Of a stretch of 64,000 nucleotides of DNA, positions 1 through 64,000 are shown piece by piece. Both the position numbers and the translations under genes were made by a program. Every line of letters starts with the position of its first letter. The stretch's first letter is position 1. The DNA comes from Fidelibacterota bacterium (lineage in GTDB: Bacteria > Fidelibacterota > UBA8477 > JABMPR01): the NCBI GenBank assembly GCA_016784025.1, contig JADHVL010000006.1, positions 13,859 to 77,858 of the forward strand. Reading direction: 5' to 3'. The notes beneath the pieces are model-generated. The model saw nothing but the letters and a program-made list of their open reading frames with translations. It was not told where the DNA came from and ran no database searches.

Positions 1-538
1 ACTTTAACCTGGTTCCTCTAAGTCGTTTAGTCACGTTATCTTCAGTGGGGAGCAACGTATGTTGTCTTTTCTCTTTAACAAGCACATTTACTGGGTTAAA
101 GATTCAGTCCGTAAGCTGTAGTCCTGAATGGTTATTACACAGGGATATCGAAATCGTTCCAGGAATTCTCATGGATATTTAATTGAAACTAGTATGGGAT
201 TTATTTATGTCCGCACGGTGATATAAATCCAGTAGGTGCAGGTGGGATAAAAGTGGCCAATATTTGTGTATGATAATGAGTTTCTAAAGAGCTTGAGAGT
301 GACTGTGAATCAGTCGATTAGAGATACACCGGGCTGGAATTGCCATCGGCTTCGTTCAGCTCAAAGCCTAAAATTGATTCACGCGATCATTCAGGAACTT
401 ATCCCCCCAAGCCATTGGGAGCATAGCTTCCTTGGTGTAATCATATGCAGATCGTGGACTCTAGTACCATAAAGCACATTGATTCCGTAGTAAAATTAGA
501 CTACTTTTTTCCCTCATATTAAAGTTGATCTGTAGGGG

Positions 539-1816
539 GTGGATGTTTTGAGGATCATTCTGGTTTTTATTCTATGCAGTTCTGCACTACTGGCACAGGC
601 CGATTCTGTATTTACAAAAACAGATGTTTATTCAGGCAAGGTTATTTGGGCCATGTTCTATTCTGTGTTTCTTCAGAATGACACCTGTGACCAAATGGCG
701 ATTCCCACTGAGAAAATCCATCGACTCGTTTTGGGAAATGGCGAGGAGATCATCGGACCTGGGGTCCCAAACAGACGATACTACAGATATCTTGATACCT
801 TTGTTGAATTTCCATCGGGAACACCAGACTCCTTACGAGCCAATCGGCCTGCACCTGGGACCGTCTCTGTCATGGGCAAGCGAGCAGCGTTAGCATCAGA
901 CAATCCTGCTTTGGATATCTCTGAACAGCGCCTGGATGTTGTAGATGTAGATGGTAACACTTATCGGACCATCAAGATAGGATCTCAAACCTGGATGGCA
1001 GAGAATCTCAGGGTAACCCGATACCGGGACGGCACACCCATTCCACTACTCGCGCATAACAAGGACTGGACAGGCGCCCAGACAGGGGCCATGGCCGTAT
1101 ATAATCAAAAAGATACATACGGGTTACTATACAATTGGTATGCCGTGACCGATCCTCGGGGGTTGGCTCCTGACGGTTGGCACATCCCATCAGATGCTGA
1201 ATGGACTGCATTGGAACAGACCCTGGGTATGAATGTTTTTGAAGCCCAGCGAACGGGAGCCTATAGAGGCAACGGTGTTGGCGGAAAACTTTCAGGTGCA
1301 CGTGAACATTGGGAACATGGTGAACTCACAGAGGACCACCAGTTTGCCAGTACTGCGTTTTCGGCTTTGCCAGGTGGTTTTCGAGGTTATCTCAGTGGCT
1401 CCTTTAGTGGTTGGGGCAACTCAGCTTTTTTCTGGTCTTCCACTGCGATCCATGCAGGGAGCGCTTTTTACCGCAGTCTGAATTCTAAACACTCCGGAGT
1501 ATATCGTGACCATGCCAGTAAACAGGTGGGTCTGGCCATCCGCTGCATCAAGGATCTTCCAGAAGATGATGACAAAATCTATTCTGCTCAGAGAACAGCA
1601 GATGATCCACAGGGTTATGCTCCTAGTGCCATGAAGGGAATTGTGAGTGCCACACTTTGGAGGGGCATGACCACAGAAAGAGCCCGTCGGAGTCTGGGAG
1701 AACCTGAAAAGATCAATCGGACAGAATATAATTTCACGATTTATGAACGTTGGGTTTACCGCCAGGGGAGAACTCTTTTTTTTGAAAGTGGGCAGCTGAA
1801 CAGCTGGGAGGATTGA
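539..1816 (+). CDS. Exported FISUMP-domain protein (Fibrobacter succinogenes major paralogous domain, TIGR02145-like) with C-terminal BamE/SmpA-OmlA-like module
   Basis: 425-aa ORF (GTG start in track) with a hydrophobic signal-like N-terminus (ILVFILCSSALLAQA). The core 'GNTYRTIKIGSQTWMAENL...LLYNWYAV...APDGWHIPSDAEWTAL...FSALPGGFR...FFWSST...GLAIRCIKD' is the recognisable FISUMP pattern. The tail 'WRGMTTERARRSLGEPEKI...WVY...LFFESGQL' resembles BamE-like lipoprotein modules. Confidence 0.7.
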   Translation: MDVLRIILVFILCSSALLAQADSVFTKTDVYSGKVIWAMFYSVFLQNDTCDQMAIPTEKIHRLVLGNGEEIIGPGVPNRRYYRYLDTFVEFPSGTPDSLRANRPAPGTVSVMGKRAALASDNPALDISEQRLDVVDVDGNTYRTIKIGSQTWMAENLRVTRYRDGTPIPLLAHNKDWTGAQTGAMAVYNQKDTYGLLYNWYAVTDPRGLAPDGWHIPSDAEWTALEQTLGMNVFEAQRTGAYRGNGVGGKLSGAREHWEHGELTEDHQFASTAFSALPGGFRGYLSGSFSGWGNSAFFWSSTAIHAGSAFYRSLNSKHSGVYRDHASKQVGLAIRCIKDLPEDDDKIYSAQRTADDPQGYAPSAMKGIVSATLWRGMTTERARRSLGEPEKINRTEYNFTIYERWVYRQGRTLFFESGQLNSWED

Positions 1817-1876
1817 AAGAATCTCCCTCCGGTTTCTATCTCCGTGTTCTGAGGCGATCAGAATATTCGGCTCTGC

Positions 1877-3283
1877 TTAAGGGTACCATAGATAAATGAC
1901 TAGATCCATAACATTGGTGCCTGATGGACCTGTGATAAACAGCTGCTCTAATGTTTTAAAAACTGCGTAGGCATTATTCTGCTGTAATTCAGCATGGAGA
2001 TCAATATCAAGCTTGCCAGCCCGTCTTTCCGATCCAGCATCGGCCCATGCTCCGGCAGCATCAGTGGGTCCATCAATTCCATCAGTTCCAGCTGACAACA
2101 ATAAGACATCACCAAGCTGTGGTAGCAGCTCAATTGCTGCAAGAACGTATTCCTGATTTCGCCCACCTCGACCTGACCCCTGCACGGTCACAGTAGTTTC
2201 ACCTCCATAAAGGAAGCACTGTGGTGTCTTTGGATCATATAGTTGCAACCAATTTTTGATTTCCCCAATGTGTTCATCAGCGACCAATCGAGCTTCTCCG
2301 TACATATTATCAGACAAAATATGGGTATCGAACCCCATGATATCAGCTTCATCTTTTGCTGCTTCCAGGGCGTTTCTATTTTCAGCCAGGATATGATAGG
2401 AGGTGTTCTGGAAACATGGATGGTCAGGGGATGCATTGTCAGGATTCTTCCCTGTAGCAGACTCAAGCAGATGATCACGGATTGAGGAGTCGACTTCCTG
2501 GAACAGTTTGTATTTCTCCAGGATCTGGATGGCATCAGCCGCCGTGGAAGAATTAGCAACCGTCGGTCCTGATCCGATAACAGAGGGTGGTGAGCCCAGG
2601 ACATCGCTGATGCTGAGTGTCACCACGGTAGCCGGAAATAACCGTTTAGCTAAATTTCCACCCTTTACGGCTGATATCTGCTTTCTTATGGTATTGATTT
2701 GACCAATATCAGCTCCTGCGTGTAATAGCAGGTTGGTCATATCCTGTACAGATTTTAGTGAGATGCAATTCACCGGGAGTGTCAGAAGTGCTGAGGCACC
2801 TCCAGATAACACGAACAATACAAAGGTATCACTGCGGGCAGCGTCGGCATAGGCCGTTAATTCTCCAGCTGCTTTCCGGCCGCGCTCATCGGGAACGGGA
2901 TGACCAGCCTCCCTGATCTTGATCCTCTTTGTGGATCTTGAATTTCCATCACTTGTAATCACAAGACCAGCATCGAAGCGATCACCCAGGATTTCCTCCA
3001 GGGCTTCAGCCATGGAGCCTGCGGCTTTCCCCGCTCCCAGCACAAGAACTTTTTCGAAACTGTTCAGGTCCCAACTCTGATCATCAATCATCAAGATACT
3101 ATTGTCAAAATCAAGCCTACATCTGAGAGCCTGTTCAGCTTTGACTCGGGCCAGACCAGCAGTATAGATGTTTTTAATTTGCTCCAGCCGCGATTGGTTT
3201 TTATATCCTGTTCGTACATCCATAATGCTCTCATAATCGTAAATAACATCTTGAAAAACAAGCTGGTAAATACTTTTACGCAA
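1877..3283 (-). CDS. Glycerate 2-kinase / hydroxypyruvate-reductase-like protein (DUF4147 + MOFRL family)
   Basis: 468-aa ORF with 'VLVLGAGKAAGSMAEALEE', 'GGETTVTVQGSGRGGRNQEYVLAA' and 'SAGTDGIDGPTDAAGAWAD', typical of MOFRL glycerate kinases. The track start is TTG (rc of caa at 3281-3283). An internal ATG (MDVRT...) 20 codons in is an alternative start. Confidence 0.8.
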   Translation of the reverse strand: MRKSIYQLVFQDVIYDYESIMDVRTGYKNQSRLEQIKNIYTAGLARVKAEQALRCRLDFDNSILMIDDQSWDLNSFEKVLVLGAGKAAGSMAEALEEILGDRFDAGLVITSDGNSRSTKRIKIREAGHPVPDERGRKAAGELTAYADAARSDTFVLFVLSGGASALLTLPVNCISLKSVQDMTNLLLHAGADIGQINTIRKQISAVKGGNLAKRLFPATVVTLSISDVLGSPPSVIGSGPTVANSSTAADAIQILEKYKLFQEVDSSIRDHLLESATGKNPDNASPDHPCFQNTSYHILAENRNALEAAKDEADIMGFDTHILSDNMYGEARLVADEHIGEIKNWLQLYDPKTPQCFLYGGETTVTVQGSGRGGRNQEYVLAAIELLPQLGDVLLLSAGTDGIDGPTDAAGAWADAGSERRAGKLDIDLHAELQQNNAYAVFKTLEQLFITGPSGTNVMDLVIYLWYP

Positions 3284-3480
3284 AAATCATTTTCTTTTTA
3301 TTCCGATTCAATTTTAAGTTGCGCAAAAGGCGAACAGTGGTATATGTATACTAACCACGTTCTGCTATTCAAATTCCAACCCAGCCTGGGGAAGTTGCCA
3401 TGGATGACCTAGACCGCCAGTTATCTGGAGATCGTGAGATTTTTCGCAAAACAGATGCATTCATTTAAGGAGTCGCAACC

Positions 3481-4800
3481 ATGATTCAGATTTTATTGCT
3501 ATTAGCGAGTATCGCCTTCATCATTTTAGGAACCACACGACTCAAGTTGCATCCATTCCTGACCCTGCTGGGCGCAGGTGTATTTCTGGGATTGTTCTCA
3601 GGATTAAGTGGTAGTGATGTTCTAACCGCACTCAGTACTGGTTTTGGAAAAACCCTGGCTGGTATCGGTATTGTTATCACCCTGGGATCCATCATCGGGA
3701 CTTATCTCGAAAAAAATGGTGGTGCAAAGGCGATAGCATCAGCCTTGCTTAGGGCAGTAGGGGAGAAACGCTCACCCCTGGCTATCAATCTCACTGGAGC
3801 CATTGTTTCCATTCCAGTCTTCTGTGATTCTGGATTTGTTATTCTTTCCACCTTGAATAAAGCGCTTTCAAAAAAGACAGGGATTCCCTTGATCGTCTTT
3901 GCCATTGCTCTGGCGACCGGGCTCTATACGACCCATGTTTTCGTCCCACCAACTCCGGGTCCGCTGGCTGCTGCTGCTGCCCTTGATGCTGATCTTGGTT
4001 TAGTAATGCTGTTGGGAATTGCAGTTTCGATCCCGGTCACTCTGGCTGGTTGGCTCTGGGCTATCAGGCTGGGCAAGCAGGCTGATCCCAACATACCAGA
4101 GCAGGTCATTGTAGAGGAGGAAGAAGCTCCTTCTATTTCCCTGTTGAGTGCCATCGGACCAATTCTATTGCCCATTTTGTTGATTGCTATGAAATCTTTA
4201 GCTGATTATCCCAGTCATCCACTGGGAGAGAATGGTTTTTCCCAATTTGTATCAACAATTGGTCATCCAGTCATGGCACTGTTCATGGGAGTGATTCTGG
4301 CAATGACACTAGGTGGTGGTGCCGTTCGCGAGCAGCGCTTTGAATGGGTGGGTGAAGCCCTTAAAAGTGCTGGTATCATTATTTTGATTACTGGCGCAGG
4401 GGGTGCCTTTGGGAGCGTTCTACGTGCGTCAGGTATTGCTGATTTTATCGGTGATAATCTGGTAACATGGAATCTTGGTCTTTTTCTGCCATTTTTCCTG
4501 GCTGCAATGCTTAAAACAGCACAAGGCAGCTCCACAGTATCAATTATCACAACCGCTGCACTGATGGCTTCTTTGCTTGATCCACTGGGTTTAACGAGCC
4601 CGGTTAGTCGTGCCCTTGTTGTTCTGGCTATTGGAGCAGGAGCAATGACTGTGAGTCATGTCAATGACAGTTATTTCTGGGTGGTGAGTCAATTCTCAGG
4701 CCTGGACACTAGGGCTGCTTTACGTGGTCACACACTTGGGAGTCTTGTACTTGGTGTTACAGGTTTTACTATCATCACTTTGATTTCCTGGATTTTCTAA
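3481..4800 (+). CDS. GntP-family permease (gluconate/glycerate-type H+ symporter)
   Basis: 439-aa polytopic membrane ORF with an AAGGAG Shine-Dalgarno upstream. GntP-like segments include 'GKTLAGIGIVITLGSIIG', 'PVFCDSGFVIL', 'THVFVPPTPGPLAAA' and 'KTAQGSSTVSIITTAAL'. It is divergent from the glycerate kinase gene. Confidence 0.85.
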   Translation: MIQILLLLASIAFIILGTTRLKLHPFLTLLGAGVFLGLFSGLSGSDVLTALSTGFGKTLAGIGIVITLGSIIGTYLEKNGGAKAIASALLRAVGEKRSPLAINLTGAIVSIPVFCDSGFVILSTLNKALSKKTGIPLIVFAIALATGLYTTHVFVPPTPGPLAAAAALDADLGLVMLLGIAVSIPVTLAGWLWAIRLGKQADPNIPEQVIVEEEEAPSISLLSAIGPILLPILLIAMKSLADYPSHPLGENGFSQFVSTIGHPVMALFMGVILAMTLGGGAVREQRFEWVGEALKSAGIIILITGAGGAFGSVLRASGIADFIGDNLVTWNLGLFLPFFLAAMLKTAQGSSTVSIITTAALMASLLDPLGLTSPVSRALVVLAIGAGAMTVSHVNDSYFWVVSQFSGLDTRAALRGHTLGSLVLGVTGFTIITLISWIF

Positions 4801-5130
4801 TATTCCACAGGTCCAATAAAAACTATTGTCCAAGTATGGTTTTCCTGGTGGGGTCTGTTGCCCCAGAGTGATTCCTAACTCATTGCCAGTATCCGAAACG
4901 CTGATCCACAATGCTGAGATAAATCTAGCCCACATCAGCAATATCTCAGAGATGGTAGAATCTTAACATAAAGTTTATTGTGTTTCAGTGATGTCTGTAA
5001 GCGACTGAGAATCAGTCTGTTAGAATGGTAGCCAGGGCTCATCTACGTTCTTCGAACTACGATGAGTAATCCGGAAAATATCTTAATATTTTAATAAGGA
5101 AGTGCTCGCCAATCGTAGCGAAGCGTAGAA

Positions 5131-5218
5131 TGGTACCCGGGGCCGGAATCGAACCGGCACGCCTGTTTAGGGCGAGGGATTTTAAGTCCCTTGTGTCTAC
5201 CAATTCCACCACCCGGGC
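5131..5218 (-). tRNA. tRNA-Leu (anticodon UAA)
   Basis: Minus-strand cloverleaf read by hand. Acceptor GCCCGGG/CCCGGGT, anticodon arm AGGGA-CTTAAAA-TCCCT (anticodon TAA), long variable arm, T-arm GCCGG-TTCGATT-CCGGC, encoded CCA. Confidence 0.9.
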
Positions 5219-5246
5219 CAAACGGTATATCTATTGTAAAAAACTG

Positions 5247-5321
5247 AGGCGTGGGTCGGATTCGAACCGGCGAATGATGGTTTTGCAAACCACTCCCTTA
5301 GACCAACTTGGGCACCACGCC
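5247..5321 (-). tRNA. tRNA-Cys (anticodon GCA)
   Basis: Minus-strand cloverleaf. Acceptor GGCGTGG/CCACGCC, anticodon arm GTGGT-TTGCAAA-ACCAT (GCA), T-loop TTCGAAT, and discriminator U as expected for tRNA-Cys. CCA is not encoded. There is one C-A mismatch in the T-stem. Confidence 0.85.
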
Positions 5322-5337
5322 ATCAAAAAAGCCGCGC

Positions 5338-5366
5338 AATATAGTTTACCAAGAAGCATAGGTCAA
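5338..5366 (-). promoter_or_regulatory. Putative sigma70-type promoter for the tRNA-Cys/tRNA-Leu unit
   Basis: On the minus strand: TTGACC (rc of 5361-5366), a 17-nt spacer, then TATATT (rc of 5338-5343). A GC-rich discriminator (GCGCGGC) follows, and the site lies about 15 nt upstream of the tRNA-Cys 5' end. Confidence 0.5.
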
Positions 5367-5527
5367 CTATAGCATACAAGGTGTAAGATAAATCTATTCC
5401 ATCCCAAAATTGAGTTCGTAATCTTTGTTAAATTCGTTGTAAACAAAAGATCACTGCAGGTGCTACCTACCTGTGTAGAGAAGCATAAAATAATCCTCTG
5501 CGTTCTCTGTGCTCTCTGTGGTTAAAT

Positions 5528-5555
5528 AAAAAAAAGGCCGATCAAATGACCGGCC
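5528..5555 (-). terminator. Rho-independent terminator downstream of groEL
   Basis: GGCCG...CGGCC stem (5536-5555). On the minus-strand transcript it is followed by a run of 8 U (A-run 5528-5535). It lies about 30 nt after the groEL stop. Confidence 0.8.
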
Positions 5556-5583
5556 TTTTGAATGAACGTGTTACTGGGTTGGC

Positions 5584-7260
<1,677 letters not shown>

Positions 7261-7300
7261 TCAGTTGCAACTGACGTATATAATTCAAAATTATGCTCAA

Positions 7301-7327
7301 TTAGCACTCACACCTTTAGAGCGCCAA
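7301..7327 (-). promoter_or_regulatory. CIRCE-like (HrcA operator) inverted repeat in the groEL leader
   Basis: TTAGCACTC-N9-GAGCGCCAA versus the CIRCE consensus TTAGCACTC-N9-GAGTGCTAA (left arm 9/9, right arm 7/9). It lies immediately downstream of the putative -10 box. Confidence 0.7.
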
Positions 7328-7356
7328 ATTATATTCAGGTTACAATCTGACTCCAA
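7328..7356 (-). promoter_or_regulatory. Putative groEL promoter
   Basis: Minus strand: TTGGAG (rc of 7351-7356), a 17-nt spacer, then TATAAT (rc of 7328-7333). It abuts the CIRCE element. Confidence 0.5.
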
Positions 7357-7539
7357 GTAAAAATCAACGAAAAAAGAAGTGATTAATAGACCTGTATATT
7401 GAATAATAACAGTGATATAAACCGATATCATTCATTTTTCGTGACCAGGAATTACATGAAAGCAATTAGAAATAATTTTGATGAGTTGTAGCGACTGAAT
7501 TAAATAACTCAGACCGCCATTCCGGTGATATTGGGAATA

Positions 7540-7977
7540 CTAGTTCCCTGTGCTCCCAAATCCACCGGTGCCACGCGCGGTGTCACTGAGGTTCTCTACC
7601 AGTTCGAAGGTGATGGGTGAGCCATCCATGGCAACCAATTGGAACAGGCGATCTCCAGCAGAGACCTGGTAATCCTCAGTCTTAATATTGTCCACCATCC
7701 CGATTATTTCACCACGATATCCACCATCTATTAATCCAATGGAGTTTGACATCCTTAAAGGGGTCTTAGAGATACTTGAACGGGGCATGAGATAGTAGGG
7801 TTGGCCTGAGGCTGTTTCGCAGGATATTTGCAGTTTCAGAGGTGCAGTTTCACCAGCTCTGATGATTTGGTCTTCCATGATGAATAAATCGAGACCAGCA
7901 TCACCGGCATGGTAATGCCCATGTTGTTTGTATTGCTTACGGCTGGCTTCATTATGGGGTCGAATTTTTATGTGCAT
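7540..7977 (-). CDS. dut: dUTP diphosphatase (dUTPase)
   Basis: 145-aa ORF with the dUTPase motifs 'AGDAGLDL', 'PRSSISK', 'GLIDGGYRGEI', 'GDRLFQLV' and 'RGTGGFGSTG'. Confidence 0.9.
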   Translation of the reverse strand: MHIKIRPHNEASRKQYKQHGHYHAGDAGLDLFIMEDQIIRAGETAPLKLQISCETASGQPYYLMPRSSISKTPLRMSNSIGLIDGGYRGEIIGMVDNIKTEDYQVSAGDRLFQLVAMDGSPITFELVENLSDTARGTGGFGSTGN

Positions 7978-8027
7978 CTTTAACTCCTGCTTAGTTTCTT
8001 ATCGTATTCTTTCAATATTTTTGGCTT

Positions 8028-8101
8028 GTCATCCCGAGCGGAGTCGAGGGATACTGTGCATCAGTCTGGTGTGATCATCTCTCGACTCCGCTCGAGATGA
8101 C
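8028..8101. repeat. Long imperfect hairpin (REP-like element, GTCATCC-type arms)
   Basis: The 25-nt arm gtcatcccgagcggagtcgagggat (8028-8052) pairs with atctctcgactccgctcgagatgac (8077-8101), with two non-Watson-Crick positions and a 24-nt loop. It sits between the NagZ-fusion stop and the dut start. Confidence 0.6.
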
Positions 8102-8133
8102 GTGTCCGGGATCCCGCGAAGACATTTCAAACT

Positions 8134-11118
8134 TTAATGCCAAAGTTTATACCACCAGGAGTTCCGGCGTCGCTCTTCTCTAATCCAGCGGTCACGCCAT
8201 TCCAGACCTACCGTGATTTCCGTAAATCCCAGACTTTCGTATACGGATGAATGGACACGTTGACGCCAGTCAAAATAGTTGGGATATTTGTAACTACGAT
8301 TTGGATGGACCGCATTGGTGAGCAAAATGACAAACATCTGATTGTCTGGATCAATCCAAATGGAAGTTCCTGTGAACCCCGTATGCCCAAAACTATTGGC
8401 ACTCAAATAGACACCACCTGAACTGCTCTCCGAAGGACTGTCCCAACCGAGACAGCGTGAGTTTTCCTCATCCAGCATATTTGCTCGTTGGGTAAATAAT
8501 TCGATGGTCTCAGGTTTGAATATGACAGTATCTCCAAGTGTGCCCTCGTTTAGCATCATCTGTGAAAATCTAGCCAGATCAATTGCAGTAGCAAAGAGAC
8601 CAGCATGGCCAGTAATCCCACCCAGGGAATGTGAGTTTTCATCATGGACAAAACCATGTACCAACATGCTATCCAACTCACTGATCTCAGTTGGAACAAT
8701 TCGATCAAGCCTTTGATCAGGTAGATAGCCAGTGCTATGCATGGCGAGGGGTTCGAATATGACGCTATCCGTAAAAGCTTTCAAATCAGTCCCAGCCAGT
8801 TTCTCTATCACTTTCCCCAGCGTTATCAAACCGATATCAGAATACTTGTATTTGGTGCCTGGAATTGTGTCCAGTTCTGACTCAAACACACTGTCCAGCA
8901 GCGCTTCACTGTTGGGAGGCTCCATGAGGTAAAAGCGCTTGAAGGGTTTCATGCCTGCAGTGTGTGTCAGCAGGTTTTTAATGGTAATGGTTTGTTTCAA
9001 TGAGTCATTCAGCGAATCGGGTCCAGCAAATTCTGGGAGATAGGAGACCACCGTCGTGTCCAGATTAAGTTTGCCCTCCTCGTAAAGTTTCATGGCTGCC
9101 GATGTCGTGGCTATCACTTTGGTGACTGAGGCCAGATCAAAAATGTTCCCACGGTAGGTGTGTCGTTCTGAGTCGTAGGTATGTTCACCAAAATATTCAT
9201 GCATAAAAATTTTGCCGTCTTTAGCTGCCAGAAGTACGCCGCCGGGCCAGGCATTTTCGTCAAGAGCCTGATTCACATGGTGCATTATTTTGCCAGGATC
9301 AGCGCCAATGTCTTCAGGAGCCACATGTTGCAGAATCGTTGGCTGAAGTCTGGATTTGACATGAGTTGTCACACTTGATGTGGGAATTCCATTTCTGGTT
9401 AAGCCGTCACCTCGTTTTGCAATATCTGGAATGGTGATGGGAAGCTTACCAGTAATGTTGGCTTGTCCCAATAGTGCCCTGCCTAGCGCCCGCTGCATCT
9501 CCGTTTGACTGCCATAAGTCACGAGGTAGGTGGGAATGTCTGGAAAAGCGCGGATTAAATAGGGCGTTCCCAAACTGGTGACAGTCATATGAGGTGTCTT
9601 ACGAGAAAGGGAATCAACGAAATCACTTTGCAGGGGCGGTAAAAGCACACGATCCTTGTTCATTTTGACCCGACTGAAGATATTCAAAATCACCTTGGCA
9701 GAATCTGGAATACTTGCCAGAACATTGTCATAGGTCGAGGCTAAATCAGAATTGTCCAGGATCCAGGTTGAAACATTGTTGAGGGAGTGTTGGAGCACCG
9801 ACTGAATAGTTGATCTGTCATGATCATTGGCCCAGTCACGAATATCGACAATATAGACATGTTGTGAATCTGTCGTACTTACAGGCACAAGATCCTGATT
9901 GTCTCTAACCAGTGTGATGGCCTTGCTCATGATATCCTGAGCCACAGACTTATTGTGTTGGGTGCCCAGTCTGGTCTGCATATCAGCTAGACTTAAAGTT
10001 TTCTTTTTGTCCAGACCAAGTTTTTGCTTGAGAGTCAGAATCCTCACGACGGATTCATCAATTCGACTTTCGCTGATCAATCCATCTCTCACGGCTTCTT
10101 CAATCCAGTCAACTGACCCTTTATAATTCCGATTCTGAATGATGATATCAGAGCCCGCCTTTATGGTCTGGATCAAGGCATATCGATCGGGATAATTTCT
10201 GGTGATGCCACCCATGGCCATGGCATCCGTAATGATTGCGCCTTTAAAACCTTGTTTCTTTCTTAATATATCGTGTAACCAGAAGGGGGAGAGGCTGGAG
10301 GGAATACCCGGCTCCAGCTGAAATTCACCGGCATCAAGATGACCCACCATGACCAGATCAACCCCTGCATCAATGATAGCCTGAAAAGGTTTGAGCTCTA
10401 CATCCCACAGACGGGCAGAATCAGAGGGAATTTGTGCCAGCGAAATATGGGAATCTGTATGAGTGTCACCATGACCTGGATAGTGCTTGGCAGTGGCTAA
10501 CATGCCCTGGGAGTGAAGTCCCTGCATAAAACTGATGGCATACCGTGAGACTTCATCAGGATCCTCACTAAACGCTCGGGTGTTAATGATGGGATTGGAT
10601 GGGTTGTTATTCACATCAACAACTGGGGCCAGAGCCAGATGAATACCCAATGCACGGCCTTCTTCAGCGGTAATTCGACCTGCTTCAAATGCCAGCTTTG
10701 GGTCACCGGTAGCAGCCAGTGCCATAGGCCACGGAATTTGTGTTCCTGCACCAAACCTTTTCTGAAGTCCGTACTCCAGGTCTGCCTGTATCATAATCGG
10801 GACAGTAGAACGAGACTGCATTTCATTGAGCAGCGTTAAGGCGGAAGCGGTTTCACCACCCCAGACGTGGATAAATCCAATGCCATCGGTTTCAAGGAGA
10901 TCCTGGATTTCTTCCCAACGGGCAGATTCTGCTGGCAAATAGTCAAGGCTCATGGAATAGACCATCATCTGAGATATTTTTTGGCGCAGACTTAATTTCT
11001 TGAGTGTCGTCCTTACCCATGGTGATGAATCAACAGCAGCTGGTTGGCTACTACAGGTGATGAGTACGAGGACTGCCAGGGTTACAGCAGAAAGTCTAAA
11101 AATCCGAGAATAGTGCAT
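8134..11118 (-). CDS. Lipoprotein fusion: GH3 beta-N-acetylhexosaminidase (NagZ-like) + class-C-beta-lactamase-fold serine hydrolase (AmiE/YbbE-like)
   Basis: 994-aa ORF with signal peptide and lipobox (LVLITC). The N-terminal half carries 'KHYPGHGDTHTDSH' and 'GAIITDAMAMGG' (GH3/NagZ). The C-terminal half carries SxxK 'ASVTKVIATTSA', 'YSD' and 'HTGFTGTS' (serine beta-lactamase/esterase fold). Confidence 0.8.
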   Translation of the reverse strand: MHYSRIFRLSAVTLAVLVLITCSSQPAAVDSSPWVRTTLKKLSLRQKISQMMVYSMSLDYLPAESARWEEIQDLLETDGIGFIHVWGGETASALTLLNEMQSRSTVPIMIQADLEYGLQKRFGAGTQIPWPMALAATGDPKLAFEAGRITAEEGRALGIHLALAPVVDVNNNPSNPIINTRAFSEDPDEVSRYAISFMQGLHSQGMLATAKHYPGHGDTHTDSHISLAQIPSDSARLWDVELKPFQAIIDAGVDLVMVGHLDAGEFQLEPGIPSSLSPFWLHDILRKKQGFKGAIITDAMAMGGITRNYPDRYALIQTIKAGSDIIIQNRNYKGSVDWIEEAVRDGLISESRIDESVVRILTLKQKLGLDKKKTLSLADMQTRLGTQHNKSVAQDIMSKAITLVRDNQDLVPVSTTDSQHVYIVDIRDWANDHDRSTIQSVLQHSLNNVSTWILDNSDLASTYDNVLASIPDSAKVILNIFSRVKMNKDRVLLPPLQSDFVDSLSRKTPHMTVTSLGTPYLIRAFPDIPTYLVTYGSQTEMQRALGRALLGQANITGKLPITIPDIAKRGDGLTRNGIPTSSVTTHVKSRLQPTILQHVAPEDIGADPGKIMHHVNQALDENAWPGGVLLAAKDGKIFMHEYFGEHTYDSERHTYRGNIFDLASVTKVIATTSAAMKLYEEGKLNLDTTVVSYLPEFAGPDSLNDSLKQTITIKNLLTHTAGMKPFKRFYLMEPPNSEALLDSVFESELDTIPGTKYKYSDIGLITLGKVIEKLAGTDLKAFTDSVIFEPLAMHSTGYLPDQRLDRIVPTEISELDSMLVHGFVHDENSHSLGGITGHAGLFATAIDLARFSQMMLNEGTLGDTVIFKPETIELFTQRANMLDEENSRCLGWDSPSESSSGGVYLSANSFGHTGFTGTSIWIDPDNQMFVILLTNAVHPNRSYKYPNYFDWRQRVHSSVYESLGFTEITVGLEWRDRWIREERRRNSWWYKLWH

Positions 11119-11147
11119 GAGTATCCTGTAAAGTTGTGGAATGTTTC

Positions 11148-12365
11148 TTAAAAACGAATAAAGTGTGTGTGATCTTCAGCCAGATCTTTGATCAACTTAA
11201 TCTGAGTCTCAGACAAGGTTAAGCTACGGCGCTTCAACATCAGCTCAGCCGTTTGAAGTGCTTTTTCTAGCTCATGTGTTCCATTTCCCCATGAAAATGA
11301 TGGGATAGCACGTGGTGGAAAATCGGCTTGAAAGACGTTGCAAAATGGTCCGATGAGGGTGCCAGTATTTAAGCGAACCCCAATGGCTGTTTTGGTATGA
11401 TCTCCAATAATGGAGCCCAGAAATTGACGACCACTCTCGTAATTATTGCCATCCCAGGAAACACGAATCTGCTGGTAATTGTTCTTCATATTGCTGGTGA
11501 TGGTTCCTGCTCCAAGATTGATCCAGGACCCTAGAATAGAATCACCAAGAAAACCAGCATGACTCTTATTAGAATAGGGATGAATGATAGAGCCCTTGAT
11601 CTCACCGCCTAAATTGCATACTTGGCCAACAACAGTGTGTCTGATGGAGGTGGAAGGCTTTAATGAGCTGCGCTTCCCCAGATATACTGGACCAACAATT
11701 GAGCTGAAAGGACTGATCTTGCAATCCTGATCGATAACAATGGGTCCATTGCTGGCATCAAGATGCACAAATTTCCCGATCTGTGCTGTGTTGTGGATAA
11801 AAATATTGCGATCTGTAAGGGTGTAAAGATCAGCTGGAAGTTTGTTGAGGATATTATTTTCTTCAACCCAGATTTTTGCGTCAAATTCAATGGCCGGGGC
11901 GATAAAATCCAAATAATCCCATATCCAGTTCGGGTGTTTTTCGCATAACTCAGCATCGCAGATAATATTTTGTAGCTTTTCCAATGATAGATGAAAGTCT
12001 GCGCTGAATTTCAATGCTGATCCCAGGCGTGCAGCAATGATCTGATCATCAATGACTACTGCAGATGTATCTGATTCCTCTAGAATTGCAATGGCAGCGG
12101 GGTACAACCATGCTGGAGTTGCCCCATTCAGAAATATGGCATCTTTCCCAGCATTCTTATTTATGGGAGTTTTGGGATACTTCTCAATGTGCTCCTTAGC
12201 CAATATGGGCCGAACCCACATTTGGATGTCACTATCAGCAAAAATATGTTGGGCTCTTTCCAGATTGGAATAAATGCCGTATCGCAGTTCTGCAACGGAA
12301 CGAAGTAGTGTCATTGGTCCAAAGGGGGATAGGTTCTCAGGTTCAAAGAGTATGTATGGGCTCAT
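11148..12365 (-). CDS. GlmU-like putative sugar nucleotidyltransferase/acyltransferase with left-handed beta-helix
   Basis: 405-aa ORF. The N-terminus 'ILFEPENLSPFGPMTLLRSVAELRYGIYS' resembles the 'alternative bacterial GlmU' family as I recall it. The C-terminal half has hexapeptide-repeat character (GSWINLGAGTITSN..., GDHTKTAIGVRLNTGT). It is 29 nt upstream of the NagZ fusion, so probably in the same operon. Confidence 0.55.
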   Translation of the reverse strand: MSPYILFEPENLSPFGPMTLLRSVAELRYGIYSNLERAQHIFADSDIQMWVRPILAKEHIEKYPKTPINKNAGKDAIFLNGATPAWLYPAAIAILEESDTSAVVIDDQIIAARLGSALKFSADFHLSLEKLQNIICDAELCEKHPNWIWDYLDFIAPAIEFDAKIWVEENNILNKLPADLYTLTDRNIFIHNTAQIGKFVHLDASNGPIVIDQDCKISPFSSIVGPVYLGKRSSLKPSTSIRHTVVGQVCNLGGEIKGSIIHPYSNKSHAGFLGDSILGSWINLGAGTITSNMKNNYQQIRVSWDGNNYESGRQFLGSIIGDHTKTAIGVRLNTGTLIGPFCNVFQADFPPRAIPSFSWGNGTHELEKALQTAELMLKRRSLTLSETQIKLIKDLAEDHTHFIRF

Positions 12366-12531
12366 GATACTTTCCTAATTTGTGATTCTACCTAACCATC
12401 GAGTCTGTGGATAGCAAAGTGATCTTCATCCACGCAAGGTCTGCACATACTACTAGAGAATATTGCCATGAAAATGCATTCAGTTGAATCTAAGCCAGCT
12501 CTCTGTTGAATCAATACACAAAGCGATAGCA

Positions 12532-12560
12532 TTAGTAAGTAAAAAAGATTAACTTACTAA
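12532..12560. promoter_or_regulatory. Perfect 9-bp inverted repeat, candidate operator in the ROK / GlmU-like divergent region
   Basis: TTAGTAAGT (12532-12540), an 11-nt spacer, then ACTTACTAA (12552-12560). It lies 100 nt upstream of the ROK regulator start. Confidence 0.35.
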
Positions 12561-12659
12561 CCTGGGAATACAAACTGTAAACGAAGATTGTAAAGTAGAC
12601 CTCAACAAACTAATGAATTCATTCTGGATGGCTATAGCAGTTGAGCTCTGGAGACATTT

Positions 12660-13910
12660 ATGAAAAAATCGAATTTCCATTTCGTTCGTCAAATTAATGA
12701 AATCTCAGTGTTGCGGATCGTCCGTGATGAAGGTCCCATTTCCAGATCTGAAGTAGCCCGTCGCATGGGTGTTTCAAAAGTAATTATTGGTGGTATTGTT
12801 CGCCGTCTTCTCGGGACTAATATTCTTTTTGAAATTGGTAAGGGGGAATCCACTGTCCAGGGTGGAAGACGACCTGTGATGCTAGAGTTCAATGCTGATG
12901 CTGGACTGGCTATCGGAGTAGAACTACATTTACATAGTGCTACCATACTCATCACCAATATGAATGCAGAAATTTTGCATGAAGGTGTGGTGAATTTTAA
13001 TGACAACACCAATCCAAAAGCCATTTTGACCCGTATAACCAAATCAATTGAAAAAATGGTCGGTGATGAAGAGAAAATGAAATCGATTCTGGGTGTGGGA
13101 ATTGCGCTACCTGGACTGATTGATTATGAAGGGGGTTCTATTCTATCCACTCATTCATTAAAAGAGTGGGAAGGCTTTCCAATAAAAACATTCCTCGAAG
13201 ATTCCCTGGATACCAAAATCTACATGGAAAATGATGTGAAGACCATTACGCTGGGTGAATATCATTGGGGTGCTGGCCAGCAGGCCAAGAATGTGGTTTA
13301 CATCTGGTTGGGTGAGGGGATTGGAGCAGGAATCATCATAAATGGTGATATCTATCGTGGAATTACTGCTTCAGCTGGAGAAGTTGGTTATACCGAAATT
13401 TCTGCCCGTGGAATTAATCGTGGCAAATATCCCATCCTCTATCAGGATCAACATCGTTATGGCGAGATTCTTACGACACCGCATCTGGAATATTCAATGC
13501 AGCAGGCTGTAAGCGCCAATGGAAGGATGACAGTCCTCAAAGATTCTGAGATCAATTTGCAGAGCATTGCTACTGCAGCCAAGAATAATGATGCCCTAGC
13601 TCTGGAAGCCCTCAAAGAATTTGGAGAAATACTAGGAATACTCACAATTGGTGTGATCAATCTATTTAATCCGGAATTGATCATTATGGGTGGCCCCGTG
13701 ATTGATAAGTGTCCCATAGTCCTTGATTCGGCGACGAAGAGTGCCAAAGAAGATGTTTTATTGATTCCAGCGGAAGTAGTTGAAATTAAGGCGGGTGCAC
13801 TGAAAAATCGGGCCGGAACTCTTGGTGCAGTGGGAATGGTTCTTCAGGATCTCTTTAAACCACCAATTGTAAATCTGGCGACCTACCGATCGCTGATATT
13901 ACCTGAATAA
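12660..13910 (+). CDS. ROK-family transcriptional regulator (NagC/XylR-like)
   Basis: 416-aa ORF. N-terminal wHTH 'ISVLRIVRDEGPISRSEVARRMGVSKVIIGGIVRRL'. ROK sugar-kinase-fold body 'GVGIALPGLID', 'ENDVKTITLGE', 'LGEGIGAGIIINGDIYRG..SAGEVGY'. Confidence 0.8.
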   Translation: MKKSNFHFVRQINEISVLRIVRDEGPISRSEVARRMGVSKVIIGGIVRRLLGTNILFEIGKGESTVQGGRRPVMLEFNADAGLAIGVELHLHSATILITNMNAEILHEGVVNFNDNTNPKAILTRITKSIEKMVGDEEKMKSILGVGIALPGLIDYEGGSILSTHSLKEWEGFPIKTFLEDSLDTKIYMENDVKTITLGEYHWGAGQQAKNVVYIWLGEGIGAGIIINGDIYRGITASAGEVGYTEISARGINRGKYPILYQDQHRYGEILTTPHLEYSMQQAVSANGRMTVLKDSEINLQSIATAAKNNDALALEALKEFGEILGILTIGVINLFNPELIIMGGPVIDKCPIVLDSATKSAKEDVLLIPAEVVEIKAGALKNRAGTLGAVGMVLQDLFKPPIVNLATYRSLILPE

Positions 13911-13930
13911 ATTGTAAATTTTAAAACGGT

Positions 13931-14662
13931 CTACTTGGATGATCGGTCAATCTGGTCTCGAAGTATGGCTGCTTCCTCATAATTTTCAGAAAGCAAAGCC
14001 ATTTGCAGTTCAATCTCCAGTTTTTCCTGTACAGGTAACTCTGAGGGGATTCCATCGTCAGTAATGCGGTGCTGTAATTCACGAAGCTGAAAAATTTCAG
14101 GACTCAAATCGGGTTGAGGATCATCGAGAACATTTTTGTAGACATGTTTGATTTGGCGAACACCTGCTTTTAGAATTCTCAAGGCTTCACCCTTGTCGTT
14201 GGACTCAAGTTTCAGCATGGTTTTAGCAGATGTATTCATCATCATTACATATGGTCGGTGCTGTTGACTGGTAATATTCTCAACTGCTCCGGCATAGTTC
14301 GCGATGACATTGAGGATATCAAGATTATGGCGGGTATCACGTATAACACCCTGGTAATCCTTCAACTGGTGCAGACTGAGATAGCGATGATAATACTGCA
14401 GCCCCTCCTGTCTCAGGTTAAAGGATTGACGCGGATCTAAGGTGAACTCTTTTTCGGCGGCCGCCAGGGAGCGATAATAGTCCAGATAGGATTCAAAACC
14501 TTCAGGACGATAGCCATCAGGCCTGCCTATATATTCCATTTGGATAAGACCAAGGTCAACCCGCATCTGGACCAACTGTCGACCATCCTCAGCCTTAATT
14601 ATTCTGGCACTTACGGTAAGGGGATCAAAAGGCCATTCGCTTAATATTTTACTAATATCCAT
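13931..14662 (-). CDS. Conserved hypothetical protein with C-terminal UVR (UvrB/UvrC-type) motif
   Basis: 243-aa ORF. The only recognisable element is 'NYEEAAILRDQIDR' near the C-terminus. Confidence 0.45.
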   Translation of the reverse strand: MDISKILSEWPFDPLTVSARIIKAEDGRQLVQMRVDLGLIQMEYIGRPDGYRPEGFESYLDYYRSLAAAEKEFTLDPRQSFNLRQEGLQYYHRYLSLHQLKDYQGVIRDTRHNLDILNVIANYAGAVENITSQQHRPYVMMMNTSAKTMLKLESNDKGEALRILKAGVRQIKHVYKNVLDDPQPDLSPEIFQLRELQHRITDDGIPSELPVQEKLEIELQMALLSENYEEAAILRDQIDRSSK

Positions 14663-14883
14663 CGCGTCTAATTAAATCAGAACTACATGTTCCACAAAGA
14701 GAATCTCAATTATATCAATTCTCATCACACCCGAATTAGTTCAGGTGAAGGAATCCTGCAAAACTCCATAACTTTAAATTCTTCCTTCTATTTATTTCAC
14801 AACGAATTGAACGAAGCTTACGAACAAAGCAATCATGTTACCGGATTCGAACCAATCATTCAGTTTGTCAGAAAGCTCTCCTC

Positions 14884-14989
<106 letters not shown>

Positions 14990-14996
14990 TCACCCC

Positions 14997-15935
14997 ATGA
15001 ATTCACACCTACACAATCGAGAAATAATATTACTGGGGTTAGCCCCGGTGACTGCTGAAGTCCACGGTATGTGGCACAAAGGCTACCCCGTTCATCAAGG
15101 GGACACAGAATCAAGTATGAACTTTGCCACGCTTTATGCCCAGGAACATGGTATCGTTCCTGATCAAAACCTGCTCAGACAGGAATGGCTGAACTTTATA
15201 GACACCCTCTTAACAGCCGGTTTTCACCTACATATTGTTCCATTTCCTGATGAATTGAATCGACCTGACAGCCTCTATCATGATGCTGTATTTATTCGAG
15301 ATGGGGGAATGATCTTCAGGGGCATCTGGATCAAAAGTCGTTTTAGTGTAAAAGACCGCATCTATGAAGGTGAGTTCCATACCAAATTAGTGGAATCCAA
15401 ACTTGGAAAAACGGTGGTTACTCTACCAGAAGGCGCTCTTCTCGAGGGCGGTGATATCAATTATCTTGAAACCAGTCATGGCAGCTACTACTTCGGTGGT
15501 CTATCTCGTTCCAACAAGGCTGGGCATGATTTTGTACGGAGCATCATTCGTCCAGATCATTACATCCTGGTAGAATCAGAAGGATACCATCTGGATACTG
15601 TCTTTACCCCAGTTGTCACAGTGGAAAATGAAATGAAAGCTGTCATTGTGACTGCAGATATGCTCAGTGAAAAAAGCATGCGCGCGATCCGTTCGCTAGG
15701 TGTAAAAGTTATGGAAGTCTCACTATTAGACGCCTCTGGTGTGGAGGATGAACTGGGAGATTATGCAGTGAATGCTCTCATTGCACCGGGTATCATGGTA
15801 AATAGCAGTAGGTTTTCAACCCCTGGTATTGAAGACCAGCTGGCTGAGATGGGTATCCAGAGATACGTGACACCCCTGACCAGTTTTCGCTATGCAGGTG
15901 GTTCTGTCCACTGTTTGACCAACGAAGTATACTAG
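14997..15935 (+). CDS. Amidinotransferase/DDAH/arginine-deiminase-superfamily (guanidino-group-modifying) enzyme
   Basis: 312-aa ORF. The C-terminal 'YAGGSVHCLTNEV' (catalytic Cys context) and 'EGGDINY', 'YHLDTVF' resemble the GME superfamily. The specific substrate cannot be called. Confidence 0.6.
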   Translation: MNSHLHNREIILLGLAPVTAEVHGMWHKGYPVHQGDTESSMNFATLYAQEHGIVPDQNLLRQEWLNFIDTLLTAGFHLHIVPFPDELNRPDSLYHDAVFIRDGGMIFRGIWIKSRFSVKDRIYEGEFHTKLVESKLGKTVVTLPEGALLEGGDINYLETSHGSYYFGGLSRSNKAGHDFVRSIIRPDHYILVESEGYHLDTVFTPVVTVENEMKAVIVTADMLSEKSMRAIRSLGVKVMEVSLLDASGVEDELGDYAVNALIAPGIMVNSSRFSTPGIEDQLAEMGIQRYVTPLTSFRYAGGSVHCLTNEVY

Positions 15936-15951
15936 CACTTATACCTGGAGG

Positions 15952-16196
15952 CTGAGGCTCTCGAAGCCTTTTATCCTACAAATACTGTCGGACATTTCGA
16001 CCAGCCTTCGCACCTTTCGACGGGTACAAGATCCAGCTTCGGCTGGGCAGGCAAGCTCAATGTCCTGTTGCCCGGCGGCTGAGACTTCCTGCCCGGCCGT
16101 AGTACTGGAGTGCGCAGGCTGGTCGAAGCCTCAATTCTGAAAACATGAAAAGGACATTTCGTCCTTCGAGAGCCTCAGGATGACAGCTCAATGTCC
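15952..16196. repeat. GC-rich intergenic element with nested inverted and direct repeats (REP/MITE-like or structured RNA)
   Basis: Outer 15-bp perfect IR: ctgaggctctcgaag (15952-15966) / cttcgagagcctcag (16164-16178). Inner 11-bp perfect IR: ttcgaccagcc (15996-16006) / ggctggtcgaa (16117-16127). Direct repeats: ggacatttcg (15990, 16152) and agctcaatgtcc (16054, 16185). Confidence 0.6.
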
Positions 16197-16224
16197 AAAT
16201 GCGTGATGCTCTATTCTTGATAGT

Positions 16225-16252
16225 AAAAAAAAGACCGGTGAATCACCGGTCT
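16225..16252 (-). terminator. Rho-independent terminator downstream of rpsT
   Basis: agaccggtg...caccggtct stem preceded on the plus strand by an A-run (16225-16232). This gives a hairpin plus U-run on the minus transcript. Confidence 0.85.
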
Positions 16253-16297
16253 AAATGACGCTATAGTCGAAGCGACTATAAAATGCAGAAAAGTGCT

Positions 16298-16552
16298 TTA
16301 GGAAAAGGTGGCCATATGTTTGGCAACACGTGATTTCTGATTGGCAGCTTTATTTTTATGGATAATTCCATTAGCAGCTACTTTGTCAATAATAACGAGT
16401 GCAGAACGCCCAAGAGCAGTTGCGTTCTCGGCATTGTCTGCAGCCATGGCTTTTTTGATAGCGCTTTTCATCAATGTACTATAATGCTTATTGCGTATAC
16501 GGGCTTTTTCAGCTTGTCTGATACGTTTCGCGATGGTCTTTTTTACAGGCAT
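16298..16552 (-). CDS. rpsT: 30S ribosomal protein S20
   Basis: 84-aa basic ORF 'MPVKKTIAKRIRQAEKARIRNKHY...' with typical S20 sequence. Confidence 0.9.
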   Translation of the reverse strand: MPVKKTIAKRIRQAEKARIRNKHYSTLMKSAIKKAMAADNAENATALGRSALVIIDKVAANGIIHKNKAANQKSRVAKHMATFS

Positions 16553-16827
16553 ATTTTTTCTTTCTCCTCAAAAATGCCCGCGAATATAGATGCGCACCAC
16601 ACCTCTGTCAACGCTTTAAGTGGAAATAAAAATCAAGCATTTGCATGTCCTTCTTCTCTGGCGCAGCAGGTTAAATAATTTTCTATTTTGAATTTTCTGT
16701 TTTTGCTTTGCCTCATTTCTGCCTACTTTATTGAATATTTAATAATGTTGCTGAAAACGAGTTTTTAATATCACGGATTTCAAACTCAAAATATTTTTGA
16801 CTTAGTTGTCACCAGGAGGAGATCAGG

Positions 16828-17532
16828 ATGAGCGATCGGTTAGATGAAATCAAAGATTCATTGAGGTTGGTTCCTTTATTCTCGGATTTAAACGACAAAG
16901 TGCTCACACATCTTGCTGAGGTATGTCAGGAGAAAACCTACGATAAAGATCAGCATATCCTTCATCAGGAACAATCTGGGGACAATTTTTTTGTCATTGA
17001 AACAGGATCCGTAAAAGTAACACGTCTGGCTGAAGATGGACGTGAAGCTGTCCTGGCCTTCCTTCGAGAAGGAGATTTCTTTGGTGAATTGGCCATCCTT
17101 GATGGAGAAACCAGATCTGCCAATGTCATTACCTTGACTGAATGCAAAATTCAAACTATCAATCGCCGAGAATTTTTGGACCTACTGGAACACCATCCCA
17201 CAGTGGCTACGGCCTTATTGATGGAATTAGCCTTGCGTCTTCGTAAAACCGATATGCACCTCGAATATTTGACCCTCAGTGATGCCGAGGGTAAGATTGC
17301 GTCCATCCTCATTGGTCTGGCTGAAGAAAACGGAACCTATAAAATGGGTGACGTCACCCTAGGGAATATGCCCATGCAGCAGGATATTGCCAACATGGCT
17401 GGAACCACTCGCGAAACGGTTTCGCGCATGATGAAAAAATTAGAAGAGAAAAATTGGCTTACCCGCGATGGGCAGAAGGTGATTATCCGTAAATACAGCA
17501 AGTTTAAGGAAATATATCAGCTCAAATTCTGA
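16828..17532 (+). CDS. Crp/Fnr-family transcriptional regulator (cNMP-binding + HTH)
   Basis: 234-aa ORF. cNMP-binding 'GDNFFVIETGSVKV...FGELAILDGETRSA' and C-terminal HTH 'QQDIANMAGTTRETVSRMMKKL'. There is no N-terminal Cys cluster, so it is Crp-like rather than Fnr-like. Confidence 0.85.
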   Translation: MSDRLDEIKDSLRLVPLFSDLNDKVLTHLAEVCQEKTYDKDQHILHQEQSGDNFFVIETGSVKVTRLAEDGREAVLAFLREGDFFGELAILDGETRSANVITLTECKIQTINRREFLDLLEHHPTVATALLMELALRLRKTDMHLEYLTLSDAEGKIASILIGLAEENGTYKMGDVTLGNMPMQQDIANMAGTTRETVSRMMKKLEEKNWLTRDGQKVIIRKYSKFKEIYQLKF

Positions 17533-17543
17533 TCCTACCCACC

Positions 17544-18485
17544 ATGAAAATTGATTTAGATGGAATATTAGATTCCAAGCGCCTGGCCATTTCCCGGGCG
17601 CTTTCATTTGTAGAAAATACCGATAATCTCGATATGGAAATTACAGATGCGCTCTTTAAGCATCTGGGTCGAGCATATCGGATCGGAGTGACAGGCCCTC
17701 CAGGAGCTGGTAAAAGTTCACTGGTCGATCGAATCATTACCTATTGGCGTGACCAGGGCAAACGAATTGCTGTCATTTCTGTTGATCCCACCAGTCCCTT
17801 TACAGGAGGGGCTATTCTGGGAGATCGAGTTCGCATGGGACGCCACTATGCTGACAAGGGTGTTTTCATCAGATCCATGGCCACCCGTGGAAGTCATGGG
17901 GGCCTGGCATTAAGGGCCCAGGATGCAGCTGATATTTTCGATGCTGCTGGCTATGACATTATTGTTTATGAGACTGTGGGAGTAGGTCAGGTGGAGTTGG
18001 ATGTCGCCAAGGCTGCTGATACTACCCTGGTGGTTCTTGTTCCAGAATCTGGTGATGATATTCAAGCCATGAAGGCAGGTCTTATGGAGATTGCTGATCT
18101 GTTTATAATTAATAAGGCAGATCGACAAGGTGCCAATCAAGCTTTTGCTCAGATTCAATCCATGCTGGAGATGAGACATCCTGAAAAAGGATTGTGGCCA
18201 CCTCAGGTAATTAAAACCAGTGCACTCAAGGATGAGGGGATGCCAGATTTAACAGATGCTCTGGTTAAACATCGCAAATTTTTAGATGAACACGGCATCA
18301 TCCGCCAGAATTTCAGAGACAGGATTCTTTTTAAAATTACTTCTCATATTGATGAAAAAGTCCTTCACACATTTTGGACGCAAGAGAGAAGGAAGCAATT
18401 GGATCAAGCCATGATCACAGAGAATGTCATGAGCATCTTGCCAGGAAAAATTGTGGATTTTCTGTTAAAGGATGGAGCGAAGTAA
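17544..18485 (+). CDS. meaB: MeaB/ArgK-type G3E GTPase (methylmalonyl-CoA-mutase-associated)
   Basis: 313-aa ORF with 'GVTGPPGAGKSSL', 'SVDPTSPFTGGAILGDRVRM', 'ETVGVGQ' and 'INKADR'. Confidence 0.85.
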   Translation: MKIDLDGILDSKRLAISRALSFVENTDNLDMEITDALFKHLGRAYRIGVTGPPGAGKSSLVDRIITYWRDQGKRIAVISVDPTSPFTGGAILGDRVRMGRHYADKGVFIRSMATRGSHGGLALRAQDAADIFDAAGYDIIVYETVGVGQVELDVAKAADTTLVVLVPESGDDIQAMKAGLMEIADLFIINKADRQGANQAFAQIQSMLEMRHPEKGLWPPQVIKTSALKDEGMPDLTDALVKHRKFLDEHGIIRQNFRDRILFKITSHIDEKVLHTFWTQERRKQLDQAMITENVMSILPGKIVDFLLKDGAK

Positions 18486-18536
18486 AAGCGGGTTAGGGGT
18501 TGGTTCAGTTTTTAGAGTAGCTTTGCAGTTTAGTAA

Positions 18537-19010
18537 TTATTCGTCAACCTTAACATCCCAGTCCTGAAAAAGGCCATCCTGGTTGAGGGAGCGGTGCAAA
18601 TCCATTACCTGTCCCCGATGAACTCCAATCAGGTAGATTGAACCACCTCCCTGGTAGTAATAGGACATTTCAGTAAAATTGTTGCCATCCAATTCACCAG
18701 GTTGAATGTTATGCCAATCCTGGTTCATAACTTGACCTAATTCCTCATTAGGGTATTCACCCCACTCACCGTAATAAGCTCGAACTTCATTACGTATTGA
18801 CCCGAGAGCAGCCTCGCCTTCTGCTCGTACCGCTTTTTGGATACCACCACGATAGATGGGAACAGCAACAGCCGCAAGCACAGCAATAATGAGTATGACA
18901 ATCATAAGCTCGACCAGACTGAATCCCGAAATAGACCTATTTTTGATCCATTTATTATCTGAGACAGCTTGTTGATTCTTTTGTATGCACCATCGATTCA
19001 TAGTCAGCAA
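18537..19010 (-). CDS. Prepilin-type N-terminal methylation-domain protein (type IV pilin / T2SS pseudopilin-like)
   Basis: 'SG|FSLVELMIVILIIAVLAAVAVPIY' class-III signal motif. The leader is unusually long if the first ATG is used, so the start is uncertain. Confidence 0.7.
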   Translation of the reverse strand: MLTMNRWCIQKNQQAVSDNKWIKNRSISGFSLVELMIVILIIAVLAAVAVPIYRGGIQKAVRAEGEAALGSIRNEVRAYYGEWGEYPNEELGQVMNQDWHNIQPGELDGNNFTEMSYYYQGGGSIYLIGVHRGQVMDLHRSLNQDGLFQDWDVKVDE

Positions 19011-19221
19011 ATAGTATAAAGCGCAACACGGGGTAATTCAAATTCAATATTTCCAAATATTAATGGCTGAAAAAATCAGATTTCAAATACATCCCTATGC
19101 TGATTATTGAAAACAAAATCAAAGGTGGTGGCTAATTGAAGGTGGTAGATCGATTAGAATTGTTCACATCTATCCTCAATTGGGGTTTTTCTCACCTCTA
19201 ATCCTTTTATCTTAATCGACT

Positions 19222-20031
19222 ATGTCAAAAGTAAGTAATACCGAAATGCCCCTGCTGGATCACCTCGAAGAGTTGAGGTGGAGAGTGATAAAAGCTTTTA
19301 GTAGTATTCTTCTTTTTGCTATTGTCGGTTTTATATTTTCCAACCAGCTCATTTACATCTTGAGCATTCCAATTGAAAACACTGAACCCAAACTGGACCT
19401 ACTGAATACCACTATTCTTGGTGTTTTCCTAGCTAAAATGCGTGTGGCAGTGGTCCTGGGTATCGTGTTTTCCCTACCAGTCATTATTCATCAAGTTTGG
19501 AAATTTATTGCTCCCGGACTTCTGGATGATGAGCGTTCTTTCGCTCCCATGCTCATTATCACAACTATTGTGAGCTTCGTTATAGGGGGGCTTTTCTCAT
19601 ACTTTGTAATGATACCCTGGTCACTGAAATTTTTTGCAGTGCTGAATTATGGTCTTGAAGGTCTTGTTAACTACGTAACCATCACTGACTATCTCAATTA
19701 TATCACAATTCTTATACTCTTTACAGGAATGGCCTTTGAACTTCCCGTCATTGTATTCATCCTGGCCAAAATCGGTATTGTGACCCCCAATATTCTAAGG
19801 AAAATTCGTCGTTTTGCATATCTCGGTATACTCATGGTGTCAGCAATATTTACACCTGCTGATCCTTTTACTATGGTGGGTGTAGCCATGCCCATGGTTC
19901 TCCTCTATGAAGTCAGCATTTTTGTGGCGAAACTTGTGAAACAAAAAAAGCAGGAAAAAGCCGAATCGGAAGAAGTTGATTCTGAAGGAATAAATAAAGA
20001 GGACGAGTTGCTTGAAGATTTCCTTGGATGA
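19222..20031 (+). CDS. tatC: Twin-arginine translocase subunit TatC
   Basis: 269-aa polytopic ORF with 'MPLLDHLEELRWRVIK', 'FIAPGL' and 'FTPADP', the TatC hallmarks. Confidence 0.85.
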   Translation: MSKVSNTEMPLLDHLEELRWRVIKAFSSILLFAIVGFIFSNQLIYILSIPIENTEPKLDLLNTTILGVFLAKMRVAVVLGIVFSLPVIIHQVWKFIAPGLLDDERSFAPMLIITTIVSFVIGGLFSYFVMIPWSLKFFAVLNYGLEGLVNYVTITDYLNYITILILFTGMAFELPVIVFILAKIGIVTPNILRKIRRFAYLGILMVSAIFTPADPFTMVGVAMPMVLLYEVSIFVAKLVKQKKQEKAESEEVDSEGINKEDELLEDFLG

Positions 20032-20989
20032 TCTCCTTCGGCCTATTCAGGCTGAGTTGAATAGCTTTCAGCATTATTTTGAGAATTCTCTCAAATCCCA
20101 TGTGTTCCTGATTAATCAGGTCATGAAATATGTCATTGCCCAGAAGGGCAAAAAGATGCGCCCTATGCTCTTGCTGCTTTCGGCCAGACTGAGTGGAGAG
20201 TGCACCGAACAAACTTATTCCGCTGCCACACTTGTGGAGGTCTTGCATACTGCTACTCTGGTTCACGATGATGTTGTGGATGAGGCTGAAACCAGAAGGG
20301 GTCTCCCCAGCATCAACTCTATCTGGCGCAATAAAATCAGCGTGCTTATTGGAGACTATCTGTTTTCCAAGGCGCTTGTGAAAATGGTGGCTCTCAAGCA
20401 TCCAGAGATGTTGGAGATCCTGGCAAATACCGCTGACAAGCTGGTGACGGGTGAAATTGACCAGATTGATCGTGCTCGTTCTGATACCATGACCGAAGAC
20501 GCTTATTATGATATGATCGAAGATAAAACTGCTTCGCTCCTTGCCACAGGTTGTAAGCTGGGTGCCATGACTACATCTGATGACCAAAAGGTGTGGGATG
20601 CCCTCTATGAATATGGCCGGAATTTTGGAATTGCCTTTCAGATCAAAGATGATTTATTCGATTTTGAAGGACGTGCTTCATCTGTCGGGAAACCCATTGG
20701 TCTGGATGTCAAACACAACATGGTAACCTTACCCCTGATACATGCGCTGCAGCAGTGTGACAAGCGGGAGAAACGAGAGTTTAAACGCCTGACCAAAAAG
20801 GGTAGCGACAAGGTTATTCAACAAAATGTCCTGGAGTTTATCAATCGTTATGGGGGGCTGGAATACACCAAACAAAAACTTCAGGACTATTCTGACAAAG
20901 CCAAGACCGCGCTGAGCGATTTCCCAGATTCTGCGGTTAAACACTCCATGATTCAGTTTATTGATTACAATATTCAACGCGAGAAATAA
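20012..20989 (+). CDS. Long-chain polyprenyl-diphosphate synthase (IspB/HepT-like)
   Basis: 325-aa ORF (TTG start in track, overlapping the tatC end). First DDxxD 'LVHDDVVDEAETRRG', second 'FQIKDDLFDF'. Chain length cannot be called from sequence. Confidence 0.85.
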   Translation: MKISLDDLLRPIQAELNSFQHYFENSLKSHVFLINQVMKYVIAQKGKKMRPMLLLLSARLSGECTEQTYSAATLVEVLHTATLVHDDVVDEAETRRGLPSINSIWRNKISVLIGDYLFSKALVKMVALKHPEMLEILANTADKLVTGEIDQIDRARSDTMTEDAYYDMIEDKTASLLATGCKLGAMTTSDDQKVWDALYEYGRNFGIAFQIKDDLFDFEGRASSVGKPIGLDVKHNMVTLPLIHALQQCDKREKREFKRLTKKGSDKVIQQNVLEFINRYGGLEYTKQKLQDYSDKAKTALSDFPDSAVKHSMIQFIDYNIQREK

Positions 20990-20993
20990 AACC

Positions 20994-21650
20994 ATGTCGT
21001 GCCATATTCAGGTCAAAAATCTGGCACTCACTTATCGCTGGAAAACATATCAAAAAGTCATATTTCAGGATCTAAACCTATGCATTTCATCTGCATCATT
21101 TGTGACCATCATTGGTGGAAATGGCAGCGGCAAAAGCAGTCTGGTAAAGCTTATTCTGGGTTTGGTAAAACCAGATTCAGGTGAAGTCCTATTAAATGAT
21201 AAAATCGTCAGGCCGGGATATCCCGAAGCCATAAAAACCAATCGGTTAGCCTATCTTACTCAACAGATTGAGGATCTTTTTTTCTCCGAAACTGTAGCTG
21301 AAGAATTGAGCTACGGGGGTGATGGTTTAGGGAGTCCTGATATGTTGGACATTCTCCAGACTTTGGGCTTGGACACCCTTATGAATCGGAGCGTGGACAG
21401 TTTGTCAGGGGGAGAAAGACAATCCCTGGCACTGGCTCAATTCATGTTGCAGGATGCGCCGTTGTTGATATTAGACGAACCCAGTTCATATCTAGATCAG
21501 ACCAAAGCAGCCCTACTCAAAACATTTCTAGTAAAAGCCCATCAAGCCGGCAAAACAGTTATACATGTCACCCAATTCACCTCAGAGCTCTCGTGGGGAA
21601 CCCATGTCATCGATCTGGATCAATCCGATGTACACCTGGTCGCCCTATGA
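20994..21650 (+). CDS. ABC transporter ATP-binding protein (ECF/cobalt-type-like)
   Basis: Walker A 'GGNGSGKSS', signature 'LSGGERQSLALA', Walker B 'LLILDEPSSYLD'. I place the start at ATG 20994 (MSCHIQVKNL...), 5 nt after the upstream stop, rather than the track's 20961. Confidence 0.75.
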   Translation: MSCHIQVKNLALTYRWKTYQKVIFQDLNLCISSASFVTIIGGNGSGKSSLVKLILGLVKPDSGEVLLNDKIVRPGYPEAIKTNRLAYLTQQIEDLFFSETVAEELSYGGDGLGSPDMLDILQTLGLDTLMNRSVDSLSGGERQSLALAQFMLQDAPLLILDEPSSYLDQTKAALLKTFLVKAHQAGKTVIHVTQFTSELSWGTHVIDLDQSDVHLVAL

Positions 21651-22309
21651 GTCACACACTTCCAGCACTGAGCAAGCGGTACAACGACAATACAGACTTT
21701 TTTCTGGAAGCTCCTGAGCTATCCATAAACGGTGTGGGATATACCTGCATCATTGGGAAAAATGGATCTGGTAAGAGTACCTATGGGGAAACTCTGGCAG
21801 AGATATCAGCTCATAACCCAGGTGAAAAATGGTATTATTTACCTCAACATCTCAACCGTTTTCTATTTGCTGAAAACGTAAGTGAACAACTTAGCGCTTT
21901 GCTCTCACAGGAAATAAACCAATCCAGATTGATCAGTCTTATTGAGGAACTTGGATTCTCTAATCCTGAAGGAATGCTTCATTTTCCCTTTTTGCTCATG
22001 AGTGGGGGAGAACGTCGACGCATGGCACTGGTTTGTGTGTTTTATCTTGAGCCAACCCGCTTAATCCTTGATGAACCAGAGATTGGTGTGACAGCAAAAG
22101 AAAACATGGTGCTTCTATCAAAATTACATAATTTGACCGGCTCGAATGCGAGGGTTATCGTCATCTCGCATAATGCTGAATTTGTAAGGCAATCATCAGA
22201 TATTATCTGTATTATTAATGGAAAAATTGCCAGAACGGGTCAGACACAGGAACTTATTTCTGACCCTGACTTTGAACTAGAAAAATACGGAGTTAGGTTT
22301 AGTCAATAA
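21647..22309 (+). CDS. ABC transporter ATP-binding protein (second, divergent ATPase)
   Basis: Walker A 'GKNGSGKST', signature 'MSGGERRRMAL', Walker B 'LILDEPEIG', H-loop 'VISHN'. The ATG at 21647 overlaps the upstream TGA (ATGA) and is preferred over the track's 21593. Confidence 0.7.
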   Translation: MSHTLPALSKRYNDNTDFFLEAPELSINGVGYTCIIGKNGSGKSTYGETLAEISAHNPGEKWYYLPQHLNRFLFAENVSEQLSALLSQEINQSRLISLIEELGFSNPEGMLHFPFLLMSGGERRRMALVCVFYLEPTRLILDEPEIGVTAKENMVLLSKLHNLTGSNARVIVISHNAEFVRQSSDIICIINGKIARTGQTQELISDPDFELEKYGVRFSQ

Positions 22310-22888
22310 ATGGTAAATTATGCAACCATAAAAAAGTTTCTCACTGCCGCAAATCTGACCTCATTGGCCAGAGCTTTTATGGTCTTTCCTCTCGTGTATT
22401 TGTTGAATACCTGGGAAGGGGGAATTGCAGAATTTCCCATGTGGGCCGTATTCTGGATCATTCTCGCCATGTTCTCAGATTATCTGGATGGGTGGTTTGC
22501 ACGTTCCTATCATGAAGTGAGTCGCTTTGGGAAATTCCTTGATCCCATGGCAGATAAAATTGTTGTATTTGGTGTCCTATTTTTTGCGAAACCAATCTCA
22601 CAGGCAATACCAGGCTGGTTTGTGGCTTTTGTCGTCTTGAGAGAGCTTTTAATATTTGGCCTGGGATACTATGTGAGTAAGGATTCAAAGCGTGATATGC
22701 AGGCAAATCGAACTGGTAAATGGTCTATATTCCTGACCAGCATCACCTTCATACTCATGATATTTGATCTTAATCCCTGGGCTGAATACCTACTCTATCT
22801 AACCGTTGCTGTTGGGACCGCCTCCTTATTCTTTTATCTGAAACGGTATTACCACCTTTATCAGGTTGATGTCAAGCAACCCTCGTAA
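22310..22888 (+). CDS. pgsA: CDP-alcohol phosphatidyltransferase (PgsA-like)
   Basis: 192-aa membrane ORF with the CDP-alcohol motif 'DYLDGWFARSYHEVSRFGKFLDPMADK'. It starts 1 nt after the upstream stop. Confidence 0.7.
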   Translation: MVNYATIKKFLTAANLTSLARAFMVFPLVYLLNTWEGGIAEFPMWAVFWIILAMFSDYLDGWFARSYHEVSRFGKFLDPMADKIVVFGVLFFAKPISQAIPGWFVAFVVLRELLIFGLGYYVSKDSKRDMQANRTGKWSIFLTSITFILMIFDLNPWAEYLLYLTVAVGTASLFFYLKRYYHLYQVDVKQPS

Positions 22889-22924
22889 CGCCTGATTTTT
22901 AATCCTTAAGTAAAGTGTCAAAAT

Positions 22925-23848
22925 ATGATATTTTCGTCTGCATTTAATCGACTTAAACAAGGTTTAAGCCGTTCTCGTACACAGTTTAACAACCGTATCA
23001 GCAAGCTATTTACCGGATCAGTTCCCCTCACAGATGAATTGCTCGAGGAGATTGAAGAGATTCTCATCTCTGCAGATATTGGCGTGGAACTCTCCATAGA
23101 AATCATTGAGGATCTGCGAACGAATTTTCCCCTCAACCAGGTTGTGGAGATGAATTCAGTAGTAGAATTTCTAAAATCTGATCTTATGCGGCGTATGGAA
23201 GTTAAACAGACCCCCATGGAAGTTTCTGAAAAACCTCATGTCATTCTGGTTGTGGGAGTCAATGGAACAGGCAAAACTACATCCATTGGAAAGCTGGCCT
23301 ACCATTATACCAGTCAGGGTAAAAGCGTACTCCTGGTCGCTGGTGACACCTTCCGCGCAGCCGCCATAGAACAACTTGAGATATGGTCACAACGGAGTGG
23401 TGCCGAATTGACCAAAAAGGAAGCTGCAGATCCAAGTGCAGTTGTTTATGATGCGCTGCAAAGTGCGAATCAGAGGGGCATAGATGTGGTTCTCATTGAT
23501 ACAGCAGGCCGATTGCACACCCAGAAGAATCTGATGATTGAGTTGGATAAAATTCAGCGAGTAGTCAAAAAAGTTATTCCCAGTGCACCTCATGAAACTG
23601 TATTGACCATCGATGCCACAACAGGACAGAATGGCCTGATTCAGGCGCGCCAGTTTTCCGAGGTCACGCCAGTGGATCATCTCTTTCTAACAAAACTGGA
23701 TGGGACTGCCAAAGGTGGGATAGCCATTGCCATCCATCACAATCTAGATATCCCCGTGAAGTACATCGGCATTGGTGAGCAAAAAGAAGATATCCAGGAT
23801 TTCGATGCAGCGAGTTATGTGCAGGCATTATTTGAGGTAGGGTCGTAA
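22925..23848 (+). CDS. ftsY: Signal recognition particle receptor FtsY
   Basis: 307-aa ORF with 'GVNGTGKTTSIGKLA', 'DTAGRLH' and 'TKLDGTAKGG'. Confidence 0.9.
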   Translation: MIFSSAFNRLKQGLSRSRTQFNNRISKLFTGSVPLTDELLEEIEEILISADIGVELSIEIIEDLRTNFPLNQVVEMNSVVEFLKSDLMRRMEVKQTPMEVSEKPHVILVVGVNGTGKTTSIGKLAYHYTSQGKSVLLVAGDTFRAAAIEQLEIWSQRSGAELTKKEAADPSAVVYDALQSANQRGIDVVLIDTAGRLHTQKNLMIELDKIQRVVKKVIPSAPHETVLTIDATTGQNGLIQARQFSEVTPVDHLFLTKLDGTAKGGIAIAIHHNLDIPVKYIGIGEQKEDIQDFDAASYVQALFEVGS

Positions 23849-23867
23849 TATATTACGACCCTACCTC
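23834..23867 (+). terminator. 34-nt perfect palindrome spanning the ftsY stop codon (possible terminator/attenuating hairpin)
   Basis: gaggtagggtcgtaata|tattacgaccctacctc gives 17 perfect pairs. No U-run follows, so terminator function is uncertain. Confidence 0.4.
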
Positions 23868-24025
23868 TCATGAATGTGAATCAGCCCACGTCTTAAGTCG
23901 TGGGCTACACCATTATTATGATAAACCGTTGAAACGGTTACTGAACTCACGAATGTCATTACCCCACGACTTAAGTCGTGGGTTACTATAACCACAATGA
24001 GCTACTAACCGTTTTAACGGTTTAA
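23868..24025. repeat. Two tandem ~78-bp units, each carrying two hairpins
   Basis: Unit 1: ...gaatgtgaatcagCCCACGtCTTAAGtCGTGGGct...AACCGTTgaAACGGTT. Unit 2: ...gaatgtcattacCCCACGaCTTAAGtCGTGGGtt...AACCGTTttAACGGTT. The units lie between ftsY and rimO. Confidence 0.7.
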
Positions 24026-24055
24026 TATTAATGTCATCGCTAAAAGAGAATATAT

Positions 24056-25396
24056 ATGATTACCCCAGTAGAAACTAAAAAAGTCCACATCATCAGCCTT
24101 GGATGTGTGAAGAATACTGTTGATAGTGAGATTATTGCCGGGGGACTTGAATCTGCCGGGATAGAGCTGGTTGAGGAACCTGAGGACGCCAGTACCATCA
24201 TCATTAACACCTGTGGTTTTATCGGTGACGCCAAGCAAGAATCGGTTGAGGTCATCCTCGAAGCCGCTCAGCTAAAAACCGATGGTCAGCTTAAGGAGTT
24301 ACTTGTAGCTGGCTGTCTATCAGCACGTTACAAGAAAGAGCTCACCATTGAAATGCCTGAGGTTGATAAGTTTTTTGTCACCGAAGATTTTCGGAATATT
24401 TTTGAGTATATCGCTTCCAAACCGCACCTGGCCGACGATCCAGATCATCGTAGAAAACTCCTGACTCCCCGTCACTATGCCTATCTCAAAATCAGCGAGG
24501 GTTGTGACAATGTATGTAGCTTTTGTGCAATACCTCTTATGCGAGGTAAGCAACGTAGTCGGGAAGTAGATTCGCTGGTCAGTGAAGCCAAATCTCTGGT
24601 GGCACGTGGTGTCAGGGAAATGATGGTGATAGGACAGGACACGACAACCTATGGCTGGGACTTGAAACCCAAACGTTATCTGCATGAACTACTGACTGAA
24701 TTGGATGAGATTGAAGGCCTGGATTGGATCCGTTTGCACTATGCTCACCCTTCCCATTTTTCTCGGAAGCTTATTCCCATCTTCAAAAATGCCAAGCGGA
24801 TACTGCCTTACCTGGATATTCCGGTTCAACATGCCTCTACAAATATGCTGACATCAATGAAACGAGGTCTTGACGCCGATGGGCTCCGCAGATTGCTTTT
24901 GGAACTGCGTCAGGAGATACCTCACTTGAAATTGAGAACCTCTGTCATCGTTGGATTCCCAGGTGAGACTGATGACGATTTCGATATTCTTTTAAATTTC
25001 CTGGAAGAGATTCAATTTGATCGTCTAGGTGTATTCACTTATTCTGAGGAAGAAGATACCAGTGGCGCTGATCTTGAAGACGATGTCCCGACGGAAGTAA
25101 AAATCCAGAGAATGGATGCCGTTATGGATCTCCAGCATAGCATTGCCTTCAACAATAATCAGGCTCTGATAGGGCAAGAGCTGGATATCATCATAGATAG
25201 TCCAGATCCAGATGATGATCAGCAAATGCTGGGTCGCACTATCTGGGATGCACCTGAGATTGACCAGCAGGTAATTGTTTCAGGCGTTTATGAGCCAGGG
25301 AGTATTGTTAAATTGAAAATCGATGATGCTGGCGCTTATGAATTGTATGCCTCTGGGCAGGCTGACACGTTCATTCCTCTGGGTGATATCAACTAA
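24056..25396 (+). CDS. rimO: Ribosomal protein S12 methylthiotransferase RimO (radical SAM, MTTase)
   Basis: 446-aa ORF with N-terminal 'KVHIISLGCVKNTVDSE', radical-SAM 'EGCDNVCSFCAIP' and a C-terminal TRAM-like domain. Confidence 0.85.
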   Translation: MITPVETKKVHIISLGCVKNTVDSEIIAGGLESAGIELVEEPEDASTIIINTCGFIGDAKQESVEVILEAAQLKTDGQLKELLVAGCLSARYKKELTIEMPEVDKFFVTEDFRNIFEYIASKPHLADDPDHRRKLLTPRHYAYLKISEGCDNVCSFCAIPLMRGKQRSREVDSLVSEAKSLVARGVREMMVIGQDTTTYGWDLKPKRYLHELLTELDEIEGLDWIRLHYAHPSHFSRKLIPIFKNAKRILPYLDIPVQHASTNMLTSMKRGLDADGLRRLLLELRQEIPHLKLRTSVIVGFPGETDDDFDILLNFLEEIQFDRLGVFTYSEEEDTSGADLEDDVPTEVKIQRMDAVMDLQHSIAFNNNQALIGQELDIIIDSPDPDDDQQMLGRTIWDAPEIDQQVIVSGVYEPGSIVKLKIDDAGAYELYASGQADTFIPLGDIN

Positions 25397-25492
25397 ACTC
25401 AGTTTCAGTCCAGTAAAACTGGTAATTCATGCTGGCATAAGCATGTCGAAATGCTTATATCTCAGCAAATTCAACCATAAGCAGGATATATC

Positions 25493-28219
25493 ATGACCGA
25501 TAAAAAATCTAATGTAATATATTTAATTGACGGCTCAGCTCTCGTTTACAGATCTCACTTTGCCTTCATCAGAAATCCCCTGATCAACTCCAAGGGGCAG
25601 TTGGTGAGTGCCATTTTTGGATTTATGAATGCCATGCTGCGGCTCATGACCCGTGAGAATCCAGAATATCTGGCTGTGGTCATGGACACCAAAGAAAAGA
25701 CATTCAGACACAAACAATATCCGGATTATAAGGCCACCCGCGAAAAAATGCCTGACGATCTGGCTGCCCAGCTGCCTGTCATCGACGATATCGTCACCAA
25801 ACTAAATATACCCTATTTGAAGCGTGAAGGTTTTGAGGCGGATGACATTATTGGAACCCTCTCCAAACTTGGTGCAGCACAGGGATTTGAAGTAAGAGTG
25901 CTATCTGGTGATAAAGATTTTGCTCAACTTGTGAATGACCACGTCCAAATTGTGAATCCAAAAGACAATGTCGTCTGGACTGCTAAATTCGTGGAGGAGA
26001 ATTGGGGCGTTCCACCTGAAAAGATCATCGATTTGCTGGGACTCATGGGCGATGCCTCTGATAATGTCCCAGGTGTGCCCGGTGTAGGCCCTAAAACCGC
26101 CGTTAAGCTGATTCAGGAGCATGGAACCATGCTTGAGCTATATGAGAAGCTGGAGGACGTTAAAAACCCAAAATTGAAGCTCAAGCTGGAAGAGAATAAG
26201 GAAAAGGCACTCTTATCCCGAGAATTGGTCACTATTAAAACGGATATGGACGATATGCCATCCTGGGATGAGATTCGCATCGAATCCATGGATATTGATG
26301 CAGCACGTAGCGTATTTCAGGAATTTGAGCTTTTCAATCTCATGAAACCTCTTGATGATGTACGCACACTTTATTCAACGGGTGATGAGCCAGTGAGGGA
26401 GGAGAGATCTCGCAACTATACCGTGGTAAAACACATCCCCGAACTTATTGAGCTGGTGGAAACCCTTAAAACAAAACAGATGGTAGCCTTTGATCTGGAA
26501 ACAACCAGTCTGGATGTACTCACCACAGAAATTGTAGGGCTGTCCTTTGCGTGGGAAGCAAATAGTGCCGTTTATATCGCTGTAAAATATCCAAACCCAG
26601 CGGATGGCTGTTTTACCCCTGAGGATATTGATATTGTTCTCAGAGAACTCAAGCCATTCTGGGACTCAGAGACCATAAAGAAGACGGGGCACAATCTCAA
26701 ATTCGATCTTTCTGTGCTGAAAAGCTATGGAATTGATGTTGCCGGGGTTGGATTTGATTCACAAATCGCAGGGTATCTGGTGAATCCAGGTGGGCGTGGT
26801 TATGGAATGAATGACCTCAGTGTCCAATATCTCGGTATTGACCCTATCCACATAGAAGAACTGATCGGTAAGGGCAAAGACCAAATCACCATGGATCTGG
26901 TAACCCTGGATGTCATCAGTGAATATGCAGCCGAAGATGCAGACATTTCATTTCAACTCTACGAGATACTCGCAGAAAAAATTGAGAAGGACCAGCTCAA
27001 CTCGGTTCTGGATGACATCGATCTGCCCCTGATTCCCGTGCTTATGGACATGGAGCGTGAAGGTACTTTTGTAGATGCCGGGATTCTGAATGATATGTCA
27101 GAGAGCCTTGGTAAAGAATTGGTGAGGCTTGAAAAAGCCATTTTCGAAGAAGCTGGCGAAGAGTTTAATGTGGCTTCTCCGCGGCAGGTGGCTGAGATTC
27201 TTTTTGAGAAAAAGGGTATCAAGCCTATCCGCAAGACCAAGACAGGCTATTCCACCGATGTGAATGTCCTCCAGATACTGGCCAAGGAGCATGCTATCCC
27301 GCGCTATATGCTGGATTATAGACAAGTTGCTAAACTCAAATCGACCTACACTGATACTTTGCCATTGCTTATTCATGAAAAGACTGGTCGCATTCATTCT
27401 AATTTTAACCAGACCATTGCAGCCACAGGACGTTTGAGTTCCACCAATCCAAACTTTCAGAACATACCAGTGAGAACTGAACTGGGTCGGGACATCCGAA
27501 AGGCTTTTCGACCTCAATCCAGCGGCTGGAAAATTCTGGCAGCTGATTATTCCCAGATCGAACTGCGGCTCATGGCTCAATACTCAAAGGACGCGCGTCT
27601 GATTGAGGCCTTTAAAAATGGGGAAGATATTCACACGGCCACTGCTGCTCATGTTTTCGGTACCAATCTCTTTGGTGTCTCTGAGGACCAACGTCGTCGG
27701 GCTAAGGTAGTTAACTTTGGTATCATGTATGGGGCTGGTCCATTTCGGATGTCCAATGAACTGGAAATATCCAGAGGAGAAGCTGCTGAATTGATCAGCG
27801 ATTACTTCAACACATATCCCGGAATACGCAATTACCTGGATGAGACCATCGAGTTCGCCCGGGAAAATAAGTTCGTCCAGACCCTCTTTGGCAGAAAGCG
27901 GCCTGTTCCAGATATTGATGCCTCCAACAGAATGAGCAGGGAAGGGGCAGAACGCATTGCCACTAATATGCCCATTCAGGGAACGGCAGCAGACATCATT
28001 AAGCTGGCTATGATCCAGGTACATAAGCGAATAAAAGCTGAAGGTCTAAAGAGTAAGCTGATCCTGCAGGTCCATGATGAATTGGTGTTTGAAGTGCCTG
28101 ATGATGAAATAGAAGCGCTCACTTCTCTTGTGAGGGAGACCATGGAACACGCCGTCAATTTGGATATTCCACTGACAGTGGATATCGGGGTCGGTGACAA
28201 TTGGTTAGAGGCACATTGA
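25493..28219 (+). CDS. polA: DNA polymerase I
   Basis: 908-aa ORF. 5'-nuclease N-terminus (LIDGSALVYRSHFA), 3'-5' exonuclease region (FDLETTSL), and polymerase motifs 'DYSQIELR', 'RRRAKVVNFGIMYG' and 'QVHDELVFE'. Confidence 0.95.
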   Translation: MTDKKSNVIYLIDGSALVYRSHFAFIRNPLINSKGQLVSAIFGFMNAMLRLMTRENPEYLAVVMDTKEKTFRHKQYPDYKATREKMPDDLAAQLPVIDDIVTKLNIPYLKREGFEADDIIGTLSKLGAAQGFEVRVLSGDKDFAQLVNDHVQIVNPKDNVVWTAKFVEENWGVPPEKIIDLLGLMGDASDNVPGVPGVGPKTAVKLIQEHGTMLELYEKLEDVKNPKLKLKLEENKEKALLSRELVTIKTDMDDMPSWDEIRIESMDIDAARSVFQEFELFNLMKPLDDVRTLYSTGDEPVREERSRNYTVVKHIPELIELVETLKTKQMVAFDLETTSLDVLTTEIVGLSFAWEANSAVYIAVKYPNPADGCFTPEDIDIVLRELKPFWDSETIKKTGHNLKFDLSVLKSYGIDVAGVGFDSQIAGYLVNPGGRGYGMNDLSVQYLGIDPIHIEELIGKGKDQITMDLVTLDVISEYAAEDADISFQLYEILAEKIEKDQLNSVLDDIDLPLIPVLMDMEREGTFVDAGILNDMSESLGKELVRLEKAIFEEAGEEFNVASPRQVAEILFEKKGIKPIRKTKTGYSTDVNVLQILAKEHAIPRYMLDYRQVAKLKSTYTDTLPLLIHEKTGRIHSNFNQTIAATGRLSSTNPNFQNIPVRTELGRDIRKAFRPQSSGWKILAADYSQIELRLMAQYSKDARLIEAFKNGEDIHTATAAHVFGTNLFGVSEDQRRRAKVVNFGIMYGAGPFRMSNELEISRGEAAELISDYFNTYPGIRNYLDETIEFARENKFVQTLFGRKRPVPDIDASNRMSREGAERIATNMPIQGTAADIIKLAMIQVHKRIKAEGLKSKLILQVHDELVFEVPDDEIEALTSLVRETMEHAVNLDIPLTVDIGVGDNWLEAH

Positions 28220-28498
28220 TTTAAACCTTTTCTAACGGGAAAAACTCTCGCTAAAAGGGGATAATCCATCTCATGATTCTATATGGGATGATTCCTTTTG
28301 ACTATAAAAAACAATGAGATAGGGGAATAGGCAAGTCCTCATCCTCTAGTTAATAAATAATTAGTATTAACTGATTGAATCCCTATATTTCAGCAATTCA
28401 AAATTGATGGAGATACACACAAATGTGTTTGTCAAGGTTCTACAATCTTGTCCACTTTATTGCTCTAGATTTCCATAGGTTAATCCAATAAAAATTAT

Positions 28499-28520
28499 GG
28501 TTGTTAACACGAAACATTTT
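28499..28520 (+). promoter_or_regulatory. Conserved upstream motif GGTTGTTAACA(C)GAAACA shared with 61491-61510
   Basis: ggttgttaacacgaaacatttt sits here, 65 nt before the ATG of receptor 1. ggttgttaacagaaacaatt sits at 61491-61510, 15 nt before the ATG of receptor 4. The motif contains the palindrome TGTTAACA. Confidence 0.4.
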
Positions 28521-28584
28521 ATCTGGAATTTGGTGGGTTCACTGACACCCCATCATAAAAATTTCACAGCTTGAGGAACGATAT

Positions 28585-31500
28585 ATGAGAAAAGCGAGTC
28601 TATTCCTTATCATGTTAGTCCTGGCATCCACTACCATGGCAGCAACCACCGGCAAAATTTCTGGAGAGGTGGTTGAGCAGACCACCGGTGAAGCCATGAT
28701 CGGCGTCAATATCATTGTTGAAGGAACCAGCCTTGGGGCGGTTACTGATATTACTGGTTATTACGTCATACTTAATGTTCCACCAGGATATCAAACTTTA
28801 AAAGCGACCATGATTGGCTATTCACAATACACCATTGAAGATATCCGCGTAGAAATAGATCGAACTCAAACCGTTAATATTGAAATGGCAGAACAGGTAC
28901 TTGAAGGTGAATCAGTTGTGATCGTCGCTGAACGCAAAGTAATAAAGATGGATGTGGCTGCCAGCCAGCGCAGTGTTACAGCTGAGGGGATAGAGGAGTT
29001 GCCAGTCACTAGTATTTCCGAAGTATTGACCCTTCAGGCTGGAGTGAGTGGTTTTTCTGTCAGGGGTGGTGGAACTGAAGAAACAGCTCTCATGATTGAT
29101 GGGATTGAGTTGAAAGATGAGAGAACCAATAAACCAATCACAGGCATTCCACTTAGCTCGGTACAAGAAATTTCGGTTCAAACCGGTGGCTTTAGTGCTG
29201 AATATGGAAACGTTCGATCTGGTGTGGTGAATGTAGTAACCAAGGACGGAAGTGGTGGTTACAGTGGAACCCTGACTATCAAGCATAGCGCCGCAGAACC
29301 AAAGCATTTCGGTATATCACCCTATGATGAAGACTCGTTCTATATGAGGCCCTATCTTGATGATGCCGTAGCCTGGACCGGTACTGAGGTTGGTGAAACC
29401 TATACTGACGCCAATAACAATGGATATTGGGATGAAGGCGAAACCTTTACCGATTTTAACGAAGATGGAGCATACACGGTCTGGGATAAATACACCCAAC
29501 GTCAATATCCTTCATTTGTGGGCTGGAATGCAGTTTCAGAAGCCACGCTGGCAAATGATGATCCCTCAGACGATTTAACACCCTCAGCGGCAAAAAGATT
29601 ATTTGAATGGCAGTATCGCAAACCTGGAAATATTGTCAATCCTGATATAAACATTGATGGTGGTTTTGGGGGACCAGTTCCAGTTATCGGTGAGGACCTG
29701 GGCAATTTGAGATTTTTTCTTTCCTATAGACAGGAGAACAGTGAATACCTCTATCCTGTCTCTGAAAGCGGAACCCTGTCCAGGACGACCTTGCTGAGAC
29801 TGACTTCTGATGTGGACAAAACCAAAAAATTAAACTTTACCTATATGGCTGGAAATCTTACTGCTACCACCTCATCCAGAGGTGGACTAACCAGTTATAT
29901 GTCCTCAGTATGGGATCTGGCATCACAGGTCAACCGTTCGGGTTTCACCATGCCCTGGAGATTGTACTCCAATGAATACTGGGCACCTACAGCCGTTTCA
30001 CATGCAACCTATTCTGCAAAATTCACGCACTTGCTCAGCTCTTCCTCCTATTATGAGATCATAGCAAAACACATAAAGAAACAATATGATACAGCTCCAG
30101 GTCCTGAGAGAAATCTAGACAAAGTCTATGAGATATTTGATGGTTATTTTGTGGATGAAGGTCCAGTAGGCTTCTATGGTACTCCTGTTAGTACTATCGA
30201 TGGTAATATGAATATGGGTGGTGCAGTAAGTACCTCCCGAGATCAGTCTGTGGTAAAAACCACTGCCATTAGTGGAGACTATGTAAATCAAGTAAACCAG
30301 AACAACCAAATCAAGGCTGGATTTGATTTTGTGTATGATGATCTGGAAATGGAATTTGGTTCATTGAACTACTTTTTACCTGAAGGAAATTATTGGTCGC
30401 GGATGTATTACACTCCATATCGATTTACCACCTACCTCCAGGATAAAATGGAGTTTGAGGGTTTTATCGCTTCCCTGGGTCTCAACGCCGAGCTTATCAG
30501 TCCCAATACCTCATGGTACAAGGTTGACCCCTATGATGAAAGTTTTTACTCCTCAAGCTATAGCCAGAGTGCAGAGGACAACTTTGAGAAAGAGGATGTG
30601 AAGACACGCTTTTACCTGAGTCCGCGCTTGGCAATCTCACATCCCATCACCATTAATTCAAAATTGTATTTCAACTATGGTCATTATCGACAAGTCCCAA
30701 CCACTGAAAGTCTATTTAGAGTGCAACGCAAGGTGGTTCTCAATGGCGATCGAGAAATCGAAGATCTCACCCAACTGTCAATTATTGGTGATCCTAATCT
30801 GGATCAAGCCAGGACCATTTCATATGAGTTGGGCTATGACCATGCCTTATTTGATGCCTATCTACTCCATCTTGCTGCTTACTATAAGGATATTACTGAT
30901 CAACAGGACTGGACCCGCTACATCAGTGCCAGCGGTCAGGTGAATTATAGCCACCTCACAGCAAACAGTTATGAGGATATCAGGGGGTTTGAAGCTGATA
31001 TATCCAAAATGGTGGGTGACTGGATTACTGGAAATGTAAACTTTGAATATCGCGTAAATACCTCAGGCTATTTTGGTGTAAAACAATATTATCAAAATCC
31101 CAGCGAGCAGAGGGACTATCTGAAAAACAATTCAGTACAGAGTAAGCCGCGACCGACCCCACGGGTTAAATCAGTGGTGGATTTTCACACTCCTCGCAAC
31201 TTTGGACCTACCATCTTCAGCCAAAAACCACTGGCCGAATGGCATCTTAATGTATTGAGCAGTTGGAGAGCCGGTTCCTGGTTTGAATACAATCCCAGAG
31301 GCATAGAAGGTATTGGTTACAATTTTAGATGGCAGGATTCAAAATCAGTGGATTTGAAGATATCCAAGATTTTCAAGGCAGGAAAAATGAGTATCAAGTT
31401 TTTTGCTGACATCAACAATGCCTTGAATCTTAAAATATTTAGTGGGTATGGTTTTGAAGATATTCATGACTATGACTTCTATTTAGGCTCCCTATTGCTT

Positions 31501-31851
31501 CCTCAAGACAAATTAGATGCCATCGGTGAACCCGTTTTCCCTGGTATTGAGCACAATGATAATCCAGGTGATGTGAGACCAGACGATGTCGCCTTTGTAC
31601 CCATTGAATGGATTGCTGATGTGGATAAGCTGTCTGCCGACGCACGGAGTGAGCGTGGTATTTATTATGATGCAGCCACTGAGACTTACCTGCAATTCAA
31701 TCACGTCGCTGGTTGGGAAGAAGTTGAATCGAGCTTTCTGGATGAAGTGGTTGAGAATAAGGCATATATCGATATGCCCAACCAGGGTTCGTTCATATTT
31801 CTTTCACCCCAGGACATCTTTTTGGGTCTAAATATTTCTTATGATTTCTAG
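28585..31851 (+). CDS. TonB-dependent receptor-like outer-membrane protein 1 (CarboxypepD_reg + Plug + large barrel; Oar/SusC-like architecture)
   Basis: 1088 aa with a signal peptide. 'GKISGEVVEQTTGEAMIGVNIIVEG...TDITGYYVILNVPPGYQTLKATMIGY' is CarboxypepD_reg-like. The TonB-box-like strand is 'ESVVIVAER'. Plug and early barrel: 'VRGGGTEETALMIDG', 'GGFSAEYGNVRSGVVNVVTK'. The C-terminal residue is F. Confidence 0.85.
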   Translation: MRKASLFLIMLVLASTTMAATTGKISGEVVEQTTGEAMIGVNIIVEGTSLGAVTDITGYYVILNVPPGYQTLKATMIGYSQYTIEDIRVEIDRTQTVNIEMAEQVLEGESVVIVAERKVIKMDVAASQRSVTAEGIEELPVTSISEVLTLQAGVSGFSVRGGGTEETALMIDGIELKDERTNKPITGIPLSSVQEISVQTGGFSAEYGNVRSGVVNVVTKDGSGGYSGTLTIKHSAAEPKHFGISPYDEDSFYMRPYLDDAVAWTGTEVGETYTDANNNGYWDEGETFTDFNEDGAYTVWDKYTQRQYPSFVGWNAVSEATLANDDPSDDLTPSAAKRLFEWQYRKPGNIVNPDINIDGGFGGPVPVIGEDLGNLRFFLSYRQENSEYLYPVSESGTLSRTTLLRLTSDVDKTKKLNFTYMAGNLTATTSSRGGLTSYMSSVWDLASQVNRSGFTMPWRLYSNEYWAPTAVSHATYSAKFTHLLSSSSYYEIIAKHIKKQYDTAPGPERNLDKVYEIFDGYFVDEGPVGFYGTPVSTIDGNMNMGGAVSTSRDQSVVKTTAISGDYVNQVNQNNQIKAGFDFVYDDLEMEFGSLNYFLPEGNYWSRMYYTPYRFTTYLQDKMEFEGFIASLGLNAELISPNTSWYKVDPYDESFYSSSYSQSAEDNFEKEDVKTRFYLSPRLAISHPITINSKLYFNYGHYRQVPTTESLFRVQRKVVLNGDREIEDLTQLSIIGDPNLDQARTISYELGYDHALFDAYLLHLAAYYKDITDQQDWTRYISASGQVNYSHLTANSYEDIRGFEADISKMVGDWITGNVNFEYRVNTSGYFGVKQYYQNPSEQRDYLKNNSVQSKPRPTPRVKSVVDFHTPRNFGPTIFSQKPLAEWHLNVLSSWRAGSWFEYNPRGIEGIGYNFRWQDSKSVDLKISKIFKAGKMSIKFFADINNALNLKIFSGYGFEDIHDYDFYLGSLLLPQDKLDAIGEPVFPGIEHNDNPGDVRPDDVAFVPIEWIADVDKLSADARSERGIYYDAATETYLQFNHVAGWEEVESSFLDEVVENKAYIDMPNQGSFIFLSPQDIFLGLNISYDF

Positions 31852-31865
31852 AAGAATGCAGATGC

Positions 31866-33971
31866 ATGAATAAGGACAATAAATTTATGATGGCTAATAA
31901 AATGAGAAGTAAGATTTATTGGAGGGCGCTTGGCATACTGGTCGGGATCGGTCTACTGGTAAATATTATATCTGCCGCCGAAAGCAAGTGGATTGCTGTA
32001 GGTAATTTGCATAACTGGTATTCTGAAGAGGGTAGCGAGGTTGAAGTTGGTCGTACTGGTCAAATACGGGATCAACAGGATGGTCTCCGTTGGCCGGCAC
32101 AATATAGCTTTCAAGATGCTCAAGCCGCCAAAGGCTTGTGGATTGGTACCACCAATTTTTTCGATTACCAGGTAAACAATGAATTTGATTTTAAAGTGGC
32201 TCATGTGGGTCCCCGTGGTCCAGTGGATGGTAAAACTGAGATCATGACCCAAACCTTTAAGATGTACGGTAAATATGATCATCCCGCAGTGTTTGTGGAT
32301 GGTGATCCAGCCAGTACGCTACAGTATCTGGATATTGTAGATAGTGTCGACGCTGCCATGATCGAGGATCGCAAAATCGTAAATATTATCAATACCTCCA
32401 CTGGTATAACAATGACACGGACCATTCGGGGATTCTCAAATCAAAATCATGATAACTACCATGTCTTTGATTATGTCTTTGAGAATACCGGTATTTATAG
32501 TGTAGACGGAAGTTCATTTAGTGAAACACTGACTGGTGTATACTTTGGATTGCAATATCGTTATGCTCCGACAAGGGAAAGTGGTCCCTACGGTGCTGGT
32601 GGATATTGGGCCCCTCAAAATACAGCCTGGGGCGCCAACACTATCAATGAAGTGATTGGAGAGAATCCCGCAGACGATGAAATTCGTGCGCTCTATTCAT
32701 GGCATGGATTGCATTCTCAGGCAGCCGATGGCCATGATAATATTGGTTCTCCATACTATGGTGATGGGGGAGATGGTCACCTCAGTGCTCAGCAATTTGT
32801 GGGAGTAGTCACCATCCATGCTGATAAATCTACTACTGACCAAAGCGATGACTTATATCAACCAACAACTACTTTATACACAGGTTCTGACGAACCCATT
32901 ACCCAAAGCAATGATCAATTCAATCCCGTCAAAATGCAGGCGAGATATAACCATATGGCTGCGGGTCATCCCCCTGAATCACATGCTGAAGCAGTTGGAG
33001 ACAGTTACGCAGACACCTGGGGAACCGATCCAGGTGGTTATTCACAGCTACATGCCTTTGGACCTTATGACATGGCTCCTGGAGAGAAAATCCATATTGT
33101 TCTGGCTGAAGCGGCTGCCGGAATTAGTCGAGATATGTGCTATGAGGTAGGTGGGAACTGGTTCGACGGTAATGTTGCAGTTGGCGACCTTTTAAATCCT
33201 GATGGATCAATCCCAGGTACTAAGGACGAATACAAGAATAAGTGGGTCTTTACTGGTGAGGATTCGCTTTTCCAGACATTTCACCGCGCCATCGATACTT
33301 ATGTTTCAGATTATGCGGTACCAGAACCACCACCACCGCCAGCTGAATTTACCGTGACCTCAGGCGGTGATCAAATTGGCCTCGCATGGGATTCAAACGC
33401 TGAGACCCATCCTGGATTTATGGGTTATAAAGTTTTTAGGGCGATTCACAAACCAGATACGACCTATGAGGAAATATTTTCCTGTGATGTGGATAACCTC
33501 ACCAATGAATTGGCCGATGTAAAAGCGAAGCGTGGTTTTAAATATTTCTACTATGTTGTGTCTTATGACGATGGAAATACGAATCAGGTATCTCCTGGTG
33601 CACCACTTTTCAGCAGCAAATTTTACACGATGACCAATAAGGGAGCCTCCCTTAAACGACCTGCCGGGGATCAACTCAGTCAGATTCGTGTGGTTCCTAA
33701 CCCATTTAATATCAAGTCGAAAAAACTCCAATTCAGTGAGTCTGGGGAAGACCGTCTATATTTTTATGACATCCCGGGTATATGTACCATTCGCATATAT
33801 ACCGAGCGTGGTGAATTGATAAAAACAATTGAACATACTGATAATAGTGGTGATGAGTCCTGGGATTCTATTACCGAATACAGGCAGGTTGTGGTGAGTG
33901 GAATATATATCGCTCATTTTGAAACACCTGATGGTCAATCAACGTTTCGCAAAATTATAATTATTCGCTAA
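31866..33971 (+). CDS. T9SS-CTD partner protein A1 (uncharacterised family; FN3-like module + C-terminal sorting domain)
   Basis: 701 aa with a signal peptide. It is a paralog of 38979-41081 (for example 'ITMTRTIRGFSNQNHDNYHVFDYVFENTG', 'FGPYDMAPGEKIHIVLAE'). The proline hinge 'PEPPPPPAEF' is followed by the FN3-like 'GYKVFRAIHKPDTTYEEI'. CTD: 'IRVVPNPFN...CTIRIYTERGELIKTI...VVVSGIYIAHFETPDGQS'. Confidence 0.7.
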   Translation: MNKDNKFMMANKMRSKIYWRALGILVGIGLLVNIISAAESKWIAVGNLHNWYSEEGSEVEVGRTGQIRDQQDGLRWPAQYSFQDAQAAKGLWIGTTNFFDYQVNNEFDFKVAHVGPRGPVDGKTEIMTQTFKMYGKYDHPAVFVDGDPASTLQYLDIVDSVDAAMIEDRKIVNIINTSTGITMTRTIRGFSNQNHDNYHVFDYVFENTGIYSVDGSSFSETLTGVYFGLQYRYAPTRESGPYGAGGYWAPQNTAWGANTINEVIGENPADDEIRALYSWHGLHSQAADGHDNIGSPYYGDGGDGHLSAQQFVGVVTIHADKSTTDQSDDLYQPTTTLYTGSDEPITQSNDQFNPVKMQARYNHMAAGHPPESHAEAVGDSYADTWGTDPGGYSQLHAFGPYDMAPGEKIHIVLAEAAAGISRDMCYEVGGNWFDGNVAVGDLLNPDGSIPGTKDEYKNKWVFTGEDSLFQTFHRAIDTYVSDYAVPEPPPPPAEFTVTSGGDQIGLAWDSNAETHPGFMGYKVFRAIHKPDTTYEEIFSCDVDNLTNELADVKAKRGFKYFYYVVSYDDGNTNQVSPGAPLFSSKFYTMTNKGASLKRPAGDQLSQIRVVPNPFNIKSKKLQFSESGEDRLYFYDIPGICTIRIYTERGELIKTIEHTDNSGDESWDSITEYRQVVVSGIYIAHFETPDGQSTFRKIIIIR

Positions 33972-33976
33972 AGGAT

Positions 33977-35008
33977 ATGAGTATGAGGAAAAACACTAAT
34001 TCAAAAATTTGGCTAACCAGTAGTTTAGTCATCCTTGCGCTAGCATTTCTGATATCCTGTGAGGATTACCAACCAGTTGAGCCATTAGAAACAAATTATG
34101 ATGATATCGCCTGTGATCGACTCACAGGTAGGTTGGCCGAAGATTTCACGCTTCTGGATATAAATTTTCTGGGACCGCAATGGAGTGATGAGACAGTTGA
34201 CCGGGCCATGGCTGAGAATGAAAGAATCGGCGAGAGTTGGCTGGATGCAGATTCCATCATAACTCCTGATGTATTTGTCTTGCAGACAGAAGCGGGTATC
34301 ACCAGCATCTTTGCTTTTAATTCCTTTTTCTACAATTCTTCAGATGCAGCATTTGATAGTATTGAGATACACTTCCAAACACATCCAGTTGGATCTGCGG
34401 ATTTTAGTGCAGACCCTATTGATACCTTATGGGTACTGGGAAGCGCCGATGAAGATAAATACATAGATTTTGGTGTCGGTCTGGTCCCGGCAGATTCAAT
34501 CTGGGACATCATGATTTCCGGAGCTGCGGTCTCACTGGGAGAGCATACAGAAGTCTATCGATTGCAGGGACTTTCCTTGTTGGATTATTCAGATCTACCA
34601 GCAATGGCATATTTTGCAAGGGACACACTTGGTTTTGCCGTTGCTTATGAATATCTGGAGTCATTGAATAAAGAGTTGGTGGAGTTGAATACCACCTTCA
34701 ACATAATTCTGCCTGATCTACCAGAAATCAAAAATTCCTCCTATTGCCTGTTGGACCTGGAAGAAGCATCTGCAGGGACCTACATTTTCTATGCAGATGA
34801 TTTCTATGCATTTTCGGTCTTTGACACCAGTGGTATTGAGATGGTACCTACCTCAAACACCCTTGATATGGAGACTATCGCTGAATGTCACTTGATTAAA
34901 TCGAGAACAGTCTTCGAGTTTAGCCCCCAAAAATATTTTGTAAAATTTGATCCACAGGAGACTGTTGAAGAAACAGAGTTCCGACTATCCATTCTGAGGG
35001 AGGACTAA
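33977..35008 (+). CDS. Acidic lipoprotein of unknown function
   Basis: 343 aa with signal peptide and lipobox 'AFLISC|EDYQ'. No recognisable domain. It starts 5 nt after the upstream stop. Confidence 0.6.
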   Translation: MSMRKNTNSKIWLTSSLVILALAFLISCEDYQPVEPLETNYDDIACDRLTGRLAEDFTLLDINFLGPQWSDETVDRAMAENERIGESWLDADSIITPDVFVLQTEAGITSIFAFNSFFYNSSDAAFDSIEIHFQTHPVGSADFSADPIDTLWVLGSADEDKYIDFGVGLVPADSIWDIMISGAAVSLGEHTEVYRLQGLSLLDYSDLPAMAYFARDTLGFAVAYEYLESLNKELVELNTTFNIILPDLPEIKNSSYCLLDLEEASAGTYIFYADDFYAFSVFDTSGIEMVPTSNTLDMETIAECHLIKSRTVFEFSPQKYFVKFDPQETVEETEFRLSILRED

Positions 35009-35010
35009 AA

Positions 35011-36018
35011 ATGAGTCTAAGAAATCATTATATGAACATTTTGAGAATCCTGCTCATCCTTCCTCTCCTCAATGGCGGTCTGGCCATGGCTCAGATAAAA
35101 TTGGCTCAGTCTGGTGCTCAATTTTTAAGTGTTGATTCTGATGCCAAGGCCGGAGGTATGGCTGGAGCATTGACCACGGTTGAATCTAATTCTGCTTCAA
35201 TTTTCTTCAATCCGGCGGGAATGGCCAGAATGAATCCCAGCATTGACTTGATGGCCAGTCAGAATCAGTGGTTTGCAGATATCGCCTACAACTCCTTCTC
35301 CGCTGCCTTTAAACCAGGAACCGGTGAATTTGGTGTATTCGGACTGTCCTTTGTTTCAGTTGACTACGGAGAAATTCAGGGAACTCAGCGTTGGGACAAT
35401 GATCTGGGATATAAAGATACTGAGATACTCACACCTTCAGCGTTTGCTGCTGGATTTGGTTATGCCAAGTCTCTCAACGATAAGTTTTCAGTTGGTGCTC
35501 ATGTCAAGTACATCGGTCTTAATTATGGCAAGAGTATTTACCCCGATGATGATGGCAATCCTGATACGGTCAAGTCTCATCTGGCTTTCGCCAATGCTTT
35601 TGATTTTGGAACCATCTATAGGACTGGATGGAAGACGCTGGCTTTTGGTATGTCTGTGAAAAATTTCTCAAATGAAGTGGTTTTCGAAAAGGAAGGCTTT
35701 CAACTACCCCTGACCTTCACACTTGGCATATCAATGGATGCCTTTGAATTGGTGAGAAATGTCATGGGCCAGCAGATCATGTTAGTAAGCCTGGATGTGC
35801 TGCATTATCGCTCACACGCAGAGCAACTCAGAATTGGTTTTGAATACAAACCTATCGATATGCTTGCTCTACGAGCGGGATACATGTCTGCCAATGATGA
35901 GAATGATATTTCATTTGGTCTCGGAATCCAGCAATTCGGTCTTGCCTTTGATTATGCTTATGAGCCCTTCGGGCGCTTAGGCGATGTACAACGGATGACT
36001 GTCAGATTCTCTCTGTAA
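35011..36018 (+). CDS. PorV/PorQ-like outer-membrane beta-barrel (copy 1)
   Basis: 335 aa with a signal peptide. 'SGAQFLSVDSDAKAGGMAGALTTVESNSASIFFNPAGMA' matches the PorV/PorQ N-terminal signature (D-A-R/K-A-x-G-M-G...NPAG). It has alternating beta-strand character and a 'FDYAYEPFGRLGDVQRMTVRFSL' terminus. It is a paralog of 60356-61396. Confidence 0.65.
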   Translation: MSLRNHYMNILRILLILPLLNGGLAMAQIKLAQSGAQFLSVDSDAKAGGMAGALTTVESNSASIFFNPAGMARMNPSIDLMASQNQWFADIAYNSFSAAFKPGTGEFGVFGLSFVSVDYGEIQGTQRWDNDLGYKDTEILTPSAFAAGFGYAKSLNDKFSVGAHVKYIGLNYGKSIYPDDDGNPDTVKSHLAFANAFDFGTIYRTGWKTLAFGMSVKNFSNEVVFEKEGFQLPLTFTLGISMDAFELVRNVMGQQIMLVSLDVLHYRSHAEQLRIGFEYKPIDMLALRAGYMSANDENDISFGLGIQQFGLAFDYAYEPFGRLGDVQRMTVRFSL

Positions 36019-36036
36019 TGTGAGTGGTGGGGAGTA

Positions 36037-38979
36037 ATGTCTAATCAGATAAGGCGCGGAGTGTTATTACTGCTCATTTGTGTGAGCACAATAATTTCAG
36101 CAACCACAGGTAAGATTAGTGGTCATGTCACTGATTCAGAAACAGGTGACCCCCTGATTGGCGTAAATATTTTCATCTCTAATCTAGGTACTGGTGCCGC
36201 CACAGATATTGATGGCTATTATGCTATTCTAAACATCCGTCCAGGTAAGCATGAATTGCGCGCATCCATGATTGGTTACGCTCCTTTGGTTATGCAGAAT
36301 GTGGATGTGGTGATGGGACTCACATCAACCATCGATTTATCTATGTCCTCTGAAATTCTGGGCATGGAAGCGGTCACAGTTATCAGTGAGAGACCCATTG
36401 TTGCCAAGGATTTATCAGGGAGTCAGTTAAACGTGGATTCAGAGTCAATCCAACAATGGCCCATTTCCTCGGTTACTGCTGTACTGGGTGTCCAGGCCGG
36501 TGTTGAAAATATGCAGGTCAGGGGAGGCTCGATTTCCCAGACTGCGGTTATGGTTGATGGCTTCCTATCTAACGACAGTCGCTCAAATGCACCTGTGACA
36601 ACCTTGAGTTTGAGCTCTGTAGAAGAGATTCAGGTTCAATCCGGTGGATTCAATGCCGAGTATGGCAACATCCGGTCTGGTATTGTTAACATTGTGACAG
36701 CCGAGGGTCCAGCAGATCATTACTCAGGATCCTTCTACTATCAGAATAGTCCCGCTGCTCCCAAACACTATGGCATATCGCCTTTTGATGAGGATTCATA
36801 TTTTATGCGCCCCTATCTGGATGACGATGTTGCCTGGACTGGAACTGGAAGTGGTGGCTGGGATACATATACTCAAGATCAGTATCCAGGCTTTGAAGGT
36901 TGGAATTCATATAACAATACAGAAACTGGAATGACTGCATCGGCAGCACAACAGGAATGGATTTATGAACATCGCAGGACTGGTGAAATTACCAAACCAG
37001 ATCAAACACTGGACTTTGGTTTTGGTGGTCCTGCTCCTGGAATCTCAAAGCTTAGATTTTATCTATCCATAAGAAGTGAAGAAGAGCAATTTATTGTTCC
37101 CTTGTCCAGAGATGGATATAGCTCTAACTCCAGCCGTCTAAAATTGAATTATGATTTGAGCACCAATCAGAAGCTGGTTGCCACATTGCTTTATTCAGAA
37201 GAGCACTCAGTAAACCAATACAACTGGACCACAGTGCCTGAGGGCAATCTTTTACGTGGAACCTATAGTGTGGCTAATCTGGTGACACCAACAGGGTTAT
37301 TTACGCCTGCTTATTATAGCCCCTACTCAATATTCCGAGGACGATTTGATGTGAGTTATAACCATATGCTGAGTTCTGACTCCTATTATGAAATAGTCTT
37401 CCAACATGGGCAAACCCAATACCAGACTTATGAGATGGGTGCTCGAGACACCACGAAACTTGAAATATTTCCAGGCTATTTCCATGATGAAGCACCTTAT
37501 GGTTACAATTCTGCCGATTGGATGAACCTGGGACGGGATACCAGTCACACCAGCTCCACACTCCTGAAAGCAGACTATACCGACCAGATCAATTCAAGCA
37601 ATCAGCTCAAGATGGGGGTACAGGCCAATTTTTATGACCTGCAGATAAGATCCTACACCGAAAGTGATAAGGATACCTGGTCCAGGACCATGAACTATGA
37701 TGTAACTCCCATCAGGTTAAGTGCTTATGTTCAGGACAAACTTGAGTTTGAGGGATTCATTGCAAACCTGGGTCTTCGTGCAGAATATTCATCAGCCAAC
37801 ACCGATGTGTATGAACTGGATGCCTATGATGATCTTTTTAAACAAGGGCTGGGTAGTAATCTCGAGGAATTAGCAGAAAAACAAAATGCAAAATCCACAT
37901 TTACGCTAAGTCCAAGATTGGGAATTTCCCATCCCATAACCGATCATTCCAAATTGTATTTCAATTATGGACATTTTTACTCCGAAGCGGGTTCCACCTA
38001 CCGGTTCAGACTTCAGAGAGAATCCAACGGATTGGTCACCAATCTTGGTAACCCTGAACTGGAACAGGAGCGAACCATTGCCTATGAGTTGGGCTATTCA
38101 CATGGATTTAGTAACACATACATACTCGATTTAGCCACCTACTATAAAGACATTACACAACAACCGGGCTGGGTGATTTATAAGAATGCCACTGGCTCAG
38201 TCCACTATCGTAAGGCAGAAAGCAATAACTATCAGGATATTCGTGGTATTGAAGTCACGCTTAGTAAGCCCAAGGGTCGCATATTCTCAGGATTTATCAA
38301 TTATACCTATATGGTAAAGACCAGTGGCTATTTTGGACTGTTACGTCAGTTTCAGAATCCCCAGGAACAGCGAGATTATGAAAATCTCAACGTCGTGGAT
38401 AGCAAACCCAGAGCCCAACCCTATTTTCGTGCAAATCTTTCCATGAAAACTCCTCATAAATTTGGACCGTCTTTGGCTGGTATGCACCCCGCAGAAAGAT
38501 TTGAACTTAGTTTCCTGGCCAGCCACAAAACGGGAAGCCAATTTATTTATAATACTCCTGAGGCAGGGGATGTCTATGTCCAATGGTTGTCTCGATGGGA
38601 TGTGGATTTGCGTATTCAGAGATCCATTTCTGTAGGTGGTTCGTCTCTGGTGGCATTTTGTGATATTGCCAATCTCTTTGACCACAAATATTTGAGCTAT
38701 AGTGGCTTTTCAGATCAATTTGACTATGCTGATTATCTCACCTCTCTCAACTTTTCCTTCGAAGAGGGCATAAATCATGGGGATGATTATGTCGGTGCAT
38801 ATCGTGAAGATGATATAGCATATGAGGCTCTCGTGCCAAATCCTGATAATGATCCCCAAATTGCTGCAGACAATGAGCGCCGGCGGGAAACTAAATCATA
38901 CATCGATATGCCCAACTATCGATCTCTTACTTTCTTAAACCCCCGTAAATTCACTTTCGGGTTGAGGTTTAATTTCTGA
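36037..38979 (+). CDS. TonB-dependent receptor-like outer-membrane protein 2 (close paralog of receptor 1)
   Basis: 980 aa. 'GKISGHVTDSETGDPLIGVNIFIS', TonB-box-like 'EAVTVISER', and 'GGFNAEYGNIRSGIVNIVT...PKHYGISPFDEDSYFMRPYLDDDVAWTGT', which is collinear with receptor 1. It ends '...GLRFNF'. Confidence 0.85.
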   Translation: MSNQIRRGVLLLLICVSTIISATTGKISGHVTDSETGDPLIGVNIFISNLGTGAATDIDGYYAILNIRPGKHELRASMIGYAPLVMQNVDVVMGLTSTIDLSMSSEILGMEAVTVISERPIVAKDLSGSQLNVDSESIQQWPISSVTAVLGVQAGVENMQVRGGSISQTAVMVDGFLSNDSRSNAPVTTLSLSSVEEIQVQSGGFNAEYGNIRSGIVNIVTAEGPADHYSGSFYYQNSPAAPKHYGISPFDEDSYFMRPYLDDDVAWTGTGSGGWDTYTQDQYPGFEGWNSYNNTETGMTASAAQQEWIYEHRRTGEITKPDQTLDFGFGGPAPGISKLRFYLSIRSEEEQFIVPLSRDGYSSNSSRLKLNYDLSTNQKLVATLLYSEEHSVNQYNWTTVPEGNLLRGTYSVANLVTPTGLFTPAYYSPYSIFRGRFDVSYNHMLSSDSYYEIVFQHGQTQYQTYEMGARDTTKLEIFPGYFHDEAPYGYNSADWMNLGRDTSHTSSTLLKADYTDQINSSNQLKMGVQANFYDLQIRSYTESDKDTWSRTMNYDVTPIRLSAYVQDKLEFEGFIANLGLRAEYSSANTDVYELDAYDDLFKQGLGSNLEELAEKQNAKSTFTLSPRLGISHPITDHSKLYFNYGHFYSEAGSTYRFRLQRESNGLVTNLGNPELEQERTIAYELGYSHGFSNTYILDLATYYKDITQQPGWVIYKNATGSVHYRKAESNNYQDIRGIEVTLSKPKGRIFSGFINYTYMVKTSGYFGLLRQFQNPQEQRDYENLNVVDSKPRAQPYFRANLSMKTPHKFGPSLAGMHPAERFELSFLASHKTGSQFIYNTPEAGDVYVQWLSRWDVDLRIQRSISVGGSSLVAFCDIANLFDHKYLSYSGFSDQFDYADYLTSLNFSFEEGINHGDDYVGAYREDDIAYEALVPNPDNDPQIAADNERRRETKSYIDMPNYRSLTFLNPRKFTFGLRFNF

Positions 38980-41081
38980 TGAATCGAATTTATATCAAAA
39001 ACCTACTGTTTTTGGCGATACTGATTCTCATTGGTGCAAATGTTTATGGACAGGTCGATGCTGCCACCAAGAGATATGTGAGGGTTGGAACTCTCCAGAG
39101 TCATTTCTCGGCCTATGGTGCTGAAAGAGCATGGAATAATTCCTACTATGAAGGTCTCATCTGGCCGGCTGATTATCCCTATCAAGACAATGCTGTAATC
39201 AAACGAGCCTGGGCTGGAGTTAAGGATTTTAGAGATCCCAGAGGTGTCTTCTGGCCCTATTATGGTATCTATTATACTCTCGCAGCAGCAGAGACTGGAT
39301 TGTTCCCAATGGAGCTGACCCAGACTGCCAAATTTAGACCTCCAGATGTGTTTGTTGATGGTAATGATTTACGAGTCATCTATGCTGGTGAAATCGATAG
39401 TATTGATCCAGACCAGGTTGCTGATCGGGTGATTAATAACGTTGTCAATTCTTCCATGGGATTGACCATGACCCGTAAAGTCTATGCCTTCAGTCAGCAG
39501 TATCATGATAACTATTTCATCAAGGAATTTACTTTCACAAATACAGGAAATACCAATAGTGACGATGTGATTGAATTGAATGATACTCTAAGGGGTGTTC
39601 GATTTGGTTGGGGTACTCGTTATTCTGGTGGACGTGAAGCGAGCTGGACCATCGGCGATGGTCAAAGTTATGGCAAACATTCCTGGGTTACCCGCCGTGG
39701 TGAGAATTATCCCCAGCATTACACTGAGGAGATTACGCCGGCAAATCCCATTGTAGATTGGCTGAGAGCCGGATTCTCCTGGGCTGGTCAGGGAGAAAAC
39801 AACGCCTTTGATAATCTGGGTGGACCTGATATGACTGCAACTGGTCGCCTGACTTCACCTCATCATGTGGGCTCTATTGCCATTCATGTAGATAGATCTG
39901 CCAGCGACAGTCAGGATTGGATCTATCAACCCGCCTTTTTAGGGTGGCATGCAGGGGACACCTATCCTCAGGTTGGTGATCAACGCCTTGAAGATGCTCC
40001 CAAAATGAAAAGTTTGTATGAGATGCTGAGTGGCATTCCATTTGGTGCAAATAAGGGCGCCCAGACCCGAATGGATGAAGTCTTCGGAGATTTCTTCGAT
40101 GATGCCTACAAGGTTCACAATGATGGGGGAGGCACAAATGTCATGTTGACCTATGGTCCCTTTGATCTTGGACCAGGTGAAAGTGTCACCATTGTGGAAG
40201 CTGAAGGAATCAACGGACTGAATCGTCAGATGTGCGAAATGATAGGCGAGCGGTGGAAACAAGCCTATGACACCCCTGGTGATAATGGACCTTTTCTATT
40301 GCCTAATGGCGACGAAACTGGAAATCTGAATCAATACAAAAATACCTGGGTCGAGACGGGAAAAGATTCTTTGATGTTGACTTTTGGAAGAGCCAAAAGA
40401 AACTGGGATGCGAATTTTCAGATTCCTCAACCTCCGCTGCCACCCAGCAGTTTTTCCGTTGAATCAGGGGGGGACAGGATTTATACAAGCTGGTTGCCCA
40501 GTGCCTCGGAATCAGATCCTGATTTTGGCGGATATCGACTTTTTCGCGCTATCGGAAAACCAGACACGACCTATGAAGAAATTTATGCCTGCGGCTTTGG
40601 CACCGATAATGCGCTAAGTTACTATTATGATGACATTTCACCTGTGAGGGGTCAGGAGTATTACTATTACCTGGTTGCCTTTGATGATGGGACTGAGAAT
40701 AACACCAATCTCAATCCGTCAGGCTCGCTCCACAGCAGTCGTTTTTATACCAGGACTACCGAAGGCGCAACACTCCAACGGAGACCCGGTACACTAAATG
40801 ATATTCGGGTTGTACCCAACCCATTCAACATCCATCAGGAAACCTTTATTGGTAGCCCAGATAAACTGGCATTTTTTGATGTTCCCGGTCACTGTACCAT
40901 TCGGATCTATACCGAAAGGGGAGATCTTATCAAAACCATCGATCATAGCAATGGTAGTGGTACAGAATACTGGTGGTTGAACACAGATCAACGACAGGTT
41001 GTTGTGAGTGGCATATATATAGCACATTTTGAGACGCCAGATGGACAATCTGCGTTTAAGAAATTTATAATTGTACGTTAG
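38979..41081 (+). CDS. T9SS-CTD partner protein A2 (paralog of 31866-33971)
   Basis: 700 aa with a signal peptide. The start overlaps the receptor stop (TGATG). 'LTMTRKVYAFSQQYHDNYFIKEFTFTNTG', 'YGPFDLGPGESVTIVEAE', 'PQPPLPPSSF...GYRLFRAIGKPDTTYEEI'. CTD: 'IRVVPNPFN...CTIRIYTERGDLIKTI...VVVSGIYIAHFETPDGQS'. Confidence 0.7.
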   Translation: MNRIYIKNLLFLAILILIGANVYGQVDAATKRYVRVGTLQSHFSAYGAERAWNNSYYEGLIWPADYPYQDNAVIKRAWAGVKDFRDPRGVFWPYYGIYYTLAAAETGLFPMELTQTAKFRPPDVFVDGNDLRVIYAGEIDSIDPDQVADRVINNVVNSSMGLTMTRKVYAFSQQYHDNYFIKEFTFTNTGNTNSDDVIELNDTLRGVRFGWGTRYSGGREASWTIGDGQSYGKHSWVTRRGENYPQHYTEEITPANPIVDWLRAGFSWAGQGENNAFDNLGGPDMTATGRLTSPHHVGSIAIHVDRSASDSQDWIYQPAFLGWHAGDTYPQVGDQRLEDAPKMKSLYEMLSGIPFGANKGAQTRMDEVFGDFFDDAYKVHNDGGGTNVMLTYGPFDLGPGESVTIVEAEGINGLNRQMCEMIGERWKQAYDTPGDNGPFLLPNGDETGNLNQYKNTWVETGKDSLMLTFGRAKRNWDANFQIPQPPLPPSSFSVESGGDRIYTSWLPSASESDPDFGGYRLFRAIGKPDTTYEEIYACGFGTDNALSYYYDDISPVRGQEYYYYLVAFDDGTENNTNLNPSGSLHSSRFYTRTTEGATLQRRPGTLNDIRVVPNPFNIHQETFIGSPDKLAFFDVPGHCTIRIYTERGDLIKTIDHSNGSGTEYWWLNTDQRQVVVSGIYIAHFETPDGQSAFKKFIIVR

Positions 41082-41100
41082 TCATCGGAGGTAACGTATT

Positions 41101-42354
41101 ATGCAAAATACAGGACATAATCATATGAAATTACTTAAGAGTATTATCCATCCACTTGTGTTATTGAGTGCAACCTTCTTCATACTTATAGCCTGTGAGG
41201 AGGAGCCGAAAAGCATATACGATCCAAATGTCGAAGGCAATCCCGATCCGGTTATTGCGACGGTGGTGCCTGATAGCAATTTTAGCAGTAATAATATTTC
41301 GTTTGCAGGTATTGGAGTGGTCAATATTACGGGACAGAATTTTTCTTCAACTGTAGCTTATAACACCGTCTTCTTTGATGGAGTTCCTGGTACTGTGCTT
41401 TCCTCAACATTGACCCAACTTAGAGTACAAGTGCCAAACGTCACGGGAGACTCCGTTGAGGTTAAAGTTGCCGTTCGTGGCGCCTATTATTTTGCTGAAT
41501 ATTCCCAACCATTTCCAGTAGTGTCAGCTGTGAAGGAGGTTGGGGGTTTTATTGATAGTGACACATATATCTCAACAATTTCATGTGATAATTCCGGCAA
41601 TCTCTTTGTGAATGCAGGCAACCACCTCCATATCATTGAACAGGATAGTTTGCACACCTATTACGATTCGACCCGACTCACTGGAATTGGGAAAATGAAA
41701 ATGGGACCGGAGGGAAAAAATTATTTCATCATAACCACAGCCATTTCCAGAATAACCCCTCCAGATGTGGTGGAGAGTCTCTGGTTTAAAGCCCTGCCTG
41801 AAGCCTTGGTGGATTTTGATTTCAATGAAAATGGAACCATCTTTATTGCTGGAGTGTCTGGTTTGATTTATCCATTTGATGCAGAAACTAAAACCTATAC
41901 TGTGGATTCAACCTTTTATGGCCTAAAAATTAAAACCATTCGTGTGTTTGATGGGAATCTCTATGTGGTTGGTAATGAAGTTGATGATGCAGATGTAGTG
42001 CTGCAAAAAGGTATATATAGCAGTCAGATTACAGGAGATGACCTGGGAGAAAAACTGCTGCTGACAACTTTAGATGAATTGGATCTAGACGGAACCCTCT
42101 CTATTACATCAATAGCAATCTCTCAATCTGGTTCATTATTCTTAGGAAACATGACTGATCCTCCTCTTATCATTTACGAAAATGGTCAACTCTCCCCGTT
42201 TCATGAACCCATCCTTTCATCACCAATTGGAGCATTATCGTGGGGCAGTGGTGACTATTTATACATTGTTAGACAGGCTCGAGGCGATGTCACTCAGCGG
42301 GTTTTAGAACTCGATATGGGGCAGGCTGGTGCTATTTATTACGGACGAGATTAA
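41101..42354 (+). CDS. Lipoprotein with IPT/TIG-like domain followed by beta-propeller-like repeats
   Basis: 417 aa with lipobox 'FILIAC|EEE'. 'PVIATVVPDS...VNITGQNFSSTVAYNTVFFDGVPGTVLSSTLTQLRVQVP' is IPT/TIG-like. It is followed by repeated 'D.SGNLFV / NGTIFIAG / SGSLFLG / DYLYIV' blades. Confidence 0.6.
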   Translation: MQNTGHNHMKLLKSIIHPLVLLSATFFILIACEEEPKSIYDPNVEGNPDPVIATVVPDSNFSSNNISFAGIGVVNITGQNFSSTVAYNTVFFDGVPGTVLSSTLTQLRVQVPNVTGDSVEVKVAVRGAYYFAEYSQPFPVVSAVKEVGGFIDSDTYISTISCDNSGNLFVNAGNHLHIIEQDSLHTYYDSTRLTGIGKMKMGPEGKNYFIITTAISRITPPDVVESLWFKALPEALVDFDFNENGTIFIAGVSGLIYPFDAETKTYTVDSTFYGLKIKTIRVFDGNLYVVGNEVDDADVVLQKGIYSSQITGDDLGEKLLLTTLDELDLDGTLSITSIAISQSGSLFLGNMTDPPLIIYENGQLSPFHEPILSSPIGALSWGSGDYLYIVRQARGDVTQRVLELDMGQAGAIYYGRD

Positions 42355-42458
42355 AGAAATTAGATATAATTAACAAAGATGTGCTATAAAGCAATGAATG
42401 TGAACTCACATAAATTATCTTTAGGCACAAAAAAAGACACAAGAAGAAGGAGAAAGAC

Positions 42459-43865
42459 ATGAGAAAAATGCTACCCGTACTGGTCGTATTTCTGACACTG
42501 AGCAGTGCTCTGTTCGGTGGTTGGGAGTTTGATGATGTTGTGGTTTCTTACCCTGAGCTAGAGGTCTCAGATGGTTGGGGTATTCACAGCGTCGTTGTTG
42601 ACAATAGTGGAAACATCTGGTATACCATGTATGGTGTTACCACAGGAAGCTACTACCCAACTGCCACTGATACTGTAAATGCCATTGGTATCCATGCAGT
42701 AACAGCAGCAGGTGTCCCCCTTTCATTTTCACCCATCGATTTTGTGACCGTGGGTGGCGTGACAGATACATTGACAGTTTCTTGTCGGGGTATGGCCAGA
42801 GCCCATGATGGAAACATCCTGGTTGCACTTGGTAATGGTGCCCTGTATAAGATTAATGCTACTGATGGTACCGGTATGGCAAAATATGAGCATCCAGATG
42901 GATCCTCATTGACCAAACCTGCTGTTGATGCTGCCGGAAATATTTATATCGGTCGTGTAAGTTCAAACTATCCAGTTAAAATGTTGAACTCAGATCTGGT
43001 ATTTCAGACTGATGTTGTAACAGCATTTCCAAAAATCAATAGAGCTATCGCAGTTTCCCCTGATGGAACAGATCTCTATTTTGGAAGTACCTGGACTGGT
43101 GGGGGAGTTTACAAGTATCATAGTGATGCACCTGGTATTTTGCCCCATGAGCCAGACTTGACTACTCCAGTAATTGGTAACTGGGAGCCAGAAGGTGTCA
43201 TGGATACAACCATCACCATTTCCAATGATACAACCATCATTGGCACTGATACTACCATTGTTGTGGTAAGTGATACAAGTATTACTCAGCATGTGGACTA
43301 TCTCTGGGCTGAGGATGTAACCTTAGGTCCTGACGGTAATATTTATGCTGCAAACACTCAGATAAATTTTACTGGTGACGAGGAGCATGGATCACTGTGG
43401 TATGTCTACGATACTGATGGAAATGAACTTTATTCCATAGGTATACAGCAGGGTGATTATCTGCAGGGTGGTGTCTACAATGGTCGTGGAGCAGCCTGGA
43501 ATGCAGATGGAACTGTTATGTATCTGGCTGAATGGGGCTACAATTGTATCTCTGTTTGGAATCTAAACCCTGAGGGTGTAGATCCTGCCATCACAGTTCC
43601 AAGTGCACACACTTTAGCGCAGAACTACCCCAATCCATTTAATCCTTCAACCAACATACCTTTCGAGCTACATCAGGATGGTTTAGTTGAGTTGACAGTA
43701 TTTGATGTGAATGGTCGTGAAGTTGCAACACTACTGAACGAACATCTGAATGTTGGAATTCACACTGCACAGTTTAACGGATCAGATCTGAGCTCAGGTC
43801 TTTATATCTATCAATTATCCTTTAACGGAGAAGTGAGTGCAAAGAATATGTTGCTTGTAAAATAA
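42459..43865 (+). CDS. Beta-propeller (NHL/SMP-30-like) protein with T9SS type-A C-terminal sorting domain
   Basis: 468 aa with a signal peptide. Blades include 'DNSGNIWYT', 'DGNILVALGNGALYKI', 'DAAGNIYIG', 'SPDGTDLYFG', 'GPDGNIYAAN' and 'DGTVMYLAE'. CTD: 'LAQNYPNPFNPSTNIPFEL...LTVFDVNGREV...SGLYIYQL...MLLVK'. Confidence 0.7.
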   Translation: MRKMLPVLVVFLTLSSALFGGWEFDDVVVSYPELEVSDGWGIHSVVVDNSGNIWYTMYGVTTGSYYPTATDTVNAIGIHAVTAAGVPLSFSPIDFVTVGGVTDTLTVSCRGMARAHDGNILVALGNGALYKINATDGTGMAKYEHPDGSSLTKPAVDAAGNIYIGRVSSNYPVKMLNSDLVFQTDVVTAFPKINRAIAVSPDGTDLYFGSTWTGGGVYKYHSDAPGILPHEPDLTTPVIGNWEPEGVMDTTITISNDTTIIGTDTTIVVVSDTSITQHVDYLWAEDVTLGPDGNIYAANTQINFTGDEEHGSLWYVYDTDGNELYSIGIQQGDYLQGGVYNGRGAAWNADGTVMYLAEWGYNCISVWNLNPEGVDPAITVPSAHTLAQNYPNPFNPSTNIPFELHQDGLVELTVFDVNGREVATLLNEHLNVGIHTAQFNGSDLSSGLYIYQLSFNGEVSAKNMLLVK

Positions 43866-43890
43866 GAGCAATCTATTGTTTCTTAAAAAA

Positions 43891-43915
43891 GGGCGAGTGT
43901 TTACTCGCCCTTTTT
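43891..43915 (+). terminator. Rho-independent terminator ending the 28585-43865 gene string
   Basis: gggcgagt-gttt-actcgccc stem-loop followed by TTTTT. Confidence 0.8.
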
Positions 43916-44033
43916 ATTATTGACTGTAATTGTCCAATTTAAACTCAATTCTCTCATAGTTAGTATGCTAAATTTACTTACTTAAAGTGCATTCATGCTT
44001 ATCTTCATGGAGATTTATTAAAGGGAGGAAGAC

Positions 44034-47000
44034 ATGCGGTTAAAAACAATTGGTATTGTGCTACTATTATTGGTTTCAATGGTTTGGGCTCAAACCGATA
44101 ACGAAGAGTTCCGAGCAACCTGGGTCATCACCTGGGAACACATAAGCGCAGGTAGCAGCGTCGAACAAAATCAGGCTCGCATACGGACTATCATGGACAA
44201 CCATTTAGCCGCGAACATGAGCAGCGTGTTGTTCCAGGCACGACAGAGCGGAACAGCCTACTACAACTCATCTTATGAACCCTGGGGTGCCTATGCAGGC
44301 GGTTCTTCCCCTGGATATGATCCCCTTGAATACGCCATTGAGCAAGCTCATGCGAGAGGATTGGAATTGCATGCCTGGTTCAATTGTTTTCAGGCGGCCT
44401 CCACAGTGCCAGGAGCACCAGCAGCCGAGCATCCAGATTGGGTATGTCGCGATGAGGGCGGAGCACCCATGCCAGCATATAGAGCCCTTTCACCAGGCAT
44501 GCCTGAGGTAAGGGAGTATCTGGTTGATGTCGCTATGGAAATCGTCAACAACTATGATGTCGATGGATTACACCTGGATTATGTTCGTTGGAATGAGTAT
44601 GACAATCTACTTTTAAACTCAGTTTCTCCTACAAGCCTGGAAGAAGTCAGCACGCTGGACCAGGAAACGGATTACAGCCATATCGGATCATTGAGGGACA
44701 GTCAATCTGGTCGCTATCTATATGATATAGATCATCCATACAATGGAGGTGTGCCAGCGGGATTCGATTCATGGCCTGATTTCTGGAGATCATCAGTAAC
44801 CGATTTCGTCCATTCACTCCACGATTCAATGCAGACTCAAAAACCATGGGTAAGACTCTCCGTTGCAGCTTTGGGGAAATACAACTGGAGCGGTTGGAAT
44901 GGATATAATGTTGTCTACCAAGACGCTGCCTTATGGTTTAATGAAGGCTATATCGATCAATTAACTCCCATGCATTATCACTGGACAACATCCTCAGGAT
45001 TTGTGGGTATGCTCACCGATGACAGTCCCTATTGCTGGGGTGACTATATTCAACCTGGCGTAAATGCCGGTCGACTTTTCTCAGTAGGTCCTGGCTCCTA
45101 TATTCTGGATCAAAACAATATCTGGAACAGACATGCCAGTATCGTCAATATCTCACGCTCTGTAAGCTGGGTAGATGGATTTCAATTTTTCTCTTATGGT
45201 AGTTGGCAAGATTATCAATATTGGCCAACTGCTGGAAGTAGTTTTTTCAGCAAAAAAACCAAGATTCGTGGGAATGGACTGTTTGTAGACGAAACGCCTC
45301 CCACACCTGCCATCGCTTTGGATATCGTTGATTCTCTCACATTCGATCTCACGGTTACGCCTGACAATACGGCAACTGGTGACTATTGGTGGGCATTGTA
45401 CAGATCACAGTCTGATGACATCATGGTAACGTCAAGTGATATTGTCGGTGTCTATTTCGGATCTGAAGCCTTTACAGTTACAGAGGAATTCGACGGTACT
45501 CAGGATGAAAACACCAGCTATTTTTATAGCGCCACCATGCTGGATCGTTATTGGAATGAGTCTGAGTTAGCAACGGCGGTTGAAACAAGCCAGCTACCAT
45601 CATTGCCACCTGTTTTGACCAGTGTTTATCCTGCTCAGGATGATACTGTGGAGGTAAGTACGCTGCTCACAATCCAGTTCTCAAAAACAATGGATGTTGC
45701 CTCGGTTGAATCATCTCTCAGTTTTAGTCCAGAAATTGCCATTGATCACTATACCTGGACTGAAGGTGATCATAGAATAATAATTTATCCGGATACTAAC
45801 TTTGCTTATATGAGCAGTTATACCATGACCCTTACTGATGCTGCCATGGATATCAATGGCTCAGCTTTAGATGGGGATGCTGATGGTACAGCCGGGGGAG
45901 ATATCATCATCACCTTTCACACCAAAGCCCTGGATGAGGCTGGTCCCACAGTGCTGTATAGCACACCAGAAATCAATGTAGGTACAGAATCATTTGATGT
46001 GGATGGCAATATCTCATTGGTTTTTGATGAGATGTTGAACTCCTCAACGGTCAATCTGGAATCTATTCATTTAGAAGAAGGTGGAACTCCCATAGAGGTA
46101 GATTATTTATTATCTACTGCTCATGGAAAATCAGTATTGGATATCAAGCCATACAGCAGAATTGGTGCAGCCAGTGATTATCTGCTCACCCTGGATTCCA
46201 CGCTGGCTGATGCTCTGGGAAATACTGTTGATGCACAGATTCTGATTCCCTTTTCAACTGCAAATGAACACTATTCCACCATAAACTACATCGATAGTTT
46301 TACCTTTACAAATGAATGGTGGGATCCAGAAGGAAGTGGATCAACCGTTGGAACCATTGGTTCAACCACCAACTGGGGGTATTCAACCTCTATTTATCTG
46401 CCTGGCACAAGCACAGTTCAGTCACAAAAAAGGGCTGGCTTTATCAATTATGAATGGGATTTGGCCTCTGGTAGTCATTTATTACGTGAGTATATGCCCA
46501 GCGGTGGACCGCGTAACGTCATATTTGACAATACCTATATCATGCAGTGTTATGTCTATGGCGACGGCAGCAATAATAAATTCAGATTTGCTATTGATGA
46601 AGGCGATGGAACGGATTGGCCCGCTCATGAAGTCTCTGTCTGGTTTGACATCGATTGGGAGGGCTGGAGATTGCTTGAATGGGATTTCACGGATCCCTCC
46701 ATGGTGGGCAATTGGATTGGCAATGGCACTCTGGATGGTCAAGCCTATCGTGTGGATAGCTTTCAAATGACCTATAATTCAGAATCAGGTGCCACTTCCG
46801 GTCGTATCTATCTGGATAATTTTAGAGTTGTGAAGAAGATGCCAGGTGTTTCCATTGATGATGAACTTCCCGAGCTCCCACAGACAGTCAGTCTGCATCA
46901 GAACTATCCCAATCCCTTTAATCCTGAGACGGTGATTAGCTTCGACTTGCCTTCAAGCATGGAGGTAGAGGTATCTGTTTTTGATATTCGAGGTCGGGAA

Positions 47001-47144
47001 TTGGAAATTCTGGTCAACGATAATCTTCCGGCTGGAAGGCATACGCTTCATTTTAATGGAAGTGATTTCGCTGCAGGCGTGTATATGGTTGTCCTGGAAA
47101 CCCAATTTGGCACCCAGGCCAAACGGATGCTATTGCTCAAATAA
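44034..47144 (+). CDS. T9SS-targeted multidomain protein: GHL10 (glycosyl-hydrolase-like 10 / DUF187) domain + 2 SbsA/Big_5-like Ig domains + jelly-roll (CBM-like) domain + CTD
   Basis: 1036 aa with a signal peptide. 'FRATWVITW...VLFQARQSGTAYYNSSYEPW...GYDPLEYAIEQAHARGLELHAWFN...DGLHLDYVRW' is GHL10-like. 'PPVLTSVYPAQDDTVEVS...' and 'GPTVLYSTPEINVG...' are Ig-like. CTD: 'LHQNYPNPFNPETVISFDL...VSVFDIRGRE...AGVYMVVL...MLLLK'. Confidence 0.7.
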   Translation: MRLKTIGIVLLLLVSMVWAQTDNEEFRATWVITWEHISAGSSVEQNQARIRTIMDNHLAANMSSVLFQARQSGTAYYNSSYEPWGAYAGGSSPGYDPLEYAIEQAHARGLELHAWFNCFQAASTVPGAPAAEHPDWVCRDEGGAPMPAYRALSPGMPEVREYLVDVAMEIVNNYDVDGLHLDYVRWNEYDNLLLNSVSPTSLEEVSTLDQETDYSHIGSLRDSQSGRYLYDIDHPYNGGVPAGFDSWPDFWRSSVTDFVHSLHDSMQTQKPWVRLSVAALGKYNWSGWNGYNVVYQDAALWFNEGYIDQLTPMHYHWTTSSGFVGMLTDDSPYCWGDYIQPGVNAGRLFSVGPGSYILDQNNIWNRHASIVNISRSVSWVDGFQFFSYGSWQDYQYWPTAGSSFFSKKTKIRGNGLFVDETPPTPAIALDIVDSLTFDLTVTPDNTATGDYWWALYRSQSDDIMVTSSDIVGVYFGSEAFTVTEEFDGTQDENTSYFYSATMLDRYWNESELATAVETSQLPSLPPVLTSVYPAQDDTVEVSTLLTIQFSKTMDVASVESSLSFSPEIAIDHYTWTEGDHRIIIYPDTNFAYMSSYTMTLTDAAMDINGSALDGDADGTAGGDIIITFHTKALDEAGPTVLYSTPEINVGTESFDVDGNISLVFDEMLNSSTVNLESIHLEEGGTPIEVDYLLSTAHGKSVLDIKPYSRIGAASDYLLTLDSTLADALGNTVDAQILIPFSTANEHYSTINYIDSFTFTNEWWDPEGSGSTVGTIGSTTNWGYSTSIYLPGTSTVQSQKRAGFINYEWDLASGSHLLREYMPSGGPRNVIFDNTYIMQCYVYGDGSNNKFRFAIDEGDGTDWPAHEVSVWFDIDWEGWRLLEWDFTDPSMVGNWIGNGTLDGQAYRVDSFQMTYNSESGATSGRIYLDNFRVVKKMPGVSIDDELPELPQTVSLHQNYPNPFNPETVISFDLPSSMEVEVSVFDIRGRELEILVNDNLPAGRHTLHFNGSDFAAGVYMVVLETQFGTQAKRMLLLK

Positions 47145-47172
47145 AAATTTGAGTCTATTAGCACTTCTCATT

Positions 47173-47201
47173 AGCACCCGAATTTATTCGGGTGCTTTTT
47201 T
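47173..47201 (+). terminator. Rho-independent terminator after the GHL10 gene
   Basis: agcacccgaa-ttta-ttcgggtgct perfect 10-bp stem followed by TTTTT. Confidence 0.85.
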
Positions 47202-47211
47202 ATTAAACCAT

Positions 47212-48726
47212 CTATGGAAAAAGAATATACGCAGCAATAAAAAATAATCCACCGGACAGCGATCCAGCCACATTAACCCAATCATTATCCAGCCATAGCA
47301 TGCCTGATACGTGGGCAGTCTCTTCATGGCAATGAACGACTCTCTCAGTCGCCTTGCCACAGACCTCACATTTAAATTTGGCCTGTATGCTGGCACCAAG
47401 AATACTATCGATAATACTACCGAGAAATCCGGCAATAATTATCACAACGATGAGGTTCATATCCCACTGAATAAATCCCATAAGTGCAGCGATGGAGACA
47501 ATAATTGCAGCGCCAAGAACGCCGCCTGAGGTTCCTAGCAATGATATCCCGCCTGAATAGCCCTTGGGAACTCTTTTCCAGGTAAGAATGTTTAGCGGGA
47601 GTGATTTGCTGAAGCTGCCAATCTCTGTTTCCCAGGTATCTGCAGTAGCACTGGCCAGAGAGGCCAGAAAGGCCCAGTAAAGCCAATCAATTGAGTAATT
47701 GCTAAGATACCATGCAATGGTAAAAATCAGCGGTATACCGCCATTGGCGTACACTTGAACGATATCTCGCTGGGACCCTTTGGATGAGATGATATCCTTT
47801 TTGGATTGTCTATCTGCAATTTTAGAAAGAAGACTGGAGAGGACAAAAAAACCGATCAGTGGCAGCATGGTATGCCAACTACCCATACCAAACATGAACA
47901 CTCCCAGCAGGAAGGCGCCAAAACCACCACTCACACTGAGGGCTTTGAGTTTGTGGGCTCCATAACCTAAAATCATGGATGCAGCCAGCCAGCCACCCAT
48001 ATTTGGAAGCGTACCGGAGTGCATGGATGATAGATATAAATCCATACCCAGTGCTGCAGTCAGGGTAAGCGTCAGATTGTCACTCCCACGCTTGGAAACA
48101 GCTTCACCAACCGTAGCAACAAAAGCCGTGAAAAAAGCCATGGTTACCAAATGATGTAGGGGTAATGGTGGATTGCTGATGATGTTGGAATAAATGGGGA
48201 AGGCTCCCATGACCACGATAAGCGTCATGAGAAAGAAGGCAATACTACCTGGCCAGCTTTTTTTATCATGCCATAAAATAAATTTGTGCTTTGAATTGAT
48301 CCGTTCTCCAACCACGGTTGCGGCTGTATCCGAGAAGGCCAGAACCAGCATAGCCACTATAAACAGTACAATGTTGCGATCCCAGAACATGATGACCAGC
48401 AGGGTAAATGCAATTGGGAAATAGACAGTCCCGAATGACACGCGCTCAGTGGTATGCATGCCTTTGAGGCTATCCTTCCGAAGGGCAACATAGTTCAGAA
48501 TGGTGAAAATGATGCCCAGGAGGATGACTGGTATTTTTGACTGAAGGAAGAAGGGTGCCAGAGAAACCAGAATGCCCACCATGACGTGGACAAATTTTCT
48601 TGAAAGCTCAGGGGAGAGCTTCAGAAGAGATCGGGCAACTTCAGCAATTCCTATAAAAAATATGATGATTGAAAAAAATACAAGAAACGCAATCCATTCG
48701 TTGGGAAGATCAAAGAAAATGGGCAC
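47212..48726 (-). CDS. Membrane fusion protein: phytol/dolichol-kinase-like (COG0170) N-half + DUF92/TMEM19 (COG1836, VTE6-like) C-half with CxxC...HCH tail
   Basis: 504 aa, polytopic. N-half: 'SRKFVHVMVG', 'FSDTAATVVGERI...KKSWPGSIAFF' (CTP-dependent polyprenol-kinase pattern). C-half: 'ATADTWETEIGS...ILTWKRVPKGYSGGISLLGTSGGVLGA' (DUF92 pattern). It ends with 'KFKCEVCGKATERVVHCHEE' plus a final TM segment. Confidence 0.65.
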   Translation of the reverse strand: MPIFFDLPNEWIAFLVFFSIIIFFIGIAEVARSLLKLSPELSRKFVHVMVGILVSLAPFFLQSKIPVILLGIIFTILNYVALRKDSLKGMHTTERVSFGTVYFPIAFTLLVIMFWDRNIVLFIVAMLVLAFSDTAATVVGERINSKHKFILWHDKKSWPGSIAFFLMTLIVVMGAFPIYSNIISNPPLPLHHLVTMAFFTAFVATVGEAVSKRGSDNLTLTLTAALGMDLYLSSMHSGTLPNMGGWLAASMILGYGAHKLKALSVSGGFGAFLLGVFMFGMGSWHTMLPLIGFFVLSSLLSKIADRQSKKDIISSKGSQRDIVQVYANGGIPLIFTIAWYLSNYSIDWLYWAFLASLASATADTWETEIGSFSKSLPLNILTWKRVPKGYSGGISLLGTSGGVLGAAIIVSIAALMGFIQWDMNLIVVIIIAGFLGSIIDSILGASIQAKFKCEVCGKATERVVHCHEETAHVSGMLWLDNDWVNVAGSLSGGLFFIAAYILFP

Positions 48727-48848
48727 TGGCTAGTCCTTTCATTGAGGCGGATTCTCTGTCATTCTAATACACCATAAAGCTAGCGTAAAGCTAAAAGAAT
48801 AGGTGATGGTGAGGGGAGAAATTAATGATTAAACATTGATGAAGTATC

Positions 48849-48876
48849 AAAAAAAAAGGCCTCCCGAAGGAGGCCT
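48849..48876 (-). terminator. Rho-independent terminator downstream of the FG-GAP gene
   Basis: aggcctcc-cgaa-ggaggcct stem preceded on the plus strand by a 9-A run, which is a U-run on the minus transcript. Confidence 0.85.
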
Positions 48877-48899
48877 TTTAATAAAACTAGACTCTCAAA

Positions 48900-51743
48900 T
48901 TATTTAATGAGGGTCATCTTAGCTGTTTTGGAAACATTTCCTGAACTAAGTTCATAAATGTATACACCAGCAGCGGCAGGTGTTCCGTTTGCATTCAAGC
49001 TGTTCCAGGAAACACTGTGTGTTCCAGGACCGTATGAAGCATTATCAGCTAAACGAATAACTTCTTGTCCAAGCATGTTATAGATAGTCAGATTCACATT
49101 GTCTTTTGCCAATGGAATAGTGAACTCTATAGTTGTACTAGGATTGAAGGGGTTTGGAAAGTTCTGGGCAAGTTTGTAATCATCTGGTGTGATGACTGTC
49201 CAGTTCTTATCTGTACCCGTGGTTCCCATAAACTCAGAAACTGAGAAGGTGTATCCGTATCCATTGCCACTTGAAAGTGGTGGTTCCAGGAATCCCTGAA
49301 TAATCTCTGGATGAGAATCACCATCAATATCATCAGCGAAAGCCAGTGCGAATCCACCCATGGTGTAATCCCAGTTAGCTACCACAGACATGTCCCAACC
49401 TGTTCCAGTATAATCCCACTGGTATACACGGGCATGGGTATAATCTACAGTGAAGAGCTCAGCTTCGGCATCATCATCGGCGTTTCCACCTGCGAGATCC
49501 CAAGGAGCACCAAAATCACTAATGATAGTTACATTTCCGTTGGCATAACTGATATCAGCTACATCGTCGCCACCATCAACTTGAACAACCCAACCGGCTG
49601 AATAAAGTCCACAATAGAACTCATCTGCGCCATCGTTGTCAATATCGGTGACAAATGTAGTACCGTAAATAGCTTTGTCAGTCAATGCTGAATCCAACTG
49701 AGTCACACTCTGTAATTCGTATGTGTTGGCAGCTGTTGTTTCAACCACGAGAAGTGTAGCATGATCCCATGCAACAAACAGTGCTTCCAGATCGCCATCA
49801 CCATCAAGGTCACCAATATTTGGCTGTCCCCAGGGAGATCCGTTGAAATCGCCAGTAACAGTACGAACATTGGAGTATTCAACAACCAGATCGAAGAAAC
49901 CACCAGAGAAAGTACCCTGGATCGAACCGATGACGAAAACATCAGAACTATTATCAGAACCATTCACAGCAACCAGCAATTCGTTGGCTCCATCACCATC
50001 AACATCGCCAGTATTCAAGGTACGATCGCCATAATAGCGGTCAACTTCAACACCATCAACGAGGATTGGAACTACATAACGTGTATAGGTATCACTACCA
50101 TCTACACCATCCCATTCCCAGACATTGATACCATTGTAAGCTTCGCCCAGGGCGCGCATACCCATGTAGATAATCTCACCACGACCATTGTTATCAAGAT
50201 CGCCTGTGATGACGTGACGAGGGGTAGCCCAATATGATGTTGAATCATCAGCCATGGTTGCAACCCATTCTAAAGTATTGTCACTGGTAGCTTCGTAAAC
50301 ATGTATACCATGAACTTGGTAGTCAGTGATAATGATTTCTTGAAAACCATCATTATCCAGATCACTACCAGCTGTCATACCACGTGTTTGGAAACCAGGA
50401 TGATCAAGAGTATCAGCTACAACGGAATACATACTTACCATAGGAACGGTGTTCCAACCATCATGTTCGTAAACCTGAAGGAGAGGAGCACGGCGGTTAG
50501 CAGCCATAATCTCATCAAGACCGTCAAAGTCAAAATCACCAAGCACGACATCCTGCCACTCACCTGGAGCATCAGGATTCAGTATTTCATAACCGGTCCA
50601 GGAAGCTGCACTGGTAACATCACCGATACCATCATACTCTAAATCAACTATAGCAGTTGAATCAGTAGTAATGATATAGTCAATGCCATCAGAGGAGCCA
50701 TGCCAGATGTCTGTGTTCCCAATCTTGGCACCGTTGAATCCATAATCATATGAAAAGATTTCATAGACATCTGTATCAACATCAAAATCAGCAAGATCAG
50801 CACCAACATGATACATGATCACTGTACCAGCAGTTGAAGCAAGATAGATTTCATCATATCCATCACCATCAGCATCAGCAACGTCTAATGAGCGTAAGGA
50901 GCCACCATCATATGTTGTTAGATCATCGGTGAAAAGAATCAGTTCATAGTCATTGATGCCATTAACATCAAAAAAGCTGATTCCATTATAGTCCCATTCG
51001 ACCATGGCAAAGTTGTTGGTACCGTTATTGTCAAAATCTCCGGTTACAACGCCATATGCGGAACAGCAAAAACTGACATCTGTAAACTCTAAAATCCAGT
51101 TTGGAAAACCAAAGGTAGAGTTTGTGTCAAGGGACATGACCTGTACTGCATGAGTACGACCATCATATAGCAGAATTTCTGTGACACCATCATCATCTAA
51201 ATCTTCCGCCATAAGTGATTTTACGGATGTAGCAAATTCGCCCTCATCATCGGTGATACCGGCAACTTCGGCCGGATTCACTGCAGCAACTTCGATAAAA
51301 TTCAACATACCATCAGTTCTGGCTGTTGTATCATATTCGAATATGAAAAGAGCATCGAGGGTTCCATCACTAGATCCGGAACCACCTACAAGAAATTCAT
51401 CAATGCCATTGCGATCAAGATCTGTTACTTCGTCAGCAACTTCATAGCTATCACCGGCATCAGCGATATCATACATGAAAACTTCAGTCCACATATCATT
51501 GCCTGTATTCTCATACATATGCAAGGTGAGTCCACCTTCATCTGAGTAAGCTATGACTTCTGGAAATCCATCCTCATCAAAGTCATACGACCCTGATATA
51601 CCCCAATACACGTCTGCATCAGTGGCATGGGTTTCTGACCAACCCATTGTATAACTGTTTACACCATTTTCGCCGGCCATGGCGAAAACTGCGAATGCAA
51701 GCAGCAGTAGGGTAATCGACCATTTTGGTAAATTCATTCCCAT
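48900..51743 (-). CDS. FG-GAP/VCBS-repeat (integrin-alpha-like, Ca-binding) protein with T9SS type-A CTD
   Basis: About 12 'D.D.DG..E(I/L)' FG-GAP calcium loops (DFDEDGFPEVI, DLDDDGVTEIL, DADGDGYDEIY, DLDNDGFQEII, ...). CTD: 'LAQNFPNPFNPSTTIEFTI...LTIYNMLGQEV...AGVYIYEL...MTLIK'. I place the start at ATG 51743 (MGMNLPKW...), 6 nt after AAAGGAGG, rather than the track's 51776. Confidence 0.8.
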   Translation of the reverse strand: MGMNLPKWSITLLLLAFAVFAMAGENGVNSYTMGWSETHATDADVYWGISGSYDFDEDGFPEVIAYSDEGGLTLHMYENTGNDMWTEVFMYDIADAGDSYEVADEVTDLDRNGIDEFLVGGSGSSDGTLDALFIFEYDTTARTDGMLNFIEVAAVNPAEVAGITDDEGEFATSVKSLMAEDLDDDGVTEILLYDGRTHAVQVMSLDTNSTFGFPNWILEFTDVSFCCSAYGVVTGDFDNNGTNNFAMVEWDYNGISFFDVNGINDYELILFTDDLTTYDGGSLRSLDVADADGDGYDEIYLASTAGTVIMYHVGADLADFDVDTDVYEIFSYDYGFNGAKIGNTDIWHGSSDGIDYIITTDSTAIVDLEYDGIGDVTSAASWTGYEILNPDAPGEWQDVVLGDFDFDGLDEIMAANRRAPLLQVYEHDGWNTVPMVSMYSVVADTLDHPGFQTRGMTAGSDLDNDGFQEIIITDYQVHGIHVYEATSDNTLEWVATMADDSTSYWATPRHVITGDLDNNGRGEIIYMGMRALGEAYNGINVWEWDGVDGSDTYTRYVVPILVDGVEVDRYYGDRTLNTGDVDGDGANELLVAVNGSDNSSDVFVIGSIQGTFSGGFFDLVVEYSNVRTVTGDFNGSPWGQPNIGDLDGDGDLEALFVAWDHATLLVVETTAANTYELQSVTQLDSALTDKAIYGTTFVTDIDNDGADEFYCGLYSAGWVVQVDGGDDVADISYANGNVTIISDFGAPWDLAGGNADDDAEAELFTVDYTHARVYQWDYTGTGWDMSVVANWDYTMGGFALAFADDIDGDSHPEIIQGFLEPPLSSGNGYGYTFSVSEFMGTTGTDKNWTVITPDDYKLAQNFPNPFNPSTTIEFTIPLAKDNVNLTIYNMLGQEVIRLADNASYGPGTHSVSWNSLNANGTPAAAGVYIYELSSGNVSKTAKMTLIK

Positions 51744-51850
51744 TTTTGTCCTCCTTTGTTGATTGACAATATTCACTCTCGATTAAATAAAAAGAATGGA
51801 TACATCTTAAGAGTGATCCATTCGTTTGTATGCCATTTGAAAGTGCCATA

Positions 51851-51879
51851 AATCTAGAGAGAACTCTGAGGGTTGACAA
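51851..51879 (-). promoter_or_regulatory. Putative promoter of the FG-GAP gene
   Basis: Minus strand: TTGTCA (rc of 51874-51879), a 17-nt spacer, then TAGATT (rc of 51851-51856). Confidence 0.4.
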
Positions 51880-51900
51880 GGGAAAAGGGCTTTTTTTTGG

Positions 51901-51932
51901 TAGTTAGTTAATAATAGTAAGCTAACTAACTA
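51901..51932. promoter_or_regulatory. Perfect 10-bp inverted repeat (candidate operator) just upstream of the receptor-3 promoter
   Basis: TAGTTAGTTA (51901-51910), a 12-nt spacer, then TAACTAACTA (51923-51932). The right arm ends 6 nt before the -35 box. The spacer itself contains TAGTAAG. Confidence 0.45.
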
Positions 51933-51938
51933 AGATAG

Positions 51939-51967
51939 TTGACTTGTCTGCGGAAGGCGACTATAAT
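51939..51967 (+). promoter_or_regulatory. Near-consensus sigma70-type promoter for the 52019-61396 operon
   Basis: TTGACT (51939-51944), exactly 17 nt of spacer, then TATAAT (51962-51967). A GGGAGAG Shine-Dalgarno sits 5-11 nt before the ATG at 52019. Confidence 0.6.
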
Positions 51968-52018
51968 AGTGGATTAGAATTCTTTACATTAGTAATGAAA
52001 TAGAACCAGGGAGAGTGT

Positions 52019-55000
52019 ATGAGTTCAGTGCTGGTAAATCTTCGTAGAACCATCCTTAACGTATTGATCCTAGTCTTAATCACCACCAATCTATTAGCAG
52101 GAACTACTGGAAAAATATCCGGTCGAGTAATTGATGCTGAAACTGGTGAAGGTCTAATTGGGGTGAATGTTATCGTCGAAAATACTGGTATGGGAGCCTC
52201 CACTGATAGCGAGGGAATCTACTTCATCATTAATGTACCAGTGGGCATATTTTCAGTTCGTGCCGGAATGATTGGATATACGACCCAGCTTATGACCGAA
52301 GTTTCTGTTCGTGGCGATTTAACCACTGAAATAAATTTTAACATGACAGTCCAGGTTCTTGAATCTGATCAGGAAGTCATTGTTGTTGCTGAACGCCCAA
52401 TGGTTCAAAAGGATTTAACCTCAGGTCGATCTATTGTGAGTGCCTCTGAAATGGCTGAAATGCCAGTTGAATCTCTGGCTGGTGTGATTGGCACCAAAGC
52501 TGGAATCGTAAGTGATGCAGGAGGAGCGATTCATATTCGAGGGGGACGTTCCAGCGAAGTAACCTATATGATTGATGGTGTACCTGTCACAAATCTCTCT
52601 TCAGGTGGGCTTGGAGTGGGACTTGAGACTAGCGCTGTTCAGGAACTCCAGATTCTAAGTGGAACTTTTAATGCTGAATATGGTCAAGCCATGTCTGGAA
52701 TTATTAATATCATTACCAAGGAAGGTGGCGAAAAATATTCTGGTAATCTCAGCGCTTATATGGGCGACTACTATACCGAAAATACCCGCTTTTTTGAACA
52801 TGCCGATGAATTCGATCCCTCAAACATAAAAAATGTTGAATTGAGCCTGTCAGGACCTGTTCCTGGTTTTGGAAAAAATTTAAACTTTTTTGCAAACGGT
52901 CGTTATTACGATTATGGGGGCTTGTATCGAGGGGTGCAAGAGTATAGCCCCAATGATGTGAACTATCTAACATCCAAGGCTGTGGAAGAATTGCGTGATT
53001 CACCCTGGGGTCGGGCAGGATTATTAAATTTTGCAGAACCATTCACAGATTTGAATGAAGATGGACAGCTGGAACCTGGTAGCGAATCATATTTTGATTT
53101 TGATGGGAATGGCTCTTTTACACTGGGTGAACCTTTTAGAGACATCAATGGAGATGGCCGTTACAACCACAATATTGATTTTAACCAGAATGGATACATT
53201 GATTCTGAAGACTGGGAGTTTGTTGATTTAAATGGTGATGGCGTTCTCACTGGAGACCCCTTCGTCGATGCCAACCATAATGGCATTTTGGATGGGGAAC
53301 CTTATATAGACTTTAATGGTAATCATATGTGGGATAGTGGTGCTTCTGGTGACTCCAGTATAGTCAGGATGAATACCTCTACTCGTGTTAATGGGATGCT
53401 CAAATTGACCTGGCGTATCTCTCCTAAGATGAAGCTGAACACCAGCATTATCCATAATTCAGCTCAATCACAAAGCTATTCCATGACAAATGGATTTGCG
53501 TATAAGTATAATCCTTCCGGCAGACCTACAAATCAGTCAACTTCCACCTCCATAATCATGGATCTACGACATTCATTAAACGAAAGAATGTTTTATAACA
53601 TTAAAGGTTCTTTCTACCAAACCACTGCAAAAACTTTTTACATCGATGTGGATCCAGAAGAGTTAAGTGAAGAAAAATCATTCACCTATACCGATATTTC
53701 CCAATGGGCTGATTTTCTATCCGATGCTGTTGCTGATCCCGTTTCGGGAATTGGAATGGGAAGCTATTATGGATCAGTAAGTGATTCTCTGCTCATATTA
53801 AAAAGTGATATGACTGTTTCCTTTTATGACAGCCTTTCCATCGGCGGTGACATGTTTTATGTGGAGGACTTCTTTGGTCAGAATACCTGGACTTTGGGGA
53901 TTACAAATACCTGGGAAGAAATGAGTGCACCTTCATGGATTGAAGCACTGACAACCCCTGGAATCACAGAATGGGTGAAACAGATTCGTTTTGAATTCGT
54001 AATCAATGATCTTAAAAAGGCTTACTTCTTGCCAAATGAAATTTCTGAGCAGCCAGTAAACGAATATCTGGCTGGCGGTCATAGTCACAGCTACTCCCAA
54101 AGAATCAACCGTACTTATCTCATGAGTGGAGATTTAACCTGGCAGATAAATAATACCCATCAATTCAAGGGTGGAGTGGGTTTCAAGACTCACTCAATGG
54201 CGTATAAGGCTTATACAGTATTTGTTCAGAAAAATCTCGATTGGGTACCTACCATCAAAGACACTGAATCAAGTTTTTCCAATGACTCATATGACAACTG
54301 GTTAACTGATGCGGTCTCAAAATTGTCCCTCAATACTCGCACACCCCGTGAGGCCTATGTCTATCTCCAGGACAAAATCGAACTTACAGATATGATTGTG
54401 AACATTGGTTTGCGTTATGATTATTTCGATCCAAACTATTTTGTCCCCAGCGATTACCGCGATCCCGAGAATCCAAAATATTGGATGTATACGCTTGCCA
54501 GCTCTGATTCTGCAAGAATTGATACTTTTTTCCAATTTGCAGGAGAAGTAACCGCTTTTGATCAAATTTTAGATACCCTGGATGCCAACGGTGAACCATG
54601 GCGGGATTATAATGGTTTTTATGAAGACACTGAACCTGTGCATCAGTTCTCACCCAGGATCGGTGTGGCATATCCCATCACCGATAAAGGTATCATCCAC
54701 TTTAGTTATGGACACTTTTTCCAGATACCAACCTTCAGTTATCTCTATTCAAATCCTGAGATGGAAATCAGTACGGCCAGTAATGAATCTCGACTGGGAA
54801 ATGCCAATCTGAAACCACAAAAAACGGTTACTTACGAAATTGGCTTGCAGCAAGAGCTGACATCTGATTTGGGGATTGAGATTATAGCATTTTATAAGGA
54901 CTTCTCAGGCCTCCTCAGCTTAGACCAATATGAAAAGTACAATACTGTCAGTTATATGGTTTACTCCAACAGGGACTACGGTGATACCCGTGGTATAACC

Positions 55001-55582
55001 TTCTCCATCAATAAACGTCGGACAGGGCTGCTCTCTGCTTCAGCTGATTATACTTATCTGGTAGCTCAGGGAAATGCTTCCGATCCACTCGCACTATTTT
55101 ACGCCAATCAAAGTGATCCGCCAGCTGAGGTCATAAAACAGGTATTACCCCTGAATTGGGATCAAACCCATACCATAAATGTGAATATATCCCTCTCTGA
55201 GCCACAGAAGTGGGGAGTATCAATCCTCACCAAATATGGATCTGGTTTGCCCTATACACCTACCTATCAGGGGAGCTCGCTAGATGCACCCAACTCAGAT
55301 AGAAAACCTGATTATTTCAATGTTGATATAAATATGCACAAAGATGTGGTAATTGCTGGTCTGCATTGGACCGTATTTGCCAAAATATATAATGCGCTTA
55401 ACATCCAGAATGAGAGAAGTGTTTTCTCCGATACTGGACGAGCAACCTACTCGTTAATCCCAACCTACACACCCGACAATGGAAACATATACGGAAGACA
55501 CTCGCTAACAGACTATTTGACACGTCCCACATACTTTAGCAGTCCTCGTCAGTTCCGAATCGGTTTCTCAACAAGTTTCTAG
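52019..55582 (+). CDS. TonB-dependent receptor-like outer-membrane protein 3 (CarboxypepD_reg + Plug + barrel with large Ca-binding-repeat insertion)
   Basis: 1187 aa. 'GKISGRVIDAETGEGLIGVNVIVENTG', TonB-box-like 'QEVIVVAERP', 'IHIRGGRSSEVTYMIDG', 'GTFNAEYGQAMSGIINIITKEG'. The insertion holds about 6 D/N-x-D/N-x-D/N-G loops. It ends '...GFSTSF'. Confidence 0.85.
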   Translation: MSSVLVNLRRTILNVLILVLITTNLLAGTTGKISGRVIDAETGEGLIGVNVIVENTGMGASTDSEGIYFIINVPVGIFSVRAGMIGYTTQLMTEVSVRGDLTTEINFNMTVQVLESDQEVIVVAERPMVQKDLTSGRSIVSASEMAEMPVESLAGVIGTKAGIVSDAGGAIHIRGGRSSEVTYMIDGVPVTNLSSGGLGVGLETSAVQELQILSGTFNAEYGQAMSGIINIITKEGGEKYSGNLSAYMGDYYTENTRFFEHADEFDPSNIKNVELSLSGPVPGFGKNLNFFANGRYYDYGGLYRGVQEYSPNDVNYLTSKAVEELRDSPWGRAGLLNFAEPFTDLNEDGQLEPGSESYFDFDGNGSFTLGEPFRDINGDGRYNHNIDFNQNGYIDSEDWEFVDLNGDGVLTGDPFVDANHNGILDGEPYIDFNGNHMWDSGASGDSSIVRMNTSTRVNGMLKLTWRISPKMKLNTSIIHNSAQSQSYSMTNGFAYKYNPSGRPTNQSTSTSIIMDLRHSLNERMFYNIKGSFYQTTAKTFYIDVDPEELSEEKSFTYTDISQWADFLSDAVADPVSGIGMGSYYGSVSDSLLILKSDMTVSFYDSLSIGGDMFYVEDFFGQNTWTLGITNTWEEMSAPSWIEALTTPGITEWVKQIRFEFVINDLKKAYFLPNEISEQPVNEYLAGGHSHSYSQRINRTYLMSGDLTWQINNTHQFKGGVGFKTHSMAYKAYTVFVQKNLDWVPTIKDTESSFSNDSYDNWLTDAVSKLSLNTRTPREAYVYLQDKIELTDMIVNIGLRYDYFDPNYFVPSDYRDPENPKYWMYTLASSDSARIDTFFQFAGEVTAFDQILDTLDANGEPWRDYNGFYEDTEPVHQFSPRIGVAYPITDKGIIHFSYGHFFQIPTFSYLYSNPEMEISTASNESRLGNANLKPQKTVTYEIGLQQELTSDLGIEIIAFYKDFSGLLSLDQYEKYNTVSYMVYSNRDYGDTRGITFSINKRRTGLLSASADYTYLVAQGNASDPLALFYANQSDPPAEVIKQVLPLNWDQTHTINVNISLSEPQKWGVSILTKYGSGLPYTPTYQGSSLDAPNSDRKPDYFNVDINMHKDVVIAGLHWTVFAKIYNALNIQNERSVFSDTGRATYSLIPTYTPDNGNIYGRHSLTDYLTRPTYFSSPRQFRIGFSTSF

Positions 55583-55595
55583 GAAGGTGTTGAAT

Positions 55596-58500
55596 ATGAA
55601 GAAGAATATTACCTTATTGCTCGCCTTCATCACCTTCATTGGTGTGCTGAACGCAGGATCAAATACAAATAATCCAGTCCCCGAAAACAAACTTGATCGG
55701 GCGGCTTGGTTGAAATACTACAACACGCTAGATCGACGCAACCACATGTCGAAAGCGTCTGCTCTCAGCGATCGCAAGGCTGGTACCCATAACGGAAATC
55801 GTGTCCGAACCCTGTTTTATAATTATGGTTCTATTGGACGCCCCAACACCGAGCCTTCCATGGAATGGCCCATTGGTTCTGGTCGTGGCTATGCCTTTGA
55901 GTTTGGTGTCGTCGCAGGTGCAAGAATCACCACCCATGGTGGCACATCTGATATCATCGTTAGTGATGGTCTCACTGTAGCAGGTGTTACCTATGATAAT
56001 AGCGGATTTGATAATAATCCCGGTGATTGGCAACCCCTGCCGGGTCATCACGATCCCTTCCAGTCATCCATCGCCATGAGCACCACTATTGATGACAACC
56101 GTGATGGGAAACCGGATTCGTGGCCCAGCAAATGGTTCAATCCAGCCTTCAACGACTTTATGTGGCCAGGTGAGTACGGCCAGGGTGTGACGACGGCAGA
56201 TCAGGAATCCTACTATGTAATGGATGACTTCTATATTAAGAGTCACAACACATATTGGCCACAACAAGGCTGGTCAGATTCACTAAGGGATGATGAATTT
56301 TACCCATCTTTTCCCATTGATACGGTAAGAGGTGGATTGGGTCTCCAGGTTGAATCACGCGGTTACCAATGGATCGCCACGCGAGCGCAAAATGTGATCT
56401 TCTTTGTATATGAATTAGAGAACGTAGGAAATGACACGCTGGACAATATGTACTTCGGAATGTACGGTGATCCCCATGTTGGCGGGGCATCGGACTACAA
56501 TGATGATGATGCCTATTTCGATACCTTTATTGATATTGTCTACGGCTGGGACGATAATGCCATCGGTGATCCAGTATTTGGTAACACCGTTCCAGGCTTC
56601 TTTGGTTATAAGTTTCTTGAATCACCAGGTGAACCTCGCGATGGCATTGACAATGATGATGATGGGATGATTGATGAATCTATGCAGGACGGCATCGATA
56701 ATGATGGTGACTGGCGTCCCTATTCAGATTGGAACCTTAGTAGTGAATGGGAACCAGGTGAACCAGTCAATGATGATTTAGGTACCGATGGTGTAGGTCC
56801 AGATGATGCCCAGTACGTCGCTCCTGATGTAGATGGTACTGAGGCAAATGGATTGCCTGATCCAGGGGAACCCAATTTTGATGAAAAAGACCTTGATGAA
56901 GCGGATCAGATAGGATTGACCGGATTTATCGTGGATCAATATGACAACAGTACTGAGACTGAAGATTACTATTATTCCAGTCGTCTCACTGCTCCAATTG
57001 ATACGGCAGCTTTCCAGCAACGGGCAGACAATATCTTTATGTACAGTTCAGGTCCAATTAAAATGGGTCCTGGTGATGTCCGTCGTTTTTCAATTGCCAT
57101 GCTATTTGGTTATAATATCAACGCAGCCACAGGTGAATACCTGTACGAAGACCCTCATAATACAAGGGACCTCTATGCTACAGCTGAAATTATGCAGGAA
57201 ATTTATGATGCAGGCTATCGTTTTGTTAAACCACCGAATAAGCCGCGCGTAACAGCTATTCCCGGTGACGGTCAGGTCACACTATATTGGGATGATGGCG
57301 CCGAACTTTCAAGAGACCCCCTTTATGGCAAGGATTTTGAGGGATATGCCATTTACCGGGCCACTGATTTTGGCTTTAATGAATCTTTGAATATTACCGA
57401 TACATATGGGAGTCCATACCTCTGGAATCCAATAGCCAAATTTGATCTGGATAACGGCTTATCAGGCCCTCATGAAGTGGAGCAGATTAAAAATTCCGGG
57501 CTTCATTTCGATATGGGTGCTAATTCAGGTCTTGTACACAGCTTTGTGGATAAAAACCTGGTCAATGGTCAGCGATATTTTTATGCGCTCTGTGCTTATG
57601 ACTCAGGATCAGCTATCGATACGATTCCACCTACTGAGACATCCAAAACAATCCAGGAAGATTTTGCAGGAAATGTCACCCTTGATATAAATACAGCAGT
57701 TGTGACACCTCAGGCACCATCAATTGGATATCTGCCTCCACAAATCACTGCAGTAGATGGCAGCGACGAACTACCTGGTACTGGAACCATTGATTTTAAA
57801 ATCATTGATCCGACGCAAATTCCAGATGGAAGAACCCTGGAACTTCGCTTTCTTGATTCAGGAATGGATGAAATTGATAATGATGGTGATTGGGATTCCT
57901 ATGCTGACATGGATCAGATAAGGGACAATGGGATATACGTTGATATGATTATCCCGGCCAGCGAGGATAGCATTATCTATTCCAGTACTTTAACTGAAAG
58001 AGTTGTACTCGAGGGTCTTGTGGGTAACGTTTTTGAGCACAATGGATTTGAGTGGGAAATCAAGACCTGGCTGGAAGGACCTACAATTACAACTGATACA
58101 GTAATTATCTATCCAGATGCTTTTGAAATTGGCCCCACCATGGATGTCTGGAACCCAGCCATCGATGGCAGTGTAAATGATGATGTGGGCTCAGATGGCT
58201 GTTCTGATGAATATGAGCTTGGTGGTGGCAACTGCTCTGAGGCAATAGTGGCGTCTCCTGGTGATGATCCAAATGGTGATAATTGGGATCCATTGACTAA
58301 TCCAGATGGAACCGAAGCCAATGGCAAACCAAATGCAGGTGAGCCAGATGTGGATTTAAGAGATTTTCAGGAACTGGTGATGGAAACTGAATCCTTCTCA
58401 ATCGTTGATGTCACCGATCCAGCAAATGAAATCCCATTCGTTGATACTCAATACGGGATTCATGGAGAGGATTTTAATCAGATAAGCAATGGGATTCAAG

Positions 58501-60344
58501 TTTTTGTAGAAAATGATACTCTCCAGCTGGACTACAGTCGACTAGGGTGGTCATCTGGAGATTGTATCTGGTCTCCTAATGCCAGAGTATATAGTGGGGG
58601 AACACCTGGTATTGCAATGCCTCTTGATTACCGTCTCGAATTCTTTGAAACTGTGGTGGATACCTCACTGAGTCTGGGTGCCTGGACGAGAACTCAATTT
58701 CAAATGACCTACAAAATCACAGATGTCCAAACTGGTGAGCGCAGGAATGTAATTGTTACGAGTCCTCAGGATTCAACCTTGCAGCCAACCAGTAAAATCA
58801 CCCCATTTCAGTACACCAATGAAGAGCAGACAGGGGATGAGATTGGCAGTGATTTGCTACCAACATGGGAATTCACTTTTCAATCACCAATCTCAAAAAT
58901 TGAGAGTCTCTATCCTCTTGAGGATGGTGTGATGATAGGAACTGCGGGCGAAGGTCTGGCAATTTACAATCAGGATACCAAGGGTTGGAAGTTTTGGAAT
59001 TTCTCCAATTCAGGTGGTGGTCTATTGTCCAGTGTTGGGATTAAGGACATCGTTTACCATGAAGGCCACTATTGGGTGGCTACCAATCGGGGACCAGCTC
59101 TATACGATGGAGAGATATGGAAACACCATCTTCAATTAGAAACTGTTTTTGACGAATGGGAAGATGATAAGAATGCTACACTGGAGAATCCTGATAATAC
59201 CAAGGATTATGCTGCCTGTGTAGCCATTGATGTTGACAGTGAAGGTGCCATATGGTTGGGTTCTGATACTCATGGTCTGGTCAGGGTGAACACGCGTGGC
59301 ACTTATTTGACCAGTTTTGATGATATCATTGAATACTACCCTGGACCTGACTCCTTGTCTGATTATTTAGAATCTTTGGCCGATACAGACTTAAATGATA
59401 TCATGGTGGATGATGATCTCGTTTGGATTGCCACGAATAAGGGTGTTATTTCCTACAATTATGTTGACACAGTTTGGACTCACTATCCCAAAGACAATGT
59501 GAATGGGCTCCAGAATGATGATATCTACGCCATTGATAAGTTACCCGAATCTCAAGGTGGAAATCTTGTATTTGGTACTGCAAAGGGTGTGGCTTTCATG
59601 GTTGATGATGCCTTTGTTGTGTACACGAAATCTGATAGCACGATTCCTAATAACAAGGTATATAGCTTATTCAATCGTGACACCGATGAATACTACCTGG
59701 GAACAGGTACAGGTTATGCGGTAATGGATCTTTCAAATGCATCAAGTGATTTTACATCTGGAATCACATTTGAAATCTTTTCAGCCAGTTGGGGTGATGA
59801 AACTATCTATAGTGATAAGAATGTTAAAGCCATCAACTTTTCAGGCGATATAGGATATTTTGGTACAGAAATAGGTGTGGAACAAAGACTCTCTGCCACT
59901 GAGTGGAACACCTTTAGTCCCCAACCTGGTGATGTCTTGAATATTTACACCCGTAAGGAATTCAGCTCACGGGATATCTATAGATATGAGACTACTGCAG
60001 CAAAAGAGGATGCAGAAAAGGTTGCTAATGAGCTTGGAAAAGTTGCAGTGGTTCCAAATCCTTACGTAGCCGCTGCCATTTGGGAGCAAAAACCCTATCT
60101 ACAGTCAGGACGAGGAGAGCGTAAGATCTTTTTCATCAATCTCCCAACAGACTGTACAATTCGAATTTACACCATGGCTGGAGAGTTGGTAAAAAAATTG
60201 GAACACCATGAGACTGTTTATAACGGCGCTCAATCCTGGGATCTTCTAAATCTGGACAATCTGGAGGTTGCCTACGGTGTTTACATCTACCACGTTGAAA
60301 CCGATAATGCAGAAACTATCGGCAAATTTGCCGTGATTAAATAA
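55596..60344 (+). CDS. Giant T9SS-CTD partner protein B (family core + acidic Ca-binding repeats + FN3-like + 7-blade Reg_prop-type beta-propeller + CTD)
   Basis: The start is moved to ATG 55596 (MKKNITLLLAF..., AGGAAGG SD) from the track's GTG at 55587. The family core 'LGLQVESRGYQWIATRAQNVIFFVYELENVG' and 'SGPIKMGPGDVRRFSIAM' aligns with A1/A2. Acidic repeats include 'GIDNDDDGMIDESMQDGIDNDGDW'. FN3-like: 'GYAIYRATDFG'. The seven propeller blades are 'IGTAGEGLAIYN / WVATNRGPALYD / IWLGSDTHGLVRVN / VWIATNKGVISYN ...'. CTD: 'VAVVPNPY...CTIRIYTMAGELVKKL...YGVYIYHVETDN'. Confidence 0.7.
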   Translation: MKKNITLLLAFITFIGVLNAGSNTNNPVPENKLDRAAWLKYYNTLDRRNHMSKASALSDRKAGTHNGNRVRTLFYNYGSIGRPNTEPSMEWPIGSGRGYAFEFGVVAGARITTHGGTSDIIVSDGLTVAGVTYDNSGFDNNPGDWQPLPGHHDPFQSSIAMSTTIDDNRDGKPDSWPSKWFNPAFNDFMWPGEYGQGVTTADQESYYVMDDFYIKSHNTYWPQQGWSDSLRDDEFYPSFPIDTVRGGLGLQVESRGYQWIATRAQNVIFFVYELENVGNDTLDNMYFGMYGDPHVGGASDYNDDDAYFDTFIDIVYGWDDNAIGDPVFGNTVPGFFGYKFLESPGEPRDGIDNDDDGMIDESMQDGIDNDGDWRPYSDWNLSSEWEPGEPVNDDLGTDGVGPDDAQYVAPDVDGTEANGLPDPGEPNFDEKDLDEADQIGLTGFIVDQYDNSTETEDYYYSSRLTAPIDTAAFQQRADNIFMYSSGPIKMGPGDVRRFSIAMLFGYNINAATGEYLYEDPHNTRDLYATAEIMQEIYDAGYRFVKPPNKPRVTAIPGDGQVTLYWDDGAELSRDPLYGKDFEGYAIYRATDFGFNESLNITDTYGSPYLWNPIAKFDLDNGLSGPHEVEQIKNSGLHFDMGANSGLVHSFVDKNLVNGQRYFYALCAYDSGSAIDTIPPTETSKTIQEDFAGNVTLDINTAVVTPQAPSIGYLPPQITAVDGSDELPGTGTIDFKIIDPTQIPDGRTLELRFLDSGMDEIDNDGDWDSYADMDQIRDNGIYVDMIIPASEDSIIYSSTLTERVVLEGLVGNVFEHNGFEWEIKTWLEGPTITTDTVIIYPDAFEIGPTMDVWNPAIDGSVNDDVGSDGCSDEYELGGGNCSEAIVASPGDDPNGDNWDPLTNPDGTEANGKPNAGEPDVDLRDFQELVMETESFSIVDVTDPANEIPFVDTQYGIHGEDFNQISNGIQVFVENDTLQLDYSRLGWSSGDCIWSPNARVYSGGTPGIAMPLDYRLEFFETVVDTSLSLGAWTRTQFQMTYKITDVQTGERRNVIVTSPQDSTLQPTSKITPFQYTNEEQTGDEIGSDLLPTWEFTFQSPISKIESLYPLEDGVMIGTAGEGLAIYNQDTKGWKFWNFSNSGGGLLSSVGIKDIVYHEGHYWVATNRGPALYDGEIWKHHLQLETVFDEWEDDKNATLENPDNTKDYAACVAIDVDSEGAIWLGSDTHGLVRVNTRGTYLTSFDDIIEYYPGPDSLSDYLESLADTDLNDIMVDDDLVWIATNKGVISYNYVDTVWTHYPKDNVNGLQNDDIYAIDKLPESQGGNLVFGTAKGVAFMVDDAFVVYTKSDSTIPNNKVYSLFNRDTDEYYLGTGTGYAVMDLSNASSDFTSGITFEIFSASWGDETIYSDKNVKAINFSGDIGYFGTEIGVEQRLSATEWNTFSPQPGDVLNIYTRKEFSSRDIYRYETTAAKEDAEKVANELGKVAVVPNPYVAAAIWEQKPYLQSGRGERKIFFINLPTDCTIRIYTMAGELVKKLEHHETVYNGAQSWDLLNLDNLEVAYGVYIYHVETDNAETIGKFAVIK

Positions 60345-60355
60345 GGAGATTGACC

Positions 60356-61396
60356 ATGTATAAGAAAATGATCATGCTCCTTGTAATTGCAGTTTCAATG
60401 AGCTTTGGACAGTACAAAGGTGGTACAACTGCAGCACAATTCCTCAAAATAGGTATTGGTAGCCGTGCAACTGGTATGGGCGAGGCATATGTCGCTATGA
60501 GTCAGGATGCCTCTGGACTCTATTGGAATCCGGCTGGTATAGCCCAGGCTGGTGGTGGCGAAATCATGTTCCTCAGAAACAATTGGATTGCCGATGTAGC
60601 CATCAATTATCTGGGTGTCATTTTTCCGCTCTATGGTGTTGGAACCGTTGGCATTAGTATCACCTCATTAACAATGGATGATATGCCGGTTACTACTGAG
60701 CTGGAACCCAATGGAACTGGTGAGGAATTTACCGCCAGTGATTTAGCCTTGCAAGTGACCCTGGCAAGATCGCTTACGGATAGATTTTCCATTGGATTTA
60801 ACGGAAAATATATCCAGCAGACCATCTGGCATAGCCGTGCCAGTGCCATGGCGGTTGATGTGGGTACCTTGTTTAGAACCCAGTTTAATGATATGCGTCT
60901 CGGCATGAGCATCTCCAATTATGGATCAGGTATGAGAATGTCTGGCCGGGATATTCTTGAGCGCTATGACCCAGCACCTGGCTTTGAAGGCAACAACGAT
61001 GCTATTCCTGTAGACTATGCTCTGGATGATTGGGATTTACCCCTCATCTTCCGGGTTGGGGTAGCCATGGACGTGATTGAATTGGGTGTGACTAAGTTGA
61101 CGGTAGCGGTGGATGCCATTCATCCCAATGATAATTATGAATCTATCAACATTGGTACCGAACTGAGCGTGTTGGATAAATACTTTCTTAGAGGAGGTTG
61201 GAAATCACCTTTCGTAGAGACCAACACCAGCCTGGCAGCATCCGAGCTGGAAACTCGCGAGGAAGGCTTCACATTTGGTGCAGGATTTGATCTACCAATT
61301 TTTGGATCAGCTTCAGGGTTGAGATTTGATTATGCGTATGCCGATTTCGGGCGATTGAATAATGTGCAAAGATTTAATCTGAGTCTGTATTTTTAA
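60356..61396 (+). CDS. PorV/PorQ-like outer-membrane beta-barrel (copy 2)
   Basis: The start is moved to ATG 60356 (MYKKMIMLL..., AAGGAG SD 7 nt upstream) from the track's TTG at 60350. 'TAAQFLKIGIGSRATGMGEAYVAMSQDASGLYWNPAGIA'. The terminus is 'RFDYAYADFGRLNNVQRFNLSLYF'. Confidence 0.65.
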   Translation: MYKKMIMLLVIAVSMSFGQYKGGTTAAQFLKIGIGSRATGMGEAYVAMSQDASGLYWNPAGIAQAGGGEIMFLRNNWIADVAINYLGVIFPLYGVGTVGISITSLTMDDMPVTTELEPNGTGEEFTASDLALQVTLARSLTDRFSIGFNGKYIQQTIWHSRASAMAVDVGTLFRTQFNDMRLGMSISNYGSGMRMSGRDILERYDPAPGFEGNNDAIPVDYALDDWDLPLIFRVGVAMDVIELGVTKLTVAVDAIHPNDNYESINIGTELSVLDKYFLRGGWKSPFVETNTSLAASELETREEGFTFGAGFDLPIFGSASGLRFDYAYADFGRLNNVQRFNLSLYF

Positions 61397-61435
61397 TGCA
61401 TTCCCGGATTACCTCTAGCTAGGTAAGAAGTACTC

Positions 61436-61485
61436 AAGGCACCTTTCCAATCTCCAGGGATTTCGAAGAGGTGCCTTTATTTTTT
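61436..61485 (+). terminator. Probable terminator after the PorV-like gene
   Basis: aaggcacct (61436-61444) pairs with aggtgcctt (61469-61477) and is followed by a T-rich run (tttatttttt). The loop is long (24 nt), hence the moderate confidence. Confidence 0.5.
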
Positions 61486-61524
61486 ATATAGGTTGTTAAC
61501 AGAAACAATTAAGGCGAGACTGGT

Positions 61525-64000
61525 ATGAAAAATCTATGTCGTATATCTCTGATTTTATTGATTGGGGCACAATTTCTCTTTTCAGGGACTTCAGGAAAAT
61601 TGACGGGTCGGGTGACCGATCAAAGTACAGGTGAAGCCCTTATTGGAGTAAATGTTTTTCTACCAGCCACCGGTCAGGGTGGCGCAACCGATTTAGATGG
61701 AAATTTCTACATACTGAACATCGCACCAGGTGAATATCAACTCCGCTGTTCCATGATTGGTTATTCAGAACAGGTCATCGACGGAATTCGGATAATGATT
61801 GATTTGACCACAACCCAGGATGTGCAGATGACGCTCAGCATTATTGAGGGAGACGTGGTCACCGTCACGGCAGACCGATCCATGATACAGGCTGATATTA
61901 CGCATGCACAGGCGAATATAAGTTCTGCCGAATTAGAAGCATTGCCTGTTGAGTCATTCCAGGCTGCAGTCTCACTACAGGCTGGTGTGGTTGTGGATGG
62001 TGCTGGAGCCATTCATATCAGGGGCGGACGCTCCTCTGAAGTCGCCTATTTGATCGATGGGATACCTGTGACCAACTCCTATGGTCAGAACATGGGTGTC
62101 GGCATCGAAAACAATGCGATTCAGGAACTTCAGGTCATTTCAGGAACATTTAATGCTGAATACGGCCAGGCCATGTCAGGTATTATCAATATTATTACCA
62201 AGGATGGAAGCTTGAGTGATTACTCTGGAGAGTTGAGCTACCGTTACGGTCGCTATATCTCAATGGATCCTGAAATATATCTTGGTATCATTCCAGGAGA
62301 TCTGGCTTTGAAAGATGATATCGATATTTCCAAGGTAGATATTTTCGGTACGAATCCAGATGTTTTTACACCCCAGGGCAGACATGATTTTCAATGGAGT
62401 ATGAGTGGTCCAGTACCAGGATTGTCAAAGAGTACGTCATTTTTCACCTCTGGAAGATATGAAGATTTAGCTGGTCGCCTGTATGGTGTACGACGTTTTA
62501 ATACAGATTCATTTTATTGGGATAACACCAATTCCATGCCCATCGAGAATGGTGAATACTTTTCTGACTATATTGATTATGGCGAGGATGGCTGTCCCGA
62601 TGAATATGAAAATGGGACAGGCGGCTGTGCCAGTGTACCCCTTAATCTTGGTGGTGACCCCAATGGAGACAATTGGGATTTCTATCTCAACCCCAACGGC
62701 GGAGAGGGCAATAATATCCGTGATGGAGGTGAATCGGGGAATGGTTTGTGGGATGGTGGCGATCGTGTATATCCGGTTGATCCTGATGTATATCTCGATA
62801 ATGCCACAGGTACCTGGTATCGTGATGTTGATGGAAATGGAGAATGGAACTCAGATGTAGATACAGATGTCGGTTTTCCACAATTCACCTATGAAGATGT
62901 CGATGGCAACGGAGCCTTGAGTGGGGAATGGTATTTTGATGGAGATCAAAACGGTGAATGGACCAATATGCGTGGTGACAACGCCGTGGTACCTCTCTAT
63001 AGCTCGAAGAGTCTTAATTTACAGGGCAAACTAACACACCGATTCTCACAACAATTGAAACTTTCTTTAAATGTCCTTTATGGAAGTTCCCAAACCTACA
63101 ACAGCAATGGCTTAAATTGGAAATATACTCCTGAGGGTCGAGCTACTTCCTATGGGACCAATATGAACATCGGTCTGGTGTTGCAGCATACCCTCAGCCC
63201 AGAGGCATTTTACAGTGTTAAAGCATCAATCCTGGGAAACTTTGGCCGATCCTATTATGAACCAATTTATGATGTAAACTGGAATCAGCTTTTTATGTCA
63301 AACATGTTCAATATCTCAGATTTTGACATGCCCGCTGATACTTCCTATGACACCAACAATCTGGAGGAATATGAGAATGACAATAACATTCTGGATGCCT
63401 CAATCGGTCAGAAATTTAATTTAGGTGGAATATCAAAATATCATCTTTATCGAATGACTCGCAGCCAGCTCATCAAATTTGATATGACCAATCAGGTAAA
63501 TAATATGCACCAGCTTCAGGGTGGTCTTGAATACAAATATACCAGCATTTTCCGTAGGGATTTTTCCATTATTTATGATCCTGCAGAAGGCTATTCCACC
63601 CCTCAAATCCTAACCCCAAATGTGAGTCCCTCAACACCAACTTACAGTGAGATGATTAAACATCCGTCTGAGTTTGCAGTCTATCTCCAGGATAAAATTG
63701 AAGTGGTTGATATGATTGTTAACGCAGGAATTCGATACGAAATATTTGATCCCGATGGTGTGACACCCTCAGATCCTGCAGATCCCAACCCCAGGTCTCC
63801 GCTAAAATTGATCAACAGATTCCATGATACAGATGGAGATGGTCAGATTTCAGAGGAAGAAGCAATAGATACCAATGCTAAAACCCTGGAAGATCGCATG
63901 GAGTACTGGTTCAAGGAAGCCTCAAAGAAGGTTCAGTTCAGCCCACGACTTGCTATGGCTTATCCCATCACAGATAAAGGTGTGTTGCATTTCTCCTATG
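61525..64000 (+). CDS. TonB-dependent receptor-like outer-membrane protein 4 (5' partial; runs off the window; absent from the ORF track)
   Basis: I translated frame 1 from ATG 61525 to 64000 by hand and found no stop. 'MKNLCRISLILLIGAQFLFSGTSGKLTGRVTDQSTGEALIGVNVFL', 'GDVVTVTADR', 'IHIRGGRSSEVAYLIDG' and 'GTFNAEYGQAMSGIINIITKDG' are collinear with receptor 3. The end '...FSPRLAMAYPITDKGVLHFSY' matches receptor 3 '...FSPRIGVAYPITDKGIIHFSY'. Confidence 0.85.
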   Translation, partial: MKNLCRISLILLIGAQFLFSGTSGKLTGRVTDQSTGEALIGVNVFLPATGQGGATDLDGNFYILNIAPGEYQLRCSMIGYSEQVIDGIRIMIDLTTTQDVQMTLSIIEGDVVTVTADRSMIQADITHAQANISSAELEALPVESFQAAVSLQAGVVVDGAGAIHIRGGRSSEVAYLIDGIPVTNSYGQNMGVGIENNAIQELQVISGTFNAEYGQAMSGIINIITKDGSLSDYSGELSYRYGRYISMDPEIYLGIIPGDLALKDDIDISKVDIFGTNPDVFTPQGRHDFQWSMSGPVPGLSKSTSFFTSGRYEDLAGRLYGVRRFNTDSFYWDNTNSMPIENGEYFSDYIDYGEDGCPDEYENGTGGCASVPLNLGGDPNGDNWDFYLNPNGGEGNNIRDGGESGNGLWDGGDRVYPVDPDVYLDNATGTWYRDVDGNGEWNSDVDTDVGFPQFTYEDVDGNGALSGEWYFDGDQNGEWTNMRGDNAVVPLYSSKSLNLQGKLTHRFSQQLKLSLNVLYGSSQTYNSNGLNWKYTPEGRATSYGTNMNIGLVLQHTLSPEAFYSVKASILGNFGRSYYEPIYDVNWNQLFMSNMFNISDFDMPADTSYDTNNLEEYENDNNILDASIGQKFNLGGISKYHLYRMTRSQLIKFDMTNQVNNMHQLQGGLEYKYTSIFRRDFSIIYDPAEGYSTPQILTPNVSPSTPTYSEMIKHPSEFAVYLQDKIEVVDMIVNAGIRYEIFDPDGVTPSDPADPNPRSPLKLINRFHDTDGDGQISEEEAIDTNAKTLEDRMEYWFKEASKKVQFSPRLAMAYPITDKGVLHFSY

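Follow-up and report, generated by a model that had tools for sequence, protein, structure and literature searches.

The Cys-bracketed acidic segment in the middle of the secreted protein partner B belongs, as judged from profile and alignment evidence, to a repeat family that lacks annotation and is confined for the most part to a single lineage. The units of this family sit on outward-facing parts of outer-membrane and T9SS proteins in Marinimicrobia, with sporadic occurrence in Latescibacterota and Myxococcota. The best explanation, which we hold with moderate confidence, is a general surface module that would be stapled by a disulfide and is probably Ca2+ dependent. The window, being the whole stretch of 64,000 nucleotides that was analysed, contains the following features.

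52019..55582, plus strand: barrel 3 (1187 aa), the TonB-dependent receptor belonging to partner B, with no Cys module
55587..60344, plus strand: partner B gene (1585 aa), with a signal peptide, acidic arrays, propeller-like repeats and a putative T9SS-type C-terminal domain
56766..56895, plus strand: early Cys-less unit of partner B, DDxGxDG ... DxDGTEANG-x-PDxGEPNFD, from the translation
58170..58376, plus strand: Cys-bracketed acidic module of partner B (aa 862-930, with Cys872 and Cys883), from the translation
60350..61396, plus strand: PorV/PorQ-family barrel of cassette 3 (NF033709, 203 bits versus a cut-off of 90)
61525..64000, continuing past the window, plus strand: barrel 4 gene, with CarboxypepD_reg, plug and 22-strand barrel
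62473..62997, plus strand: whole extracellular loop L2 of barrel 4 (aa 317-491), from the AF2 model
62521..62922, plus strand: lineage-specific 134-aa insertion in barrel 4 (aa 333-466), the Cys module being followed by DxDGNG-type loops
62563..62766, plus strand: Cys-bracketed acidic module of barrel 4 (aa 347-414, with Cys357 and Cys368), from the translation
62815..62970, plus strand: EF-hand-like DxDGNG array after the module in L2 (aa 431-482), from the alignment of barrels 1-4

Partner B is predicted to be secreted, in agreement with the sequence-only reading, and to be of the T9SS type. Besides the signal peptide, it has a C-terminal tail that matches TIGR04183 Por_Secre_tail at E=6.4e-4 (19.7 bits, under the cut-off of 23) and is homologous to the tails of the 700-aa partners. 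A PorV-family gene adjoins partner B, and SprA was found in the source genome at 591 bits. When partner B was compared by BLAST with the 700-aa partners of cassettes 1 and 2, this C-terminal tail was the only shared part, and the module therefore lies outside the shared partner core. The complete barrel 4 protein has 1115 aa (C47:75383-78730) and is translationally coupled, by a 4-nt overlap, to its own partner C, which has a third Cys copy shortly past the end of the window. Partners B and C each possess one mid-protein Cys unit plus one earlier Cys-less unit. Partner B, barrel 4 (+4.4 kb) and partner C (+5 kb) follow one another on a single contig, an arrangement seen across the order. The module had been described as shuffled between a partner and the barrel of a different cassette; the sharing stands, but the description was incomplete, with barrel 4's own partner C carrying the module too.

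The core of the partner B module (58179-58366) translates to DDVGSDGCSDEYELGGGNCSEAIVASPGDDPNGDNWDPLTNPDGTEANG..., the barrel 4 stretch 62575-62720 to DYGEDGCPDEYENGTGGCASVPLNLGGDPNGDNWDFYLNPNGGEGNN, and the early unit of partner B (56766-56895) to VNDDLGTDGVGPDDAQYVAPDVDGTEANGLPDPGEPNFDEKDL; all three peptides lie where the sequence-only reading placed them, each in frame inside a long ORF. In a full-length BLASTP comparison with compositional adjustment, aa 866-919 of partner B match aa 351-403 of barrel 4 with 28 of 54 residues identical (E=9e-12), this module pair being the sole significant match between the two proteins, and the modules compared alone yield an E value of 2e-14. The Smith-Waterman score of the pair is 149, versus 38+-7 for 5000 composition-preserving shuffles (z=15). 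None of the 5000 shuffles reached the score, which together with the composition-adjusted E value shows that the similarity is not a D/G/N bias and that the module common to partner B and barrel 4 reflects true homology. Chance likeness between Asp/Gly/Asn-rich low-complexity sequences might be suspected from the strongly biased composition of the module, and barrel 4 is by itself not significantly similar to the early Cys-less copy (z=1.7). However, the BLASTP and shuffle results, the invariant positions found in order, including two paired cysteines, and profile matches to just 122 clusters in 1.84e9 proteins leave chance hardly any probability, and the low-complexity artefact was rejected on these grounds. 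The partner B module itself matches the profile with an i-E of 4e-34.

The early Cys-less unit, proposed as a further copy, is kin to the Cys copy of partner B (z=6, 0/5000 shuffles), but the same test gives no significant relation to the barrel 4 copy alone, and the three-copy HMM scores the unit weakly (i-E 0.1). Its kinship is better shown family-wide by arrays in which Cys and Cys-less units appear mixed.

Spanning about 55-65 residues, the unit is found singly or in tandem arrays and has the consensus (F/Y)-x-D-x-G-x-D-G-[C-x-D-x-(Y/F)-E-D-G-x-G-G-C]-x(7-12)-D-P-N-G-D-N-(W/Y)-x4-N-P-x-G-T-E-G-N-x3-D-x-G-E. The acidic positions D5, D9, D13, E16, D33, D37, N38 and E58 are invariant in alignment A1 and were confirmed on 243 unique copies, a set that includes related sequences. 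Both cysteines are present in 224 of these copies, neither in 18, which have a hydrophobic pair in their place, and a single one in 1; throughout the barrel and partner orthologues, the two cysteines are invariant. This co-occurrence or co-absence suggests that the hairpin is closed by a disulfide. The hairpin is an indel, with the SprA of the same genome having a hairpin-less unit at the homologous site and the early unit of partner B likewise being without it. From this pattern, the bracketed 12-residue hairpin is read as optional, having been inserted into an older unit that had no cysteines.

The similarity noticed in the window held up statistically when the module profile was scanned widely, matching 122 protein clusters at E<=1e-3 and 31 at E<=1e-10 among 1.84 billion representatives. 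The profile matches 150 of 301 Marinimicrobia genomes and 69 of the 104 genera of the phylum. Nearly all GTDB loci with the module belong to Neomarinimicrobiota, in addition to Myxococcales/Deltaproteobacteria and Latescibacterota; in the latter, 5 of 101 genomes match, each time in ORFs of SprA size. The carriers include SprA/Sov translocons (TIGR04189, SprA_N), a PorV-family barrel with an 11-unit array, T9SS C-terminal-domain (CTD) cargo, lipoprotein-like proteins of about 1000 aa with tandem arrays, and myxobacterial esterase-like lipoproteins with an esterase domain, along with the TonB-dependent barrel and partners of 1400-1600 aa. Sequence comparison thus gives statistical support to a repeat family that recurs in unrelated architectures. 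No Pfam family was found by hmmscan for the module, for the complete L2 insert or for two arrays, even with the limit at E<=10; the NCBIfam scan of the module gave no match, and nothing was found when PDB sequences were searched with the module profile. We also found no description of the module repeat or of the cassette in Marinimicrobia in the literature.

Barrel 4 is a TonB-dependent transporter, composed of a plug followed by a 22-strand beta-barrel. The plug matches Pfam Plug at E=3.7e-10, the orthologues carry PF00593, and the AF2 model (m2d9bc604302b), built on 122 sequences, has 22 strands with a pLDDT of 78 and a pTM of 0.76. Foldseek matches the model to PqqU, FepA and BtuB with E values of 1e-27 to 1e-23 and TMt of 0.64-0.80, the calcium-bound BtuB structure 1NQG being among the matches; the PDB sequence search with the barrel 4 profile reached the plug region alone. 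In a prior full-length AlphaFold model based on 24 sequences, with a pLDDT of 52 and about 30 for the plug, the insert was not placeable.

According to the AF2 model and strand parity, the barrel 4 module sits in the extracellular loop L2, between strand 3 (aa 304-316) and strand 4 (aa 492-506). The periplasmic turns nearby are short in the model (aa 297-303 and 507-510), and the plug ends at about aa 231, ahead of the module at aa 347-414. The extracellular position presumed from the sequence is thus borne out by the model, which places the module neither in the plug nor on the periplasmic side. The 134-aa insertion that includes the module was delimited against 94 homologues of 900-1000 aa, in which the occupancy of its positions is 0 nearly throughout and about 0.9-1.0 only at aa 376-379. 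After the module comes the DxDGNG array, with a conservation of 0.54, and the alignment of barrels 1-4 shows a similar array in the corresponding loop of barrel 3, without the Cys module. The module itself is of low confidence in both AF2 models; in the one built on 122 sequences it has a pLDDT of 34-56 and no regular secondary structure, which is weakly consistent with an ion-dependent fold. Partner-module fragments were dropped from the barrel alignment because MAFFT put them in wrong places, and the module therefore stayed at low confidence in the model.

The Cys copies of partner B, barrel 4 and partner C are all kept across the order, with both cysteines retained. In barrel 4, the module and its cysteines are kept in 22 orthologue clusters plus P0166-P0169, and in partner B in 18 orthologue clusters; the early Cys-less unit is also kept in the partner B orthologues, with a mean pairwise identity of 0.79. 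Conservation of the module is about average in barrel 4 (0.72 versus 0.76 overall) and moderately above the flanks in partner B (0.72 versus 0.55-0.59). The barrel copies form one old clade in the module tree (SH-aLRT 97), indicating a single ancient insertion and not a recent exchange, and on this ground we rejected the idea that barrel 4 recently acquired its copy from partner B. The single ancient event would have put one Cys unit together with the DxDGNG loops into loop 2 of barrel 4, lengthening the loop by about 134 residues.

The membership of the module in an unannotated surface-repeat family of Marinimicrobia argues for a general surface building block and against a private docking site, and from the distribution our default reading is a structural or general surface-contact role. 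The invariant Asp, Glu and Asn side chains would wrap Ca2+, which is abundant in seawater, and the disulfide would staple the hairpin; thus, a segment without a hydrophobic core would become a rigid surface element, as TSP3 repeats do. The proposed Ca2+ binding is suggested by the invariant acidic positions. Against it, the motifs come only near canonical DxDxDG/EF-hand loops (in DPNGDN, position 4 is G and position 6 is N), and no calcium-binding Pfam family matches the module by hmmscan at E<=10.

Two more specific functions were weighed against this general surface role. The module in L2 of barrel 4 could contact the module of the secreted partner, directly or via a bridging Ca2+, so that partner C, and possibly partner B, would be held on the transporter in the fashion of SusD on SusC. 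We regard this arrangement, both the contact and the tethering that goes with it, as unlikely, even though barrel 4 and the gene coupled to it, partner C, both bear the module, each barrel 4 orthologue seen adjoins a module-bearing partner, and both copies are extracellular (the barrel copy by the AF2 model). In the module tree, moreover, weak support (SH-aLRT 83) places the barrel copies together with those of the partners and SprA, apart from the array and esterase copies. Specific docking between barrel and partner is nonetheless rather disfavoured by the genomic pattern, because partner B retains its module in genomes with cassette 3 only, where barrel 4 is absent and the module is missing from barrel 3, the receptor of partner B's own cassette. 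In the more distant L014 cassette, the partner is the sole carrier of the module, and no such pair exists for the copies in SprA, PorV, T9SS cargo, esterase lipoproteins and long arrays.

The other possibility, to which we assign a similarly low probability, is that one substrate or cofactor is bound by the acidic Cys module both on the partner and at the barrel entrance, providing a hand-over path; a cationic or metal-bound nutrient or a Ca2+-bound polysaccharide would be the candidates. The position in an extracellular loop of a transporter in the AF2 model and the conservation of the partner B module above its flanks would fit such a role. As a precedent, calcium is known to order the extracellular loops of BtuB and to raise its B12 affinity. 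Among the structures listed by Foldseek are calcium-bound BtuB alone and with cyanocobalamin (1NQG/1NQH). A single substrate is, however, hard to reconcile with the presence of the module on SprA translocons, PorV and esterase-like proteins of other phyla, and barrel 3 and most cassette barrels are without it; Pfam at E<=10 yields no ligand-related family.

Returning to the general surface module, Marinimicrobia (SAR406) are abundant, uncultured ocean bacteria, whose surface consists mostly of TonB-dependent receptors and T9SS cargo of unknown families. A recurrent domain described by no database is now defined, with locations in transporter loop 2, SprA and PorV. The module may serve as a marker of outward-facing parts of these giant proteins, and its profile offers a new handle for annotation. 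Should barrels and secreted partners be brought into contact by the module, this would have implications for the assembly of SusD-less receptor cassettes in bacteria of the FCB group. A bolder version, which we consider improbable and give still less weight than the pairwise docking, is a Ca2+-bridged docking code in which T9SS-exported units would bind barrel-borne units on loop 2 of the TonB receptor, SprA and PorV. Were it true, secreted proteins such as partners B and C and the array lipoproteins would be held at particular barrels with no need of a lipid or LPS anchor.

Among known systems, the SusC/SusD-type pairs of Bacteroidota (RagAB, BtuBG) resemble the cassettes in context only, with a TonB-dependent barrel gene adjoining the gene of a large surface partner. 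The partner here, a predicted T9SS-type protein, falls into no known family and is not a SusD-like TPR lipoprotein, and to our knowledge nothing like the module occurs in SusC loops. EF-hands and dockerins have a D/N-x-D/N-x-D-G-like spacing that is also seen in the DxDGNG array of L2 and partly in DPNGDN. However, the Cys module and the L2 insert have no Pfam EF-hand or Dockerin_1 match, and, with the motif judged by eye, the module is without the flanking helices and the position-12 Glu geometry of the EF-hand. Surface proteins of the same cassettes show dockerin-like matches.

E. coli BtuB, likewise a 22-strand TonB-dependent transporter, has acidic residues in an early extracellular loop, the "aspartate cage" being its calcium-ordered extracellular loops (PDB ID 1NQG/1NQH). 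The BtuB loops are short, with few Asp residues and no cysteines or repeat module, whereas barrel 4 has a 134-aa insertion with a predicted disulfide hairpin; the likeness is one of fold and acidic loops, and we claim no homology of the loops.

The thrombospondin type-3 (TSP3) repeats, known from eukaryotic TSP_3 and bacterial OmpA-family proteins, are likewise short, Asp-rich and Cys-bracketed tandem units, being extracellular and without a hydrophobic core or regular secondary structure. They differ in sequence: the Pfam TSP_3 profile does not match the module, the L2 insert or the two arrays even at E<=10, and the module has DGC-x10-C, DPNGDN(W/Y) and NPxGTEGN in a unit of about 55-65 aa, in contrast to DxDxDGxxDxxD in TSP3. 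The thrombospondin fold is a "wire" round Ca2+ that is stapled by disulfides, and by analogy this wire may serve as the working model for the module, in which Ca2+ would be bound in a comparable manner.

Both module sites of the window, acidic segments of about 60 residues with two cysteines bracketing a short hairpin, fall in two neighbouring outer-membrane cassettes on the + strand, which are composed of the following genes:

52019-55582, + strand: barrel 3, 1187 aa, with CarboxypepD_reg, Plug, and TonB-dependent barrel domains (cassette 3)
55587-60344, + strand: partner B, a large secreted protein of 1585 aa without a Pfam family and with a weak T9SS sorting-tail match (cassette 3)
60350-61396, + strand: PorV/PorQ-family barrel, NF033709 at 203 bits (cassette 3)
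61525-64000, continuing beyond the window, + strand: barrel 4, a TonB-dependent barrel of 1115 aa in full, first gene of cassette 4
L001:3345-8147 (G000 C47:78727-83529), just past the window end: partner C, 1600 aa, a paralogue of partner B (cassette 4)
L001:8157-9197: PorV-like gene, next after partner C (cassette 4)

The window corresponds to G000 C47:13859-77858. A 4-nt overlap between the stop of barrel 4 and the start of partner C points to translational coupling. Cassettes with the same gene order and 50-80% identity to the Marinimicrobia locus are found in the "binchicken" MAGs L022, L026, L030, L031, L033, L034, and L036, whose record titles read "uncultured Lentisphaeria bacterium", a taxonomic label that looks wrong.

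Upon translation, the three peptides on which the sequence-only reading was built (partner B, barrel 4, and an early Cys-less copy in partner B) were found exactly where it had placed them, and the likeness between partner B and barrel 4 proved to be true homology. BLASTP of the whole proteins with compositional adjustment yields a single significant segment that pairs residues 866-919 of partner B with residues 351-403 of barrel 4, with 28 of 54 residues identical, one gap, and E=9e-12. The Smith-Waterman score of the two modules is 149 vs 38±7 in 5000 composition-preserving shuffles (z=15), none of which reaches 149. The same shuffle test links the Cys-less early copy to the Cys copy of partner B (z=6) but detects no relation to the barrel 4 copy alone (z=1.7). 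The adjusted E value and the shuffles rule out a low-complexity effect, which is also argued against by the rarity of profile matches: a profile of 23 module copies (68 positions), searched against 1.84 billion cluster representatives, matched 122 proteins at E≤1e-3, of which 31 reach E≤1e-10.

Across all ORFs of the 3.5-Mb genome, phmmer and an HMM of the three copies recover exactly three Cys copies, in partner B, barrel 4, and partner C (DDIGSDGCNDEFETGDPLNPCSEIELNLGDDPNQDNWNESTNPNGTQANARPDTGEPHFD, at L001:6069-6278); partner C also holds an early Cys-less unit. The proposed sharing between partner B and the barrel of a different cassette is confirmed but incomplete, because the module of barrel 4 is present both in its own partner and in that of the neighbouring cassette. 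No Cys module was detected in barrel 3 by the genome-wide search and the barrel alignment, its corresponding loop having DxDGNG-type loops only, and barrels 1 and 2 (28585-31851, 36037-38979) align with a short loop at this place. DxDGNG/EF-hand-like loops lie in the same extracellular loop 2 of barrel 3 (53041-53345) and barrel 4 (62815-62970), with the Cys module in front of them in barrel 4 only, not in barrel 3.

The receptor family of barrel 4 is very large, with at least 3846 matches at E≤1e-10 among 8000 candidates scored, mostly of 900-1000 aa. Its architecture is CarboxypepD_reg, plug, and barrel, several members also matching PF25183, and the named members belong to Marinimicrobia, Fidelibacterota, KSB1, Zhuqueibacterota, Delongbacteria, and other FCB-group bacteria. 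Relative to 94 homologues, residues 333-466 of barrel 4 are an insertion (occupancy 0 nearly throughout, about 0.9-1.0 only at residues 376-379), and the corresponding loop of short homologues has about 15-25 residues. A first AlphaFold model from 24 sequences was poor (pLDDT 52). The second, covering residues 113-1115 with 122 sequences (pLDDT 78, pTM 0.76), is composed of a plug, ending near residue 231, and 22 strands, with a regular alternation of short turns and long loops up to the C-terminal strand. In full-length numbering, strands 1 to 4 span 234-245, 286-296, 304-316, and 492-506, with turns at 297-303 and 507-510. Foldseek matches the model to the solved TonB-dependent transporters PqqU, FepA, FusA, and Ca-bound BtuB (E 1e-27 to 1e-23, TMt 0.64-0.80). 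In the established transporter topology, odd-to-even strand loops lie outside the cell. Since residues 317-491 lie between strands 3 and 4, they are, in the predicted topology, extracellular loop 2, with the module (347-414) inside it, which agrees with the location presumed earlier. The module itself is modelled without regular secondary structure (pLDDT 34-56), and confidence is higher (pLDDT 67-84) in the DxDGNG region after it, at about residues 412-452.

The proteins matched by the profile have unrelated architectures:

Lipoprotein-like proteins, about 1000 aa, with three or four tandem units
PorV-family barrel P0047, 1111 aa (NF033709, 216 bits), with ten to eleven profile-matched units, mostly Cys-less
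Four independent clusters of SprA/Sov translocons (TIGR04189 at 674 bits)
T9SS cargo in which PKD domains are combined with sorting tails
Esterase-domain lipoproteins (PF00756), about 700-820 aa, GC-rich (P0059, P0064, and about 20 similar clusters)
L015:7039-8244 (G224 C28), 402 aa, with one Cys module and a weak TPR match

P0047, whose units sit in a roughly 670-residue insertion near the N-terminus (about aa 60-730), is an unusually decorated T9SS shuttle protein. The neighbours of the 402-aa protein are two T9SS CTD proteins, one of 1706 aa and one of 1229 aa with a dockerin-like match. The esterase lipoproteins have one Cys module each, around aa 320-420, with NGxRDYGEP units on its flanks, and the contigs with this type (L048, L049, L050) are from Deltaproteobacteria/Myxococcales; their module was either inherited from a distant common ancestor or passed from one phylum to another.

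Module matches occur in 150 of the 301 genomes and 69 of the 104 genera of the phylum. Among GTDB species representatives, the two strictest peptide patterns occur almost exclusively in Neomarinimicrobiota, and outside it in a few Myxococcales/Deltaproteobacteria (esterase type), Latescibacterota, and one Anaerolineales contig; 5 of 101 Latescibacterota genomes match, each time in an SprA-size ORF. The module, the loop 2 insert, and the arrays have no match in Pfam (even at E≤10), NCBIfam, or PDB sequences. The module is an undescribed domain family of a general kind already known.

Splitting the arrays at the GTEGN anchor reveals a unit that starts with G-x-(Y/W)-D-x-GE-x-(F/Y)-x-D-x-G-x-DG, continues with a Cys-less linker (e.g., IPxxxEPGY) or the hairpin C-x-D-E-Y-E-D-G-x-G-G-C, and ends with DPNGDN(Y/W)-x4-NP-x-GTEGN. 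Profile positions G7, D9, and E16 are invariant, and D5, D32, and D36 nearly so. Both cysteines are present in 224 of the 243 unique copies aligned to the profile, 18 have neither, and one has a single cysteine, counts that are inflated by sequence relatedness. In most of the 18, the first cysteine position is taken by a hydrophobic residue (I/L/V), and the second is hydrophobic as well or gapped. This co-occurrence is the pattern expected of two positions in contact, which would most simply be a disulfide.

In SprA proteins from several Marinimicrobia and Latescibacterota, one site reads GEDxGLDGCxDEYEDGxGGCL...DPNxDNW...INGTEGN. The site is a conserved position at about aa 950-1060 with the framework INGTEGN...YPDTEDLN; SprA-size ORFs with the module are L017:856-7689, L018, L053, L055, L058, L059, L063, and L064. 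The SprA of this genome (C21:67542-74165) has EDVGLDGID...DPNPES...INGTEGN at the aligned site, without the hairpin, and the early and late units of partner B differ likewise. The hairpin behaves as an indel within an older unit.

The barrel copy is preserved in 22 barrel-4 orthologue clusters (insert identity 52-96%) and four more distant ones (P0166-P0169), and the partner copy in 18 partner-B clusters, both cysteines being present in every one of them. In barrels, the module averages 0.72 pairwise identity vs 0.76 for the whole protein; in partner B, it averages 0.72 vs 0.55-0.59 for the flanking 100 residues. Judged among the 301 genomes, members of the same genus, family, or order typically have three matches on one contig, an ORF of about 1600 aa, one of about 1119 aa some 4.4 kb on, and, about 5 kb beyond the second, one of about 1623 aa. 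In a weakly resolved tree of 106 copies (69 columns), the copies of barrel 4 fall into a single clade (SH-aLRT 97). Its neighbour is a group (SH-aLRT 83) that unites the copies of partners B and C with five of the seven SprA-size copies; the remaining two SprA-size copies and those of the array and esterase types lie on the other side. The tree agrees with a single ancient insertion into loop 2, in the common ancestor of the barrel-4 clade, and the inserted unit probably came from the same lineage. A recent exchange between barrel 4 and partner B does not fit, the barrel-4 copies being one clade.

The module is a recurrent, unannotated, extracellular repeat with a paired-cysteine hairpin, found in secreted or outward-facing proteins. 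The sequence-only reading was right on homology and extracellular location, and the functions it proposed, a Ca-dependent docking surface or a shared ligand, are candidate readings only. A putative docking interface specific to barrel and partner seems unlikely to us: each module-bearing barrel seen does adjoin a module-bearing partner, but in three genomes with cassette 3 alone (barrel 3, partner B, and the PorV-like gene) partner B keeps the module and the barrels are without it, the more distant cassette L014 has it in the 1412-aa partner only, and SprA, PorV, and esterase-like proteins have it too. This distribution leans against a private interface. A putative shared ligand bound by the module is likewise doubtful.

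We somewhat favor a general Ca2+/disulfide surface module with putative Ca2+ binding, the descriptive parts of this reading (homology, family, and topology) being near-certain. The acidic positions would bind Ca2+, the two cysteines would form a disulfide, and the core-less segment would turn rigid only outside the cell. The family is useful for annotating Marinimicrobia surfaces and of moderate interest, with no sign of a new mechanism in the data here. Since the module fails the profile tests for the TSP3, EF-hand, and dockerin families (Pfam, E≤10), it is not a member of these families but may work like them. The closest working analogy would be the thrombospondin type-3 repeat, which is Asp-rich, Cys-stapled, and wrapped round Ca2+, and a second one the Ca2+-ordered extracellular loops of BtuB.
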